Shown here piece by piece: positions 1 through 58,956 of a DNA stretch of 58,956 nt (position 1 is the first letter of the stretch; the number at the start of each line of letters is the position of its first letter). The notes under the pieces were generated by a model that did not search any database, had not been told where the DNA came from, and saw only the letters and a program-made list of their open reading frames with translations. Source of the DNA: Actinomycetota bacterium (GTDB taxonomy: Bacteria > Actinomycetota > Geothermincolia > Fen-727 > Anoxymicrobiaceae); assembly GCA_016927325.1 (NCBI GenBank), contig JAFGMY010000170.1, positions 1 through 58,956 on the forward strand. The letters are read 5' to 3'. The translations under genes were made by a program, and so were the position numbers.

Positions 1-1
1 G

Positions 2-2179
2 CCGGTCCTGAAGACCGTCGACGCTATCACCGCGGACGACGTGGCCCTCGGCGACCGTACCAACATGCTGTTCATGAACGGTGACGCTACCCGGGGGCGG
101 GCGGAGATGGTTGTTACCGCCACGGGCATGTCCACCGAGGTAGGGGGAATCGCCGGAAGCCTGCAGGAAACCACCATTGAAAAAACACCGCTGATAATCC
201 GGCTCGATCAGCTTACCCGCATTATTCTCATAATGGCCGCCCTCGCCTTCGGAGGCGTCCTTGCCGCCGGGCTGTCGAGGGGAGAGGATTTCAAGGTGCT
301 CTTTCAGCTCGGCGTCGCGCTTGCCGTGGGGGCCATACCGGACGCTCTTCCGGCGGTAGTCACCTCGATCCTGTCGATCGGCACCGTCGCCATGGCGAAA
401 GAGAACGCGATTATCAAGCACCTGCCGTCGGTGGAGACACTGGGTTCGACTTCCGCCATCTGTTCGGACAAGACCGGCACCCTCACCATGAACCAGATGA
501 CTGTAAAGACGCTGGTGCTGCCCGGCGCCCGGTTCAGCGTAACCGGTCAGGGCTACAATACCGAGGGCGGCATAAAGCGCGTCGCGGGCGAAGGCGACAC
601 CGCGCTCGACACAGTTCTGCTTCCGATGGTCCTCTGTTCGGACGCCACGGTCCACGACAACAAGTGCGTCGGCGACCCCAACGAGGGGGCCCTGGTGGTG
701 CTGGCGGCGAAGGGGGGCATCGGTGCCGAGGAAACAAGGGTGCATTACCCACGAATTGCCACTCTTCCCTTTGACGCCCAGTACATGCTTATGGCGACCT
801 TCCACAAGATGAAAGGCGAAGACGGGAACCTCGTTGTCAGGTGCTACGTGAAGGGGGCGCCGGACAGGCTGCTGGAGCGGGCGGCAAAGATGCGCATGTG
901 GGACGGCAAAGAGATAAACCTGGATGACGAACTCAAAGGCAAAATCACTGCGGAGATCGATTCGCTGGCCGGTGAGGGGCTCCGCGAGATGGCCGTGGCA
1001 AGGCGTGACATCGACCCCGCACTATTCGACCCCAAGGGGAACCTGCTGGACCTGGTGGAAGATCTTACCCTCCTCGGGCTGGCGGGCATCAAAGATCCGC
1101 CGCGAGAGGAGGCCGCCCGGTCGATAGCCGAGTGCGGGAAGGCCGGGATCAGGGTAAGGATGATCACCGGCGATTACGCGGCGACCGCCAGGGCCGTAGC
1201 CACGGAACTGGGAGTGGAAGGTGAGGTTATAACCGGTGTAGAGCTCGAGAAGATGAGTGCTGGTGAGGCGAGAGAGAGAATAGACAAGATCGGCATAGTG
1301 GCGCGCGTCGCGCCGCAGGACAAGGTGACCGTCGTTCAGGCGTTGAAGAGCAGGGGCGATATCGTCGCGATGACCGGCGACGGCGTGAACGACGCCCCGG
1401 CGCTCAAGGCCGCCGACATCGGTATCGCGATGGGAGTCTCCGGGACCGATGTTGCCCGTGAGGCTGCCGACATGGTGCTTGCCGACGACAACTTCTCTAC
1501 TATTGTGAACGCGGTCAGGGAAGGCCGCATCGTATACGACAACATGATGAAGTTCATCCGCATGCAGATGTCCAACCTCGTCGGGTTTATCCTCGGCTTC
1601 CTCGGCGCGGGTGCGATCGTGAACGTTTCACTGTTTTCACCCGGCCAGGTGATCTGGGTTCACTTCGGCGCACTGCTGTTCATCGGCGCGGCACTCGGGT
1701 TTGACACCCCATCACCCGGCCTCATGGAGAAGAAGCCGAGGCCGGCGGATCAGCCGATAATTGGCTTCCGGTCCGGCACGCAGATCGCGTTTACCGGGCT
1801 CATGATGGCGGCCGCAGCGGTAGGCGGGCGGCAGATCGCTGTGCACGCGGGCTTGAGCGCAGCCACGGCCCAGACTATCGCCCTTACCGTGTTCGCGATC
1901 TCGCATATAGCGGTGGCACTCAACCTGCGCTACCCCGACGTCACCGTGTTCCGTAGGGAGACGCTCACAAACGTGAAGCTGTTCCTTTCTTTCCTGTGGG
2001 CGATCCTGGGCATGGTCGTCATAACAGAAATACCCCTCCTGAGGGATATATTTGAAACAACTCCCCTTACCGCGCCGCAGTGGGGCCTGTGCCTCGCCTC
2101 GACCGTGGTGATACTGCTGATCGGTGAGCTGGCGAAGCTCCTCTGGAGATTCATCCCCGAGATGCGCAGTTCCGCCTGA
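2..2179 (+). CDS. Cation-transporting P-type ATPase (type II, HAD-IC family); 5' end lies outside the window
   Basis: The frame is open from the window edge (PVLKTVDAITADD... precedes the listed Met). Phosphorylation motif CSDKTGTLT, TGD, hinge TGDGVNDAPALK, and C-terminal TM helices are present. Stop codon is TGA. Confidence 0.9.
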   Translation, partial: PVLKTVDAITADDVALGDRTNMLFMNGDATRGRAEMVVTATGMSTEVGGIAGSLQETTIEKTPLIIRLDQLTRIILIMAALAFGGVLAAGLSRGEDFKVLFQLGVALAVGAIPDALPAVVTSILSIGTVAMAKENAIIKHLPSVETLGSTSAICSDKTGTLTMNQMTVKTLVLPGARFSVTGQGYNTEGGIKRVAGEGDTALDTVLLPMVLCSDATVHDNKCVGDPNEGALVVLAAKGGIGAEETRVHYPRIATLPFDAQYMLMATFHKMKGEDGNLVVRCYVKGAPDRLLERAAKMRMWDGKEINLDDELKGKITAEIDSLAGEGLREMAVARRDIDPALFDPKGNLLDLVEDLTLLGLAGIKDPPREEAARSIAECGKAGIRVRMITGDYAATARAVATELGVEGEVITGVELEKMSAGEARERIDKIGIVARVAPQDKVTVVQALKSRGDIVAMTGDGVNDAPALKAADIGIAMGVSGTDVAREAADMVLADDNFSTIVNAVREGRIVYDNMMKFIRMQMSNLVGFILGFLGAGAIVNVSLFSPGQVIWVHFGALLFIGAALGFDTPSPGLMEKKPRPADQPIIGFRSGTQIAFTGLMMAAAAVGGRQIAVHAGLSAATAQTIALTVFAISHIAVALNLRYPDVTVFRRETLTNVKLFLSFLWAILGMVVITEIPLLRDIFETTPLTAPQWGLCLASTVVILLIGELAKLLWRFIPEMRSSA

Positions 2180-2414
2180 CGGCCGTGTATAACGATAAAC
2201 GGGGTCTTTATTCATTGAGTCAGGACTTTTGTTTTAATGTTTGAGGTCTTAGAAAAGAAAAAGATCATTTTGTGTGCGCAAGACGCGTAAGACCCGGCAC
2301 CTTTCGTGGGATCAACCATTGGGTTTGTGTTCGAATCTTTTTATTTTGGCGGTGTAGGTTAAGAAATAAAAGATAAAAGACACAACCCCTTTTACCTATT
2401 CCGGTGTCGGTGAT

Positions 2415-5000
<2,586 letters not shown>

Positions 5001-5364
5001 CTAAAAACCAAGCGTATGGGAACTCACACGTTCCCCCCTTTTGGCAGTTGGCAGTTTTGGTGACTTCATTTATGCCAAACGATTTACCGGCGTATTATAC
5101 TTGCCTGTCTGTAATGTACCAATTTTGCAAATTTTATATATCCCGGCAATATTCTTTATTGCTTATTCTCCTTCAAAGGAGGGTTCACATCTTATTCTCT
5201 GTGCAAATTGTGCTGTTTTTTGGCGGTTTTAATAAACTTGCCCCATTCACGGTCTTTTTTTCGCTTCTCAAGCATTGTCATCTCGTAATACTCAGTGTGA
5301 GACGGTGCCGGAGACGGTGCCGGGTTCTGGTGTGCGCGAAACGCAAGACCTGGTCATGTTCATG

Positions 5365-6432
5365 CTATTTGTCCTTCATGTAGCGGGCAATCCTGTTCCT
5401 GGCGTTTTCCCGGATATCGAAGTAGTAGAACGGATAATCGAAGGGGTGATAGACGCCACTTTCCACCATTTGATTACCTGGTGCCAGTTCACCGGGGTTT
5501 GCCGTGCTGCAGACCAGTACACCCTTTACAGTGTTGACCTGGGCATCAGCGTAGTGTTCCACCTTCAGGGGATTGCCTTTTGAATCGACCACGACGGCGC
5601 CCGTCTTGGGGTCGACCTCGATACCCCCGAGGTTTTGTTCGGCCGTTGCCAATGTTTCTTCCCTTGTCCACGTGATCGGGTTTATGACCATGGCCCCGGG
5701 CATCACAACGGGATCCGGCATCGCGAGATTCTGGCTCACGGTATTGTAAGAGATGATGACCCGGGTATCGTCCGGGCCTGACGCGAACTCCAACTCAGGG
5801 TTCTCGGCAAGGTACTCGGGTGTTACCGAATACCCGATGATATAGGCGGCTATCATTCGCTTATACACGTCGGGATTCTGTTTCATATAGTCTGCCATCA
5901 TGAAGATCAGCACGTTCGAACCCTGCGAATGTCCGGCGAGAATAAACGGACGGCCGTTATTGAGGTTCTTTATGTAGTAATCGAAGGCTGACAGCCCGTC
6001 CTCCGTCGGGTCTCCCTCGATGATAGCGGATTGCTGTTCGGGTGGCAGGCGCAGCACGTCCGCGCTCGATTGGCGGTAGTAGGGGGAGTATATGTTGGCC
6101 TCGGTCTCGAAGGCAGTGGCTGTGCAGGAGAACTTCGCCTTGGCGGCCGAGCGCATCTGGGCATCGTCGATGGCGCAGATGTTCGGCGAGTTCTCGTTTG
6201 GTTTCTGGTAAGTGGTCGGCCCCAGAAAGAATACATCCACGTCTTTGGTGGCATTGGCGGGTAGCGAAAGCCAGTTTGAAGAGTTTGCGTAGTCCGGCAC
6301 GCCCTGACTGTCGGTCGCAGGGACCTTATCGGAGGGCATCCCGCTCGAACCGCTTCCGCAGCCTGCAAGCAGCACAACCGAGCATAACGAAGCGATTAGA
6401 CCGAATGTGATACCGGATTTCTTATTCATCAT
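5365..6432 (-). CDS. Lipoprotein, DUF3089-type alpha/beta hydrolase
   Basis: Signal peptide with lipobox LLAGC. Nucleophile elbow GHSQGS preceded by GRPFILA. YSPYYRQ motif typical of DUF3089. Stop codon is TAG. Confidence 0.7.
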   Translation of the reverse strand: MMNKKSGITFGLIASLCSVVLLAGCGSGSSGMPSDKVPATDSQGVPDYANSSNWLSLPANATKDVDVFFLGPTTYQKPNENSPNICAIDDAQMRSAAKAKFSCTATAFETEANIYSPYYRQSSADVLRLPPEQQSAIIEGDPTEDGLSAFDYYIKNLNNGRPFILAGHSQGSNVLIFMMADYMKQNPDVYKRMIAAYIIGYSVTPEYLAENPELEFASGPDDTRVIISYNTVSQNLAMPDPVVMPGAMVINPITWTREETLATAEQNLGGIEVDPKTGAVVVDSKGNPLKVEHYADAQVNTVKGVLVCSTANPGELAPGNQMVESGVYHPFDYPFYYFDIRENARNRIARYMKDK

Positions 6433-6771
6433 TGTGCAACCCCTTCATGGACGTCAGGCGACATTGTGTTACTCGGATTACTTTTGAATTGCCCTGATTG
6501 ACATTATAGGGCCGCCGGACTCCGCGCGCAATATTGACGGTATTCACTGTTATGGTATTAAAATTGTCTGGGAGTCTCTGTCTTCAGGGTCTTTCTTCTT
6601 TCCTTTTCATCACCCGGCCTGCGGCCTCTATCCGTCATATGGTTCATCATTGAAAATTTACCATATCACACGCGGAGAGCGGAAAAGCAATAAACCAAAT
6701 AGCAGATACCCGCACGCATGCGGCTGCATTCGGAATATAATTGGCGTAAACATAAGCGACAGGGAGGAGTA

Positions 6772-7101
6772 ATGAAGAAAGCGGTTATATAGGCATGTCT
6801 TGTTCTGCTGTATCTTGGAAGCATTCTTGTTGCGGGGTGCGGCGGGTCCGGCGAGCCCGATCTGGAGGGTGTGTACAAGCTCAAGGCGGGTGAAACCATC
6901 GCGGTGTTGACACTTAAGGCCGACGGCAAAGCGACTTATTCCCTGTCTGAAGGTACCGAAGGGCTGCCCGTCAAGTATAAGGTTGAAGGTGGAGAGTAGG
7001 TTCTAATCGGCGCCGACGGCCAAGAAATTTCCTCGGCTAAATTTACGATTGAGGACAAAGGCCTCCGCGACAGTACCGGGAATCTCCGGGAAAAGGAGTA
7101 A
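6772..7101 (+). pseudogene. Small lipoprotein gene interrupted by two in-frame TAG codons (6790-6792 and 6997-6999)
   Basis: GGGAGG sits 5 nt upstream of ATG 6772. Translation is MKKAVI*ACLVLLYLGSILVAGCGGSGEPDLEGVYKLKAGE...KVEGGE*VLIGADGQEISSAKFTIEDKGLRDSTGNLREKE, ending in TAA. A classical lipoprotein signal peptide and lipobox (LVAGC) are only formed if the first TAG is read through. Confidence 0.55.
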
Positions 7102-7173
7102 GCGGCTTCTTTTCTTCCATGATAATTCTTCGTGGGGATTTTTCTCAAAGGATTTCAGTGAAAGGTTGTCACC

Positions 7174-7827
7174 GTGGCTGCACAATATGAAATAAGAAAA
7201 TTTAACGCCCGGAGGGACATTGAGGGAGCCTACAAGGCGTTTGCCGACGGCTTCCGCCGCAACTCCTGGCCGCTGATCGACCAGGCGGAACCGGCTATGC
7301 TTAAGGACGCGATTCTCGACTGGGCAGAGTTGAGTGACGTATCCCTTGTCGCGGAAGCCGACGGTAAAGCATGCGCCATACTTCTCGGCAGTTTCCCGCG
7401 CGAGGGTTCCAGGATTTCAAGGATTTTCGGCAGCCTCAGGTTAGAGGCCGGGCAGATAAGCCGGGTATTGGCCGGGCGGTATGAGATGACGCCGCTCGCC
7501 CGCTCGGCTTTCCGGCACCAACTGATAGGCGATCTGATATATGTTTACCATACTCCGAAAAGCCCGGCGGAAATATTGCTCCTCTCTTCGCAGAATGAAT
7601 ACCGCGGCGGGATAGGCAGGGCGCTGATGGACGCATGGGTCGCGGAGGTCCGGCGGCGCGGGTACTCTGAGACAGTCGTCGGCACCGATTCCACGCTCAG
7701 CTACGGTTTCTATGAGAAATACGGTTTCAAGCGGATACGGGAGTTTTCCCTGAAGACGTACAGGGACGCCCTTCCCGGGGAGAAGGTGAAAGGTTATATC
7801 TACCGTCTCGATATTGGCAGGGAGTGA
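7174..7827 (+). CDS. GNAT-family N-acetyltransferase
   Basis: Acetyl-CoA binding motif A-like segment RGGIGRALMDAWVAEVRRRGY, followed by YGFYEKYGFKRI. GTG start. Confidence 0.65.
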   Translation: MAAQYEIRKFNARRDIEGAYKAFADGFRRNSWPLIDQAEPAMLKDAILDWAELSDVSLVAEADGKACAILLGSFPREGSRISRIFGSLRLEAGQISRVLAGRYEMTPLARSAFRHQLIGDLIYVYHTPKSPAEILLLSSQNEYRGGIGRALMDAWVAEVRRRGYSETVVGTDSTLSYGFYEKYGFKRIREFSLKTYRDALPGEKVKGYIYRLDIGRE

Positions 7828-7868
7828 CGCACCCGGCGGAAAAATGTGGTTTGCGGTTACGGAGCCTG

Positions 7869-8153
7869 TCAGAACTCCCGGTCTTTCCAGTTCCACCACT
7901 TGAGAAGTTCGGGATCATGCCTGCTGTTTGAGGCGAAGTAAACAGCGCAACGGAACACGTACAGCACACACCGGTCAACCTGCGTCCCCCTGGCTGCACA
8001 AAGCCTGTTGTAGAGATCTTCGGGATCTTTGCTTTTCAAGTCGGCTACCTTTTCAATGCCGACGCGGTGAAGGTCTCTGGATATGCTCGGCCCGACACCC
8101 GGAATCGCGAGCAGTCCGTCTCTGGCGGTCACCCGGTTTTTCACCACGATCAC
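7869..8153 (-). CDS. Helix-hairpin-helix protein (Cdd1 / 'pathogenicity locus' PF11731-like)
   Basis: LLAIPGVGPSISRDLHRVGIEKVADL HhH motif, followed by LYVFRCAVYFA and a WWNWKD C-terminal signature recalled for this family. Confidence 0.55.
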   Translation of the reverse strand: MIVVKNRVTARDGLLAIPGVGPSISRDLHRVGIEKVADLKSKDPEDLYNRLCAARGTQVDRCVLYVFRCAVYFASNSRHDPELLKWWNWKDREF

Positions 8154-8315
8154 TCCCGGTCTTGTCGAAGTCTGCCGTGTTCGGTATACAATGGTTCAGT
8201 AACTATCGTTACAACTGTTTTCGATCTGGCCGATGGTATTTCGGCTTCACTGATTATACTGAATTAAGGCGGATTATCAGCGCGCAAAGATATAATATCA
8301 GGCAGGGAGGCGGCT

Positions 8316-8666
8316 TTGGAGCTCAGGTACCACCATATGGGAATTCCAACGGATAAAGTAAGAGACGGGGAAACTTACCTGGAAAAATCAAAGGTTTTCA
8401 TTTCGGGTTATGAGGACAGCGACTACGGTATTGAGTGGCTGAGGTTCGAGGACGACTCGGAGCTTCCTGAAATCGTACGGAAGCTGCCCCATATCGCTTT
8501 CGCGGTGGACGACGTTTATGAGGCCATCGAGGGTAAGGACGTCCTGATCGAGCCTGACAGCCCCTCGGATGGGGTTATATGTGCATTTATAGTCGAGAAC
8601 GGTGCGCCGGTGGAGTTCATAAAGATCGACCCGGAAAAGGACACGCTGTTCAGGGAGAGTAACTGA
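8316..8666 (+). CDS. VOC (glyoxalase/bleomycin-resistance fold)-like small protein
   Basis: 116 aa with an HHMGIP start and PHIAFAVDD segment typical of VOC half-domains. Its stop overlaps the next start (TGATG). Confidence 0.45.
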   Translation: MELRYHHMGIPTDKVRDGETYLEKSKVFISGYEDSDYGIEWLRFEDDSELPEIVRKLPHIAFAVDDVYEAIEGKDVLIEPDSPSDGVICAFIVENGAPVEFIKIDPEKDTLFRESN

Positions 8667-9124
8667 TGCCCGGGTTCAAGGTGAGTCTTATTGTCAAACA
8701 ACCTCCGGAGGTCGTAGCCAGGGCGCTGGGCGATCCGGAAAATACGGTTCGGTGGACCTCCGGCCTTCAGAGGTTTGAAGTGGTAAAAGGCAACTCCGGT
8801 GAGACCGGTGCTCTTGCCCGCCTCCACTACGTGGAGAGGGGCCGTGAGTACGTGATGGAGGATTATCTCGAATACTGCGCCCCTGAAAAGAAATATGTGT
8901 CGAGGGTTTCGGGAAACGGGATGAATGTGCGCGTGGAGACTATCCTGACCCCGGTTGAGGACGGAACGGAAATAGCTGTGTTCTGGTCCGGCACAAGCGA
9001 CTCCCTGCCGGCGGGGATAATACTGCCGTTTATGGGGGGCGTCATAAAGCGAAGGGCCCTGGCCGATCTCAAAACTTTCAAGAACCTTGTCGAGGAACAC
9101 GGTGCGAGGTTTCCCAGGGCTTGA
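8666..9124 (+). CDS. SRPBCC (START / polyketide cyclase-like) family protein
   Basis: 152 aa with an SRPBCC-like pattern (IVKQPPEVVARALGDPEN..RW; beta-rich middle). Translationally coupled to the upstream ORF. Confidence 0.55.
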   Translation: MPGFKVSLIVKQPPEVVARALGDPENTVRWTSGLQRFEVVKGNSGETGALARLHYVERGREYVMEDYLEYCAPEKKYVSRVSGNGMNVRVETILTPVEDGTEIAVFWSGTSDSLPAGIILPFMGGVIKRRALADLKTFKNLVEEHGARFPRA

Positions 9125-9345
9125 TATACGCTGAAGGCCGGCGGCTTTCAACGAAGAAAGGCTTACCGGGGTTAATGGATTACCGATCCCTGAGTTGTCT
9201 GTCGGAGAACAGCGGTGTGAAGCAAAGTTGAAATTCAGGAAGCGACATCAAGAAAAGAATAGAGCGTCAAGAGCGGTGATCCTTATCACCGTAATGAAAA
9301 TCCCCTGATTCTCCAGGACGGTTTATAAAGCGGACAATCGGCAGA

Positions 9346-9552
9346 CTACTTTTCTTCGCGCGGGCCGAGCACCGCGTCTTCCAGTTCACGCTTGAGATCG
9401 CCCTGCAGGTTGTCTGTTGACTGTTTCGCTTTTTTAAATCCCTGTATGCTTTCGCCGAGCGACCTCGCCACCTGAGGCAGGCGTGAAGGTCCGAATACAA
9501 CGATCGCGAGTATCAATATGATTACCAGTTCCGTCGGTCCCAGTCCGAACAT
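9346..9552 (-). CDS. tatA: Twin-arginine translocase subunit TatA/E
   Basis: MFGLGPTELVIILILAIVVFGPSRLPQVARSLGESIQGFKKA is the canonical TatA TM helix plus FGP hinge plus amphipathic helix. Stop codon is TAG. Confidence 0.9.
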   Translation of the reverse strand: MFGLGPTELVIILILAIVVFGPSRLPQVARSLGESIQGFKKAKQSTDNLQGDLKRELEDAVLGPREEK

Positions 9553-9628
9553 ATCAGTTCCCTTTCAGTGGGATATACTCAATCTCTTCTCGAATTCGCG
9601 GACGATAGACATTATATCCCAGTTGCTG

Positions 9629-9657
9629 TTGATAAGGGTATAATTGTGTGATATACT
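9629..9657 (+). promoter_or_regulatory. Sigma70-type promoter for the TetR-ABC operon
   Basis: TTGATA (9629-9634), a 17-nt spacer, then an extended -10 TGaTATACT (9649-9657). It lies about 55 nt upstream of the TetR start. Confidence 0.5.
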
Positions 9658-9673
9658 GACTGACAGTCAGTCA
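9657..9673. promoter_or_regulatory. 17-bp perfect palindrome, probable TetR operator
   Basis: TGACTGAC-A-GTCAGTCA overlaps the last base of the -10 and the expected transcription start. It lies in the divergent tatA / TetR intergenic region. Confidence 0.55.
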
Positions 9674-9712
9674 ATACAATTTCAAAACGATGAATTGAAA
9701 TGGATTCTATAG

Positions 9713-10333
9713 GTGATTGATTTGGTAAGGGTAAAAAAGCCGCCGATGGAGCGTGAAGCGGAACTGGTTGAAGCGGCACGGCAGCTGTTTGTTGAAAACG
9801 GATATGACGCGACAAGCGTCAGCGATATCGTCAAGGCCGCCGGTGTCGCGCAGGGGACATTCTACTGGTACTTTAATTCCAAGGAAAAGGTTCTCGATGC
9901 GGTGGCGGAAAGGTTCGCGGGGAAGATATTCGAGAGGATCAAGAGGGTTGCCGAATCCGACGAGCTGACGCCGGACCGGAAAATATGGGCAATTTTTGAA
10001 GCGGCGGGGTCGTCGGTGGAGGAAGGCGGGAAAATAGTCGAGGAGTTTCATTCGCCGAAGTTCAGCCGCTACCATGACAGGATAGCCCGGTACTTCCTGA
10101 AAAGACTGATCCCGGTTTTGAGCCGGGTGATATTCGAAGGCGTCGAGCAGGGGGTATTCGATACCCCATCCCCGGAGATGGCGGCGATCTTTATCCTGGC
10201 GCCCGGCCTTTATACCGACGAGGATATACCCTTTGAGGGAAAGAAATCGATCGAGCATTTTTCGGATGAATACATGGACATAATAAGGCGGGTCCTCGGG
10301 CTTTCTCCCGGGAGTGGTCCCGCTGGACAGTAA
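9713..10333 (+). CDS. TetR/AcrR-family transcriptional regulator
   Basis: N-terminal HTH AARQLFVENGYDATSVSDIVKAAGVAQGTFYWYFNSKEKVL. The true start may be the internal ATG near 9746. Confidence 0.85.
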   Translation: MIDLVRVKKPPMEREAELVEAARQLFVENGYDATSVSDIVKAAGVAQGTFYWYFNSKEKVLDAVAERFAGKIFERIKRVAESDELTPDRKIWAIFEAAGSSVEEGGKIVEEFHSPKFSRYHDRIARYFLKRLIPVLSRVIFEGVEQGVFDTPSPEMAAIFILAPGLYTDEDIPFEGKKSIEHFSDEYMDIIRRVLGLSPGSGPAGQ

Positions 10334-10345
10334 GAAGGCAGGAAA

Positions 10346-11281
10346 ATGGATACGGTTGTTTCTACAGATCGACTTACCAAGGCGTTCGGCGATGTACTCG
10401 CCGTGGACCGCCTTTCCCTCGAGGTGGGAGCCGGTGAGATATACGGCTTTCTCGGACTAAACGGTGCGGGCAAGACTACCACAATCCGCATGCTGCTCGG
10501 GATGATAAGGCCGACCGGTGGGTCTGCTGATGTATTCGGTAATACGGTGGGTCCGAACGCGCATGAACTATGGTCGCGGGTGGGGTATTTGGTCGAGATG
10601 CCTTACTCATATCCGCAGCTCACCGTAAAGGAAAACCTGGAGGTTATTCGACGGCTCCGGTTGATGGATGACCCGAATGCGGTGGACAGGGTAATGGACC
10701 TCATGGCCCTCACTAAATACGCCGATCGCCGCACACGGACTCTTTCCCAGGGAAACGAACAGAGGCTCGGGATCGCCAGGGCGATAATACACGAACCGGA
10801 GCTCCTGATCCTGGACGAGCCGGCGAACGGCCTCGACCCGGCGGGAGTAGTGGAAATCCGTGAGCTATTGAAGAGGCTCTCCCGGGAACGCGGTGTGACG
10901 GTATTCATGTCAAGCCATATACTGGCGGAGGTAGCGCGGCTTGCTACGAGAATAGGGATTATTCATGAGGGACGCCTTCTGGAAGAGTTCGACTCAGACC
11001 AGCTTGACGCCCGCCTGCGCCCGCGGCTCCATATCGACTCGCGAGACAGGGAAGCCGCCCGCCTCGTACTGGAGTCCAAAGGGTTCAGGCCTGTGACAGT
11101 CGGCGACGGCATACTGGAGCTTGCTTCCGAGGATGCGATAAACAACCCCGACCGGATAGCCCGGCTTCTCGTCGAATCCGGCCAGCCGCCGACATTGCTG
11201 CAAGTAAGACAACAGGACCTTGAGACCCATTTTCTTCAAATGGTAAACGCTTCCGGAGATGAGCAAAATGAAAGGGTTTAA
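10346..11281 (+). CDS. ABC transporter ATP-binding protein (ABC-2 / DrrA-like exporter type)
   Basis: Walker A GLNGAGKTT, signature LSQGNEQRL, Walker B LLILDEP, H-loop SSHIL. Confidence 0.9.
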   Translation: MDTVVSTDRLTKAFGDVLAVDRLSLEVGAGEIYGFLGLNGAGKTTTIRMLLGMIRPTGGSADVFGNTVGPNAHELWSRVGYLVEMPYSYPQLTVKENLEVIRRLRLMDDPNAVDRVMDLMALTKYADRRTRTLSQGNEQRLGIARAIIHEPELLILDEPANGLDPAGVVEIRELLKRLSRERGVTVFMSSHILAEVARLATRIGIIHEGRLLEEFDSDQLDARLRPRLHIDSRDREAARLVLESKGFRPVTVGDGILELASEDAINNPDRIARLLVESGQPPTLLQVRQQDLETHFLQMVNASGDEQNERV

Positions 11282-12056
11282 AAATGCACTGTGGACCGAG
11301 GCGCTGAAAGCAAGACGTTCGAAGTTGCCTCTGCTGGGAATACTGATCTGCTGCATTATACCGGTAGTCTGCGGCCTCTTCATGCTGATCCTCAAGAACC
11401 CCGATTTTGCCAAGAACATCGGCCTGATTGGGGCGAAAGCGCAGCTTGCGGCCGGTTCCGCCGACTGGCCTTCCTACCTCGGCGTTGTTTCCCAGGCTAC
11501 GGCTATCGCGGGGCTTCTGCTCTTCAGCCTTATCGCGATCTGGGTATTCGGCCGGGAGTATTCAGACAGGACACTGAAGGATATACTCGCGGTTCCGACT
11601 TCGCGCTCCCGGATAGTGGCAGCCAAGTTTACGATAGTGGTTGTCTGGTCGGTGCTCCTTTCCGCACTGATACTGGGCCTGAGTTTTATAATCGGCGCCG
11701 CCGTCAATATTCCCAAGTGGTCTCAATCGGTCGCGTTTAGCGCAGCCGGTCACATAGCAGGCACCGCGGGACTTACGATAGTGCTCATTCTACCGGCCGC
11801 TTTTGTTACCTGTGCGGGGCGAGGCTACCTCCCCGGCTTCGGGTATACCCTGATTACGCTCGTTGCCGGCATGATATTCGCTGCGACCGGCTGGGGCGTT
11901 TATGTGCCCTGGTCCATCCCGGCGCTCTACAGCGGCGCGGCGGGAACAGAGGGAGGAACCCCTGGGGTTTTCAGCTTCATTATTGTTGTGTTGACCGGGA
12001 TAACAGGCGCGGCCGCCGCGTTTTACTGGTTGACGCACGCCGACCAGACACGCTGA
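11259..12056 (+). CDS. ABC-2 family transporter permease
   Basis: About 6 hydrophobic helices. Overlaps or abuts the ATPase gene. The likely start is ATG 11268, about 10 nt after GGAG. Confidence 0.7.
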   Translation: MSKMKGFKNALWTEALKARRSKLPLLGILICCIIPVVCGLFMLILKNPDFAKNIGLIGAKAQLAAGSADWPSYLGVVSQATAIAGLLLFSLIAIWVFGREYSDRTLKDILAVPTSRSRIVAAKFTIVVVWSVLLSALILGLSFIIGAAVNIPKWSQSVAFSAAGHIAGTAGLTIVLILPAAFVTCAGRGYLPGFGYTLITLVAGMIFAATGWGVYVPWSIPALYSGAAGTEGGTPGVFSFIIVVLTGITGAAAAFYWLTHADQTR

Positions 12057-12091
12057 GAACTTGCGTCCGGACTGGAGCCAAGCTGAAAATA

Positions 12092-12328
12092 CTATCTGTT
12101 CATAACCTTTCCCTGCTCGACTATCTCCGCAAGGATTCGTGAGAGCAGCGACATGATGAAGTACAGATAGAAAACCATCGCGAACATTACCCAGGTGGTG
12201 GGTTTGAAGCCCGCTATCTGCCTGTTTCTGATCGCGGCGATAAAGCCTATCGTGCAGAGCGAATCCCCGCAGGTCCCACAGATCCACATCATCAGCCTGC
12301 TTTCCATCAGTCTTATCAAAGGTGTCAT
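12092..12328 (-). CDS. Hypothetical small membrane protein
   Basis: 78 aa with two hydrophobic segments and a CGTCGDSLC motif. No family recognised. Confidence 0.3.
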   Translation of the reverse strand: MTPLIRLMESRLMMWICGTCGDSLCTIGFIAAIRNRQIAGFKPTTWVMFAMVFYLYFIMSLLSRILAEIVEQGKVMNR

Positions 12329-12555
12329 AACAGTCTCCTTTCACTCCTCTGATTCCGGTTGCCGATGAGATTACTATTCAATCTCTTTGCCGGTATTCCC
12401 CCAAAGAACAACAAGTAAAAAGTAAGGGTGGCATTGGATGGTTGATCAAGGGACATTACAGGTGTATCTTTAGCAAAGGAGGCTCTTTGGATAAGTTGTC
12501 GGTTGAAGACTGGTTCAGGTCGGCGTGGTTATTAATCACTAAGGAACATATCTGA

Positions 12556-13791
12556 ATGAAAAGACGGCAGCGGCGGGAACACGATAGAAGATTAAAACTC
12601 AACCGCGCATTTAATCGGCAGCCGATGCATGAATACCAGCTTTCCGGAAGAGTATTTGAAATTGGTTCTGCTGGTGAAGATGTTTTCCGGAAGGAGCATA
12701 AGCCGGGGTTCAAGGTAACATCGAACTCAATCGTGGAGAAGCTGGGCGATTACCTGGATCTCGAGCCCCAAACAGTTAAGAGCATCAAAACGAACAGGCG
12801 AAGGGCATTTCTGGAAAAGCTTATTATAGCGATATCATGCGGTCTGTTGTTGGCTCTATGTGTTTTTTATTTCCAAATCACGGAGGACGGCCGAAAAGTA
12901 GCCTATTTTGTTGCTGCGGCGACAGGTGTTGTTTTATGTTTTATTGTTTACTCTCTTGTTATGACTATCGCCTTAAAATCTACGCTTTCAAGCAATGGAT
13001 TTAAAGCACCATTCAAGTTGAAGCAGTATCAAAAAGCTCTCCAGGCAGTGAGTATCGGTGCAGGAATTAGAACACCCGGACTCGTAGTTGTGGATATACC
13101 GACAGTCAACTCTGTTCCATATTTTCGAGGAGGGAAGCCTACTGTTGGGATTACCAGAGAAGCGGTGGATATGCAATTTGATGACCATACGCTTGAAGCG
13201 ATAATGGCACATCAGGTCTCCCATTTCATAATCGGGGATGCCTTAAAAACCAACTCTTACTGGTTTTTCCATTACTTACCGTTTGCGGTTATGGCGATGC
13301 TCGTGACCTCGATAATGCTGACAGTTGTTTTAGGGGTGAAAGATTTAACCTCGGGACAGAAGACTTTGTACATGTTATCAATATTATTCTCATTCACCTG
13401 GGGAATTACTTTCGGAGGATTCATTCTGAAAAAACTTGACTATATATCCAGGTTTGATGACGTCCTCGCCGATTCGGTGGCTGTACACATTACCAAGAAC
13501 CCCGAAGCCTTGAGAAAAGCTATCATAAGGCTTTGCGTTCTTGGGGATAAATCCCCGGTTCAACCAAAAATCGATGATGTCAACAATAACTTGTTTATTC
13601 CCCCTCATAACCCTGGGTCTGTTCCGGACCACGACCTGGTCAGATCATTTATTTTCAATCAACTCGAGATGGGACTTGGGTACAAAGAAGATGTTTACCT
13701 GTCTGAAGAAAAGGGTGAAATAATAAGGAGAGTCAGAAACCTGGAGACAATAGAGATCGGCCACAAACCTTCAGGCGAAAACAGTATGTAG
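12556..13791 (+). CDS. M48 (HtpX/Ste24-like) peptidase homologue with a degenerate active site (HQVSH)
   Basis: TM helices flank an M48-like core: NSVPYFRGGKPTVGITREAV...LEAIMAHQVSHFIIGD, and later SRFDDVLADSVAV..PEALRKAI. The gene is AT-richer than its flanks. The start codon is uncertain. Confidence 0.55.
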   Translation: MKRRQRREHDRRLKLNRAFNRQPMHEYQLSGRVFEIGSAGEDVFRKEHKPGFKVTSNSIVEKLGDYLDLEPQTVKSIKTNRRRAFLEKLIIAISCGLLLALCVFYFQITEDGRKVAYFVAAATGVVLCFIVYSLVMTIALKSTLSSNGFKAPFKLKQYQKALQAVSIGAGIRTPGLVVVDIPTVNSVPYFRGGKPTVGITREAVDMQFDDHTLEAIMAHQVSHFIIGDALKTNSYWFFHYLPFAVMAMLVTSIMLTVVLGVKDLTSGQKTLYMLSILFSFTWGITFGGFILKKLDYISRFDDVLADSVAVHITKNPEALRKAIIRLCVLGDKSPVQPKIDDVNNNLFIPPHNPGSVPDHDLVRSFIFNQLEMGLGYKEDVYLSEEKGEIIRRVRNLETIEIGHKPSGENSM

Positions 13792-13896
13792 TACTTATGG
13801 GCGATTCTAAGGAGTAAATACCGTGAGCGTTATATGCGCTCTTGGCAGGTGTTACCAATCCTTCCTTGAAGTAATTGATATCATGATGCGGAGGTA

Positions 13897-15414
13897 ATTA
13901 TCGACGACCGGAGTACAGGCATTTACCCCAGGAGATGGTGGGCGCTTGCCGCCATATGCATACCGCTTATCGTCGTAAGCATCGACGGGACGATACTGAA
14001 CGTCGCCCTTCCCACTATCTCGGAAGCGCTCAAGACAACATCTTCTGAGCTTATTTGGATCAACTCAGCTTATATAATCATTTTCGGAAGTACGATTCTG
14101 CTTGGGGGAGGGCTCGGCGACAAGTATGGGCGGAAGCGGTTCCTGATGCTGGGGATGATTATCTTCACATCAGGCTCAATATTAGCGGGGTTTTCTCCGG
14201 GCGCTTATTTGCTTACGGCGGCGAGGGGGCTGATGGGTATCGGCGGCGGGATGATAATGCCCGCAACCCTGAGCCTCATAACCAATATTTTCCCAGAAGA
14301 AGAAAGGCCGAAGGCGATTGGTGTATGGGCCGGTATGGCCGGCATTGGGGTAGCGGTCGGCCCGCTTGCGGGGGGCATACTCCTTACGTTTTTCCCATGG
14401 GGTTCGGTGTTTTTCGTGAACGTTCCTATAGCGGCCGCCGGGATCGTTACCATCTCGATACTGGTGCCGGGTTCTAAGACGCCCAATGCGCCGCCGATCG
14501 ACATCAAAGGCGCGGTTCTTTCATTCACCGGGCTTATCGCACTTTTCTACGGCCTGATTCAGGGGCCGGGCAGAGGATGGACCGACGCCGGCGTGATAAT
14601 CGGATTCACTCTTGCCGCAGTTCTGCTTGCGCTGTTTGTGTGGCTGGAACTCCATACACCCAATCCTATTCTGGAGATCCGGTTTTTCAAGGTCCCCGAG
14701 TTTTCCTCCGGCGTACTTTCCATAGCAATCGGTTTCTTCGCTCTGTTCGGCCTGCTGTATGTGCTCACCATATATCTTCAGTCGGTGCTTTCCTACTCTC
14801 CGATGAAGGCGGGCCTCGCGCTTATGCCGTTCGCTGTCGTTTTGCTGATACTCTCCCCCGTGATTCCGAGGTTTGTCAGAGCTTTGAGCGCCAGGGTAGT
14901 GGTAGCCTCCGGGCTGGTCCTGACCGGTGCGGGCATGGTTGTGTTCACACAGGTCAGTACGACCACCGCATATCCGCTCATACTATTGGGTTTACTCCTG
15001 GTGAGCATTGGAATGACATCTGCGCAGGTGCCTTCGTCAGATGCGATCATGGGGTCGATCCCTAAAGAGAAGGCAGGTGAGGGCTCGGCCACAAACGCGG
15101 CAATACGTCAGATTGGCTCGTCGCTCGGCATAGCCTTGATAGGCGGCATTACCCAACTCGGTTATTCGTCCACAATCGTCAAGTCGGCGGCTTACCAGGC
15201 GCTGGGTTCGTCCGCGGCCGCGGGCGCGAAAGACGGTCTGGCCGGGGCCCTGCAAGTGGGCTCTCAAATGGGAAGCTCTGGAGACGCGATCGTGGAAGCG
15301 GCGAAGTCCGCGTTCGTGAGGGGGCTGGACGCCGGCATGTTCATGACAGCGGTGGTAGCGTTCGTCGGCGCGGCTGTTGCGTTCCGCTTTATACCAAAGA
15401 AAACCCGCACTTGA
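13897..15414 (+). CDS. MFS transporter, DHA2 (EmrB/QacA-like, 14-TMS) family; no canonical start codon
   Basis: The listed ORF (14146-15414) starts inside the protein. The same frame is open back to TGA 13876 and encodes RRWWALAAICIPLIVVSIDGTILNVALPTISEAL...GGLGDKYGRKR (TM1-TM2 and MFS motif A). GGAGG lies at 13890-13894. Confidence 0.8.
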   Translation: MIDDRSTGIYPRRWWALAAICIPLIVVSIDGTILNVALPTISEALKTTSSELIWINSAYIIIFGSTILLGGGLGDKYGRKRFLMLGMIIFTSGSILAGFSPGAYLLTAARGLMGIGGGMIMPATLSLITNIFPEEERPKAIGVWAGMAGIGVAVGPLAGGILLTFFPWGSVFFVNVPIAAAGIVTISILVPGSKTPNAPPIDIKGAVLSFTGLIALFYGLIQGPGRGWTDAGVIIGFTLAAVLLALFVWLELHTPNPILEIRFFKVPEFSSGVLSIAIGFFALFGLLYVLTIYLQSVLSYSPMKAGLALMPFAVVLLILSPVIPRFVRALSARVVVASGLVLTGAGMVVFTQVSTTTAYPLILLGLLLVSIGMTSAQVPSSDAIMGSIPKEKAGEGSATNAAIRQIGSSLGIALIGGITQLGYSSTIVKSAAYQALGSSAAAGAKDGLAGALQVGSQMGSSGDAIVEAAKSAFVRGLDAGMFMTAVVAFVGAAVAFRFIPKKTRT

Positions 15415-15460
15415 TTCAACTCCGGCATCAAATATTACATAGTGACGCACTTGATAACCC

Positions 15461-15483
15461 CACTTGGTGCCTGGCACCAAGTG
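15461..15483. repeat. 23-nt palindrome CACTTGGTGCC-T-GGCACCAAGTG with a partial second copy at 15497-15514
   Basis: Read directly from the sequence. It lies between the convergent MFS and wHTH genes and may act as a bidirectional terminator or protein-binding site. Confidence 0.6.
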
Positions 15484-15563
15484 CGACATTTTGCATCACT
15501 TGGTGCCAGGCACCCGAACGGTGCCCGAACGGGATTAGGCACCTGAACGGGCATTAAAAACAT

Positions 15564-15902
15564 CTATTTATATTTCAGTAAACGGAAAAGCCCCTTAGAT
15601 GGTTTGTAGACTTTGTCAGGATACTTATTGACAAGTTTCCAGATGCATCCGTTGACTGTTTTCGGATGAAAGGAGGGATCTGATGCCTCAATTTTTGAGA
15701 GCAGTTCAGACCAGCGCAGACCCTCGGGATGCTTCTCGAGCAACTCAAATGCCTTTGCGTTTATACGTTCTGTGATTTTGGAGGACCGCATACTCGGCTC
15801 GGATGGTTTTTCCATACTGAAGCTATTCATCGAATAGATTAATACTTTATTAACAGTCAGCCCGAATTTGATGTAGCTCGTTCTTATGCGAAGTGTTTTC
15901 AT
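15564..15902 (-). CDS. Small winged-helix-like protein (Mrr_N / HTH-like), hypothetical
   Basis: INAKAFELLEKHPEGLRWSELLSKIE...TVNGCIWKLVNKYPDKVYKPSKGLFRL resembles wHTH modules. AT-rich. The real start is probably an internal Met near 15815. Confidence 0.35.
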   Translation of the reverse strand: MKTLRIRTSYIKFGLTVNKVLIYSMNSFSMEKPSEPSMRSSKITERINAKAFELLEKHPEGLRWSELLSKIEASDPSFHPKTVNGCIWKLVNKYPDKVYKPSKGLFRLLKYK

Positions 15903-15932
15903 AATAATATCAATCAGGTATTATGCGAAACT

Positions 15933-17297
15933 CTAACTGCTGAACTCTAAGTTATTGTCCGGACTTCCATTCGTTACAGGGCAAGCCTCTTCGATTTCCT
16001 TTACGAGCATGTCCAGGAACTGTTCAGCTACCTGCCGGTTGGCGGTGGCGGCGCAGTAGTTAATGTATAGTCTCATGGTTCCGTCAAATGTGCCCACCAC
16101 GAACATGAAACCGGGCGGGTACATGAAAGGCCCTGACAGATCCACGTCGGAGATTCCGATATCTCCGAAATTCAGGTTTTCCCGTGACAGGACACCGATG
16201 TTTGAGACCCAGGGAGTGATACGCATGGAGTTGAGCGGCCTGCTTAACGTTTTTTTCGCCAGCGAAAAATAAGTTCTCAGCCCGAAGATTGAAACATAAT
16301 CGATAAAAAGCCATTCCCCCAGGCCGGGGTTAACATCTTTTATTCTATTGATTGAGTCACGGACCTGTGCCAGGGACTGCTCGAATGTGCTGTCGGCATG
16401 CGGATAGAGCGCCGGTGTCATAAAGCTAGTAAGATTACAGACGCCGCCACCCCTGCCACCGGGAAGAAAACGCCTCAGGTCAAGAGTTATGTGCACGTCG
16501 TGCGGAGTATCATCTTTTAATCCGCCAAGCCCGGCGACGGCCCGGAAAAATGCCGTGACTATAACGTCGTTGATGGTGGCGCTGTGGGATTTTCCATAGC
16601 TCCTGACGGCCTCGAACTGCTCTGGTTCCAGGGTGCGGACCGACCGTGCGCGGTCAGCGGCATCGGCTTTGCCTGACAGTTCTTTTGCCCAGGGAAAGCT
16701 CCAGTCATCCGGCCGGTTTCTGTGCCGCTTGACAGTAGCTGACAGGGACCCGAGGCTCGCGATCAGCCCGATCTGCTTCAGCACCTGGCGCAGGCTTCTG
16801 TCACCACGGATATTTGGCTCGGGCACGTAATCGGGGTCGTCTTCGAGGCGCCTGTATATCGAGGAAAGCAACATCATGTACTCTGTCGCCCCACCGGCAT
16901 CGGCTACGGTATGGTCGGTTTTGACGACCAGGGTATCAGAGCTGGAGCGAATAATGAAAGCGCGGACGAACGGGCCCTCCCTGGGGATTATCGGGTGGTC
17001 CATTACCTCCCGGATTTTCCCCCCGGTGTTATCAGTCTCCAGGACTGTACACAGCTCAAGCCTGTCAAGGTCGGCTCTTCGCTCATAATAAGGGCGCTTA
17101 ACCATTACGAACCTGCACCCCAGTACCGGTTCGGCGTCCATTGAGAGCCTTACCGCCCGTCCCATCCGCTTTTCGTCGATAAGGCCTTCGAACGAGATTA
17201 TCCAGTGGATCTGGTTGTCGCTCCCGTATCGCAGGCTGTACCCGAACTGGTCGCCGGCCGAGGTGTGGAACCTCCCGGGAATGTTCTTGTGTTTCAA
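15933..17297 (-). CDS. Condensation-domain-like acyltransferase (HxxxD superfamily; PapA5 / WS-DGAT-like)
   Basis: 454 aa with the catalytic-type motif DHTVADAGG (HxxxD) at about one third of its length. The two-lobed size is typical of stand-alone C-domain proteins. Confidence 0.55.
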   Translation of the reverse strand: MKHKNIPGRFHTSAGDQFGYSLRYGSDNQIHWIISFEGLIDEKRMGRAVRLSMDAEPVLGCRFVMVKRPYYERRADLDRLELCTVLETDNTGGKIREVMDHPIIPREGPFVRAFIIRSSSDTLVVKTDHTVADAGGATEYMMLLSSIYRRLEDDPDYVPEPNIRGDRSLRQVLKQIGLIASLGSLSATVKRHRNRPDDWSFPWAKELSGKADAADRARSVRTLEPEQFEAVRSYGKSHSATINDVIVTAFFRAVAGLGGLKDDTPHDVHITLDLRRFLPGGRGGGVCNLTSFMTPALYPHADSTFEQSLAQVRDSINRIKDVNPGLGEWLFIDYVSIFGLRTYFSLAKKTLSRPLNSMRITPWVSNIGVLSRENLNFGDIGISDVDLSGPFMYPPGFMFVVGTFDGTMRLYINYCAATANRQVAEQFLDMLVKEIEEACPVTNGSPDNNLEFSS

Positions 17298-17601
17298 TGG
17301 CTTCTCGCGTTTCTGTTAATGCGGAGATATCCAATGATATTTTACAGCACATCGGGCTGAGTTGCACAGCTTGAACAGTTGTTTAAAAGAAGGGGTTTTG
17401 CATAAGAAAGCCGGGTCGACAGGCGGTGGGTTTCCGTAAAATATGTTTAGAGATATTTTGCCTGTCTGTTCTTTTACAGGCGGCACTCCAGGGAAGGAAG
17501 AAGCTGATTAACACAGAACGATTATAAGAGTTTTCGGGCGGTTGGAAAGATGCTATTATTTTTTACGAGTAGATGTTCTCCAGGCTGAAAGCAGTATTTG
17601 T

Positions 17602-17630
17602 CCCGAGGATAAAAGCTCGGGGCTTTTTGT
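17602..17630 (+). promoter_or_regulatory. Terminator-like hairpin plus T-tract in the leader of the RRM gene
   Basis: CCCGAG-gataaaag-CTCGGG followed by GCTTTTTGTGTTT. It ends about 10 nt before the AAGGAGGTG RBS of the gene starting at 17652. Confidence 0.3.
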
Positions 17631-17651
17631 GTTTAAAGGAGGTGAAAAGGA

Positions 17652-17924
17652 GTGAAGATATACGTGGGTAATCTGAGTTATTCCACCGGTGAAGAGGATA
17701 TCAGAGCGGCATTCAGCGAGTTCGGAACCATTGATTCGGTTGCGGTGATAACCGATCGCAACACCGGAAGGTCCAAGGGATTCGGGTTCGTCGAAATGAA
17801 CGATGACAGCGAGGCGAAAGCGGCGATCGAAGGTATGAACGGCAAGGATCTCGACGGCCGCAACCTCAATGTCAACGAGGCAAGGCCAAGGAGGGACAGG
17901 CCGCAGCGTTCGGAAAGGTATTGA
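17652..17924 (+). CDS. RRM-type RNA-binding protein (bacterial Rbp family)
   Basis: RNP-2 IYVGNL and RNP-1 KGFGFVEM, with an R-rich tail. GTG start preceded by AAGGAGGTG. Confidence 0.9.
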   Translation: MKIYVGNLSYSTGEEDIRAAFSEFGTIDSVAVITDRNTGRSKGFGFVEMNDDSEAKAAIEGMNGKDLDGRNLNVNEARPRRDRPQRSERY

Positions 17925-18255
17925 TTAATAAAAAGCTGAGATCCAATAGAACGGGTATGGGGCGAAGTTTCGATTCTGGAACGTGATTCTGTTTAATCCC
18001 ACCTTGGCCGTTAACCATGTTTTTTCTGTGGTCCGGTTTCTGGTGCGCCGATGTCTGGTGGTACGTTTTTGTTCGATAGAGAAATCCGAATCCGGTGCCG
18101 GGAGCATGGAGAAAAAGTGCGATGACGGGGAAAATATCTTGTGATGTTTCATGGAGTCCTGTGGACGGGGTTGCCATATTCAGAAGACCATCACGGAAGA
18201 TGTTGTTGGAAAGCAACCGGCGCACACGGTTGATTAACCCGATTTGCGGAAAATG

Positions 18256-18543
18256 CTAGATCCAGGGGCTAAATTTTGCTGCCTCATCCCGGTTGGCGCT
18301 TATGCGGTTCAGTTGCGCGGCGTTGCTTTTTCTTGCGGCGGGTTTCTCTTTTTCGTAAGCTTGCGTCTTCAAGCGGCTTGCGATGTAGGCACTCTCAGAG
18401 TAGATCATCTTGTAATCGCTCGGGCTGTACCACTCCGGCGGATTAACCAGGCCTCTCGAGTAATAGGGACCCAGATCGCTCAGGCAGAGCCCGCAAAAGC
18501 TTGACCCTTGTGGATTTTCAGCCTCACAGATGGGACAGATCAT
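18256..18543 (-). CDS. Zinc-ribbon domain protein, hypothetical
   Basis: MICPICEAENPQGSSFCGLC (CxxC..CxxC) at the N-terminus if translation starts at ATG 18543. Confidence 0.4.
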   Translation of the reverse strand: MICPICEAENPQGSSFCGLCLSDLGPYYSRGLVNPPEWYSPSDYKMIYSESAYIASRLKTQAYEKEKPAARKSNAAQLNRISANRDEAAKFSPWI

Positions 18544-18711
18544 TGTCTGTTCTCCTTCACATTGATTCACCCGGAAAACGCGAAACCGGCAGCCTGCTTG
18601 AAGATTTGCTGAATACTGGCCGTATTATTTTATCATTTTCCGGATATTAGTCAAAAAGGATAGAGACGGGCGAGTTCGACTCGAGCTTTGCCGGTGAGAA
18701 AAACAGCTGCG

Positions 18712-19359
18712 TCAGAGAATGGCTGTCAGGCCTTTAATGACGAGGTATACCCCGAAAATCAGAAGTACCGCTGCCCCGATGACCTTTTCATGTTTTGACA
18801 ACCACCCCTGCGTGACGGCAAGCACTATTTCCGCCTTCTCCGAAAAGATAAAGTATAAGAGTATTGGAATAATCAATGTAATCAAAGTGATGAATGTGAG
18901 CAGGATAAGTCCCAGAACGGCGTTCGGCTTTGAGAGGTTGGAACTGCTTATGAGATGCAGTCCAGAAATAAATATGACGAGTGTCGATGTGTTCGGCACC
19001 ATCATGAGGGCCCCGAGTGTGAAGGCCCTTGATGCTTTAAGCACCTTTTCCTCATCCTGTTTTTTTTCTCCACCTTTCTTAAGCAGCGTATATGTCATCA
19101 GTGCGAGGCACAGGACGCCGAGCAGGAGGTCTATGTATGAGTCGAGCATGCTTTTTCCCCCGCGGCTGCCGATATGAAGCACATAGACAAGCACTGTGCC
19201 GATCGACATCAGGGCAAGCGTGTAACCAAGCAGGAACAAAAGAGAGTTCCTCTTCGCGTCTTTCCTTAACATCAGGGAAATAAGCGCGATCATCGCTACG
19301 GGGCTTACCGCAGCTCCAAGGCCTGTTAGAACAAGGCGGAGAATCAAGTGTCCCGGCAT
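18712..19359 (-). CDS. Integral membrane protein (GAP / Sap-like family, tentative)
   Basis: Six predicted helices. GGAGGTG lies 8 nt upstream of ATG 19359. The family call is from memory of GAP-family topology only. Confidence 0.4.
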   Translation of the reverse strand: MPGHLILRLVLTGLGAAVSPVAMIALISLMLRKDAKRNSLLFLLGYTLALMSIGTVLVYVLHIGSRGGKSMLDSYIDLLLGVLCLALMTYTLLKKGGEKKQDEEKVLKASRAFTLGALMMVPNTSTLVIFISGLHLISSSNLSKPNAVLGLILLTFITLITLIIPILLYFIFSEKAEIVLAVTQGWLSKHEKVIGAAVLLIFGVYLVIKGLTAIL

Positions 19360-19531
19360 TTTTATGCCACCTCCAGGTATCAAGTATTTCCCTTACGAAA
19401 AGCGGTTTCCTTCCATGCGGAGGACGGTTTGTCGGTGTTTCCGGGCTCAAAAGGTTTTGCATGGTGACAAGAATACACCCGGAATGACGTGATAAATGCC
19501 GCGGCCCGGGCTTCGGGTCGAGGGGTGGTTT

Positions 19532-20317
19532 TTATTGCCTTGGGGATGGGGCTGATTCAGCCGCTTCAGGGAGATTTATTAAAACGGGGGTGCCGTAGTT
19601 ATAGTATTTGTACTCGGTTGTTGTCAGTATTTCCCGCTCGAAGTTCCCCCCGGACGGGAGCAGGTGCACTTCTTCCTCGACCGCCCTGTTGACGAGAAGA
19701 GTCTCCTTGTCCACATACAGTGTGGCCCGGGTGACGGTTTCTTCTTCCGAGGTTTGAGATACATCCGAAACTACATCGCTTTCCTTCCCGGCACTCTCCG
19801 CTTCCGCCAGCATTCCGCCTCTTGAGTATCTCGTGCGGTTGGGATTAAGGTCATAAGTGATGACATATAGAGTTTCATCCGATTCCATAACCGGGTTCTC
19901 CGCGCACTTCATTAAGTCAATGATGTCCGGGATCAGAAAAGGTGAGCCAGGTTCGAAAAGTGAAAGAGGGGCTTTTTTCCATCCGCTTTGAGGGACGTCT
20001 ATGTACATCATGTCACCGATCATGTAGTTCCTGGTGGTGGTCCCGCAGATATCCATATCAATTTGCGCCCTGATGTCTTTTCTGTCCCTGAGGTCCACTC
20101 TTATTTTGGTGGTTACTTCGCTGTGTCTGATTCCTTCGCCATCGGTCCTGTGGCAGACGATTCCCCTGGCCTCAAAGGAAGCCGTGTTCATCATTGCGCC
20201 GAGGCTCCCGGAGAGTACGTCACCGGCGCTCACTGTTTTTCGTTCAATGACAACGAAAACTGATGAGACGGCGATGAGCAGTATAAAAAACGGGACACTG
20301 TATTTTTTCATGACCAT
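19532..20317 (-). CDS. Exported hypothetical protein (signal peptide; possible LolA-like fold)
   Basis: N-terminal KK plus a hydrophobic helix, followed by a beta-rich acidic body. No motif recognised. Confidence 0.4.
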   Translation of the reverse strand: MVMKKYSVPFFILLIAVSSVFVVIERKTVSAGDVLSGSLGAMMNTASFEARGIVCHRTDGEGIRHSEVTTKIRVDLRDRKDIRAQIDMDICGTTTRNYMIGDMMYIDVPQSGWKKAPLSLFEPGSPFLIPDIIDLMKCAENPVMESDETLYVITYDLNPNRTRYSRGGMLAEAESAGKESDVVSDVSQTSEEETVTRATLYVDKETLLVNRAVEEEVHLLPSGGNFEREILTTTEYKYYNYGTPVLINLPEAAESAPSPRQ

Positions 20318-20545
20318 CCCTTTCCTGTGCAGGATATTATTATCAAAAGAGGAAAGACGAGGTCAAGTTAAGACATGTTTATTTCTCCTGGAGTTCAGGC
20401 CCGGCGGTGACTCCGCGGCGGCGCGCCGTCCTGTTCCACAAGCCGCACCTGCAGACTATTCCTGAAAAATGTCTGTTCTTTCCGGTCCATGAAGTCAGTC
20501 CCATTGAAGCAACCAATGTTATCGTGAAGAAACCGGAGTTGACCG

Positions 20546-21607
20546 TCAGATCCCGGCGTTCTCGAGCAGCAGGTCGAGGTCGATATTGTCTCTTACGATC
20601 TGTTTGATCGTGTCAATCTTTTTCCGGTTATGAAATCTCTGCTTGCCGATAGCATCGTCAACCAGTTCGGCGGTCGTTGCCGTATCGCACCTGACCATGA
20701 TTATCGGCACCCCCATTTCCTCGGCCTGTCCCAGAACCAGAGGGCTTGGCTTGTGTCCCCCGGTGAGGACGAGCGCCCTGGTGGAGGTCTCGAGCGCGGC
20801 AAGCTGAATATCGGCGCGGTCACCGCCGGTAACCACTACCTTGTTTGGGCGTTTGCGGAAAAGCTGAAGCGAGTGCTCCTGCCCCATGGCGCCTATCATC
20901 ATGGACTCCACCAGTTCTTCGCTCTTGTTCAGGGCGCTTATTATCTCGCCTCCGAGACCTTCCGCGAGGTCCCCTACGCTTATGGAGCGAAGGACTTTAT
21001 CTATATACACTTCTCCGTAGTACCCGATACTTTCTTTCAGAAAATATTCTTTCAAGCGGGTGTCGACGAACTTTCTCCTGGATTCAGGTACCCAGTTTAG
21101 TATCACCCCGAGGTACCTTTCTCCGAAGTAGTCGCAGCCCGCGAGCACCCGGTCGACCGAAAGGTCGTCGCTGTAGGTATCAAGAAGGACTATTCCGGCA
21201 TCGAACAGAGCGGACAGCTCGAGGGCGGAGAGACCGAAGAGTTTGCCGTCCACGAAGTTCTGTGCCCCTTCTATCAGGACGATATCCTTGCCTGCGGAAA
21301 TCTTCTCGTAGCAGCCGGCGACCTTCTTGCGTGGAACGGAACTTTTCTTCGCCAGGTATTTGTTCCTGGTTTCCCACGTAAGCACCAGCGGAGAGATATC
21401 GCCGATATCGTCTTTCAGGCCAAGGGCTTCCCGTGCGAAGCAGGCATCTTCGTCAACCCTGATATTACCGGCCTTTATGGGATAACAGCCAACCGGCTTC
21501 ATGTAACCGACGGAGAGCCCGCGTTCTTTGAGCACGGCGGCGATACCTACGGAGAAGGTGCTCTTGCCGGAGTACTGCTGTGACGAGGTTATGATTATTG
21601 CCTTCAA
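20546..21607 (-). CDS. Stand-alone phosphotransacetylase N-terminal-like protein (P-loop DTBS/CobQ-like domain plus DRTGG domain)
   Basis: P-loop SSQQYSGKST at the N-terminus. DRTGG-domain signature VVVTGGDRADIQLAAL. Lies 19 nt downstream of the ACD gene on the same strand. Confidence 0.7.
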   Translation of the reverse strand: MKAIIITSSQQYSGKSTFSVGIAAVLKERGLSVGYMKPVGCYPIKAGNIRVDEDACFAREALGLKDDIGDISPLVLTWETRNKYLAKKSSVPRKKVAGCYEKISAGKDIVLIEGAQNFVDGKLFGLSALELSALFDAGIVLLDTYSDDLSVDRVLAGCDYFGERYLGVILNWVPESRRKFVDTRLKEYFLKESIGYYGEVYIDKVLRSISVGDLAEGLGGEIISALNKSEELVESMMIGAMGQEHSLQLFRKRPNKVVVTGGDRADIQLAALETSTRALVLTGGHKPSPLVLGQAEEMGVPIIMVRCDTATTAELVDDAIGKQRFHNRKKIDTIKQIVRDNIDLDLLLENAGI

Positions 21608-21625
21608 GATGTCATCCCCTTTATG

Positions 21626-23764
21626 CTATCTCCCCCCGAGAGTCATTCTCACGTCCAGGCAGGTGCAGCCGTTGCCCGCAGTGTAGACCACGAGGGGATT
21701 AATGTCCATTTCACTCAAGTCGGGATTTTCCAGTGAAAGCTGGGATACCCTCAGAATCGTTTCTTCGACCGCTCTTATATCCGACGGCTCTTCCCCTCTT
21801 GATCCGGCGAGAAGTGTGAATGCGTTCAGTTCTTTCAGCATCTCTTCGGCGTCAAGGTCGGAAAGCGGGGCGATCCTGAAAGAAACGTCGCCGAATGCCT
21901 CCACGTATATTCCGCCGAACCCGACCATTACCATGGGTCCGAACTGGGGGTCCCTCACCATACCTGCTATCAGCTCTTTTCCTTCCTCCGCCATTTTCTG
22001 TATGCCTACCCCGGTAATCTGAGCACCGGGCATTCTGCGCTTGCAGTTGCTTATTATCTCCTCGAAACCGTCCTCCAGTTCGGCAGGGTTTTTAACTCCC
22101 AGCTTTATACCCCCGAAGTCCGTCTTGTGCAGAATCTGGGGAGAGACTATTTTCATTGCCACCGGGTACCCGATCGATCCGGCGATTTGAACCGCCTCCT
22201 CCATGTCCACCGCGATCTTAAACGGGACATAGTCTATTCCGTACGCGCCCATTACAACCCTGCACTCTTCAGGCCCTACCTGGTTCAGGCACTCGGCTTT
22301 GTACCTGCCGAACATCGTTTTGACCTTCGCGCGGTCGACTTCGAACCTGACCCGTTTGCCTCTGGGCGTTTTTTTCTGAACGGTCCTCTGGTAAGACCGC
22401 GCAAGGATATGAACAGCTTCGTCGGGGTACTTGATATTGGGTATCCCCGCTTTGTGAAGGATTGAAACAGCCGATTCGACCGACTTCGAACCCATGAAGG
22501 AACAGAAGACCGTTTTTCGCTTTCCGGAACAGTTTTCGATCAGAGTTTCAGCGGTTCGTTCGATTTCCGTCATGGCTTGAGGGGTGAGGATCACAAGCAG
22601 TGAGTCAACGTTCCTGTCGCCGAGCAATAAACTTGCCGCGCTTGCGTAACGGCCGGCGTCAGCGTCACCGAGAACGTCAACCGGGTTGTAGATATTCGAT
22701 TCATCCGGGAGGTGTTTCCTTAACCCCGACTCCGTTTTAGTTTCAAACGCGGCGAGAAAAAGTCCCTCGCGCTCGCAGGCGTCGGCCGCGATTATTCCCG
22801 GGCCGCCCGCATTTGTCAGGATTGCGACACGGGGGCCTTTCGGCACTTCCTGAGTGGCCAGGGCGCTTGCCAGTTCGACGAACTCCTCCATAGTGGTGGC
22901 ACGTAATGCCTCTGCCTGTCTGCAAACAGCGTTGTACGCGCTGTCGCTTCCCGCCAGTGCTCCTGTGTGGGATGAGGCGGCCCTCGCGCCGGCCTGGGTG
23001 GTACCCGCCTTAAAGATGATGACCGGCTTCTTCCGGGTAGCTTTTCCGAGCTCGCGCATGAACTTCTTGCCGTTCGACACTCCCTCGAGATAAGCGGTTA
23101 TCACCTTTGTCTCGGCGTCGTCGGCGAGAGCTGAGATGAAGTCGCTTTCGGCAAGGTCGGCGCTGTTTCCCAGGCTTATCATCTTTGAAAAGCCGATCGA
23201 CTTCTCGCCGGCCCAATCCAGAAGAGAGGTGCAGACCGCCCCGGACTGGCTTATGACCCCAATCGATCCTTTTGGAGACATCATCCTGGAAAAGGTCGCG
23301 TTCAGGGGGAGGCTGGTGTTCATGACCCCCAGGCAGTTCGGCCCGAGTATCCTCATGCCCCGCCGTCGGCCTATGGACACAAGATCATTTTCCAGCCGCC
23401 TTCCCTCGACCCCTGCTTCACGGAAGCCCGCGGAAATCACTATTGATCCTCTCACTCCTTTTTCCGCGCACTCCGCCACGACTTCCGGAACCGACCGGGC
23501 CGGGACGATAATCACGGCGAGATCGACGTTACCGGGTACTGAGCCGATATCAGGGTGGCAGGCGACACCGGCAATTTCCGAAGTACCGGGATTTACCGGA
23601 AAGACCTTCCCCGGAAAGCCGGCTTCAAGGATGTTCATCAACACCACGTTCCCCACCTTGCCGGCATGCGCCGTGGCGCCGATTACCGCGAGTGACCTCG
23701 GGTTGAATAACCAGCTTCTTAAATCTTTTACGCTGTCTCGCCTGGGGGTTCTGTTTTCAGCCAT
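21626..23764 (-). CDS. Acetate--CoA ligase (ADP-forming), fused alpha/beta (ACD family)
   Basis: CoA-binding Rossmann domain SLAVIGATAHAGKVGN, succinyl-CoA-synthetase-like ligase domain with phosphohistidine segment ASSHTGALAG, and a C-terminal ATP-grasp. 712 aa. Stop codon is TAG. Confidence 0.9.
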   Translation of the reverse strand: MAENRTPRRDSVKDLRSWLFNPRSLAVIGATAHAGKVGNVVLMNILEAGFPGKVFPVNPGTSEIAGVACHPDIGSVPGNVDLAVIIVPARSVPEVVAECAEKGVRGSIVISAGFREAGVEGRRLENDLVSIGRRRGMRILGPNCLGVMNTSLPLNATFSRMMSPKGSIGVISQSGAVCTSLLDWAGEKSIGFSKMISLGNSADLAESDFISALADDAETKVITAYLEGVSNGKKFMRELGKATRKKPVIIFKAGTTQAGARAASSHTGALAGSDSAYNAVCRQAEALRATTMEEFVELASALATQEVPKGPRVAILTNAGGPGIIAADACEREGLFLAAFETKTESGLRKHLPDESNIYNPVDVLGDADAGRYASAASLLLGDRNVDSLLVILTPQAMTEIERTAETLIENCSGKRKTVFCSFMGSKSVESAVSILHKAGIPNIKYPDEAVHILARSYQRTVQKKTPRGKRVRFEVDRAKVKTMFGRYKAECLNQVGPEECRVVMGAYGIDYVPFKIAVDMEEAVQIAGSIGYPVAMKIVSPQILHKTDFGGIKLGVKNPAELEDGFEEIISNCKRRMPGAQITGVGIQKMAEEGKELIAGMVRDPQFGPMVMVGFGGIYVEAFGDVSFRIAPLSDLDAEEMLKELNAFTLLAGSRGEEPSDIRAVEETILRVSQLSLENPDLSEMDINPLVVYTAGNGCTCLDVRMTLGGR

Positions 23765-23972
23765 AACAGCTCTGTTCTTCTAAATTCCCGCAATTGTGCA
23801 CAATAAACTGCTAATGCTTATTAAACAGTAAAACCACTATAATTAAAATCGGGTTCACGTGCGAAAGCGGTCATCAAGACGGTGCGGTCTTGATAGACGC
23901 GCCGGTTTTTGTCATCTTGCCGCCTGCTTAGAAATCAGAGTAGAGAGGGGTAAAATCATTGAAAGACGGCCG

Positions 23973-25355
23973 ATGAAAGGATTGAAAATGCGGAATCTGT
24001 CCGATCAGGTGAACCCAAGCCGGGTCAGGCGGCTTAACCGGTCGGCCGGCAAGGAAGGGCCGGTTATCTACTGGATGAGCCGGGACCAGCGTGCTTCAAG
24101 CAACTGGGCTCTTCAGTTTGCCCTTGAGACAGCCGAGCGTGGCGGGACATTCGTTGTTGTTGCTTTCTGCCTTGCGCCGGAGTTCCTCGGTGCCGCTTTC
24201 CGCCAGTACCATTTTATGATTGAAGGATTAAAGGAAGTTGAACAGTCTCTTGCGGAAAAGAACATCCCCTTTTACCTGCAGGCCGGGAATCCGGTAGAAA
24301 GGTTGCCCGAGTTGATTCGGCAGTTGAGGGCCGGGACCATGGTGTGTGAATTCGATCCGTTGAGGATAAGAAAAGCCTGGAAGAACGGGATCGTGAAGAA
24401 CGCGGATGTGGCAATCTACGAGGTCGATGCTCATAACATGGTACCGTGTCTTGAAGCATCGGACAGGCAGGAGTATTCGGCGCGTACTTTCAGAAAAAAG
24501 CTCGGTAAAAAACTGGGCGGGTTTATCGAGCGGTACCCGGGGTCCGAAGGTCAGAAGAAGGCCGCGGCGGACCTGGCCGACACGGTAGACTGGAACAGGA
24601 TAGAATCGAGACTTGAGGTTGACAGGGCCGTGCCCGCTGTTGAGTGGTTGAAGCCGGGCACCGGCGAGGGCTTGAAGACACTGGCACGGTTTCTCGAAAA
24701 CGGCCTGACCGGGTATGCAAGGCAGTCAAACAATCCGAACGGTGAAGCGAGGTCGGACCTCTCCCCTTATCTTCATTTCGGGCAGGTGTCCGCAGCGGAT
24801 GTATTCCATGAGGTCTCACTTGCGGATGTTCCTGAAGAAGACAAGGAGGCTTTCCTGGAGGAGCTTCTCGTAAGGCGCGAGTTGTCCGATAACTTCTGTT
24901 TCTACAACAGCCACTACGACAGCGTAAAGGGTTTTCCGGATTGGGCAGGCGCGACCCTTAAAGCGCACGAGGGGGACCCGCGTCCGTATGTCTACACCAG
25001 GAGCCAGCTGGAATCGGGGGATACGCATGACGAGTTATGGAACGCGGCCCAGTTGGAGATGTTAAAGACGGGCAAGATGCATGGTTATATTCGGATGTAC
25101 TGGGCGAAGAAGATCCTCGAGTGGTCGCGGACTCCAGCCCGGGCGCTTCAAACAGCGGTCTATCTGAACGACAGGTACGAGCTGGACGGCCGGGACCCGA
25201 ACGGGTATACGGGGATCGCGTGGTCGATAGGCGGCGTGCATGACCGTGCATGGAAGGAGCGCGGCGTGTTCGGGAAGGTAAGGTACATGAGTTACGCGGG
25301 ATGCGGGCGCAAGTTTGATATCGATAAATATGTATCCAGGGTCCAGAACATGTAG
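23973..25355 (+). CDS. phr: Deoxyribodipyrimidine photolyase, class II
   Basis: GPVIYWMSRDQRASSNWALQFA and WNAAQLEMLKTGKMHGYIRMYWAKKILEW are class II CPD photolyase signatures. The listed ORF starts at 23859, but the first 38 codons look non-homologous, so the start was placed at ATG 23973 (or 23988). Confidence 0.85.
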   Translation: MKGLKMRNLSDQVNPSRVRRLNRSAGKEGPVIYWMSRDQRASSNWALQFALETAERGGTFVVVAFCLAPEFLGAAFRQYHFMIEGLKEVEQSLAEKNIPFYLQAGNPVERLPELIRQLRAGTMVCEFDPLRIRKAWKNGIVKNADVAIYEVDAHNMVPCLEASDRQEYSARTFRKKLGKKLGGFIERYPGSEGQKKAAADLADTVDWNRIESRLEVDRAVPAVEWLKPGTGEGLKTLARFLENGLTGYARQSNNPNGEARSDLSPYLHFGQVSAADVFHEVSLADVPEEDKEAFLEELLVRRELSDNFCFYNSHYDSVKGFPDWAGATLKAHEGDPRPYVYTRSQLESGDTHDELWNAAQLEMLKTGKMHGYIRMYWAKKILEWSRTPARALQTAVYLNDRYELDGRDPNGYTGIAWSIGGVHDRAWKERGVFGKVRYMSYAGCGRKFDIDKYVSRVQNM

Positions 25356-25514
25356 CGGCTTCTCCGTTCAGGAAACCCGTAAAATTACGGGAGGGGAAAC
25401 ATGCGGCTCTCAGTCTATCCGGGGTAAATGTTTCACAACTCACCTTTTCCTTCGCTACCCCCGGAAACACAACGAGGGACGTTCACCCCGGCAATTTAAC
25501 CTATAATCATTCAA

Positions 25515-26594
25515 ATGGGCGATATGGAACAAGCCGAAACTAAAGCGGGTGTCCCCACCCGGAGGAACATCGCCAGGGGGTTGATCGTCGCGTTGTCGGT
25601 CAGCGCGCTGGCGGTACTGGTTATTCTCGCCTGCACAATGGACGGTTCAACCTGGGATGCCGTATCAAGGATAAGCCCGGTCTTTCTGGTCCTTGCGCTC
25701 GGGGTTATGATCGTCAAGTGGGCGGCCAACACCTGCCGCACTTATATCCTGACTAAAGCTTCAGGTGCTCATGTAAGTTTCTTCAAGGCCGTCAAGGTGG
25801 TGTTCTCCGGCACATTCACCGGTGCCGTGACGCCTTTTCATGTGGCCGGCATCCCCACCGAGATCTATTTCCTGAGCGTTTATGATATTCCCGCCGCCCA
25901 GTCGACAGCGGTAATAACCACCGGAACGGTAATGTCGGTGACTCTCTTTGTCATCATGGCGCCGGTGGTTCTACTGATTGCGGGGGCGAGGGTGGACGCC
26001 CACTTCGGTATCCGGACCCTTCTGGTGGGTGCGGGAATAATTGCGGTGTTGTTTCTTCTCGCCGTCATCTACTCGATGGGAGACCCTCACAGGATGGCCA
26101 ATACCATTATCCGGAGGACCCCTGGAAGGCTGAAGAAGAGAACGTGGTTTGAGAACGGGGTAAAAAGATTCTTCGACGCTGTCGCGCACTTTTCCGAGAG
26201 CCTTCATACCATACTTCACTACAGGAGGAGATACCTTGTCGCCGCTTCTTTTCTGACACTCGTCCTGTGGGGCTCAGTGGTATTCGTTACACCGTTTATT
26301 TTGTGGGGACTCGGTTATCCCGAGCTTTTCTGGAAAGGTTTCATGGCCCAACTTGTGGTGTCGTACCTCCTGCCTTTCGTACCGGTTCCCGGAGAAAGCG
26401 GCTTTGCTGAAGCTACCTTCGCCGGCGTCTTCGCGATATTCGTTCCCGAGAACCTTGTCGGGGTTCTTGCGTTGATGTGGAGGTTCTATACATTTTACCT
26501 GCCGCTGGTGCTGTCGGGAGTGGCTTTCCTTCTTGCGCTCAGGGACTCAAACCGGAGGCTCAAGAGATCTGCGGAGAGCAAACCGGCCGTGTAA
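25515..26594 (+). CDS. Flippase-like membrane protein (LPG_synthase_TM / UPF0104 family)
   Basis: About 8 TM helices. The N-terminal basic segment followed by LxxVxxxxLLLALxxxxxKW is typical of PF03706. Confidence 0.55.
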   Translation: MGDMEQAETKAGVPTRRNIARGLIVALSVSALAVLVILACTMDGSTWDAVSRISPVFLVLALGVMIVKWAANTCRTYILTKASGAHVSFFKAVKVVFSGTFTGAVTPFHVAGIPTEIYFLSVYDIPAAQSTAVITTGTVMSVTLFVIMAPVVLLIAGARVDAHFGIRTLLVGAGIIAVLFLLAVIYSMGDPHRMANTIIRRTPGRLKKRTWFENGVKRFFDAVAHFSESLHTILHYRRRYLVAASFLTLVLWGSVVFVTPFILWGLGYPELFWKGFMAQLVVSYLLPFVPVPGESGFAEATFAGVFAIFVPENLVGVLALMWRFYTFYLPLVLSGVAFLLALRDSNRRLKRSAESKPAV

Positions 26595-26745
26595 TCGCCG
26601 ACCACCGGCAAATGATTATCGTACATTATGGGTTTTTAAAAGGTGAACAGTATGTCAGTGGTGAATATAACCAGGCAAATCTGCAAAAGGCATTATTGTT
26701 TTCCTGATTTGTGAAACAGTTGCGGTGCCGATACGTTTCGGCTGA

Positions 26746-26931
26746 ATGAAAGGAGACGGGCGATTGCTTAAGAGGCTTAGAACGGTAATATTCTTTCTTG
26801 GTGTTACGCATTTCATCGAAGCCACAGCCGCGATTTTTGTCGCGAGAAAGAAGGGCGAGAACCCGGTTGTCTGCTTCGGCAAGACCCTTTTCATGGGAGT
26901 ATTCTTCCTGATGCCACTGATAAGAAAATAA
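26746..26931 (+). CDS. Hypothetical small membrane protein
   Basis: 61 aa with two hydrophobic helices. AAAGGAG overlaps the listed start. Weak support only. Confidence 0.25.
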   Translation: MKGDGRLLKRLRTVIFFLGVTHFIEATAAIFVARKKGENPVVCFGKTLFMGVFFLMPLIRK

Positions 26932-26987
26932 GATAAAGATAAACTGTCACCGGGCGACATGCCATCATAACATTCAAGGATCATCTC

Positions 26988-29189
26988 TTACCTTATCAGC
27001 ACTCTGTCAAGGAGCGACTGCCATTTGCTCTGCTTTGTGGTGCTGTCTTCCCGGGTGATTAATACGGCACAGTCCGTTTCCAGAATCACCTGCTCCACAA
27101 ATGATCCGAGCGGATTGCCCATAATATTTACTCTGGGAGGGCTTCCTATGATAAGGAGGTCGCACTCCCTTGCTCTTTCTATTATCTTCTTCGGGGCGTT
27201 GTCGGACAGGACCACCTCCGGGCTGACTGAATGACCGGCCAGATCGGCCATCGACTCTATCTGCCTTACCAGGTCTCCCTGTGTAAACTCACGGGTGCGT
27301 TCGGGGAACACCATGAAGACGGTGACTTCCGCTTTCGTCTCGTTTGCGAATATGCTGGCAAGCTGGAGTTTCAGATCGTGATGGGGATGTGCCGCGGCGA
27401 CCAGGATCTTCTTGAGAGGAAACATGGGCCGGTTGACCAGTATTGCCAGGTCGCACGGCATTCTGCGGAGAACCGAAGAGAACTCGGAGTGTATCGCGCC
27501 TGTCATCGGCGGCCACTCCATCAGGGCAAGGTTAGCCTCGTTGGCGCCGGCGCAGTCAATGAACCCGCAGTCCCGGCTCGGAGCATAAATAGTCGCCATA
27601 TCGAAACGCGCCTTCATCTTGTCTTCCATGGAAAGGAGGTAGCTCTTGAGATCCAGGTCCATGAGATTTTCCTCCGCGGCATAGGCCAGAGTCTGTGAAG
27701 GCATCTCGGCGCAGTAAATCATTCTCGCCCTGTCCTTGTAATGTTTGGCAAGGTAACCCGCAAGAATAAGGAGTTGCATCGGGACCTGGGTGAACCATAT
27801 CGGCACTACGAGACGGGTAGGTTTGCCGATGGAGTTACCGTAATCCACCAAAGCCAGCTGGGAAAGGGATTTCTGCCTCAGGGTACGGAGGGCATCCCGT
27901 AATCCATAGTCCGGCAGCGCCTTTCCCCTGCCGTAGAGATAAAACCACGCGGCGCCGAAAAGGATGAGTGAAACAGCGGTTACTATGGAGGCCAGACCCA
28001 TAAACGGGATGAAGACCGCGCTGCCCAGAATACCCGCTATCTGTATCCAGGGATAGAGCGGCGAGCGAAACTCCGGCCTGTACCAGGCGGGATATGTCTT
28101 TCTGAGAATAATCACCGAGCTGTTCACCAGGATAAACAGCAGAATATTGAAAGTGCTCCCCAGCTTGGCGATATTTTCAAGGTTGACCGTCAGGATAAGG
28201 CCGCACATGAAGACACCCATTACCAGGATCGAGCGTGAAGGCGTTTTGGTGACCTTGTTAATCCGTGCAATCCACTCCGGCATCAGGTTGTCCCTGCCCA
28301 TAGCCAGGGAGTACCGGGGAGAAGTAAGCAGCACGCCGTTGCCTGTGGAAAGGGTCGCCAGCAATCCGCACAGGACGATCACGACTGTGCCGATGGGACC
28401 CGCCACTGTTTCCGCGGCGTCCACCAGGGGAGTAAGGGTGCTGGAAAGCTTGCCGGCCGGGATGAGCCCTTCCGTGACAAACATCACGAGCGAATAGAGT
28501 ATGGTAACACCGATAATCGAGGAAAGAATGCCTAGCGGAAGGTTGCGGCCAGGGTCCCTCACCTCTTCCGCGATAGCCGAGGCGGACACAAGGCCCAGGT
28601 AGGTTATGAAAACCATACCGGTTGCCTCCATGAAGGAAAAGAAACCGCCGCGGAAAAACGGCTGAAAGTTCGAAGGATGAATGGAGAACATGCCGCGTGC
28701 GATGAACAGTGCGAAGATGAACAGTAGAAAAAAGACAACGATGTTCTGAAGTATTCCGCTTTTTCGCGTTCCGGATATATTCACAAGCATGAACAGGATG
28801 CAAAACGCTACCGCGAAGAACAGCGGCTTTACGGACACCAGGGCGTTGAGATAGTCACCCGCGCCGACAAAGGCGAAGGCACCCTTGAACGCGAGTCCGA
28901 AGATCGCTCCCCAGCCGATGATGGAGCCGAACAGCGGTCCCATCGATCTGCTTATGAAATAATAACCGCCTCCGGACATCGGCAGGCCGGTTGAAAGCTC
29001 ACAGATGCTCAGCGCCGCGCAGGACGCGATGATGCCCGCGATGACAAAGCAGAGTAATGAAGCGGGACCGGCTTTAGCCGAAACCAGTCCCGGGAGAAGA
29101 AAGATGCCCGCGCCGATAAGGGTTCCGGAGCAGATGGTGAAAACCTCGGTGGCTCCCAAGTGCTTTCCAAGGGTAACAGTCTCTTCCAT
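26988..29189 (-). CDS. APC-superfamily amino acid/polyamine permease fused to C-terminal tandem universal-stress-protein (USP) domains
   Basis: The N-terminal ~440 aa carry 12 TM helices with an APC-like GAGIFLLPG motif. The C-terminal ~290 aa have USP-like ends (LLIIGSPPR...GSFVEQVILETDCAVLITRE). Confidence 0.8.
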   Translation of the reverse strand: MEETVTLGKHLGATEVFTICSGTLIGAGIFLLPGLVSAKAGPASLLCFVIAGIIASCAALSICELSTGLPMSGGGYYFISRSMGPLFGSIIGWGAIFGLAFKGAFAFVGAGDYLNALVSVKPLFFAVAFCILFMLVNISGTRKSGILQNIVVFFLLFIFALFIARGMFSIHPSNFQPFFRGGFFSFMEATGMVFITYLGLVSASAIAEEVRDPGRNLPLGILSSIIGVTILYSLVMFVTEGLIPAGKLSSTLTPLVDAAETVAGPIGTVVIVLCGLLATLSTGNGVLLTSPRYSLAMGRDNLMPEWIARINKVTKTPSRSILVMGVFMCGLILTVNLENIAKLGSTFNILLFILVNSSVIILRKTYPAWYRPEFRSPLYPWIQIAGILGSAVFIPFMGLASIVTAVSLILFGAAWFYLYGRGKALPDYGLRDALRTLRQKSLSQLALVDYGNSIGKPTRLVVPIWFTQVPMQLLILAGYLAKHYKDRARMIYCAEMPSQTLAYAAEENLMDLDLKSYLLSMEDKMKARFDMATIYAPSRDCGFIDCAGANEANLALMEWPPMTGAIHSEFSSVLRRMPCDLAILVNRPMFPLKKILVAAAHPHHDLKLQLASIFANETKAEVTVFMVFPERTREFTQGDLVRQIESMADLAGHSVSPEVVLSDNAPKKIIERARECDLLIIGSPPRVNIMGNPLGSFVEQVILETDCAVLITREDSTTKQSKWQSLLDRVLIR

Positions 29190-29509
29190 TTACAGTCCTT
29201 CTGAATGGGCCTTCTTTAAAAACTAATAATAGAAATACGAAATAATTCCGCCAGATACCGGTGGATGAAACCATGTTCATGTGGTCTTTCAAATAAGAGT
29301 TCCAATAACAGAGAAGGCCCCCCTTTAATTTTGTAAATAATGTGTGTATCGCAATTATTTATGCGCACGTATGCGTCGGCGGAAAAACCCATTATTCCCG
29401 CACCGATGCCGGTGATGGATTCTACCGCGGCTCGTCTTCTGTAAGGCGGGAATCCTATCGCCGCGCAGTGCGGTGGAAGCAGATGAAGAACTTTTACCCG
29501 AAGTGAAAG

Positions 29510-30232
29510 TCAGTATTCCAGCTTATTCACAGTATCCCCGATGGTACTGGCGAAAAGACAGGCGCCTTCCCGGTTGAAGTGAACGCCGTCGATGGTAAGC
29601 TTCAGCCCTCGCCGCCCGCAGATTCTATCCAGCCCTCTTTCCGAGAAAGTATACAGCGAATCGGTGAAAGCACCGTGGAGCTTGTCCTGGAAATACGGGC
29701 TGGGGCGCTCCTCCCTCCCGAGGACTTCGTCGAACGCTGCTCCGGTATCCGCAAGAATAACCCCATGCTCTCCGGCCAGTTCGCTTATGACCGCGTTGAG
29801 GTCTTTCCTTGTTTTGTTAGGCCCGCTGTCCAGGTCTTCACCGACGCAGGTGATGGTTGTGATTACAAGTGCCGGAACAGCAGACTTCACCTTGTTGATG
29901 GTATCCGAATAGAGCGTTTTGAAATCATGGATGTCCTCGGCTGGAGGATTGCCCCTTTTCAGTATGCGGCCTGCCAGAACGGCCCAGATCCCGCCCCGGT
30001 CGCGCAAAACGGGCAACAAAACGTCGTTGATCCCGGCTTCGATGACTACCACGTCAGCCCGCAGTCCGCCGAGGAGCCCATGAAGGCGCTTGCTCACTCC
30101 GGCCAGCGGGTCTCCACCCACAAAATCGGCGCATACCGTATAGTCATCCAGCATGCCGTCCAGCACCTTCGTAAAGTTGATAAGAGGAGGACCACCCGCG
30201 AGGCTGTCTCCAACTATCTGTATTCTTTTCAT
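29510..30232 (-). CDS. SGNH/GDSL-family hydrolase
   Basis: Block I IQIVGDSLAGG and block V DGVHFN. Start placed at MKRIQIVGDS (ATG 30232). Confidence 0.8.
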   Translation of the reverse strand: MKRIQIVGDSLAGGPPLINFTKVLDGMLDDYTVCADFVGGDPLAGVSKRLHGLLGGLRADVVVIEAGINDVLLPVLRDRGGIWAVLAGRILKRGNPPAEDIHDFKTLYSDTINKVKSAVPALVITTITCVGEDLDSGPNKTRKDLNAVISELAGEHGVILADTGAAFDEVLGREERPSPYFQDKLHGAFTDSLYTFSERGLDRICGRRGLKLTIDGVHFNREGACLFASTIGDTVNKLEY

Positions 30233-30317
30233 ATAACGACCCTTCCGGGATTGAAATATTATGCAAAGGGTAAACAACTGCAGTTTAAATCATGAATGTT
30301 ATTGGCGCCGGAAGCAA

Positions 30318-32264
30318 CTAGCCGTTCAGCGACTGTTCTACCAGGTCGCGAAGGGTGCTGATCATCCTGTTGAAAGCGATTTTCAGGCTTTCCAGCTCTT
30401 CCCCGGGGCGTATCTTGACCTGCACGTCCAGGTCGCCTTCCATGACCTGGTTGGCAACCGCAGTGAGTTCGTCTATCGGCCCGGTGATCTGCTTTCTGAT
30501 CAGATATGTCAGGGCAGCGACGGTTATGAGTATCATCGCGAGTATCGATATCCCTATCACGATTCCCATGGTCAGGGTGAGCTTGTTGTTTTCCCTGTCA
30601 TAGAAATTATTGATAGCCTCAACCTGCTCTCCCATCGGCTTGAAGTCGACCAGAAGTATTTCCATCGACCCTGCTGAACCCGAGTTGAGCCGGAAACTCG
30701 TTGCCAGGTAAGGCTCGTTAAGCCCCATCTCGGGTATGCCGTCCGGGAAGAACAGGAAACTGTCTTCGTCTTTATCAAAGAACTCGAGAATCTCCTCCGG
30801 AGGCTCCAGGTACATATACTTGTCGTCGCTCGAGAATATCACCAGGTAATCGCTGGTGAGCGGTCCCGGTGCCAGTATGCAGTAGATTATGGAGTAGCGG
30901 AGCAGGCCGTATTCAACCATGTAACGCAGAGACTGGTTCAATTCGGCTTGAACCGGGGATACCGTTTTACTGCTGATCGCGCTGATGATGTCCCTGATGG
31001 AACTTTCACTGGTGGTGCCCTGCTGATCTGTCGTTTCTTCCAGCAGGGTCGTGAGTCTGGATCCAAACTCGTGACTCGAAAGGGTGAGTTCTCCTTCCGT
31101 TTCGATCAGGGTCTCCTTGCTTCTCGCCACCAGAGAGTCCATGGATTTTCTTATCGACAGCATCGAGAGTACTCCGGCTGCGATAAATACGATCGTAAAC
31201 AGGGCTATTACCTGGAACAGTATGGTGGATTTGGGCTTAATATATGATTTTGGAGCGGTCTTGCCGGTCTCACCGCCCGCTTCTTCAGCGAGAGTCTTTG
31301 ACACTATTGCAGAGATGCTGGAAATCATCTCGTTGAAAACCCGCTTGAGACCCGAGAACTCCTCCCGGTGGTGTATTTCCAGCCTTACTTCCATGTCTTT
31401 GTTCATCACCTTTTCGGCGGCAGCGGAAAGCTCTTCGATCGGCTTGGTGATCCGCTTCTTGATAAGGTAGCCCAGAACCAGGAATGAAATGATGAGCAGG
31501 CCGACTATCGAAAGCCCCATTACCAGGCCGAGGGCCAGCATGGCGTTTCCGCTCTCCTTCTGATAGAAGGAGTCGATGCCGGACAGCAGGTCTCCCATCG
31601 GCTTGAAATCGAAGTACCAGAAAATCTCGTCGGAAGAACCTTCACCGGAAGAAATACCGTCGCCGGTGAATTCATACGATGTAACGAGGTACTCTCCCTC
31701 GAGCCCCATCTCCGGTATCCCGTCTTCGAACAGCCTGAACTCTTTCTGGTCGGTAAGGAGCTCCGCTATATCGGCAGGCACTTCCTGAAATATGTACTCA
31801 TCCTGGTTTGACGCGACGATTACCGGTTTGCCGTCAGTTCCCGCGGCTGGCGGAACAGCGAAATATCCGATCTCGAAACCGAGTATGCCGCTTTCAACCA
31901 TCTCTTTGAGAAGATCGCTTATTATTACCTGCGAAGGGGATTCCGCGTTCCGGTCTATCGCGCTGCGGAACTCCTGATCCAGTGCTTTGAAGTCCGACGA
32001 ACCGCTATTGAGGACCTGCAAATGCATTATCATGCCGGCAACGAAGCCGTGGCTTGATGAAACCAGCGAGGCGACAGAATCGACAACTTTAGCCTTGCTG
32101 TTGTTCGCTAACTGATCCAGGGATCTCTTGAACGTTATCAAACCTATGACTGAAGCGACGAGAAAGATCGTGAGTACTATTGCGGTTATCCGCAAAGATA
32201 TTCCAAGGCTGGCCTTTCTGCGGTATCCGTTCCCGGACTTACTATTTTCCATATGTTTGCTCAA
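30318..32264 (-). CDS. Membrane protein with two tandem TM-sensor-TM-HAMP modules and no output domain
   Basis: Internal duplication. Module 1 reads ...FEDGIPEMGLEGEYLVTSY..FDFKPMGDLLSGIDSFY..TM..ITKPIEELSAAAEKVM. Module 2 reads ...FPDGIPEMGLNEPYLATSF..VDFKPMGEQVEAINNFY..TM..ITGPIDELTAVANQVMEGDLDVQV. The protein ends 20 aa after the second HAMP. Confidence 0.75.
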   Translation of the reverse strand: MSKHMENSKSGNGYRRKASLGISLRITAIVLTIFLVASVIGLITFKRSLDQLANNSKAKVVDSVASLVSSSHGFVAGMIMHLQVLNSGSSDFKALDQEFRSAIDRNAESPSQVIISDLLKEMVESGILGFEIGYFAVPPAAGTDGKPVIVASNQDEYIFQEVPADIAELLTDQKEFRLFEDGIPEMGLEGEYLVTSYEFTGDGISSGEGSSDEIFWYFDFKPMGDLLSGIDSFYQKESGNAMLALGLVMGLSIVGLLIISFLVLGYLIKKRITKPIEELSAAAEKVMNKDMEVRLEIHHREEFSGLKRVFNEMISSISAIVSKTLAEEAGGETGKTAPKSYIKPKSTILFQVIALFTIVFIAAGVLSMLSIRKSMDSLVARSKETLIETEGELTLSSHEFGSRLTTLLEETTDQQGTTSESSIRDIISAISSKTVSPVQAELNQSLRYMVEYGLLRYSIIYCILAPGPLTSDYLVIFSSDDKYMYLEPPEEILEFFDKDEDSFLFFPDGIPEMGLNEPYLATSFRLNSGSAGSMEILLVDFKPMGEQVEAINNFYDRENNKLTLTMGIVIGISILAMILITVAALTYLIRKQITGPIDELTAVANQVMEGDLDVQVKIRPGEELESLKIAFNRMISTLRDLVEQSLNG

Positions 32265-32432
32265 GGGACCGCCATTCTGTTGAAGGATCGTTAATTCCTG
32301 CTACATATACTGAATCGGAAGAACCGGTGGTTTTATTAAAGGTTCCGTAAACCATTTGGGTTAGTTTCGTCGGAAAAATGGTGGAGTACTTGTCATGCAT
32401 TGTGCTCAGGCGCGTCGGGCAAACGAAGATAA

Positions 32433-32618
32433 TCAGCCGTCAAGCGACGGTTTGATCAGGCTGCGCACGGGGCCGATTGTCCTGTTGAAAGCGATCTTCC
32501 TGCTTTCCAGCTCTTCCCCGATGCGTATCTTGACCTGCACTTCCAGGTCGCCTTCCATGACATCGTTTGCGATAACCATAAGTTCGTCGATTGGATCGGT
32601 TATCTGTTTCCTCATCAG
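32433..32618 (-). pseudogene. 3' remnant (HAMP end only) of a third copy of the sensor-HAMP gene
   Basis: Encodes LMRKQITDPIDELMVIANDVMEGDLEVQVKIRIGEELESRKIAFNR...SLDG, colinear with the C-terminus of the 30318-32264 gene. The 81-nt cores 32481-32561 and 30366-30446 match at about 75 of 81 positions by hand alignment. The sequence upstream of the fragment is non-homologous. Confidence 0.6.
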
Positions 32619-32723
32619 AACAGTGAGTGGATTCACGGTCAATCCATATTGCAACAGCCGCCGGACGGTGTAAACTTGTCTTGCTCGGGCGCCGCCCGAC
32701 GGTGAGTATTTACGGGGGTTATT

Positions 32724-33941
32724 TTGGCCGGTCATCGATCTGATAGAAGTAAGCCGGAAAGCATAAAGCTGGGCAAAACGGTAAAAGTCCTTGGTTTTGT
32801 CAGCCTGTTCACCGACGCTTCGACGGAGATGATATACCCGCTGCTGCCGATATTCCTTTCCTCGGTGATAGGAGCCGGCCCGGCCTTTATCGGTCTGATA
32901 GAAGGCCTCGCGGAAGGCACCGCGAGCGTTTTAAAGGCGTTTTCCGGTTACATTTCAGACAGGGTGCAGAAACGGAAGGCGCTGATATTCGCCGGGTATG
33001 GCCTTTCCGCGGTGGCGAAACCGTTTTTCGCGGTGACAAACGCCGCATGGCAGGTTCTCCTGATACGGTTCATCGAAAGGGTGGGGAAAGGTATACGCGC
33101 CGCTCCCCGTGACGCTATGATAGCTGACACAACCTCCCGCGGCGCGTACGGAAGGGCTTACGGCTTCCACCGCGGGATGGACACGCTGGGTGCGGTGATC
33201 GGACCCGGGATAGCATTTTTCTTGATGTGGCTGCTCCGCGGTCATGGAGACTCCGCTTACCGCTGGGTATTCTTTTTATCCATCGTTCCCGGATTCATCG
33301 CTGTCGCGCTAATCGTATTCCTGCTTAAGGAAACGAAGTTTCATTCCGAATCCCATTTCCCGGGAATAAGGCTCGCGGGATTCAACCGGGGCTTCAAGAC
33401 ACTGCTTGTCATCGTTGTGCTGTTCACCCTTGGCAACTCGAGCGATGCGTTTTTACTTCTGAAAGCGCAGGACGTGTTCGAGTCCGCGGGGATCGGCCCG
33501 CAGATGATACCGGTCCTCATCCCGCTCCTGTGGATGACGTTCAACGTGGTACACAGTGCTCTGGCGATGCCATGCGGAATACTGTCCGATAACATAGGGC
33601 GAAAGAAAACACTGCTGCTCGGTTTTCTGCTTTACGGCATGGTCTATATGGGGTTCGCGTTCGTAAACAATACGGTTGTTTTATGGCTTCTGATGGCCGC
33701 ATACGGCGTCTTTTACGGCCTTACTCATGGAGTGATAAGCGCATACGTCGCTGATCTGGCGCCCGAGAACATGAAGGGAACAGCTTTCGGGCTTTATCAT
33801 ACGGCCGACGGAGTGGCAAAACTTATCGCAAGCGTCCTGTTCGGGGTTTTATGGCAACTCGTTTCACCCGCGTTCGCGTTTCTGTCAGGCTCGCTTCTCG
33901 CCGTCGCGGCCGCTTTCTTTCTGTGGCTTTTTGGCGAGTGA
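32724..33941 (+). CDS. MFS transporter (12-TMS)
   Basis: FVSLFTDASTEMIYPLLPIFL start, motif-A-like GYISDRVQKRK, and 12 hydrophobic segments. Confidence 0.85.
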   Translation: MAGHRSDRSKPESIKLGKTVKVLGFVSLFTDASTEMIYPLLPIFLSSVIGAGPAFIGLIEGLAEGTASVLKAFSGYISDRVQKRKALIFAGYGLSAVAKPFFAVTNAAWQVLLIRFIERVGKGIRAAPRDAMIADTTSRGAYGRAYGFHRGMDTLGAVIGPGIAFFLMWLLRGHGDSAYRWVFFLSIVPGFIAVALIVFLLKETKFHSESHFPGIRLAGFNRGFKTLLVIVVLFTLGNSSDAFLLLKAQDVFESAGIGPQMIPVLIPLLWMTFNVVHSALAMPCGILSDNIGRKKTLLLGFLLYGMVYMGFAFVNNTVVLWLLMAAYGVFYGLTHGVISAYVADLAPENMKGTAFGLYHTADGVAKLIASVLFGVLWQLVSPAFAFLSGSLLAVAAAFFLWLFGE

Positions 33942-33967
33942 GAGTGCGGCGCCACGGGGTTTCCGGT

Positions 33968-35710
33968 TCAGGTGTTTATGGTCTTAAAGAGGGCTTCCGC
34001 CGCCGTTTTTGGGCCGGAAACTTCGTACCCGGCTATTCCAAGCCGGGTCCTGAGCTGTCCGATCCTGGTCCCGCTTTGCATCATATTTTCAAAGAAAGAT
34101 CTTGATATGCGGACGTGTTCTTCTTTCTTCTGGGAGGCGCCGAACGGATTTGCGAAGTATGTCTCGACAAGGCCCTTTTCGTCGGTGGTGCCCTTGGAGA
34201 ACCTTTTCCCGCTGTCAAATACGGAGATGGCGCTTTCCGGGTCATCGAAAAACTCTATGGCTGGATGTTCCGGATCGACATCGTCGTAGTTATTGGCATA
34301 GAGCAGGAAGTCCACCGGGTGTCCGCTTATGATCCTGTCGTAAAGCGTAATCGGAATAACCACGCGGGCGTTGGTCATCTGGGGGTTCATGAATATTGAC
34401 CGGTCTACCTCCGAGTAGGCGTACCCCGGTTCCAGGTCGTCCAGCCTGACGAAAGCGCCGATTTCAGTGCCGAAAGACAGCACCTCCCCATCGTCGCCTT
34501 CAGCCAGTACTCCCATATCGTCGAAGATGACTTCGAGGTCGCTGATATGCTTTTCGGCGAGGGACCTGAACGCTTCCAGGGACTCCGATTTTCCGGTTCC
34601 ACTGTCGCCCACTATTATTACACGCGCTTTCTTCCCGGTATTCAGGGTTATCACCGCCATGGCTCCATGCAGCGGAAACCTGCCGGAGTCGATCATCCTG
34701 ATGTTGTGAAGGGTCAGTGACATTTTCTTGATATAACCGAAATAGTCGATATCCTCCCCGCCGGACACGAGCCCCAGAACGATGCCGTTCTCCGGGTCTT
34801 CATAGTAAACTGTCTTCCTTTCTCCAAGAAAACCGCCCGGCCCGAACACCAGCAGGCAGTCGGGGTTACCTTCCATGATTTCATCGGCGTTAGCGAGCTC
34901 GAAAAGGTTGGCCAGGCTCACGCCGAGATGAAGGAAATCGACATGAAAGTAGACAAATGTTTTCAACAAACCTATCTTGACAGGTATGCAGAACCACTCC
35001 TCTTTATCCAGGGTCAGGCTGTCCAGCGGATTTTCAGCGGCAGGTTCGAAGGCCCCGCTTCTCTTATTGCTCTTTGTGTAGTAGATAAGCGGGGGCTCAA
35101 TTATAACCTGCTGTATGAAAGGAATGGACTCGAGCCTGCTGTAAATGTTTCCTGACGCTTTCCAGGGTATCTTCTCGACAACCAGCGCCGCGCCGGCTCC
35201 ACTCGGCAACTGCCTGTACACTTTGAACGGGGTCCCGGTAAGATTGTCGGAAATCCTGCGGTATGTTTCCCTCACGAGTTCCTTGAAATCCTGGGAAGAT
35301 TTTCTGAAATAGTCATGGTACTCCCTGGTCATGACTCTTGTTACGCGGTACTCCTCCTCGAAAACCAGGAACCTCTCGGTCTTCCGCCAGTAGTCGTAAA
35401 GCTCTTCGACGAAATAATTCAACTGACGGCTGACTTCCGGAAGAAAACCAAGTTCTTCGTGATGTGCCGCAAGCTGTTCCGGGGTTTTCTCAAGCAGGTT
35501 TATCAGCAGCTCGATCAGCGGATTGACGTCGTACGGCTCTTTCGCATCGTTGTCCAATAGACCATTGCTTTTAAGGAAGCCGACATGTGATGAGTTCCGC
35601 TCGAACAGTCTCGAAATGTATTTTGACAGTACCTTCTCGAACTGGCTGCTCAGCAGAAGATCCACCGGCGTCCTGCAAAGATCTTCACTTCTGACTATTA
35701 TTCTGTTCAT
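33968..35710 (-). CDS. Uncharacterised protein with an HprK / PEP-carboxykinase-like P-loop domain
   Basis: LHGAMAVITLNTGKKARVIIVGDSGTGKSESLEAF resembles the HprK/P P-loop (GxSGxGKSE). Downstream IFDDMGVL, GTEIGAFVRL and NARVVIPI recall ATP-PEPCK kinase motifs. The N-terminal ~330 aa are unassigned. Confidence 0.5.
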   Translation of the reverse strand: MNRIIVRSEDLCRTPVDLLLSSQFEKVLSKYISRLFERNSSHVGFLKSNGLLDNDAKEPYDVNPLIELLINLLEKTPEQLAAHHEELGFLPEVSRQLNYFVEELYDYWRKTERFLVFEEEYRVTRVMTREYHDYFRKSSQDFKELVRETYRRISDNLTGTPFKVYRQLPSGAGAALVVEKIPWKASGNIYSRLESIPFIQQVIIEPPLIYYTKSNKRSGAFEPAAENPLDSLTLDKEEWFCIPVKIGLLKTFVYFHVDFLHLGVSLANLFELANADEIMEGNPDCLLVFGPGGFLGERKTVYYEDPENGIVLGLVSGGEDIDYFGYIKKMSLTLHNIRMIDSGRFPLHGAMAVITLNTGKKARVIIVGDSGTGKSESLEAFRSLAEKHISDLEVIFDDMGVLAEGDDGEVLSFGTEIGAFVRLDDLEPGYAYSEVDRSIFMNPQMTNARVVIPITLYDRIISGHPVDFLLYANNYDDVDPEHPAIEFFDDPESAISVFDSGKRFSKGTTDEKGLVETYFANPFGASQKKEEHVRISRSFFENMMQSGTRIGQLRTRLGIAGYEVSGPKTAAEALFKTINT

Positions 35711-35939
35711 TTTCCAATCATCCCTCTTCAGGTTACGGGCTGTTTATCAGTGAATTAACATAATAGTGCATTATGGAAAAGCCAGAGTTCAAGAAATATA
35801 GAAAAAAACTTCATTTCAGGCAATGGTCAGACTGTCCGGATTCACGTCTTGTGCTCTGGTGGAAGAAGGATATAAGGTAAGTGCTTGTCTGATAATGTTG
35901 GTCAGGTTGTGTGTATAACCGGGAGAAGGTGACTATCTG

Positions 35940-36467
35940 GTGGATGGCGAAAAACGGGAATCTGTTTCGATATGCCGGGAAGGCCTTGAAGAGTATCCGA
36001 TCTCCAGGGTTATTTACGGCAACACGGTGATGCTTGTATGGATCGGGCTCGGAACCTTCGCCTGCTTCATGCTTGACCCCATAGCTGCATGGATATACCT
36101 GGGAGTTTCTCTGGTTACGGTCTTTATTGTGCTCCGTATCATGGTCTGTACTCGCTGCTATTATTACGGAAAGCGGTGTCACTCAGGATGGGGCAGGCTG
36201 GCTTCACTGATTGCGAAGAGAAAAGACATTGAGGGTTTTAATGACGGTATAGGCGTCAGGGCTGCCCCCGCGGTATACGGCCTTTTAAGCCTGGTCCCGC
36301 TGGTAATTGGAACGATCTCGGCAATAATGGACTTTTCGATATTAAAGGTTATCGTACTGGCAATTCTGCTCCTGACAGGGTACTACAGCGGCGCGATCAG
36401 CAGGAAATCTGCCTGTGCCGAATGCAAAATGCGAGAATTCTGCAGGGGCGCCGTGGTTTCCGATTGA
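35940..36467 (+). CDS. Hypothetical integral membrane protein with two Cys clusters
   Basis: Four hydrophobic helices. CTRCYYYGKRC lies after TM2 and CAECKMREFC at the C-terminus. The start is uncertain. Confidence 0.4.
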   Translation: MDGEKRESVSICREGLEEYPISRVIYGNTVMLVWIGLGTFACFMLDPIAAWIYLGVSLVTVFIVLRIMVCTRCYYYGKRCHSGWGRLASLIAKRKDIEGFNDGIGVRAAPAVYGLLSLVPLVIGTISAIMDFSILKVIVLAILLLTGYYSGAISRKSACAECKMREFCRGAVVSD

Positions 36468-36562
36468 GCAATGGCTAAGTTGTTCTATCACGACAGGGAC
36501 ATATTAGATTCAGCTTGTTGCTATACCATGAATCACTGATCAAAGTACATGACTGAGGGTGG

Positions 36563-37129
36563 TTGGTGTTGTTCTTTAAAGCGCTTGCATCGTCGCTGGG
36601 TCTTGTTTTCATAGCGGAACTTGGCGACAAGACCCAGATTGCGGTACTTACCCTGGCTGCGAGGTTCGGTTTTCTGCCCGTATATGCCGGCGCGGGGTTG
36701 GCATTTATTCTGCTTAATGCCCTCGCTGTATCGGTCGGTACAGTACTGTACAGCTTCGTTCCGGAAGAGGTCATTAGGTATGCGGCGGCCGCGGTTTTTA
36801 TAATTTTCGGGTTGCTGTCTTTCCGGCCTGAAAAAGAAGAAGAGGAAAGCGATGGTAAGAGCAAAAACCCATTTGTCAAATCTTTCCTGGCGATAATACT
36901 TATGGAGTTCGGGGACAAGACGCAGCTTTCATTGATAGCACTTTCTGCTAAGTACTCTTCCCCGATCGGAGTTTTTCTCGGCGGTACGGTTGCGCTCCTT
37001 CTGGCTACCGCTCTCGGCGCACTGGCTGGAAAGGGTTTGAGCAAAGTGATTCCCTTGAAGTGGATCAGGTGGATATCAGGAGTTGTGTTCATCGTATTCG
37101 GTATACTCATGGCGGTGAGTATATGGTAG
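36563..37129 (+). CDS. UPF0016 / GDT1 (TMEM165) family cation (Mn2+/Ca2+) transporter
   Basis: Two copies of the family hallmark E-x-G-D-K-T: AELGDKTQ and MEFGDKTQ, separated by an acidic loop (EKEEEESD). Confidence 0.85.
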   Translation: MVLFFKALASSLGLVFIAELGDKTQIAVLTLAARFGFLPVYAGAGLAFILLNALAVSVGTVLYSFVPEEVIRYAAAAVFIIFGLLSFRPEKEEEESDGKSKNPFVKSFLAIILMEFGDKTQLSLIALSAKYSSPIGVFLGGTVALLLATALGALAGKGLSKVIPLKWIRWISGVVFIVFGILMAVSIW

Positions 37130-37569
37130 AAAACGGGCTGAGAGAAAACGATAAGATACAGGTGAGGTCAACAGGATTTTACGCAGGCCTTATAACGGGG
37201 TCGCTCCCGATGATTATGGGGGCGTGCGCCTCATTCCTTCCATGGATGATTCTTTCTCCGGGACCCATACACACCGGATCCGCGCCTGGACTTACCGGTT
37301 TCGAGCGGGGATGGGGCTGGGTAAGCTTTGCCGCCGCCGTTCTGGCACTGGCGTGTTTCCTGGTTGGCATGTACGTAAACGGCAAGTGGTTTATTGTCGG
37401 AGCACTGGTGTGTAACTCCATAGTAACCGGAGTCTTGATCTATAACCTGAAATTTGCCGGAGGAGAATATTACGGTTCGGCGCCCTGGGGCCTTCTTGTC
37501 GGCATGTTCGGAGGGATACTGGGGATTATCTTCATGTTTTTCGCTTTCATGACCGTAACTTCTAAATAA
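37123..37569 (+). CDS. Hypothetical membrane protein
   Basis: Start ATG 37123 overlaps the upstream stop (ATGGTAG). Four hydrophobic helices. No family recognised. Confidence 0.45.
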   Translation: MVENGLRENDKIQVRSTGFYAGLITGSLPMIMGACASFLPWMILSPGPIHTGSAPGLTGFERGWGWVSFAAAVLALACFLVGMYVNGKWFIVGALVCNSIVTGVLIYNLKFAGGEYYGSAPWGLLVGMFGGILGIIFMFFAFMTVTSK

Positions 37570-37880
37570 ATACCGGAGCCCCATCCTTCCTGATACTGCA
37601 AAAGTTGTATCCTGATTCAGTTCGCCTGTTGAGTTTCACATCTCACTCATGAAATGAAATTCGTGTTTGCCTGTGAATTCCCGCCAAGAGGAGATGGGCG
37701 GTAAAAGATGAAAGAGAATATGAGTCTGAGGACAGATAGAATTTAGAATACAGGAGTCATGAGCTGGTAGGGAAAATATTGACCGGGTTAATGGCAATAG
37801 AAAGTTTGCGATCCGATTTTCTTTACTCTAACTTCTATCTTCCAAATTCTTGATTCTAATGCTGCGGAGAAGGGACTAAA

Positions 37881-39581
37881 ATGACTATACTGCTTAACCC
37901 GAAGGACTATTCTGGTGAGTTCCCCGACCGGCGAACCGATGAGATAATGCGGCGGACAATCGATTTCTTCGAGGCTAAAGGCAGGGGAAAATCAAAAAAG
38001 GACGACCATGAGCGGTTGTGGTACGTGGATTTCCTGGAGTTTCAAAAAAGAGAGGGTGTGTTTTCCACACTGCTGACTCCCGAGGATTATGCTCTCGACC
38101 CCGATTCGAGATGGGACACCTGGCGAAACTGCGCTTTCAACGAGATTACCTCGTTTTACGGCCTGGCCTACTGGTACACATGGCAGGTTTCCATTCTAGG
38201 GCTGGGGCCGATATGGATGAGTGGAAACGAAGTTGTGAAAACCAGGACCGCGAAGCTCCTGCGCGAAGGCGGGATATTCGCCTTCGGGCTTTCTGAAAAA
38301 GAGCATGGCGCCGATCTGTACTCCACGGAGATGACGCTCACCCCCCTGGGCGACGGAAACTACCTGGCCAACGGAAGAAAGTATTATATCGGGAACGCCA
38401 ACGAGGCTGCACTGGTTTCCACGTTTGGCAAGGTAGCCGGCTCGGATGATTTCGCTTTCTTCGTAGTGGGCGACCGAGACGGCAACTTCGAAGTTGTCAA
38501 GAATATCGTAAATTCACAGAATTTCGTGGCCGAGTACGCCCTGAACGATTATCCCGTTACCGACAGGGAGATACTGTCTAAAGGCCGGGATGCGTGGGAC
38601 TCCGCTTTGAACACGGTCAACATCGGTAAGTTCAACCTGGGATGGGCAAGCATAGGGATCTGCACGCATGCTTACTATGAGGCTGTCGACCATGCTTCGA
38701 ACCGCTTCCTGTTCGACCACTATGTTACAGAGTTTGCCCACGTCAGAAGGATGTTCGCAGACGCGTACGCCCGGCTGACCGCCATGAAACTGTTCGCTTT
38801 GCGGGCTTCCGATTACATGCGCAGCGCCACGGCCGATGACAGGCGTTACCTGCTTTACAATCCGATGGTTAAGATGAAGGTAACGACGCAGGGAGAAGAG
38901 GTAATAAATCTTTTATGGGATGTCATAGCGGCGAAAGGTTTCGAGAAGGACATGTACTTCGAGGCCGCAGCCAGGGACATCAGGGCGTTACCCAAACTCG
39001 AGGGTACCGTGCATGTCAATATGGCGCTTATCATGAAGTTCATTCCAAACTTTTTCTTCAACCCCGGGCGGTTTCCGGATATCCCAAAAAGAGACGACGC
39101 GGCGGACGATTCTTTTCTTTTCGACCAGGGGCCCACCAGGGGCTTGAGCAAGATTCAGTTCCACGATTTTAATATTGCCTATGAGACCGCCGATCTTCCC
39201 AACCTGCATGTGATGAAGGAGCAGATAGAACTATTGAAGCGGTTGCTTGTCGCCGCTCCTCCCACCGGTGAACAGGTCGAGGACTTTGATTTCCTGCTGC
39301 AGTTGGGGGAGTTGTTCACGCTGGTGGCGTACGGCCAGCTGATTATCGAGAGCGCGCGGATCTACGATGTTCCCGATTACCTGCTGGACTATATCTTCGA
39401 TTTCCTGGTCCGCGACTTCTCGAAGTTCGCGCTCCAGCTTTATTCAAAGAGTTCGAGCACCGGAACACAAATGAATATCTGTCTCTCCATGATAAGGAAG
39501 CCTGTTTCCGATGATGCTGTTTATTCGAAGGTTGTGGACGAGGCCTTATCGCTTAAGGGCCGGTACCGGTGGAACGATTAA
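37881..39581 (+). CDS. Acyl-CoA dehydrogenase family protein (long, about 560-aa subgroup)
   Basis: FGLSEKEHGADL..TEMTL (ACAD middle domain), YYIGNA, and a C-terminal helical domain with ARDIRALPKLEGT. Confidence 0.75.
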   Translation: MTILLNPKDYSGEFPDRRTDEIMRRTIDFFEAKGRGKSKKDDHERLWYVDFLEFQKREGVFSTLLTPEDYALDPDSRWDTWRNCAFNEITSFYGLAYWYTWQVSILGLGPIWMSGNEVVKTRTAKLLREGGIFAFGLSEKEHGADLYSTEMTLTPLGDGNYLANGRKYYIGNANEAALVSTFGKVAGSDDFAFFVVGDRDGNFEVVKNIVNSQNFVAEYALNDYPVTDREILSKGRDAWDSALNTVNIGKFNLGWASIGICTHAYYEAVDHASNRFLFDHYVTEFAHVRRMFADAYARLTAMKLFALRASDYMRSATADDRRYLLYNPMVKMKVTTQGEEVINLLWDVIAAKGFEKDMYFEAAARDIRALPKLEGTVHVNMALIMKFIPNFFFNPGRFPDIPKRDDAADDSFLFDQGPTRGLSKIQFHDFNIAYETADLPNLHVMKEQIELLKRLLVAAPPTGEQVEDFDFLLQLGELFTLVAYGQLIIESARIYDVPDYLLDYIFDFLVRDFSKFALQLYSKSSSTGTQMNICLSMIRKPVSDDAVYSKVVDEALSLKGRYRWND

Positions 39582-39889
39582 CCGGAATCGGGCAGAAGAC
39601 AGGCGCCGGGGTTAATTACCATATTGACCGGTGTCAGTCCAAAGCGGCCCTGCACTGTCCATTGGAGTAAAGACCTCAGCGTGTGTCCCCCTTGCAGAAC
39701 GGATACCGCCTTGTCGGGATTACCGCCGAAGCCCCATGCCTCGAAACTGTCCCTGATACTGTTCATTCCGTCCCGCTTTGTACTTTCGTAACATTCCGCA
39801 CCGACGGGTGGTATGAGATCCACTTACCTTCCATTGTGTTTGCTCCAGTTACAGGCTGGACGGTCCATTGAGCAGACACCGGACACGGT

Positions 39890-40369
39890 TTATTTGATCT
39901 CGCTGAAATACTGTTTGAACTGGGCGGGCGTCGGCATCAGGCGAAAAGACGCTTGCGCTTCAGCCACTGTTTCTCCCGATGAATTGAGTATCTTCAGGTC
40001 CATCGCTTTATCCGCCTTGCCCGATCTTTCGAGTTCGCTCATCAGCAACCGAGCTTCTTCCGGGACAACAACCGCTTCACAGCTGAGCTCCCCGCGTGGC
40101 ATGGCTTTGAAACGGATATTTAGTATCGTGTTGAGAACAATGGTATCGGCAGGATCGAGGTAATGAAAAATCGCCATGCCGCCCGCGGTCTCGGCCAGAC
40201 CGCAGATAACACCGGCGTGAACAAGCCCGAACGCATTGAGGTTGGACGGGTCGTCGTCGAGAATTATAACTACCGTGCCGTCCTCTCCGATACCGCGGAA
40301 CTTCATGCCGCTGCGGCCGGCGAAAGGACAGTTACTTTCAACCATTCTTTTCATCATCAGAGCGTCCAT
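39890..40369 (-). CDS. PaaI / 4HBT-type hotdog-fold thioesterase
   Basis: NAFGLVHAGVICGLAETAGGMA core motif of PaaI-like thioesterases. 159 aa. Confidence 0.7.
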   Translation of the reverse strand: MDALMMKRMVESNCPFAGRSGMKFRGIGEDGTVVIILDDDPSNLNAFGLVHAGVICGLAETAGGMAIFHYLDPADTIVLNTILNIRFKAMPRGELSCEAVVVPEEARLLMSELERSGKADKAMDLKILNSSGETVAEAQASFRLMPTPAQFKQYFSEIK

Positions 40370-40480
40370 GAGTCAATTCTCCCTGATTTGTGGACCATGG
40401 CTTATTCCTGTTCTCATGATTGTGCCGCCCGGGTAACCATGTTGTAGCGGGTATTAATTATCATTGTACTGATATCCGTG

Positions 40481-41026
40481 TCAAACAGAAGATGTGGATG
40501 ATCCCAGGGCTTCCTCGACGGCCTTGTTGAAAAGCGGAATATCAGCCGGTTTTCTTGAGGTTATCAGGTTGCCGTCGATAACCACCGGCTCATCCACGAA
40601 GTCGGCGCCGGCTTCAAGCATCTCCTTTTTTATCTTGTGATACCCGGTTATCCGCCTGCCTTCAAGCAGACCCGCCGAGGCCAGCATCTGAGGGCCGTGG
40701 CAGATTGCCGCCAGGGGTTTTCCGCTTTCAAAGAAGCTTCTGACCAGTTCCACCGCTTCCGGGTGCTTCCGCAGGTTGGCCGGGGATCTTCCACCGGGTA
40801 TTATCAGCGCGTCGTATTTTTCGATGTCAACTTCCCCGGGTGTCTTGTTTACTTCGATTTCCGCTTTAAAGTGCAGGCCTTTCAGTTTTTTCTTCTCAAG
40901 CCCCACGACGTCGACCTCAGCCCCATTGTCCCTTAGAAATTCCAGGGGTTCTTTCGCTTCCCCGTCCTCGAACATAGGCCCTAGAAGCATCATCACTTTT
41001 TTCTCTTTGAAGGACACTCTTATCAC
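40481..41026 (-). CDS. DJ-1/PfpI-family protein (type 1 glutamine amidotransferase-like, PfpI protease subgroup)
   Basis: Nucleophile elbow AAICHGPQMLASAGLL, plus YDALIIPGGRSP and a C-terminal ITSRKPADIPLF. Confidence 0.9.
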   Translation of the reverse strand: MIRVSFKEKKVMMLLGPMFEDGEAKEPLEFLRDNGAEVDVVGLEKKKLKGLHFKAEIEVNKTPGEVDIEKYDALIIPGGRSPANLRKHPEAVELVRSFFESGKPLAAICHGPQMLASAGLLEGRRITGYHKIKKEMLEAGADFVDEPVVIDGNLITSRKPADIPLFNKAVEEALGSSTSSV

Positions 41027-41398
41027 CAGCCTTATGACTCAGGGTGAAGCTCATAATGAAAATGGTTCCCGATTAAATCGGCCGCTAAACAATAAAGAGT
41101 CTTTTCTGTTCGTTGATGCTGTTCGATGTTGCTTCGGGCAAGGTGGCGATTCCAGGCAGGGGATCGAGGTTCTCCGCTTGATGTTTACCGGCCCGAAGAT
41201 TGGGAATTCGATAAATGCGTGAGAGCAGTAACTTATGGATCAGGATAAACATGTAGCACGGAGTTGACGGGCGGGAGATGCGGACAGGAGTGCGTAAGAA
41301 TACAGTCATGAGTGCCGTAATGCCCAATGAACCATGAACAGCGGCTGTGTGAATTCCCGGGTTCAAAATTTGTATGGAGTTGTCCGGATGGGAGAAAA

Positions 41399-42385
41399 AT
41401 GAAAGAGGCCCTTTTTTATGAACCGCTGGGCGGAAACAGGGTACACTGCCTGCTCTGCCCGCAAGACTGCGTTATCGCTCCGGGCAGGACGGGGTTCTGC
41501 AGGGTAAGGGTAAACAGGGGTGGCACTCTCTTCAGCCTGAACTATGACCGTGTAATGGCTGCCGGCATGGACCCGGTGGAAAAAAAACCGCTCTATCATT
41601 TCCACCCGGGTGCGGCAATATTTTCGATAGGCACCATAGGGTGCAACCAGCACTGTGATTTCTGCCAGAACTGGCAGATGCTCGAACCCGACGCTCCCGC
41701 TTCGGAGATGAGTGCTGAAACCGCGGTCCGGGAGGCGAAAGAAAGGGGGTCGACAGGGATAGCATATACGTATAATGAGCCGGGCGTATGGTACGAGTTT
41801 GTGATCGAGTGCTGCCGGCTTGTCAGAAATGAAGGAATGAAAAACGTTCTGGTGACAAACGGTTCCATCAACCCGGAACCTTTCTTACGTCTTGCGCCTC
41901 TCGTCGACGCGATGAATATCGACATAAAGTCCATGGAACCCGGCTTCTACCGGAAGATCTGCAAGTCGGAACTCGAGCCTGTGCTTTCCACATGCCGTGC
42001 CGCGAAGGCGGCGGGCATCCACCTGGAGATAACCAACCTTGTGATCCCCACACTCAACGACTCGGACGAACTCATATCAAAGCTCGTCGATTTTGTGGAG
42101 GAACTGGGGCCGGAGGTCCCGCTTCATTTTTCCTCCTATTTTCCAAGCCATAAGATGAGGATAGGGCCTACCCCGCTCTCATCCCTTTTGAGAACCGGGG
42201 ATATCGCCCGGAAGAAGCTCTACTATGTCTACCTTGGAAACGTTTCAGTTCATGAAGGTTGCGATACGCAGTGCCCCGGGTGCGGCAACACCCTCGTAAA
42301 GAGATGCGGCGCGGCGGCCTCGGTAACCGGAATCGGGGAAGGCCGCTGCCTGAACTGCGGCCGCACCGCGGACTTCATTCTCTGA
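41399..42385 (+). CDS. amrS: AmmeMemoRadiSam-system radical SAM enzyme
   Basis: FYEPLGGNRVHCLLCPQDCVIAPGRTGFCRVR N-terminal Cys motif, then the radical SAM CNQHCDFCQNW, and a C-terminal CPGCGN..C..CG. Start placed at ATG 41399. Confidence 0.8.
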   Translation: MKEALFYEPLGGNRVHCLLCPQDCVIAPGRTGFCRVRVNRGGTLFSLNYDRVMAAGMDPVEKKPLYHFHPGAAIFSIGTIGCNQHCDFCQNWQMLEPDAPASEMSAETAVREAKERGSTGIAYTYNEPGVWYEFVIECCRLVRNEGMKNVLVTNGSINPEPFLRLAPLVDAMNIDIKSMEPGFYRKICKSELEPVLSTCRAAKAAGIHLEITNLVIPTLNDSDELISKLVDFVEELGPEVPLHFSSYFPSHKMRIGPTPLSSLLRTGDIARKKLYYVYLGNVSVHEGCDTQCPGCGNTLVKRCGAAASVTGIGEGRCLNCGRTADFIL

Positions 42386-42597
42386 CATCAGCCGGAGAGT
42401 GTTTCATTTCTAACAAGGTGGAGAAATCAGTTTGTTTCCATAAATTAATATTTTTCGGAACCCGGGTGTAAACCGGGACAGGCGGCACGGGCCGTCCGAG
42501 TAAAAGGCGCGCTGGAAAGACATGCAGGCGGACGTGCCGGAGGTGGTATGATTTACTGGAATGTCAGGCTACGGCTACAAAAAACCAGGAGGGTGAA

Positions 42598-44316
42598 ATG
42601 TCGGACGGCTGCACCGGTTGTTTGCCTGTGGGGATAAGGTCAGTATCGGATCTTCAACCTGGCGACCATACTTGCTGCATCTACGAAAATGACGAGCAGC
42701 ACAGGGATCTCTTGACTTCATATATGCGTGTTGGTCTTGCCGAAAACGACAAGATAATTTATATCGTGGATGAACGTGCGGACAGAGTGCTGATAGAGTA
42801 TCTTGAACAGAAAAGAGTAGATCCCTACCCGTTTCTCGAAAGCGGGCAGTTGTCGTTTATGACCGCGGATGAAGCATACTTGCGAAACGGGAAGTTCGAT
42901 CCCGGGGAAATGATCGACCTTCTCCGCTCTGAAATGGGGATTGCGTTGAACGAGGGTTACCGCGCGCTGAGGGTAACCGGCGAGATGAGCTGGGCGTTGA
43001 AGGGATTACCGGGGTCGGAAAGGCTCATAGAGTATGAAGCCAGGCTCAATGAATTTTTTCCGGGCAGCGCCTGCATGGCGATCTGCCAGTACGATGGAAG
43101 AATATTTAATCCCGAGGTTCTTCTGAGTGTCCTCTCCACGCACCCGATTGCGGTTATAGGGGATGATTTTTTTGACAATTTCTACTACGTGCCGCCCGAG
43201 AAGTACTTTTCGGCCGAGCGTTCAAAGGCTGTGTACGAGCAGTGGGTCACCACGTTGAAAACTTATAATCACGCGTGCCGCGGACTTGAGGAGAGGGAGG
43301 GGGAACTCGTAGACTTGCTGGAGTCCTCCCTGGAGGGAGTGACCACCACCTCGCCTGAAGGTCGCTATGTTTTCGCAAACTCGGCCGCCGCCTCAATGCT
43401 CGGTTATGAAAGCCCTGTGCAGATGATAGGCAGGCACGCGTCCGAACACTACGGTTCCAGTGAGCTCAGGGGAAAAGTGATAACAGATCTCTTTGAAAAA
43501 GGGGAGTTGAGAAACTATGAAGCCACGGCCAGGAAGCTTGACGGGACTATCTTCCCGGTGCGCCTGAGCTCGACTTACAAGGAGGATGCGGACGGAAACG
43601 TCGAGAGCATAACGACTTTCTTTCAGGATATCACCGAGCAGAAGCGGGAAGAGGAGCTTAAAATGATGCGCGCGCTTTCCGAACACGTGATAGCTGAAAG
43701 GGAAAGGGAGCGAAAGGAAGTCGCAAGAGAAATCCATGACGAGTTTGGACAGGCCTTGAGCTGCATGAAGATGGATTTGAGCTGGCTGATCAAAAATCTT
43801 CCGCCTGGAAAACCGGAGGTTGCCGAAAAGCTCGAAGAGCTGAGCGAGCTGACCGAATCGAGCTTCGGCCGGATGCGGGACCTGGTAACCCGGCTGCGTC
43901 CGGCTGTTCTTGACAGGCTCGGCCTCGCGGCCGCGCTGGAATGGCAGCTCGAGGATTTCCGAAAGCACTCCGGTGTCGACTACGCGGTCAAAGGTGATCT
44001 CGATGAAGCCCTGGTCGATAAGAAAGACGAAATCGTTGTTTTCAGGATTATAAAGGAATCACTCACAAACGTTGCCCGTCATTCCGGCGCCGACAAGGTT
44101 GAGTTGTCGTTTGAGGAAGCAGGCGGCGGTTATATTTTCAGGGTCGCCGACAACGGCAGGGGAATTTCACTAACCGAGAACGATGGGACTTCCATGGGAA
44201 TCCTTGGCATGAGAGAGAGGGCGAGGGGCATCGGAGGAATACTTTCGATAATAGGAGAGGAAGGAAAGGGAACGGAGGTTATTTTGAAGCTTCCAGGCCG
44301 TGGCGGAAGCGGCTGA
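42598..44316 (+). CDS. Sensor histidine kinase: MEDS domain - PAS - HisKA_3 - HATPase_c
   Basis: MEDS-type start GDHTCCIYENDEQHRDLLTSYMRVGLAENDKIIYIVDE. PAS segment with FQDITEQKREEE. HisKA_3 H-box REIHDEFGQAL. N/G boxes LTNVARHS and DNGRGI..GMGILGMRERA. Confidence 0.85.
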   Translation: MSDGCTGCLPVGIRSVSDLQPGDHTCCIYENDEQHRDLLTSYMRVGLAENDKIIYIVDERADRVLIEYLEQKRVDPYPFLESGQLSFMTADEAYLRNGKFDPGEMIDLLRSEMGIALNEGYRALRVTGEMSWALKGLPGSERLIEYEARLNEFFPGSACMAICQYDGRIFNPEVLLSVLSTHPIAVIGDDFFDNFYYVPPEKYFSAERSKAVYEQWVTTLKTYNHACRGLEEREGELVDLLESSLEGVTTTSPEGRYVFANSAAASMLGYESPVQMIGRHASEHYGSSELRGKVITDLFEKGELRNYEATARKLDGTIFPVRLSSTYKEDADGNVESITTFFQDITEQKREEELKMMRALSEHVIAERERERKEVAREIHDEFGQALSCMKMDLSWLIKNLPPGKPEVAEKLEELSELTESSFGRMRDLVTRLRPAVLDRLGLAAALEWQLEDFRKHSGVDYAVKGDLDEALVDKKDEIVVFRIIKESLTNVARHSGADKVELSFEEAGGGYIFRVADNGRGISLTENDGTSMGILGMRERARGIGGILSIIGEEGKGTEVILKLPGRGGSG

Positions 44317-44382
44317 CCGGGCTTCAGCCTGCCCTGGGAATTCCTGATTTACGGCTTGATTTATCGGGAAAAGCTGCTTTAG

Positions 44383-45201
44383 TTATGAGCGTGAAAACTT
44401 TGATGCCGTGTCTCTGTCGGAAAAGAAGTCCCTTATCAGACCGCAGGCCCTGCTCTCTAACCTCGAAACCTGCATCTGGGAAATTCCGAGGTGTTTTGCC
44501 ACGGAAGCCTGGGTCCTCCCCGTTTTCATACGCAGTTCAAACACCTCCCTGAGAGATTCGGGCAGTTCTTCAACGGCCTGCTCCATCATGATGGCATCTT
44601 CCAGTTCGTCGAGGTGCGGGTCCCCGCGCCCGAGAATTGATCCCAGCTGGAACGAGCAGTCAGGGCAGGTGGGCTTGTCTATCGATAAGGGCGCGATAAA
44701 ATTGTCGAGGCAGCTTGCTTCCAGCAGAACCTTTTCCTCGATACCCAGTATTTCCGACAGATGAGCCGGGGTAGGCAGCGTGCCGTTCGCGCTCAGATAA
44801 CTCTGTTCCGCTTCTTTTATCACACTCTTGAGTTTCCACATTCTCCTCGGCAGCCTGATCATCTCTGCGTCGTCTCTGTAAAACTTCTTCAGTTCCCCTT
44901 CTATGTTGGGATAAGCGTAAAATTTGAAAGCGGAGCCTCTGTCGGGATCATAACGGCGTATCGCCTTCATAAGACCTACGGCGGCGACCTGGTAGGCGTC
45001 GGTATAAGGCAGCAGCGATGACTTGTATTTAAATGCGAGCCTGCCGAGCAGGTCCCCGTAAATCGAGAAGATGCCCTCGACCGCTTCCCGGTCTTCTTCC
45101 TCGATGGCCTTTTTAAGCAGTTTGCGCTCGCAACGGTTTCCGTGGGAACACTGTGAGACACCCGGACACTTTTCCTGCGAACAGCACCCTTCGTTTTTCA
45201 T
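44383..45201 (-). CDS. Group 3 sigma-70 family factor (SigB/SigF/SigG type) with a Cys-rich N-terminal extension
   Basis: Region 2 (LGRLAFKY..AYQVAAVGLMKAIRRYD) and region 4 (QASVAKHLGISQMQVSRLESRA). AAGGA lies 7 nt upstream of ATG 45201, which is 10 nt after the STAS stop codon. Confidence 0.85.
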   Translation of the reverse strand: MKNEGCCSQEKCPGVSQCSHGNRCERKLLKKAIEEEDREAVEGIFSIYGDLLGRLAFKYKSSLLPYTDAYQVAAVGLMKAIRRYDPDRGSAFKFYAYPNIEGELKKFYRDDAEMIRLPRRMWKLKSVIKEAEQSYLSANGTLPTPAHLSEILGIEEKVLLEASCLDNFIAPLSIDKPTCPDCSFQLGSILGRGDPHLDELEDAIMMEQAVEELPESLREVFELRMKTGRTQASVAKHLGISQMQVSRLESRACGLIRDFFSDRDTASKFSRS

Positions 45202-45211
45202 ACCGATTTCC

Positions 45212-45703
45212 TTAAGCACTGCCGTAGTTGTCAATGTTTTCCTCCTTTATGGAAAGGCACAGGTCGAGCCCGGTAAACGAAAACAACCTCCCGATCCGGG
45301 CGTTTTCGCAGTATACGAGAAGTCCGTTGCCGCTTGACGAAAGTACCTTATGGACCTCGACAAGGAGAGACAAGCCACTGCTGTCCATGAATTCGAGGCC
45401 GTTGAGATCGAGTATGAAACCTTTGCTGCCTGCCATGACCTTCTCGAGAAGGTAATCCTCAACCTGCTTTGCGGTCATGATGTCCAATTCTCCGCTGAGG
45501 CGGACGCAGGGGGTTCCGTCCAACTCTCCGGGTTTGATGACCACCCGGCTTCCCGATACCGGAAACCCGTTATTTGGCATAGACCGGTTATCATGTGGTG
45601 CCTGCCTCATGTCCCTGCTGGTTTTCATGATCACTCCATCCATTGTCCGGCCGGCTTCCGACAGTAAAAATCCTACAGGCAGGGCGGGTTGGGGGGTATC
45701 CAC
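45212..45703 (-). CDS. STAS-domain anti-sigma-factor antagonist (SpoIIAA/RsbV-like)
   Basis: VRLSGELDIMTAKQVEDYL...ILDLNGLEFMDSSGLSLLV, with the conserved phosphorylatable Ser context DSSGL. The real start is probably an internal Met (45580-45643). Confidence 0.8.
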   Translation of the reverse strand: MDTPQPALPVGFLLSEAGRTMDGVIMKTSRDMRQAPHDNRSMPNNGFPVSGSRVVIKPGELDGTPCVRLSGELDIMTAKQVEDYLLEKVMAGSKGFILDLNGLEFMDSSGLSLLVEVHKVLSSSGNGLLVYCENARIGRLFSFTGLDLCLSIKEENIDNYGSA

Positions 45704-45831
45704 GAATTCGCCAATTTCGCGTAGGGAAAATAACGTGATAAGGGTGGTTAAAAACGGCGGAGGTGTGTAGCGATATTGACTACAGGGGTATTTCGATAGA
45801 AATCATTAACCTGGAGGGAACTGCCGCCGGC

Positions 45832-46461
45832 TTACTCAATAAGACCGTTTTTCACTGCATAGTAGGTGAGCTCGGAGTCGTTTTTCATTCCCATCTTGTT
45901 GATGATGCGTTCCCGGTAGGTTCTTACGGTACTTGCGCTGATCGAGAGCTTTTCGGCTATCTCTTTAATCTCGAGACCCTGTGCCACCATCCTGATTACC
46001 TGCAACTCCCGGTCGGACAGCATCTCGTGGGGCATATCTACGGGTGTCTTATCAACCTGCGCCGCAAGCCGTTCGGCGACGGACTCGGTTATGTAGCGGC
46101 CGCCGGAAGCCACCTTGCGGATTGCGGAGACGAGTTCCCCTGAGATCCGGTCTTTGCTCAGGTAGCCCATGGCGCCGTTCTTGAGACACCGTACCCCCAT
46201 CTGGTCCTCCGGGTGCACGCTCAAGATAAGGACCCTCACCTGCGGGTAAGCCGACCTGACATCTTTCAAGACGTCGAGGCCGTCGCAGTCGGGCAGTTCT
46301 ATGTCCAGGACGAGCACGTCCGGCAGGGCTTTTCCGAGGAGCTTCTTGAGGTCGCCGTAATCCGCTGCTTCTCCAATGAGCTTCAACCCCGGTTCATTTT
46401 CAAGGACCTGCCTGAGTCCTTTTCGAACTATCGGATGGTCGTCGAGAATTTGTACTTTTAT
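45832..46461 (-). CDS. NarL/FixJ-family response regulator (REC plus LuxR-type HTH)
   Basis: MIKVQILDDHPIVRKGL, phosphoacceptor context VLVLDIELPDCDG, and HTH LSDRELQVIRMVAQGLEIKEIAEKLSISASTVRTYR. Confidence 0.9.
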   Translation of the reverse strand: MKVQILDDHPIVRKGLRQVLENEPGLKLIGEAADYGDLKKLLGKALPDVLVLDIELPDCDGLDVLKDVRSAYPQVRVLILSVHPEDQMGVRCLKNGAMGYLSKDRISGELVSAIRKVASGGRYITESVAERLAAQVDKTPVDMPHEMLSDRELQVIRMVAQGLEIKEIAEKLSISASTVRTYRERIINKMGMKNDSELTYYAVKNGLIE

Positions 46462-47082
46462 CATTTTCCAGGTGTTCTCCGCCATCATCTGCCAAAGAAT
46501 TGTCAACCTCGATAAATATACAGCTTCGGTAGCCTGAAAGCCACACAGGAAAGATGTGGACCGGCGGTCTGCCCGTAAACAATGAAAGGTATTTTACGCG
46601 CTCGATCGTATTTGGACCGATGTGCTCCTCAAGACCTCTTTACCGTTCTTTCCCGGCGGTTCGTCCGATCATCAGCCGGACGCTTTTTTCCTGGGGCGCC
46701 GGGCGGATTTCTCTTTCGGAGCCCCTTCGCCTTTCTTGTTTCCCTTGACCTGCCTGAGACCTATTGTTTTGAAGGGCGAAAACATTGATGTCAATAACAT
46801 TGCTAGAGCAGTTTTCTTGCAGGGGAATCTCTTTCACCCGTAGCTTTACCGGTTAGAGAAACAGCCTGCCTGTTCACCGTATCCGTTCCGTTTAGACGGC
46901 GTGCCGGCTGATGTGCCGGCCAAGCAGAGACAGGGTTGCGGCAATAAAAATGGATCCGGAGTTCGGAGCCTTCAAAGGTGGAGCGTTCTGTAGTAGCATA
47001 ATAGTCGGCAAACAAATGACTTATTTCTGTAAAAAGACTTGCAAGTCCAAATATTTCTTGCGGTATTGGAAGGGAGCCTGTC

Positions 47083-49548
47083 ATGAAAAAAGGGGAGTTC
47101 CGTAAGTTAATCGCGCTGGCCGCGTGTATAAGCCTCGTGCTCCTGCTGTTCCCGGCCATGGGTGCGTCGGCGGCTGAGTTCAACTGGACGATGGAAGCGG
47201 ACCAGGGAATAACCGATCCGAACAATTTCCACCTGGCATGCGGCGAAGTTTACCATGGCAGCCAGATGGTCTACTCTACAAATTTTTTAGGGCTGCCGGT
47301 GCCTGCAAATCCAACGGTACTTTATTCGTATGACGGGGCGCAGTTTACGCCGGTGGGTTCTCCCGGCTTCGGTGACGGCAATAACACCGGACTGCACCCG
47401 ACGGCGGTCTATCATGACCTTCTTTATGTCGGGACTGCTAACGGTACGACAGGAGCCGAGCTTTTCACCTGGAACGGTGCTGGAAACCCGTTGAAGGTAA
47501 CCGCGTCAACCGGTGGCTGGGGTGAGGGAGCGGGAAACGACACTATATTCCCGCAGGGTGTCGTCAACGACAAGCTGATCGTTACTGTTGCAAACCGTAC
47601 AGGGGCTGTTACAGGCGGCATAAGGATATATGAGTTTGACGGTACGGTATGGACACAACTGGTCGGGCCGACGGCTGCTGTTCCTTCCGGTTTCGGTGAT
47701 ACCAATAACGAAGCCGCCGCTCCAGGTGTCGTGCTGGGCGGGAAGCTTATCTTTCCCACACTAAATACCGCTACGGGTTTGGAGGTCTGGGAATATGACG
47801 GAACCAATTTTGTTCAGATTGGAGCTCCGGGTGCGGGAAGCTGGTCGGCAAACCAGACCGCCGGAACTGTTGCGCAAAATCCTGTATCCGGGACACTCTA
47901 TTTGGGCACGGGAGACGCGACAGGTACCGAGGGCTGCGAGATATGGGCCTTTGACGGCACTACCTGGATAAATGTTAAGGCAGGCGGCATAGACCAGGGT
48001 ACCAACGACATGTTCGTTCAGCCTTGCGTTAGTGGGAACGACCTTTATGTGGCCACCGCTAACTTCGCGGCGGGCGGTCGCGTATATAAGCTTGTTGGCG
48101 CCACATTCATGCCGCTTTCGCAACCGGGATTCGGCGTCGGCGCAGCCAACGCCGACATCACGATTGAAACATATCGCGGGAAACTGATAGGCACCACGTT
48201 GAACGCTGGCGCCGGCGGTCAGGTGTGGACGACTCCTATTCTTTCAAGCATCTGGTTTTTTGCCGAAGGCACCACTCGGAACAACCTGAACGACGGTTCC
48301 TATGATGAATGGCTCTGCATCCAGAACCCCGGTGCCAACGACGCTGATGTAATAATCACATACATGTTCTCCGACGGCACAACACAGACTCAGAACGTCC
48401 TTGTTGTGAAGGAGAGCCGTAAGACTATAAGCGTAAACGACGCGATAGGGGCAGGAAAGGATGTTTCGACCATAGTAGAGTCCAACTGGCCAATACTGGT
48501 CGAGAGGCCCATGTACTTCAGTTACCGCGGTAAATGGCCGGGCGGCCATATTGTAATGGGTGTCAACCAGCCGAGGGATAACTGGTTTTTTGCCGAAGGC
48601 ACCACCCGGAACAACCAGAATGACGGTTCTTACGAGGAGTGGCTGTGTCTGCAGAACCCGACCGCGGCAGACGCGGTGGTCGACGTGACTTACATGCTGG
48701 AAACCGGCGATACGGTAATAAAACAGTACGACGTGGGCGCCACCAGCCGCAGGACAATAGACGTTAATCTTGATGTGGGGGCGAATCACGACGTATCGAT
48801 TGCGCTCAACAGCAGTCAGCCTATAGTCGCCGAGCGCCCGATGTACTTCAACTACCGCGACAAGTGGACGGGCGGGCACAACGTTGTCGGGGCTCCGGGA
48901 CCGGCCAGGACCTTCTATTTCGCGGAAGGTACTACCAGGGACAATGTAACCGACGGCGCATTTGAGGAGTGGATCTGCATTCAGAATCCGGGCCTGGCCG
49001 AAGCAACAGTAAACATCACCTACTGGACTGCGAACGCGGGGACCCAGACCCAGACGGTGACTGTCGGGGCGACCTCCCGTCAGACGGTGGACGTTAAACT
49101 CCGGCTGGGCGCCGATGTGGATACATCGTTCAAGGTTGATTCCGACGAGCCCATACTGGTCGAGCGCCCGATGTACTTCAACTACCATAATGTCTGGCCG
49201 GGCGGCCATAATGTCATGGGTTGTCCCGGGCCTACTTCGAGTTTTTATTTCGCGGAAGGAACGACATTGCCTGAGTTCAATACTTACCTGGCTGTCCTTA
49301 ATCCCGGTACCACACCGGCCAATGTTACTTTCAACTATATGCTGGAGGGCGAACCGAACAAGACTGTATCTGTTGTAATCGATCCGGAAAAGCGTTACAC
49401 GCACAACGTGGCCGATTCAATCGGCTTGAACAAGAACGTTTCGGTTATGGTCCAGAGCGACCAGCCGATTGTCGCGGAGCGGCCGATGTACTTCGGGTAT
49501 CATGGTGTATGGCCCGGCGGCCACGACACACTGGGATACGGAATATGA
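47083..49548 (+). CDS. Secreted protein: signal peptide, beta-propeller-like N-terminal half, and four 110-aa C-terminal repeats
   Basis: Signal peptide KKGEFRKLIALAACISLVLLLFPAMGASA. Repeated blade-like segments (YSYDGAQF, YEFDGTVW, WEYDGTNF, WAFDGTTW). These are followed by four units of (W/F)(F/Y)FAEGTT...ERPMYF..(W)PGGH. Confidence 0.7.
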   Translation: MKKGEFRKLIALAACISLVLLLFPAMGASAAEFNWTMEADQGITDPNNFHLACGEVYHGSQMVYSTNFLGLPVPANPTVLYSYDGAQFTPVGSPGFGDGNNTGLHPTAVYHDLLYVGTANGTTGAELFTWNGAGNPLKVTASTGGWGEGAGNDTIFPQGVVNDKLIVTVANRTGAVTGGIRIYEFDGTVWTQLVGPTAAVPSGFGDTNNEAAAPGVVLGGKLIFPTLNTATGLEVWEYDGTNFVQIGAPGAGSWSANQTAGTVAQNPVSGTLYLGTGDATGTEGCEIWAFDGTTWINVKAGGIDQGTNDMFVQPCVSGNDLYVATANFAAGGRVYKLVGATFMPLSQPGFGVGAANADITIETYRGKLIGTTLNAGAGGQVWTTPILSSIWFFAEGTTRNNLNDGSYDEWLCIQNPGANDADVIITYMFSDGTTQTQNVLVVKESRKTISVNDAIGAGKDVSTIVESNWPILVERPMYFSYRGKWPGGHIVMGVNQPRDNWFFAEGTTRNNQNDGSYEEWLCLQNPTAADAVVDVTYMLETGDTVIKQYDVGATSRRTIDVNLDVGANHDVSIALNSSQPIVAERPMYFNYRDKWTGGHNVVGAPGPARTFYFAEGTTRDNVTDGAFEEWICIQNPGLAEATVNITYWTANAGTQTQTVTVGATSRQTVDVKLRLGADVDTSFKVDSDEPILVERPMYFNYHNVWPGGHNVMGCPGPTSSFYFAEGTTLPEFNTYLAVLNPGTTPANVTFNYMLEGEPNKTVSVVIDPEKRYTHNVADSIGLNKNVSVMVQSDQPIVAERPMYFGYHGVWPGGHDTLGYGI
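48253..49545 (+). repeat. Four tandem in-frame coding repeats with an exact 330-nt period
   Basis: The FAEGTT-encoding starts are at 48253, 48583, 48913 and 49243, each exactly 330 nt apart. Units 1 and 2 share long identical nucleotide runs at their 5' ends. Confidence 0.85.
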
Positions 49549-49620
49549 GAAAGTAAAACCGTTGCCGGCAAAAGGCCGACACCGGTTTTAAAACCCATGA
49601 AAGACACCGGGATTATCAAA

Positions 49621-49666
49621 GGTCCAAGGGCGGGTAGTTTTAAGGCCTGCCCTTAGACCTTTTTTG
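49621..49666 (+). terminator. Rho-independent terminator downstream of the secreted repeat protein gene
   Basis: GGTC-ca-AGGGCGGGT loop GCCTGCCCT-ta-GACC, followed directly by TTTTTT. Confidence 0.55.
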
Positions 49667-49818
49667 GGATGCGCGGTAACCATGGGCCCGTTTTTTTCGA
49701 AGAGGTGCTCCAGTCGGTGGGGATAACCGGCAACCGCATGCACAGGCCGATCTGCTAAGATTTCTGATAATAGCTATATTGATATCGAAGACGGTTCAAA
49801 TCTGCAAAAGGCGGTTTC

Positions 49819-50520
49819 TTGATGAAACTGGATATCAAGGTGATGGAAAAAGAGCTCGACGGGCTTGTTGATGATAAGTATAAAGAAGGCATGAAGATGG
49901 CGGTCCCCACCACCTGGACGGTCAGAGGGGTGCGTGTGCCCCAGCTCAAGGAGATTGCAAAAGGTGTGGCCGGAAAGAAGAAAACCGAAGAAGATTACCG
50001 GGAGATAATGGAGTTTCTGGAAGCGGCTTTCGACAGGAAAGACCGGGAACTGGCGATTATTGGAATAAACACCCTTTATCAATACCGGAAATACTTCAAC
50101 CGGAACCTTACCGAAAAGATAAAGGTATGGACAGGAGAGGTTGCGGACTGGGAGATCTGCGACAATATCGCTTATATGATAATTCCCGAATTGATTTTGA
50201 AAGGTGTTTTTACAGGGGAAGATCTTATTTTTCTAAGGGACCACGAGAACATCTTCGCAAGAAGAGCTTACATCGTTTCACGGGTCAAGATGCTCAGAAG
50301 CGGATCCGGAGACACCGATGAAGTTTTGGAGGAAATATCGTTTTTTAACAGCGACAGGGACAAGTATATGATCAAGGCTGTTTCGTGGGCTCTCAGAAGC
50401 GCGATTTCGAGCGAACCGGAAGCTGTATCAGCGTTTATCGAGAAGTACAGGGATGAAATCCACCCTTTGGTGGTCCGTGAAGTTACCAACAAGCTTGAAA
50501 CGGGCAAAAAAAACCGGTGA
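49819..50520 (+). CDS. DNA alkylation repair protein (AlkD-like HEAT-repeat family, PF08713)
   Basis: 233 aa, all-helical, with RGVRVPQLKEIAK and AVSWALRS...VVREVTNKL typical of the family. Confidence 0.65.
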   Translation: MMKLDIKVMEKELDGLVDDKYKEGMKMAVPTTWTVRGVRVPQLKEIAKGVAGKKKTEEDYREIMEFLEAAFDRKDRELAIIGINTLYQYRKYFNRNLTEKIKVWTGEVADWEICDNIAYMIIPELILKGVFTGEDLIFLRDHENIFARRAYIVSRVKMLRSGSGDTDEVLEEISFFNSDRDKYMIKAVSWALRSAISSEPEAVSAFIEKYRDEIHPLVVREVTNKLETGKKNR

Positions 50521-50602
50521 AGAGACAAATGGATTTGTGGCATGAGACTCTGCGGCTGTTTGCCTTGAATGAAAGATATACGCGGGGAACTGCTGAAAGC
50601 CG

Positions 50603-52351
50603 GTGGTTGTGATGTTATTAAAAGATGATCTTGTCTTGCTTCACGCGCCGAGCGTTTACGACTTCAGGAAGATGCTCAGGGTACCCAGCCCCGTCGCCGA
50701 CCTGGTGCCCTCGGGTCCGGTGTTCGAGATGTACCCTGTCGGTTTCCCCTTTATGGGCGAGTACCTGGAGAGGCACGGGATAAGAACCCGAATTGTAAAC
50801 CTCGCGGTCCGGATGCTCGAGAACAGCCGCTTCGACGCCCGCAGGTTTATTTCACACTTGAAACCAGAGGCTTTCGGCATCGACCTGCACTGGCTGCCCC
50901 ACTGCCACGGCGCTATCGAGATCGCCAGGCTGTGCAAGGAGCTTCACCCGGAGATCCCGGTGATACTCGGGGGTTACTCGGCTACAATACTCCACCGGGA
51001 GTTGATGGAGGAGTACCCGGAGATCGATTTCATAGTACGCGGAGATTCCACCGAGGAGCCCCTGCGGAAGTTGATGTCATTCATCATTTCAGAAAACTGC
51101 GAAATCTCCTCGATACCTAATCTGGTCTACAGGAGCCGGATGGGAACGATAGCCGCAACCGGGCTCGAGACTGCACCCGCCGATCTGAGTTACCTGGGGA
51201 ACAGTTATGTTTATATGCTGCGGTCGGCCCTGAGGCACGCCGATATCCGTGGAATCAGGCCTTTTAAGGGATGGTGGTCTTACCCGATAACGACATCGAT
51301 CACCTGCCGCGGCTGTTCCCAGAACTGTTACTTTTGCGGTGGCGCGGCGTCAACGATGAAAAGCTGTCTTGGCAGACGAAAGGTATCGTTTAGAACTCCG
51401 GATAGCATCGGGCGCGATATCAGAACCATCAAGAACATAACCGGGGCTCCCGTCTTCATAATAGGCGACCTTATGCAGGGCGGGCGTGATTACGCGTGGG
51501 CGGTCCTGGAGGAGATCGGGAAAGCTTCTCCCCGCAACCACATTGTCTTTGAGCTTTTCAAACCGGCCCCGGTGGAGTTCTTTGAGAAGATAGCGGGAAA
51601 CGTGGCCAACTTTGATTTTGAGATTTCCCCTCAGACCCATGACGAGGAAATCAGGGGACAAGTCATAACACCCTACGGTAACCGGGAACTCGAGAATAAC
51701 CTCGAGTGGTGCCTGGAAGCGGGATGCGGCAAGTTCGACGTATTCTTCATGATAGGCCTTTCCGGACAGACGGCTGAATCGGTAATGGATACCGTAGACT
51801 ACTGCGATTACCTTCTGGAGAAGTTCGGCATCAGGCTGAACCCGCTTATAGGCCCGTTCGCGCCCTTCGTCGACCCATGCAGCCCGCTTCAGGTCAGTGC
51901 CGGGGAATATGGGTTCAAGTTGTTGTTTGAATCAGTTGAGGAACACCGCAGTGCCCTTACGAATCCTAATTGGAGAGACTGGCTGGGTTACGAGACGAAG
52001 TGGTTGAGCCGGCAGGGGATTGTAGATGTTACTTACGAAGCACTCCTCGAGCTTAACAGGATTAAAGGCAGGCATGCACAAATAAGCCCTGAGTATATGG
52101 AGAACATGGAAGCGATCCTCAGGGAGAACATCGTATTGCTTGGAAGGGCGGACAGGGCAATGGAGATCGGAGACCTGAAACGCAGGCGGGCTGAAATGGA
52201 AAAAGTAAAGATAGAAGCGGACGAACTCATGGACAGGAGCCTCATGGTCAAAGAGGAAATCGAGTGGCCGGTATCAGGCCCGCGTTTCCGGTACTTCGGC
52301 ATATTGAGGCTGTTGGTCTCAAGTTGCATTAACAGGGATGCCGCCGAATGA
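50603..52351 (+). CDS. B12-binding-domain radical SAM protein (class B; BchE-like / TIGR04190-like size class)
   Basis: N-terminal Rossmann-like B12-binding domain (FGIDLHWLPH..PVILGGYSAT..DFIVRGDSTEEP), then the radical SAM cluster CRGCSQNCYFCGG. 582 aa. Confidence 0.8.
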   Translation: MVVMLLKDDLVLLHAPSVYDFRKMLRVPSPVADLVPSGPVFEMYPVGFPFMGEYLERHGIRTRIVNLAVRMLENSRFDARRFISHLKPEAFGIDLHWLPHCHGAIEIARLCKELHPEIPVILGGYSATILHRELMEEYPEIDFIVRGDSTEEPLRKLMSFIISENCEISSIPNLVYRSRMGTIAATGLETAPADLSYLGNSYVYMLRSALRHADIRGIRPFKGWWSYPITTSITCRGCSQNCYFCGGAASTMKSCLGRRKVSFRTPDSIGRDIRTIKNITGAPVFIIGDLMQGGRDYAWAVLEEIGKASPRNHIVFELFKPAPVEFFEKIAGNVANFDFEISPQTHDEEIRGQVITPYGNRELENNLEWCLEAGCGKFDVFFMIGLSGQTAESVMDTVDYCDYLLEKFGIRLNPLIGPFAPFVDPCSPLQVSAGEYGFKLLFESVEEHRSALTNPNWRDWLGYETKWLSRQGIVDVTYEALLELNRIKGRHAQISPEYMENMEAILRENIVLLGRADRAMEIGDLKRRRAEMEKVKIEADELMDRSLMVKEEIEWPVSGPRFRYFGILRLLVSSCINRDAAE

Positions 52352-52418
52352 AGCACTTGAACGAATGCTGATGACGGATTAACCTCGCGGTGTAACAAGA
52401 AACGGTATTTTCATGGAG

Positions 52419-53909
52419 TTACGGCATGTCCGCCTGAAACTTACTTCCATATTTCTTGCAGATGGCCTGGACTGTTTCCCGGCCGGAAAGGGCGGAAGGC
52501 GGAAGTCCTCCACCCGGTTTTATCCATTGGCCCGCCATGTAGAAGTTCTCAAGCCCGGGGAGCGTATTAGGCATTCCCTTTATCATTAAGGTTGAGTTCT
52601 CTGTCGTAAGCAGCCAGCCCTCAAAGCTCCCCTTCCAGTTGCCGGTATACCGTACGTAGGTAACCGGTGTTGCCACATCGACTGTCTCGATGTCTTCCCT
52701 TATACCCGGAAAACGTTTCTCCATCTCAGCGGTGAAGATGCTTCCGACGCGTTCCTTTTCTTCCCTGTACATTTCTTCATCATCATGAAGTGCCTTCCAG
52801 TATTCATAGTCGGTTTCGATTATTGTCGTAATAACCGACTTTCCCGCGGGCGCCATGGTCGGATCGTAACAGAAGTGTTTATAGCTCATGCGGGAGATGC
52901 TCCTCCCGGCTATCCTGACGGGATACTCAAGAGGGAAACTGACTGAGTGTGGCTCCGGGGAAAGGTCTCTCTTCACACCAAGCGACACCTGAATGATCGG
53001 TGGGAACAAGGGCATATTCCTGTAGTATCCCCTGATGGTATCGTTGATAAACGCACCGTCCAGCATGTCGAATATTGTTGCGTGACCGTCCGCCGCGGAC
53101 ACCACGATGTCAGCTTTATGTTCAGTTCCGTCGGCAAGTCTCACGCCTGTCGCCTTTCCATCCTCGACAAGGATCTTTTCAACCCTTGACCGGTATGAAA
53201 TTTCACCTCCCAGATCGAGGTAACGTTTCTCAATCGCCTTCGCCATCTCGAGCGAGCCGCCGATGGGATAACCGGCGTTCCTCTCGTTCATCCAGCCCAG
53301 AGTGCTAATCATGCCCAGCACCGGGAACTTGAGAACGTCGAACGTAAGAGGGAATATGCTTCTCAGGAAAGGGTCCGTGAAGTTTCTGGAGTAGTCCTGA
53401 AGAGAGGTTTTAGCCCATTTCTTGAATCCCATCATCATTGGGGCCATCTTGAAAAGCATTGAAAAACCCTCGAGACCGCCCGGCTTATCGATAGGCGGGT
53501 CAAGTTTACCGAAGCGGCGGATGTTCTTTGTCAGTTCCTCTATTACCCGGGCGTCTTTGGGAGAGAGACTTTTTAAGTGTTCTTCGAACCGTCCTGCGTC
53601 GGAGTACAAGACAAGAGCCTTTCCTTCAGGACCTTCCACCCTCAGGAACTCTTCGTGATCGACGACTTTCCGGCCCTGCAAAGCCCCCAGTTCCATCCAG
53701 ACCCGATTAAAGGAGGTACCGGCCTTCGTGCCCAAAAGCCAGTGAACGCAGCCATCGAAGACATACCCGTTTCTGTTCCAGGAAGTACAAAGCCCCCCCG
53801 GAGCGTTGTGCATCTCAAATACATGCGTGTCATATCCGTTCATCCGCCCGTAGCAGCCGGTTGAAAGCCCGGCGATCCCCGCACCGATGATAACAATTGA
53901 CTCAGCCAC
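52419..53909 (-). CDS. FAD-dependent oxidoreductase of the phytoene desaturase (CrtI) / amine-oxidase family
   Basis: Dinucleotide-binding start IVIIGAGIAGLSTGCYGRMNGYDTHVFEMHNAPGG and the C-terminal family motif FYMAGQWIKPGGGLP. Confidence 0.85.
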   Translation of the reverse strand: MAESIVIIGAGIAGLSTGCYGRMNGYDTHVFEMHNAPGGLCTSWNRNGYVFDGCVHWLLGTKAGTSFNRVWMELGALQGRKVVDHEEFLRVEGPEGKALVLYSDAGRFEEHLKSLSPKDARVIEELTKNIRRFGKLDPPIDKPGGLEGFSMLFKMAPMMMGFKKWAKTSLQDYSRNFTDPFLRSIFPLTFDVLKFPVLGMISTLGWMNERNAGYPIGGSLEMAKAIEKRYLDLGGEISYRSRVEKILVEDGKATGVRLADGTEHKADIVVSAADGHATIFDMLDGAFINDTIRGYYRNMPLFPPIIQVSLGVKRDLSPEPHSVSFPLEYPVRIAGRSISRMSYKHFCYDPTMAPAGKSVITTIIETDYEYWKALHDDEEMYREEKERVGSIFTAEMEKRFPGIREDIETVDVATPVTYVRYTGNWKGSFEGWLLTTENSTLMIKGMPNTLPGLENFYMAGQWIKPGGGLPPSALSGRETVQAICKKYGSKFQADMP

Positions 53910-54132
53910 TTGAAACCTCCGATAAGATTAGACACCACAGTCTACTGCCTGCACCACAATGAGCTGCATGTCTGAATTGTATTATCATTCGGCTGTTAAC
54001 CGGAAGGGTTATGCGCGATTTTTCCGGATTGCGTCGGACCGGTAAAAAATCCAGGAAGGTAAAAACACCGTGCTGGAGCGCACGGGAATCGGGATGGAAC
54101 GGGATGTTTTACGGTTGAAAAGGAGAGTACTG

Positions 54133-55287
54133 CTAGGCAGGCTCAAAAGCGCATGCGATTCTGACATCTGTCAGTTGTTGCCAGTGGGCCAGGCTCTGTC
54201 CCCCGATGATCGATTCGTACAAGCCCTGGAGGGACCCGGCCAGAATATTAACGTCGTAAGGATTGTCGATAATGATATTCACTCTCAGGCCGTCAATCTC
54301 GAACTTGACCGGATTTCCCTGTCCGAGAAGCGGCAAGTCATTCAAGAACTCCATCAGATGTCCCGCCATTCTCTTTGTACCGTCCGTATCATTTCCAGTG
54401 ACGGGCCTGATAAAATTGCTATGATCAACTGTGTACTCTCTTACAGTGTCCATCAATATTTCCGAGGCGCCCTCTCCCAGCGATCCAGCCAGTTCCCTGG
54501 TTACCGTATTGATTGTATATCCGTCGAGAAATACCACCCTGGAATCTACCGAGGAATCGATGATGACCCCTTCCTCGACCCAGTTCAGACGGGAGAGCCC
54601 CTTCGGCGCGTCGCATCTGGGGCACCTTTCATGCTCCACCCTGCCGGAGACGACGGCAAGCGATCTTTTAAATATTGACGGAAACCAGATCGGATCATCG
54701 GTGGCCTCGAAAACCATTCTCTCTGAAAACTCTGAATGTTCACCCGAAGCCTCGGCTCTGAAGATATAATCGTTTTCCGTTTTCCTTTTCCATTCCACTT
54801 TGTAGGGTTTCAACTCGAGAAGCTCAAAGTTCCCGGCTGTTACCGCCGCGAGAAGGTTCGCGTTGAAAGGGTTCTTGATTTCCGCGATGCCATACTCACC
54901 AGGAACATATTCCAGGGTCTTTACATTACACATTCCTAACAGGCTTGCTACTTCGTTCGAGCGAATGAGAAGAAACCGCCTGACCGACTCAAGCCGGGAG
55001 AGCCTTTTCAAGCCGGGCACTTTGTCATAAAAAGGTTTATATACGGCCATGGTGGAATGGCGCTGAGCTTCGAAAGCTATCTCATCGACGGGTAGTTCCA
55101 GCTTCTGTTTGAAGACATCCAGGAGTTGGTTGATGAACCTGTTCTGTATGATCACGACCCGGAAGTTCGTTCCCCATGGCCAGGGATTCGCGGTGATTGT
55201 ACCGTTCTCGTGCCACTTGAACGCAATATTAACAAAGCGCGGTAGTCCGCATACTTTACAACGCTTTCTGGGTATATTTAATGCCAT
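54133..55287 (-). CDS. Hypothetical protein with two homologous modules, each opening with a Cys pair (possible V4R-like ligand-binding fold)
   Basis: Module 1 starts at RKRCKVCGLPRFVNIAFKWHENGTI. Module 2 starts at HERCPRCDAPKGLSRLNWVEEGVI. Both continue with similar spacing to a hydrophobic/Gly-rich end (LLAAVTAGNFELL and ILAGSLQGLYESI). The V4R assignment is tentative. Confidence 0.45.
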   Translation of the reverse strand: MALNIPRKRCKVCGLPRFVNIAFKWHENGTITANPWPWGTNFRVVIIQNRFINQLLDVFKQKLELPVDEIAFEAQRHSTMAVYKPFYDKVPGLKRLSRLESVRRFLLIRSNEVASLLGMCNVKTLEYVPGEYGIAEIKNPFNANLLAAVTAGNFELLELKPYKVEWKRKTENDYIFRAEASGEHSEFSERMVFEATDDPIWFPSIFKRSLAVVSGRVEHERCPRCDAPKGLSRLNWVEEGVIIDSSVDSRVVFLDGYTINTVTRELAGSLGEGASEILMDTVREYTVDHSNFIRPVTGNDTDGTKRMAGHLMEFLNDLPLLGQGNPVKFEIDGLRVNIIIDNPYDVNILAGSLQGLYESIIGGQSLAHWQQLTDVRIACAFEPA

Positions 55288-55387
55288 CTCTCCGGTCCGT
55301 CTTCAGGTGCTGCAAGCAACAATAGTATAAGTGACCACATTCACCCGTGTGTGAGCAAAAGGTTCATGGAGTACGACCCAGAAGCCG

Positions 55388-55618
55388 CTAGGCCAGGTTC
55401 CTGATCTTCTGGGCGACATCAGCCCCGGTCTGGGGGTCCGCGAAGAAAGCTACGGACTTTTCAATGTGAGTTGCAAGTTCCGGAAGTTGGGCTGGTGTCA
55501 GCTTGTCAGGTTCACAATCGATGAGTTTGCAGTTCTTTTTTACGGTTGCCTTTGCAATGAACTCCCCTACAGCGGAGGTCAGAATCTTCTCAACCTGCCT
55601 GACCAGTAATTCGGCCAA
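55388..55618 (-). CDS. Small (76-aa) helical protein, hypothetical
   Basis: Compact ORF between two supported genes on the same strand. Amphipathic helical sequence. No motif recognised. Confidence 0.4.
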   Translation of the reverse strand: MAELLVRQVEKILTSAVGEFIAKATVKKNCKLIDCEPDKLTPAQLPELATHIEKSVAFFADPQTGADVAQKIRNLA

Positions 55619-55809
55619 GATGGACCTCCCGTATAGCCATGTCCGTACAAGATATCAAGTGTTTCACCGTTGATAATAAAGCATAACAATATAAACCACA
55701 TGGGGCAAGTTCTTAACCGGCCTTCAGTTACTTCCCGCGGCACCATAATTGCTGCCTGCATAAAAGAGGGCGGTTTTTAACCCGCTAGAGTATTACTTAG
55801 ATGTTGACG

Positions 55810-57150
55810 TCAGGAACCCTCCCGCAAAACTGCCTTAGCGGCGTCTTCACCGCTTCTCAGTGCTCCCTCAACACAGGAAATCAGAACCATGTACTCACCC
55901 GCGAAGTGCAGTCCTTTAATGTCATCCTTGTGATTGTTCTTGAAGCAGTACATGGCCGGGAACTGTCCCGGAGGCTCCAGGCATATAGCCTCATCCCACC
56001 GCACGACCTCGGCAAGGTCCGGTTTATCGGTCATGTTTGGAGCAAAACGCTGAAGCTCCCTGATCATGGCTTTGACAATTTCGTCGTCTGACAGCTTGTT
56101 CATCTTTTCCGCCGTCCTGCCCCAGGTGCATGAGTGCGAGAGGCCGGCGCCCGGAGGTGCGAAAGCCGCGGATTTGGCGCTGCTGTCGTTGATGCACTGA
56201 AGGAAGCTGTTGGCCGACTTTGGAAGCATTACCGCGTACCAGTTATCGGGGAGTATCCTTTCTTTTGTGCCGAAAATCACGTGTACCGTCGAGCTGTATT
56301 TCACTTTCTCGAGAGGTTTGCGCATCTCGTCGGGAAGGTCCGGAATAATTTTCCTGGTTACACCGGCGGTGGTGGTGCAGATCACGTGGTCCGCTTCTAC
56401 GAAGCCGTCTTCAGTCTCGATACCTTTGACTTTCTTGTTTTCTATTACGATCCTGTTTACGGGGGACTTGAGCTTGATGTTGTCCTTGAGCTTGTCGTAC
56501 ATCGCGTTGCACAGCGATCCGGTACCCTTGTCCAGCAGTATGATTCCTCTCGTGAGTCCCATCAGTGCGATCAGATGGGGGATCGACACGTCTTCCGCCT
56601 CGCCGAGAGTGAGGGTTGCAACCATAGGACGAAGAATATGGTCGAGGGCTTTTTCACCGCCGTGCTTCCGCGCGAAGTCCGCGACGCTGGTATCACCGAG
56701 GTCAAGGAGTTCGTCGAAGCGGAGATCATCGTAATTCAGTCGCAGGTAGCGCGATATCATGGCTAACCCTATCATCGCCATCTGTGGATAAGCCATCAGG
56801 GGGAGACCCCTGAAGCCGAGTATGTTCTTGATATTATTAACTATCTCAGAAGGTTTCATCGAGGCACTGATACCGTAAGACTTGCCGTCCCTCCAGATAG
56901 CACCGGCCGCCACAAACTTCTTGATGTCCGGGCCGAGTCCGAATTCTTTTATAAGCCTGATTTGCGTTTCGCATAACTTGCCGATAACCTGTGCCCCGGT
57001 ATCGACTATATAACCGTCCTTTTCGTAACAGGAACAGCGGCCGCCAGCGAAATCGGCGGCTTCATAGGCGGTTACTTCAACGCCGTTCTTAACCAGCATA
57101 TTCGTTGCGGCAAGACCTGCCGCTCCTGCGCCCACGATGACAACTTTCAT
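55810..57150 (-). CDS. FAD-dependent oxidoreductase (protoporphyrinogen oxidase HemY / CrtI-like amine-oxidase fold)
   Basis: MKVVIVGAGAAGLAATNMLVKNGVEVTAYEAADFAGGRC (GxGxxG plus E..GGR) and C-terminal GLHFAGEY...ALRSGEDAAKAV. Confidence 0.85.
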   Translation of the reverse strand: MKVVIVGAGAAGLAATNMLVKNGVEVTAYEAADFAGGRCSCYEKDGYIVDTGAQVIGKLCETQIRLIKEFGLGPDIKKFVAAGAIWRDGKSYGISASMKPSEIVNNIKNILGFRGLPLMAYPQMAMIGLAMISRYLRLNYDDLRFDELLDLGDTSVADFARKHGGEKALDHILRPMVATLTLGEAEDVSIPHLIALMGLTRGIILLDKGTGSLCNAMYDKLKDNIKLKSPVNRIVIENKKVKGIETEDGFVEADHVICTTTAGVTRKIIPDLPDEMRKPLEKVKYSSTVHVIFGTKERILPDNWYAVMLPKSANSFLQCINDSSAKSAAFAPPGAGLSHSCTWGRTAEKMNKLSDDEIVKAMIRELQRFAPNMTDKPDLAEVVRWDEAICLEPPGQFPAMYCFKNNHKDDIKGLHFAGEYMVLISCVEGALRSGEDAAKAVLREGS

Positions 57151-57236
57151 GCGGTCCCTCCTTGCGGAAATAATTTATGTGGTAATTCTATATTAACTCT
57201 CATGCTGAATTCTAAGTATTAAATGATTATTAATTG

Positions 57237-57749
57237 TTATGATTCCAGAACCGCCGCCGCGGCCTCTTCGCCGCTCCTTACAGCGCTTTCCATCGAAGAA
57301 GGCAGTTTCAGGTACGAGCCGGCAAGGTGAAAGCCTTTAATGTCCCGGAGATGATTACTGTTCATTTCATGAACTGCGGCGAGCTTCAGGAGTTGACAGT
57401 ATGTCTTCGGCGGAACTCCCCGGAATTTGAGGTCGAAAGGAATGCTCTTCAACTGGTAAGCGATTCCGCCCGGAGCGTGGAGGCAGTGGGCTTTACCTTT
57501 TTTCCATATTGCACCCTGGAAGGGGACAGGTTTTACTTCACTGCCCATATCCAGATCGTTGCACAGACCTAGAGTGTGTGTCCAGCGCTTGACCGCGAAC
57601 TGGGCACCGAGATCGAAGGTATATCCTTCCTTGTGATAACTGCCGACCCTGCCGCCGGCCACGTTTCTCGACTCGAAGGTTGTCGCCTCAACTCTGTTTT
57701 TCCGAAGCACACGTGTGGCAGCCAGGCCGGCTACAACAACAACCCTCAT
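57237..57749 (-). pseudogene. Decayed tandem paralogue of the 55810-57150 flavoprotein (GxGxxG lost; large internal deletion)
   Basis: The 170-aa ORF aligns to both ends of its neighbour. MRVVVV----AGLAATRVLRKNRVEATTFESRNVAGGRV aligns with MKVVIVGAGAAGLAATNMLVKNGVEVTAYEAADFAGGRC. DIKGFHLAGSYL..AVRSGEEAAAAVL aligns with DIKGLHFAGEYM..ALRSGEDAAKAVL. About 270 central residues are missing. Confidence 0.6.
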
Positions 57750-58075
57750 CTCCTGTGTCTCCCGGGGGTAAACAACTTCGGACTGTGTGCCAATGCAGAA
57801 AGAATCATATCATAGAAAATGGCAGGGATGACAGTAGTAAAAGCGTTCCTCCGGGTAACAAATGGACTGCTTGTGACTACAAAATATGCCCGGGAACAAA
57901 CCCGGTCCAGCCACCGGAAATTGGCAATATCAACCGGACGGGAAAGCAAATGAAACAGTACCGGCAAGATAATCATGCATGCAGGAAATATTTATTTACA
58001 GCGAAGTATTTTAAAACGCACAGTTATCTACGTTTTTAAATTTTTGAATCGGTGTTTGGAAGGAGAAATAATTCT

Positions 58076-58956
58076 ATGAAAAACAAATATGGTTCAGGTC
58101 TGAGAAGAGCCGGGTCAAGGGTTCTTTTCAAGATATCCGTAATCCTTCTGTCGGTTTTAATTGTCTTTAGTGTTGTGAGTTTTCTGTTTTTCAGGAGATC
58201 TCAAAACAGGTTGATTCAAAGAAGCAAGGACCAGTTGGTGGAGTACAAGGTCGAGCTGATTGATTCTGCCAACAACTACCTGATAAATGCCATTAACATG
58301 ATTCAGAAGCTGACAGTTCCAGATGCTTCACCGCAGTCCATACAGAAGGACATTGAGGAGGGGGCATCGGAAGAATCAATAACTCCTGCTCAACGTGTTG
58401 TGAACGATATCCTGCAGTCGATGGTCGAGAACAGACTTTTCGAATACGACCTTGCGGTTTTCACCACTACTGCCGGGTCTGGAAGTGAAATGGCAATCGT
58501 CAACTCGAGCAATGATGAGTTCATGTACGAACAGTTGCCTCCCGAGCTTGTCGGGTTCATATCAGGAGAGGTCGGTGGAAACCCGGAAGGTGAGGATGAA
58601 GGTTCTCAAGTCTCTTATATGCTGGTAGAGGGAGGCTTTCCGGAACTGAGCCTTGACGGCGAATATCTGGTTACCGCCTACATGTTCAAACCCGATTCTG
58701 CCGAAAGCGATTTCTACTATATTGGCTTTACGCCTATGCACGATGAACTTGCGGCAATAAACAGCTTCTACAGTAGTGAGCGTAACAATATAAACCTGAT
58801 GCTCGGCTTGATACTGGGCGGCTCGATAATTGTTCTGATAATCATTACCTTCCTGTTTTTGAACTACCTCATACGAAGGAAGATAACAAGGCCGATCGAT
58901 GAACTCTCTGCAGCCGCCGGGCATGCGATGGAGGGGGACATTGACGTCGAAGTCCC
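58076..58956 (+). CDS. TM-sensor-TM-HAMP protein, paralogue of the 30318-32264 modules; 3' end lies outside the window
   Basis: GGAAGGAG RBS, then ATG 58076. The frame is open to the window edge. Encodes ...GGFPELSLDGEYLVTAYMF..IGFTPMHDELAAINSFY..TM..ITRPIDELSAAAGHAMEGDIDVEV. It is not in the supplied ORF track because it has no stop codon. Confidence 0.75.
   Translation, partial: MKNKYGSGLRRAGSRVLFKISVILLSVLIVFSVVSFLFFRRSQNRLIQRSKDQLVEYKVELIDSANNYLINAINMIQKLTVPDASPQSIQKDIEEGASEESITPAQRVVNDILQSMVENRLFEYDLAVFTTTAGSGSEMAIVNSSNDEFMYEQLPPELVGFISGEVGGNPEGEDEGSQVSYMLVEGGFPELSLDGEYLVTAYMFKPDSAESDFYYIGFTPMHDELAAINSFYSSERNNINLMLGLILGGSIIVLIIITFLFLNYLIRRKITRPIDELSAAAGHAMEGDIDVEV

Follow-up and report, generated by a model that had tools for sequence, protein, structure and literature searches.

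A lineage-specific neighbourhood of CrtI/PPO-type flavoproteins and a tandem Cys-pair protein beside a cobalamin radical SAM gene in uncultured Actinomycetota

Among the described systems with which the present locus can be compared are the Grs proteins, archaeal lipid cyclases that form the rings of GDGTs and are described in the literature as B12 radical SAM enzymes. The experimentally characterised GrsA and GrsB are Saci_1585 and Saci_0240; to judge by taxon distribution they may fall under the NCBIfam family TIGR04190 (B12_SAM_Ta0216), although no literature statement placing them there was found. That family is common to GDGT-producing archaea and many anaerobic bacteria, and its members occur in at least 596 species genomes of anaerobic bacteria. 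A second point of comparison is offered by the CrtI family of flavoproteins, one of which, the hydroxyarchaeol synthase Has, modifies archaeal lipid tails, as cited in 10.1101/2025.10.20.683597.

The locus described here lies in a window (the whole stretch of DNA analysed, 58,956 nucleotides) whose host is an uncultured anaerobe from one clade within a deep-branching Actinomycetota lineage. An earlier note on this DNA had picked out six genes as a candidate cofactor- or lipid-modifying cluster, and the ORF listing of the window contains all six at exactly the coordinates given there, with the 67-bp convergent spacer and a 223-bp spacer between C384 and F496 (Table 1). The domain calls were likewise borne out, with B12-binding (PF02310, 51.4 bits) and Radical_SAM (PF04055, 48.3 bits) domains in the radical SAM protein (rSAM) and Amino_oxidase/NAD_binding_8 in the flavoproteins F496 and F446 and in the remnant R170. 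The probable true start of rSAM is the ATG at 50612, three codons later, as in the database version of 579 aa; the AlkD-like gene ends 82 bp upstream on the same strand. The other five genes share the minus strand, so that the convergent rSAM cannot be co-transcribed with them. Their intergenic gaps range from 86 to 223 bp and each has its own Shine-Dalgarno sequence (GGAGG in the case of F496). A search for genes that might define a substrate found none, and no core tetrapyrrole or isoprenoid, prenyltransferase or polyprenyl synthase gene, among the 38 window ORFs scanned (those beyond the first ~15 kb), in agreement with the earlier note, whose remark that no described system has such a gene set is also supported.

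Table 1. Features of the locus, in window coordinates.
Feature	Position	Strand	Evidence or remark
AlkD-like HEAT-repeat protein gene (Pfam DNA_alkylation)	49819..50520	+	PF08713, 103.5 bits
rSAM, class B (cobalamin-binding) radical SAM gene, 582 aa	50603..52351	+	TIGR04190, 556.5 bits
Spacer, 67 bp, between convergent stop codons of rSAM and F496	52352..52418	.	
F496, FAD flavoprotein, uncharacterised CrtI/CrtISO-like subfamily	52419..53909	-	Amino_oxidase 75.8 bits
Conserved block GAATAATAATACAATTCA... ~50-70 nt upstream of F496	53956..53990	-	Near-invariant in three contigs
GC-rich hairpin and T-run 48 nt past C384 stop codon	54068..54085	-	Terminator-like
C384, tandem duplication of ~190-aa module, V4R/H-NOX/Bet3-type fold	54133..55287	-	Foldseek
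S76, four-helix small protein, diverged extra copy of core 77-aa family	55388..55618	-	
F446, FAD flavoprotein, amine-oxidase superfamily	55810..57150	-	Amino_oxidase 199 bits
R170, 170-aa internally deleted F446 paralogue	57237..57749	-	Alignment to F446

The non-coding stretches yielded two features. The GAATAATAATACAATTCA block is almost unchanged in the window and in the related contigs L008 and L009 while the remainder of the C384-F496 spacer diverges, and it resembles a promoter or operator dedicated to F496. The hairpin after C384 (fold z = -3.4) sits within a 48-nt insertion found in the window only. Promoter and terminator scans of the window gave counts not above those of shuffled controls, the 67-bp spacer showed no structure above shuffled controls on either strand, and scans of the whole window for tRNAs and Rfam families were empty.

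The reading of C384 as a two-module Cys-pair protein holds: its halves align end to end (24% identity, E = 2e-6), each module opens with an R-C-x-x-C knuckle, and the CxxC pair of each module is retained in 29 homologues, which have no invariant histidine able to ligate haem. Foldseek searches with the modules of the AF2 model (pLDDT 83.9, pTM 0.85) returned the sensor domains of PoxR, DmpR and MopR as the top 13 PDB matches (probability 1.0, E 1.7e-4 to 7e-3), followed by H-NOX and Bet3; the whole range runs from E 1.7e-4 to 1e-2, with target-normalised TM 0.5-0.63. As modelled, the modules belong to the V4R/H-NOX/Bet3 fold group. The query 'V4R-like?' in the earlier note is therefore answered in the affirmative for the fold but not for the sequence: none of the 29 family members matches Pfam V4R (PF02830), even at E <= 10, C384 itself has no Pfam or NCBIfam match, and PDB sequences searched with a profile gave nothing. 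Only 31 homologues were found, every named one from a metagenome-assembled genome of uncultured Actinobacteria/Actinomycetota, and C384 is a clade-specific variant of 384 aa with a 14-aa linker insertion. Distant relatives (31-39% identity) lie on four distinct contigs, in three of which DUF5719/YkuD genes adjoin; neither the flavoproteins nor any other cluster partner is present on any of the four. In the window C384 and a DUF5719 gene are 4.6 kb apart, and this proximity is ancestral and has persisted.

The small protein S76 (76 aa) is also a clade-specific variant, with 140 homologous clusters at 60-95% identity. Its AF2 model (pLDDT 88) has four helices, and a PDB fold search gave no match (best E = 1.2). 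The canonical, highly conserved 77-aa member of the family (S77) normally precedes an MCP-like gene near ftsK, in the context FtsK-77aa-MCP-like-YajQ-MiaB-PgsA, and none of four such loci contains a cluster partner; one genome, the JW738 MAG, holds both the cluster copy and a canonical copy. As a paralogue of a core-genome protein paired with an MCP-like gene, S76 is more likely to serve in signalling or as a partner than in biosynthesis. The MCP-like protein was itself compared with C384 as a possible relative and proved unrelated.

The two intact flavoproteins score under the cut-off of every curated family with which they were compared, F446 only just so for HemY. F496 scores 120.2 bits against a cut-off of 238.1 for crtI_fam (TIGR02734) and 129.8 against 586.9 for carotenoid isomerase (TIGR02730); among solved structures it comes closest to 3ka7, 4rep and 4dgk (E ~ 1e-11). 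By sequence it is placed in a large uncharacterised CrtI-like subfamily, with 982 representative clusters at E <= 1e-30, in which neither a cluster partner nor any recurrent neighbour family was seen at 80 metagenome loci. F446 scores 93.0 against 97.85 for proto_IX_ox (TIGR00562), in two stretches, 93.2 against 283 for HpnE and 128 against 252 for PRK07233, so that on these scores it appears equidistant from HemY/PPO and HpnE; its PDB matches, to PPO and PDS, are weak and mostly within the FAD-binding N-terminus. The suspected decayed paralogue is indeed one: R170 aligns to F446 over residues 1-137 (37% identity) and 396-442 (51%), and consists of an N-terminal 135 aa and a C-terminal 47 aa with ~260 central residues absent. 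Its GxGxxG motif is disrupted, with four residues missing inside, and its Shine-Dalgarno sequence abuts the ATG, and it is probably a non-functional F446 paralogue with an internal deletion. On contig L176 the position of R170 is occupied by an F446-like gene that is cut by the contig end, which leaves only the last 105 aa of its product visible.

The rSAM protein passes the equivalog cut-off of TIGR04190 (500 bits) over model positions 1-527 of 554, as do homologues from Nitrosotalea and Syntrophoarchaeum with 44-48% identity to it, and the cysteines of its CX3CX2C motif (C235, C239 and C242) do not vary among 24 homologues. It had been described as being of 'BchE-like size class', which is true of its size but not of its family, since it scores only 35.6 bits against the BchE model TIGR02026 (cut-off 481). 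HpnR/HpnJ identity was also ruled out on NCBIfam scores (46.8 against 650 for HpnR). A second B12 radical SAM gene beside a DAO flavoprotein in Solincola was considered as a parallel and set aside, because it belongs to a different radical SAM family and its set is of the opine/sarcosine-oxidase type (DAO/Fe-S/Pyr_redox), unrelated to F446 or F496.

The order F446-S76-C384-F496 with convergent rSAM is found, whole or in part and as far as each contig reaches, on five contigs: the window, L008, L009, L010 and L176. These are moderately related (F446 74-97% identical, rSAM 74-82%), so that the shared order may simply reflect ancestry. C384 identity among them drops to 49-53%. In the closest relative, L008, a HAMP gene has switched sides and synteny ends just past the DUF5719 gene. 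Content changes among the flavoproteins only, L009 having an extra F496 copy and the window a decayed F446b. Elsewhere the gene set was absent, from 80 rSAM loci, 80 F496 loci and the four contigs with distant C384 homologues. The conservation of gene order proposed as a check in the earlier note thus holds within one clade but not beyond it, and the arrangement does not extend past a single narrow lineage of uncultured anaerobic Actinomycetota. Given this restricted range, and given that each gene family occurs alone elsewhere, the locus can be called a young accessory module at most, not a conserved pathway.

One explanation, along the lines of the earlier note, would join all six genes, rSAM included, in one pathway tailoring an isoprenoid lipid, a quinone tail or a tetrapyrrole; rSAM would then carry out C-C or C-methyl chemistry and the flavoproteins would desaturate or saturate, while the V4R-like protein would be the carrier. 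In its support, rSAM is the convergent neighbour on each of the four contigs that reach far enough to show it; TIGR04190 members occur in GDGT-producing archaea; a MenA-like polyprenyltransferase adjoins the TIGR04190 member in 18 of 80 loci, mostly 0-40 bp away, which makes an isoprenoid substrate plausible; Has provides the precedent of a CrtI-family enzyme acting on archaeal lipid tails; and F446 is only slightly under the HemY cut-off and C384 has an H-NOX-like fold. Against this, tblastn on the ±10 kb flanks of 80 other genome loci, 12 of them from Actinomycetota, found no flavoprotein, C384 or S76 homologue within 10 kb of rSAM, and rSAM without flavoproteins has already been seen at the level of the locus. 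The convergent transcription, the scan of window ORFs, which revealed no prenyltransferase, polyprenyl synthase or tetrapyrrole gene, the failed BchE membership and the missing haem-ligating histidine all weigh the same way, and we consider a single pathway unlikely. The closest relatives of rSAM are from Actinomycetota (50-58% identity) and from archaea such as Nitrosotalea (44-48%); that all 12 other Actinomycetota loci carry an rSAM at 50-58% identity in other contexts argues that the gene is ancestral, class-wide and independent, and its inclusion in a functional unit, as the earlier note suggested, is not upheld. A narrower version, an isoprenoid-chain tailoring island in which a Grs-type cobalamin radical SAM cyclase and the CrtI/PPO-type flavoenzymes would work on one polyprenyl substrate (a membrane-spanning lipid or menaquinone tail) handed over by C384 and S76, is more improbable still.

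Another alternative is that the adjacency is coincidental and the genes are functionally unrelated: rSAM would act on a lipid or quinone by itself, the oxidoreductases would be solitary orphans, and S76 and C384 would form a pair for signalling or sensing, all within a rearrangement-poor stretch of closely related genomes. The partner families are all solitary or otherwise linked elsewhere, every gene comes with a spacer and a Shine-Dalgarno sequence of its own, a conserved element specific to F496 precedes that gene, the usual partner of S77 is MCP-like and the fold of C384 is of sensor type. Unrelated genes are also kept alongside, namely the DUF5719 gene in L008, with its ancestral proximity to C384, and the AlkD-like gene next to rSAM in L008 (76% identity) and L009 (67%), a gene absent from the 80 other rSAM loci. 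However, the order persists down to the lowest C384 identities while in L008, the nearest relative, synteny is lost directly beyond the cluster. In L010 only 14 bp separate C384 from the F496 orthologue, and the diverged, clade-specific forms of S76 and C384 occur together with the flavoproteins. Coincidence seems somewhat less likely than the account that follows. The explanation that we prefer, tentatively and as plausible rather than probable, is a young clade-specific accessory neighbourhood, not a widely conserved pathway, in which two FAD enzymes act on a hydrophobic substrate and rSAM is independent. Its core would be the minus-strand set (tandem F446 flavoproteins, one of them decayed here, S76, C384 and F496), probably acquired or expanded in this clade, S76 and C384 being diverged versions of proteins that stand in other contexts in sister lineages and were recruited beside orphan FAD enzymes. 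Candidate substrates of the two FAD enzymes, which might be oxidised, reduced or isomerised, include polyprenyl or polyene chains and planar aromatics; C384 might bind such a ligand as carrier or sensor, with S76 as its small helical partner; and rSAM, the older gene, would probably act independently on an isoprenoid-type chain and merely abut the module. The grouping of the C384 modules with sensors and carriers of small hydrophobic ligands counts in favour of the ligand-binding part, and the preserved order with broken synteny outside it in favour of an accessory module. The individual Shine-Dalgarno sequences, the gaps of 86 to 223 bp, the F496 upstream element and the hairpin in the window count against such a module, as does the separate occurrence of the families (none of 80 loci each for rSAM and F496, none of four each for C384 and S77). 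In sum, the observation made in the earlier note is confirmed and its interpretation supported in part only: as it stands, the locus is an ordinary lineage-specific neighbourhood whose functional unity is putative.

If the minus-strand genes do cooperate, they would bring to light two undescribed families, a tandem V4R-fold protein with CxxC knuckles and a very highly conserved 76-77-aa four-helix protein, both partnering orphan CrtI/PPO-type flavoenzymes, in a little-studied, deep-branching group of anaerobic actinobacteria. Were the tailoring island real, no bacterial lipid or quinone pathway that forms rings and depends on Grs would have been genetically defined before it. The operons of TIGR04190 members with MenA-like genes are a more promising handle on the function of the bacterial 'Grs homologues' than is this window.

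Set beside the described systems, rSAM resembles GrsA and GrsB in its N-terminal B12-binding domain, its radical SAM core with CX3CX2C motif and its length of ~570 aa, and homologues from GDGT-ring producers match the same model. It differs in its bacterial host, in that bacterial TIGR04190 members are often paired with a MenA-like prenyltransferase, and in its surroundings: neither the scanned ORFs of the window nor the 10-kb flanks of rSAM at the 12 other Actinomycetota loci include a tetraether synthase or ether-lipid gene. With BchE it shares class B radical SAM character and similar length but not membership. The crtI_fam and carotenoid-isomerase models both align to the whole of F496, its FAD Rossmann motif is present, and CrtI (4dgk) and a CrtD-like enzyme (4rep) are among its nearest structures; unlike the CrtI, CrtD and CrtISO enzymes, F496 scores far under the family cut-offs, has no crtB, crtE or other carotenoid genes present, and belongs to a subfamily whose genes are solitary in 80 loci. 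F446 is, like HemY (CgoX) and HpnE, a full-length Amino_oxidase protein, but lies under both cut-offs and has no hemH, hemQ, hpnC or hpnD nearby. C384 differs from the V4R/XylR_N sensors in its tandem architecture, its N-terminal CxxC knuckle in each module, the absence of an AAA+/HTH output domain and of an invariant haem-ligating histidine, and the lack of a family sequence match to Pfam V4R or PDB sequences; its modelled modules nevertheless superpose on the small-ligand-binding folds of these sensors (PoxR, MopR, DmpR; BchJ), of H-NOX and of TRAPP Bet3.

The order of the cluster genes, from the flavoprotein gene F446 through the small gene S76, the two-module gene C384 and the CrtI-like flavoprotein gene F496 to the B12-binding radical SAM gene (rSAM), is kept on five contigs, that of the window included, as far as each contig extends. 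The earlier note had proposed co-conservation in other genomes as a test of its own cluster, and this was borne out within one clade and failed everywhere else examined. L009 carries an additional copy of F496, the gap between C384 and F496 in L010 is 14 bp, and in L008, the closest relative, synteny stops just past the DUF5719 gene and a HAMP gene lies on the opposite side of the cluster, between the AlkD-like and DUF5719 genes. The HAMP protein encoded at the end of the window shows 42% identity to the product of that gene; its own gene is missing from the ORF list because it is cut by the contig end. All of the gene coordinates noted earlier were reproduced by this list.

Coordinates of the cluster genes and of other features of the window, with identities from the five-contig comparison
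Feature	Positions (strand)	Description	Identity to window
HAMP duplication	30318-32264 (-)	648-aa protein; tandem duplication of the TM-sensor-TM-HAMP module found at 58076
DJ-1/PfpI	40481-41026 (-)	DJ-1/PfpI family member, 10 kb from rSAM
Second radical SAM	41327-42385 (+)	AmmeMemoRadiSam system; TIGR04337 282 bits, cut-off 220
Regulatory block	42598-46506	Dense block: MEDS-PAS-HisKA_3 histidine kinase, sigma-70 family, STAS-domain, LuxR-type response regulator; just upstream of DUF5719 gene
DUF5719	47083-49548 (+)	821-aa secreted-looking protein; DUF5719 and ASRT matches
AlkD-like	49819-50520 (+)	Upstream of rSAM
rSAM	50603-52351 (+)	B12-binding radical SAM	74-82%
F496	52419-53909 (-)	CrtI-like flavoprotein	65-88%
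C384	54133-55287 (-)	384-aa two-module protein	49-80%
S76	55388-55618 (-)	76-aa protein	82-96%
F446	55810-57150 (-)	Amine-oxidase-superfamily flavoprotein	74-97%
R170	57237-57749 (-)	Decayed F446 paralogue
HAMP	58076-58956 (+)	TM-sensor-TM-HAMP gene, divergent from R170; runs off window end

Pfam and NCBIfam upheld the domain calls made previously, namely B12-binding and radical SAM domains in rSAM and Amino_oxidase/NAD_binding_8 in F496 and F446; the 170-residue R170 ORF matched only the ends of this flavoprotein family, and C384 and S76 matched no family in either database. The GC content of the cluster (0.50-0.52) is the same as that of the remainder of the window, and scans of the window for tRNAs and Rfam families gave no matches. 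The other genes are mostly regulatory and metabolic, and include those for a MEDS-PAS histidine kinase, a LuxR response regulator, STAS, sigma factor and HAMP proteins, an acyl-CoA dehydrogenase and the AmmeMemoRadiSam radical SAM enzyme. Within the 821-residue DUF5719 protein a module '...FFAEGTTR..ND G.. EW.C.QNP ... ERPMYF...' is repeated about four times. As the earlier note had stated, isoprenoid and tetrapyrrole core genes are absent from the 38 window ORFs scanned, which lie beyond the first ~15 kb. Where homologues of C384, S76 and rSAM have a named source, it is an uncultured Actinobacteria/Actinomycetota MAG, for example of Geothermincola, Solincola or their relatives.

The intergenic gaps in the window (86-223 bp) and the presence of a separate Shine-Dalgarno sequence for each gene count against operon status. 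A block upstream of F496, conserved in three contigs, looks like a putative promoter belonging to F496 itself, and a stable hairpin follows C384 inside an insertion that is present in the window only. rSAM is convergent with F496, and co-transcription of the two is therefore ruled out.

The two halves of C384 align end to end with 24% identity (E=2e-6), and in 29 homologues R-C-x-x-C opens each module and N-P-[FY]...A-G...G..E closes it. AlphaFold gives C384 a confident model (pLDDT 83.9, pTM 0.85). In the PDB this model comes closest to phenol-sensor domains, those of PoxR, DmpR and MopR, and after them to H-NOX and to Bet3, which binds palmitate. No member of the C384 family matches Pfam V4R, and the CxxC segments give weak zinc-finger-type Pfam matches and nothing else. 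The suggestion that C384 might be V4R-like thus stands at the level of fold, given the structure matches, and falls at the level of family membership. The family is tiny, with 31 clusters in 5.8 billion proteins. Its distant homologues (31-39% identity) were examined on four distinct contigs, none of which has flavoproteins, a 76-residue gene or rSAM at its flanks. On three of the four, thyA-nitroreductase lies upstream of the homologues (L001, L005-L007, L011), which adjoin DUF5719 or YkuD-DUF5719 genes; the setting on the fourth (L003) is unrelated. The window retains a DUF5719 gene at just 4.6 kb from C384. A SAM methyltransferase gene lies directly downstream of the homologue in L001, and L003 bears a second, very divergent C384 paralogue (311-1378, 24% identity), after which comes a 4Fe-4S protein.

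S76 belongs to a strikingly conserved family of 140 clusters, with a mean column identity of 72%. The canonical 77-residue four-helix protein, for which there is no Pfam family, is extremely conserved across deep-branching Actinomycetota; its gene is flanked by ftsK on one side and on the other by a membrane MCP-like gene, beyond which come yajQ, miaB, pgsA and cinA, and in L093-L095 and L177 it is always immediately upstream of the gene for the membrane MCP-signal-domain protein. The MAG that contains the L008 cluster also has a canonical copy, so that S76 is an additional paralogue. It is modelled with confidence as a four-helix protein and has no fold relative in the PDB.

F446 belongs clearly to Amino_oxidase (199 bits) and scores equally against HemY (93.0 bits, cut-off 97.85) and HpnE (93.2 bits, cut-off 283), and its PDB matches are weak. 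R170 aligns with residues 1-137 of F446 (37% identity, with four residues absent inside GxGxxG) and with residues 396-442 (51% identity), and lacks some 260 central residues; its Shine-Dalgarno sequence lies directly against the ATG. In L176 the position of R170 is filled by an F446-like gene, of which the contig end leaves the last 105 residues visible, so the ancestral state was probably two tandem F446 paralogues.

F496 aligns over its full length with CrtI-family and carotenoid-isomerase models, at scores far under the cut-offs, and the solved structures nearest to it, all at E~1e-11, are those of an M. mazei oxidoreductase that is uncharacterised, of a CrtD-like enzyme and of CrtI. Exhaustive search returned 982 representative clusters at E<=1e-30, and over 150 relatives that are full-length and 35-52% identical. 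In 80 metagenome loci containing relatives (41-56% identity) no other cluster member was found, and every neighbour family was confined to five loci at most. The F496 subfamily accordingly consists of solitary genes of uncharacterised function.

The 582-residue rSAM protein scores 556.5 bits against TIGR04190 (equivalog cut-off 500), which we suspect is the GDGT ring synthase family. BchE (35.6 bits, cut-off 481), HpnR (46.8 bits, cut-off 650) and HpnJ (27 bits, cut-off 578) were rejected as assignments, each score falling far below its own cut-off, and the 'BchE-like' label holds for size alone. The ORF opens mechanically at GTG 50603, whereas ATG 50612 (579 residues) is favoured by the public proteins and by every homologue alignment; neither start is preceded by a clear Shine-Dalgarno sequence. 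With 6925 clusters at E<1e-20, the rSAM family is very large, and at least 596 species genomes encode relatives. The 12 nearest genome matches are Actinomycetota (50-58% identity), followed by Thermodesulfobacteriota, Chloroflexota, KSB1 and Zixibacteria. Archaeal relatives at 44-48% identity occur in Nitrosotalea, Methanosarcinales, Syntrophoarchaeum and contigs labelled 'Halobacteria', and the Nitrosotalea (631 bits) and Syntrophoarchaeum (619 bits) proteins also pass TIGR04190. GDGT ring synthases are described in the literature as B12-radical SAM enzymes with deeply divergent clades.

When all cluster proteins were compared by tblastn with 80 rSAM loci (±10 kb), no homologue of F496, F446, C384, S76 or AlkD was found beside any of these rSAM genes, and the recurrent neighbours were different ones. 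A MenA-like UbiA prenyltransferase gene adjoins rSAM in 18 of the 80, mostly 0-40 bp away or overlapping (among them L027, L036, L047, L052, L054, L062, L063, L065, L070, L082 and L087), in KSB1, Dehalococcoidia, Zixibacteria, 'Cytophagia', deltaproteobacterial MAGs and one Methanosarcinales MAG. Two of five prenyltransferases tested pass the menA model, and DGGGP-synthase models give 35-40 bits only; this linkage suggests, tentatively, that the bacterial 'Grs homologues' act on a quinone or a polyprenyl-aromatic. A distinct conserved context is the MoxR(AAA_3)-rSAM-DUF58 arrangement of Anaerolineae/Chloroflexota (L040, L059-L061, L064, L067, L068, L074, L079, L084-L086), and MerR regulators recur as neighbours in Solincola-type Actinomycetota. 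rSAM is therefore an old, class-wide gene whose adjacency here is lineage-specific. Solincola-type loci (L017, L019-L022) also encode a second B12-radical SAM enzyme (~510 residues, not TIGR04190, weakly BchE/HpnJ-like) some 8-9 kb upstream of the TIGR04190 gene, adjoining DAO flavoprotein, SoxA3/Fer4 and Pyr_redox_2 proteins. A DJ-1/PfpI gene is directly upstream of rSAM in two other Actinomycetota loci (L013 1392-1910, L024 5852-6373).

That all six genes serve a single pathway is improbable: the shared order within the clade speaks for it, and the convergent, independently distributed rSAM against it. Pure coincidence of position would suit the solitary habit of F496 relatives and the separate settings of C384 and S76 homologues, and sits poorly with an order kept on five contigs; we consider it unlikely, though less so than a single pathway. 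The reading we favour, to which we would give slightly less than an even chance, is that of a young, clade-specific accessory module, in which a ligand-binding pair was recruited to orphan flavoenzymes and beside which rSAM stands independently. For such a module a hydrophobic, isoprenoid-type substrate would be the most economical guess, since the enzymes are of CrtI/PPO type, the C384 fold is of V4R/Bet3 type and the family of the adjacent rSAM has isoprenoid associations. The evidence that the gene set forms a system at all is modest; the set has no counterpart among described systems, and two of its families are likewise undescribed.
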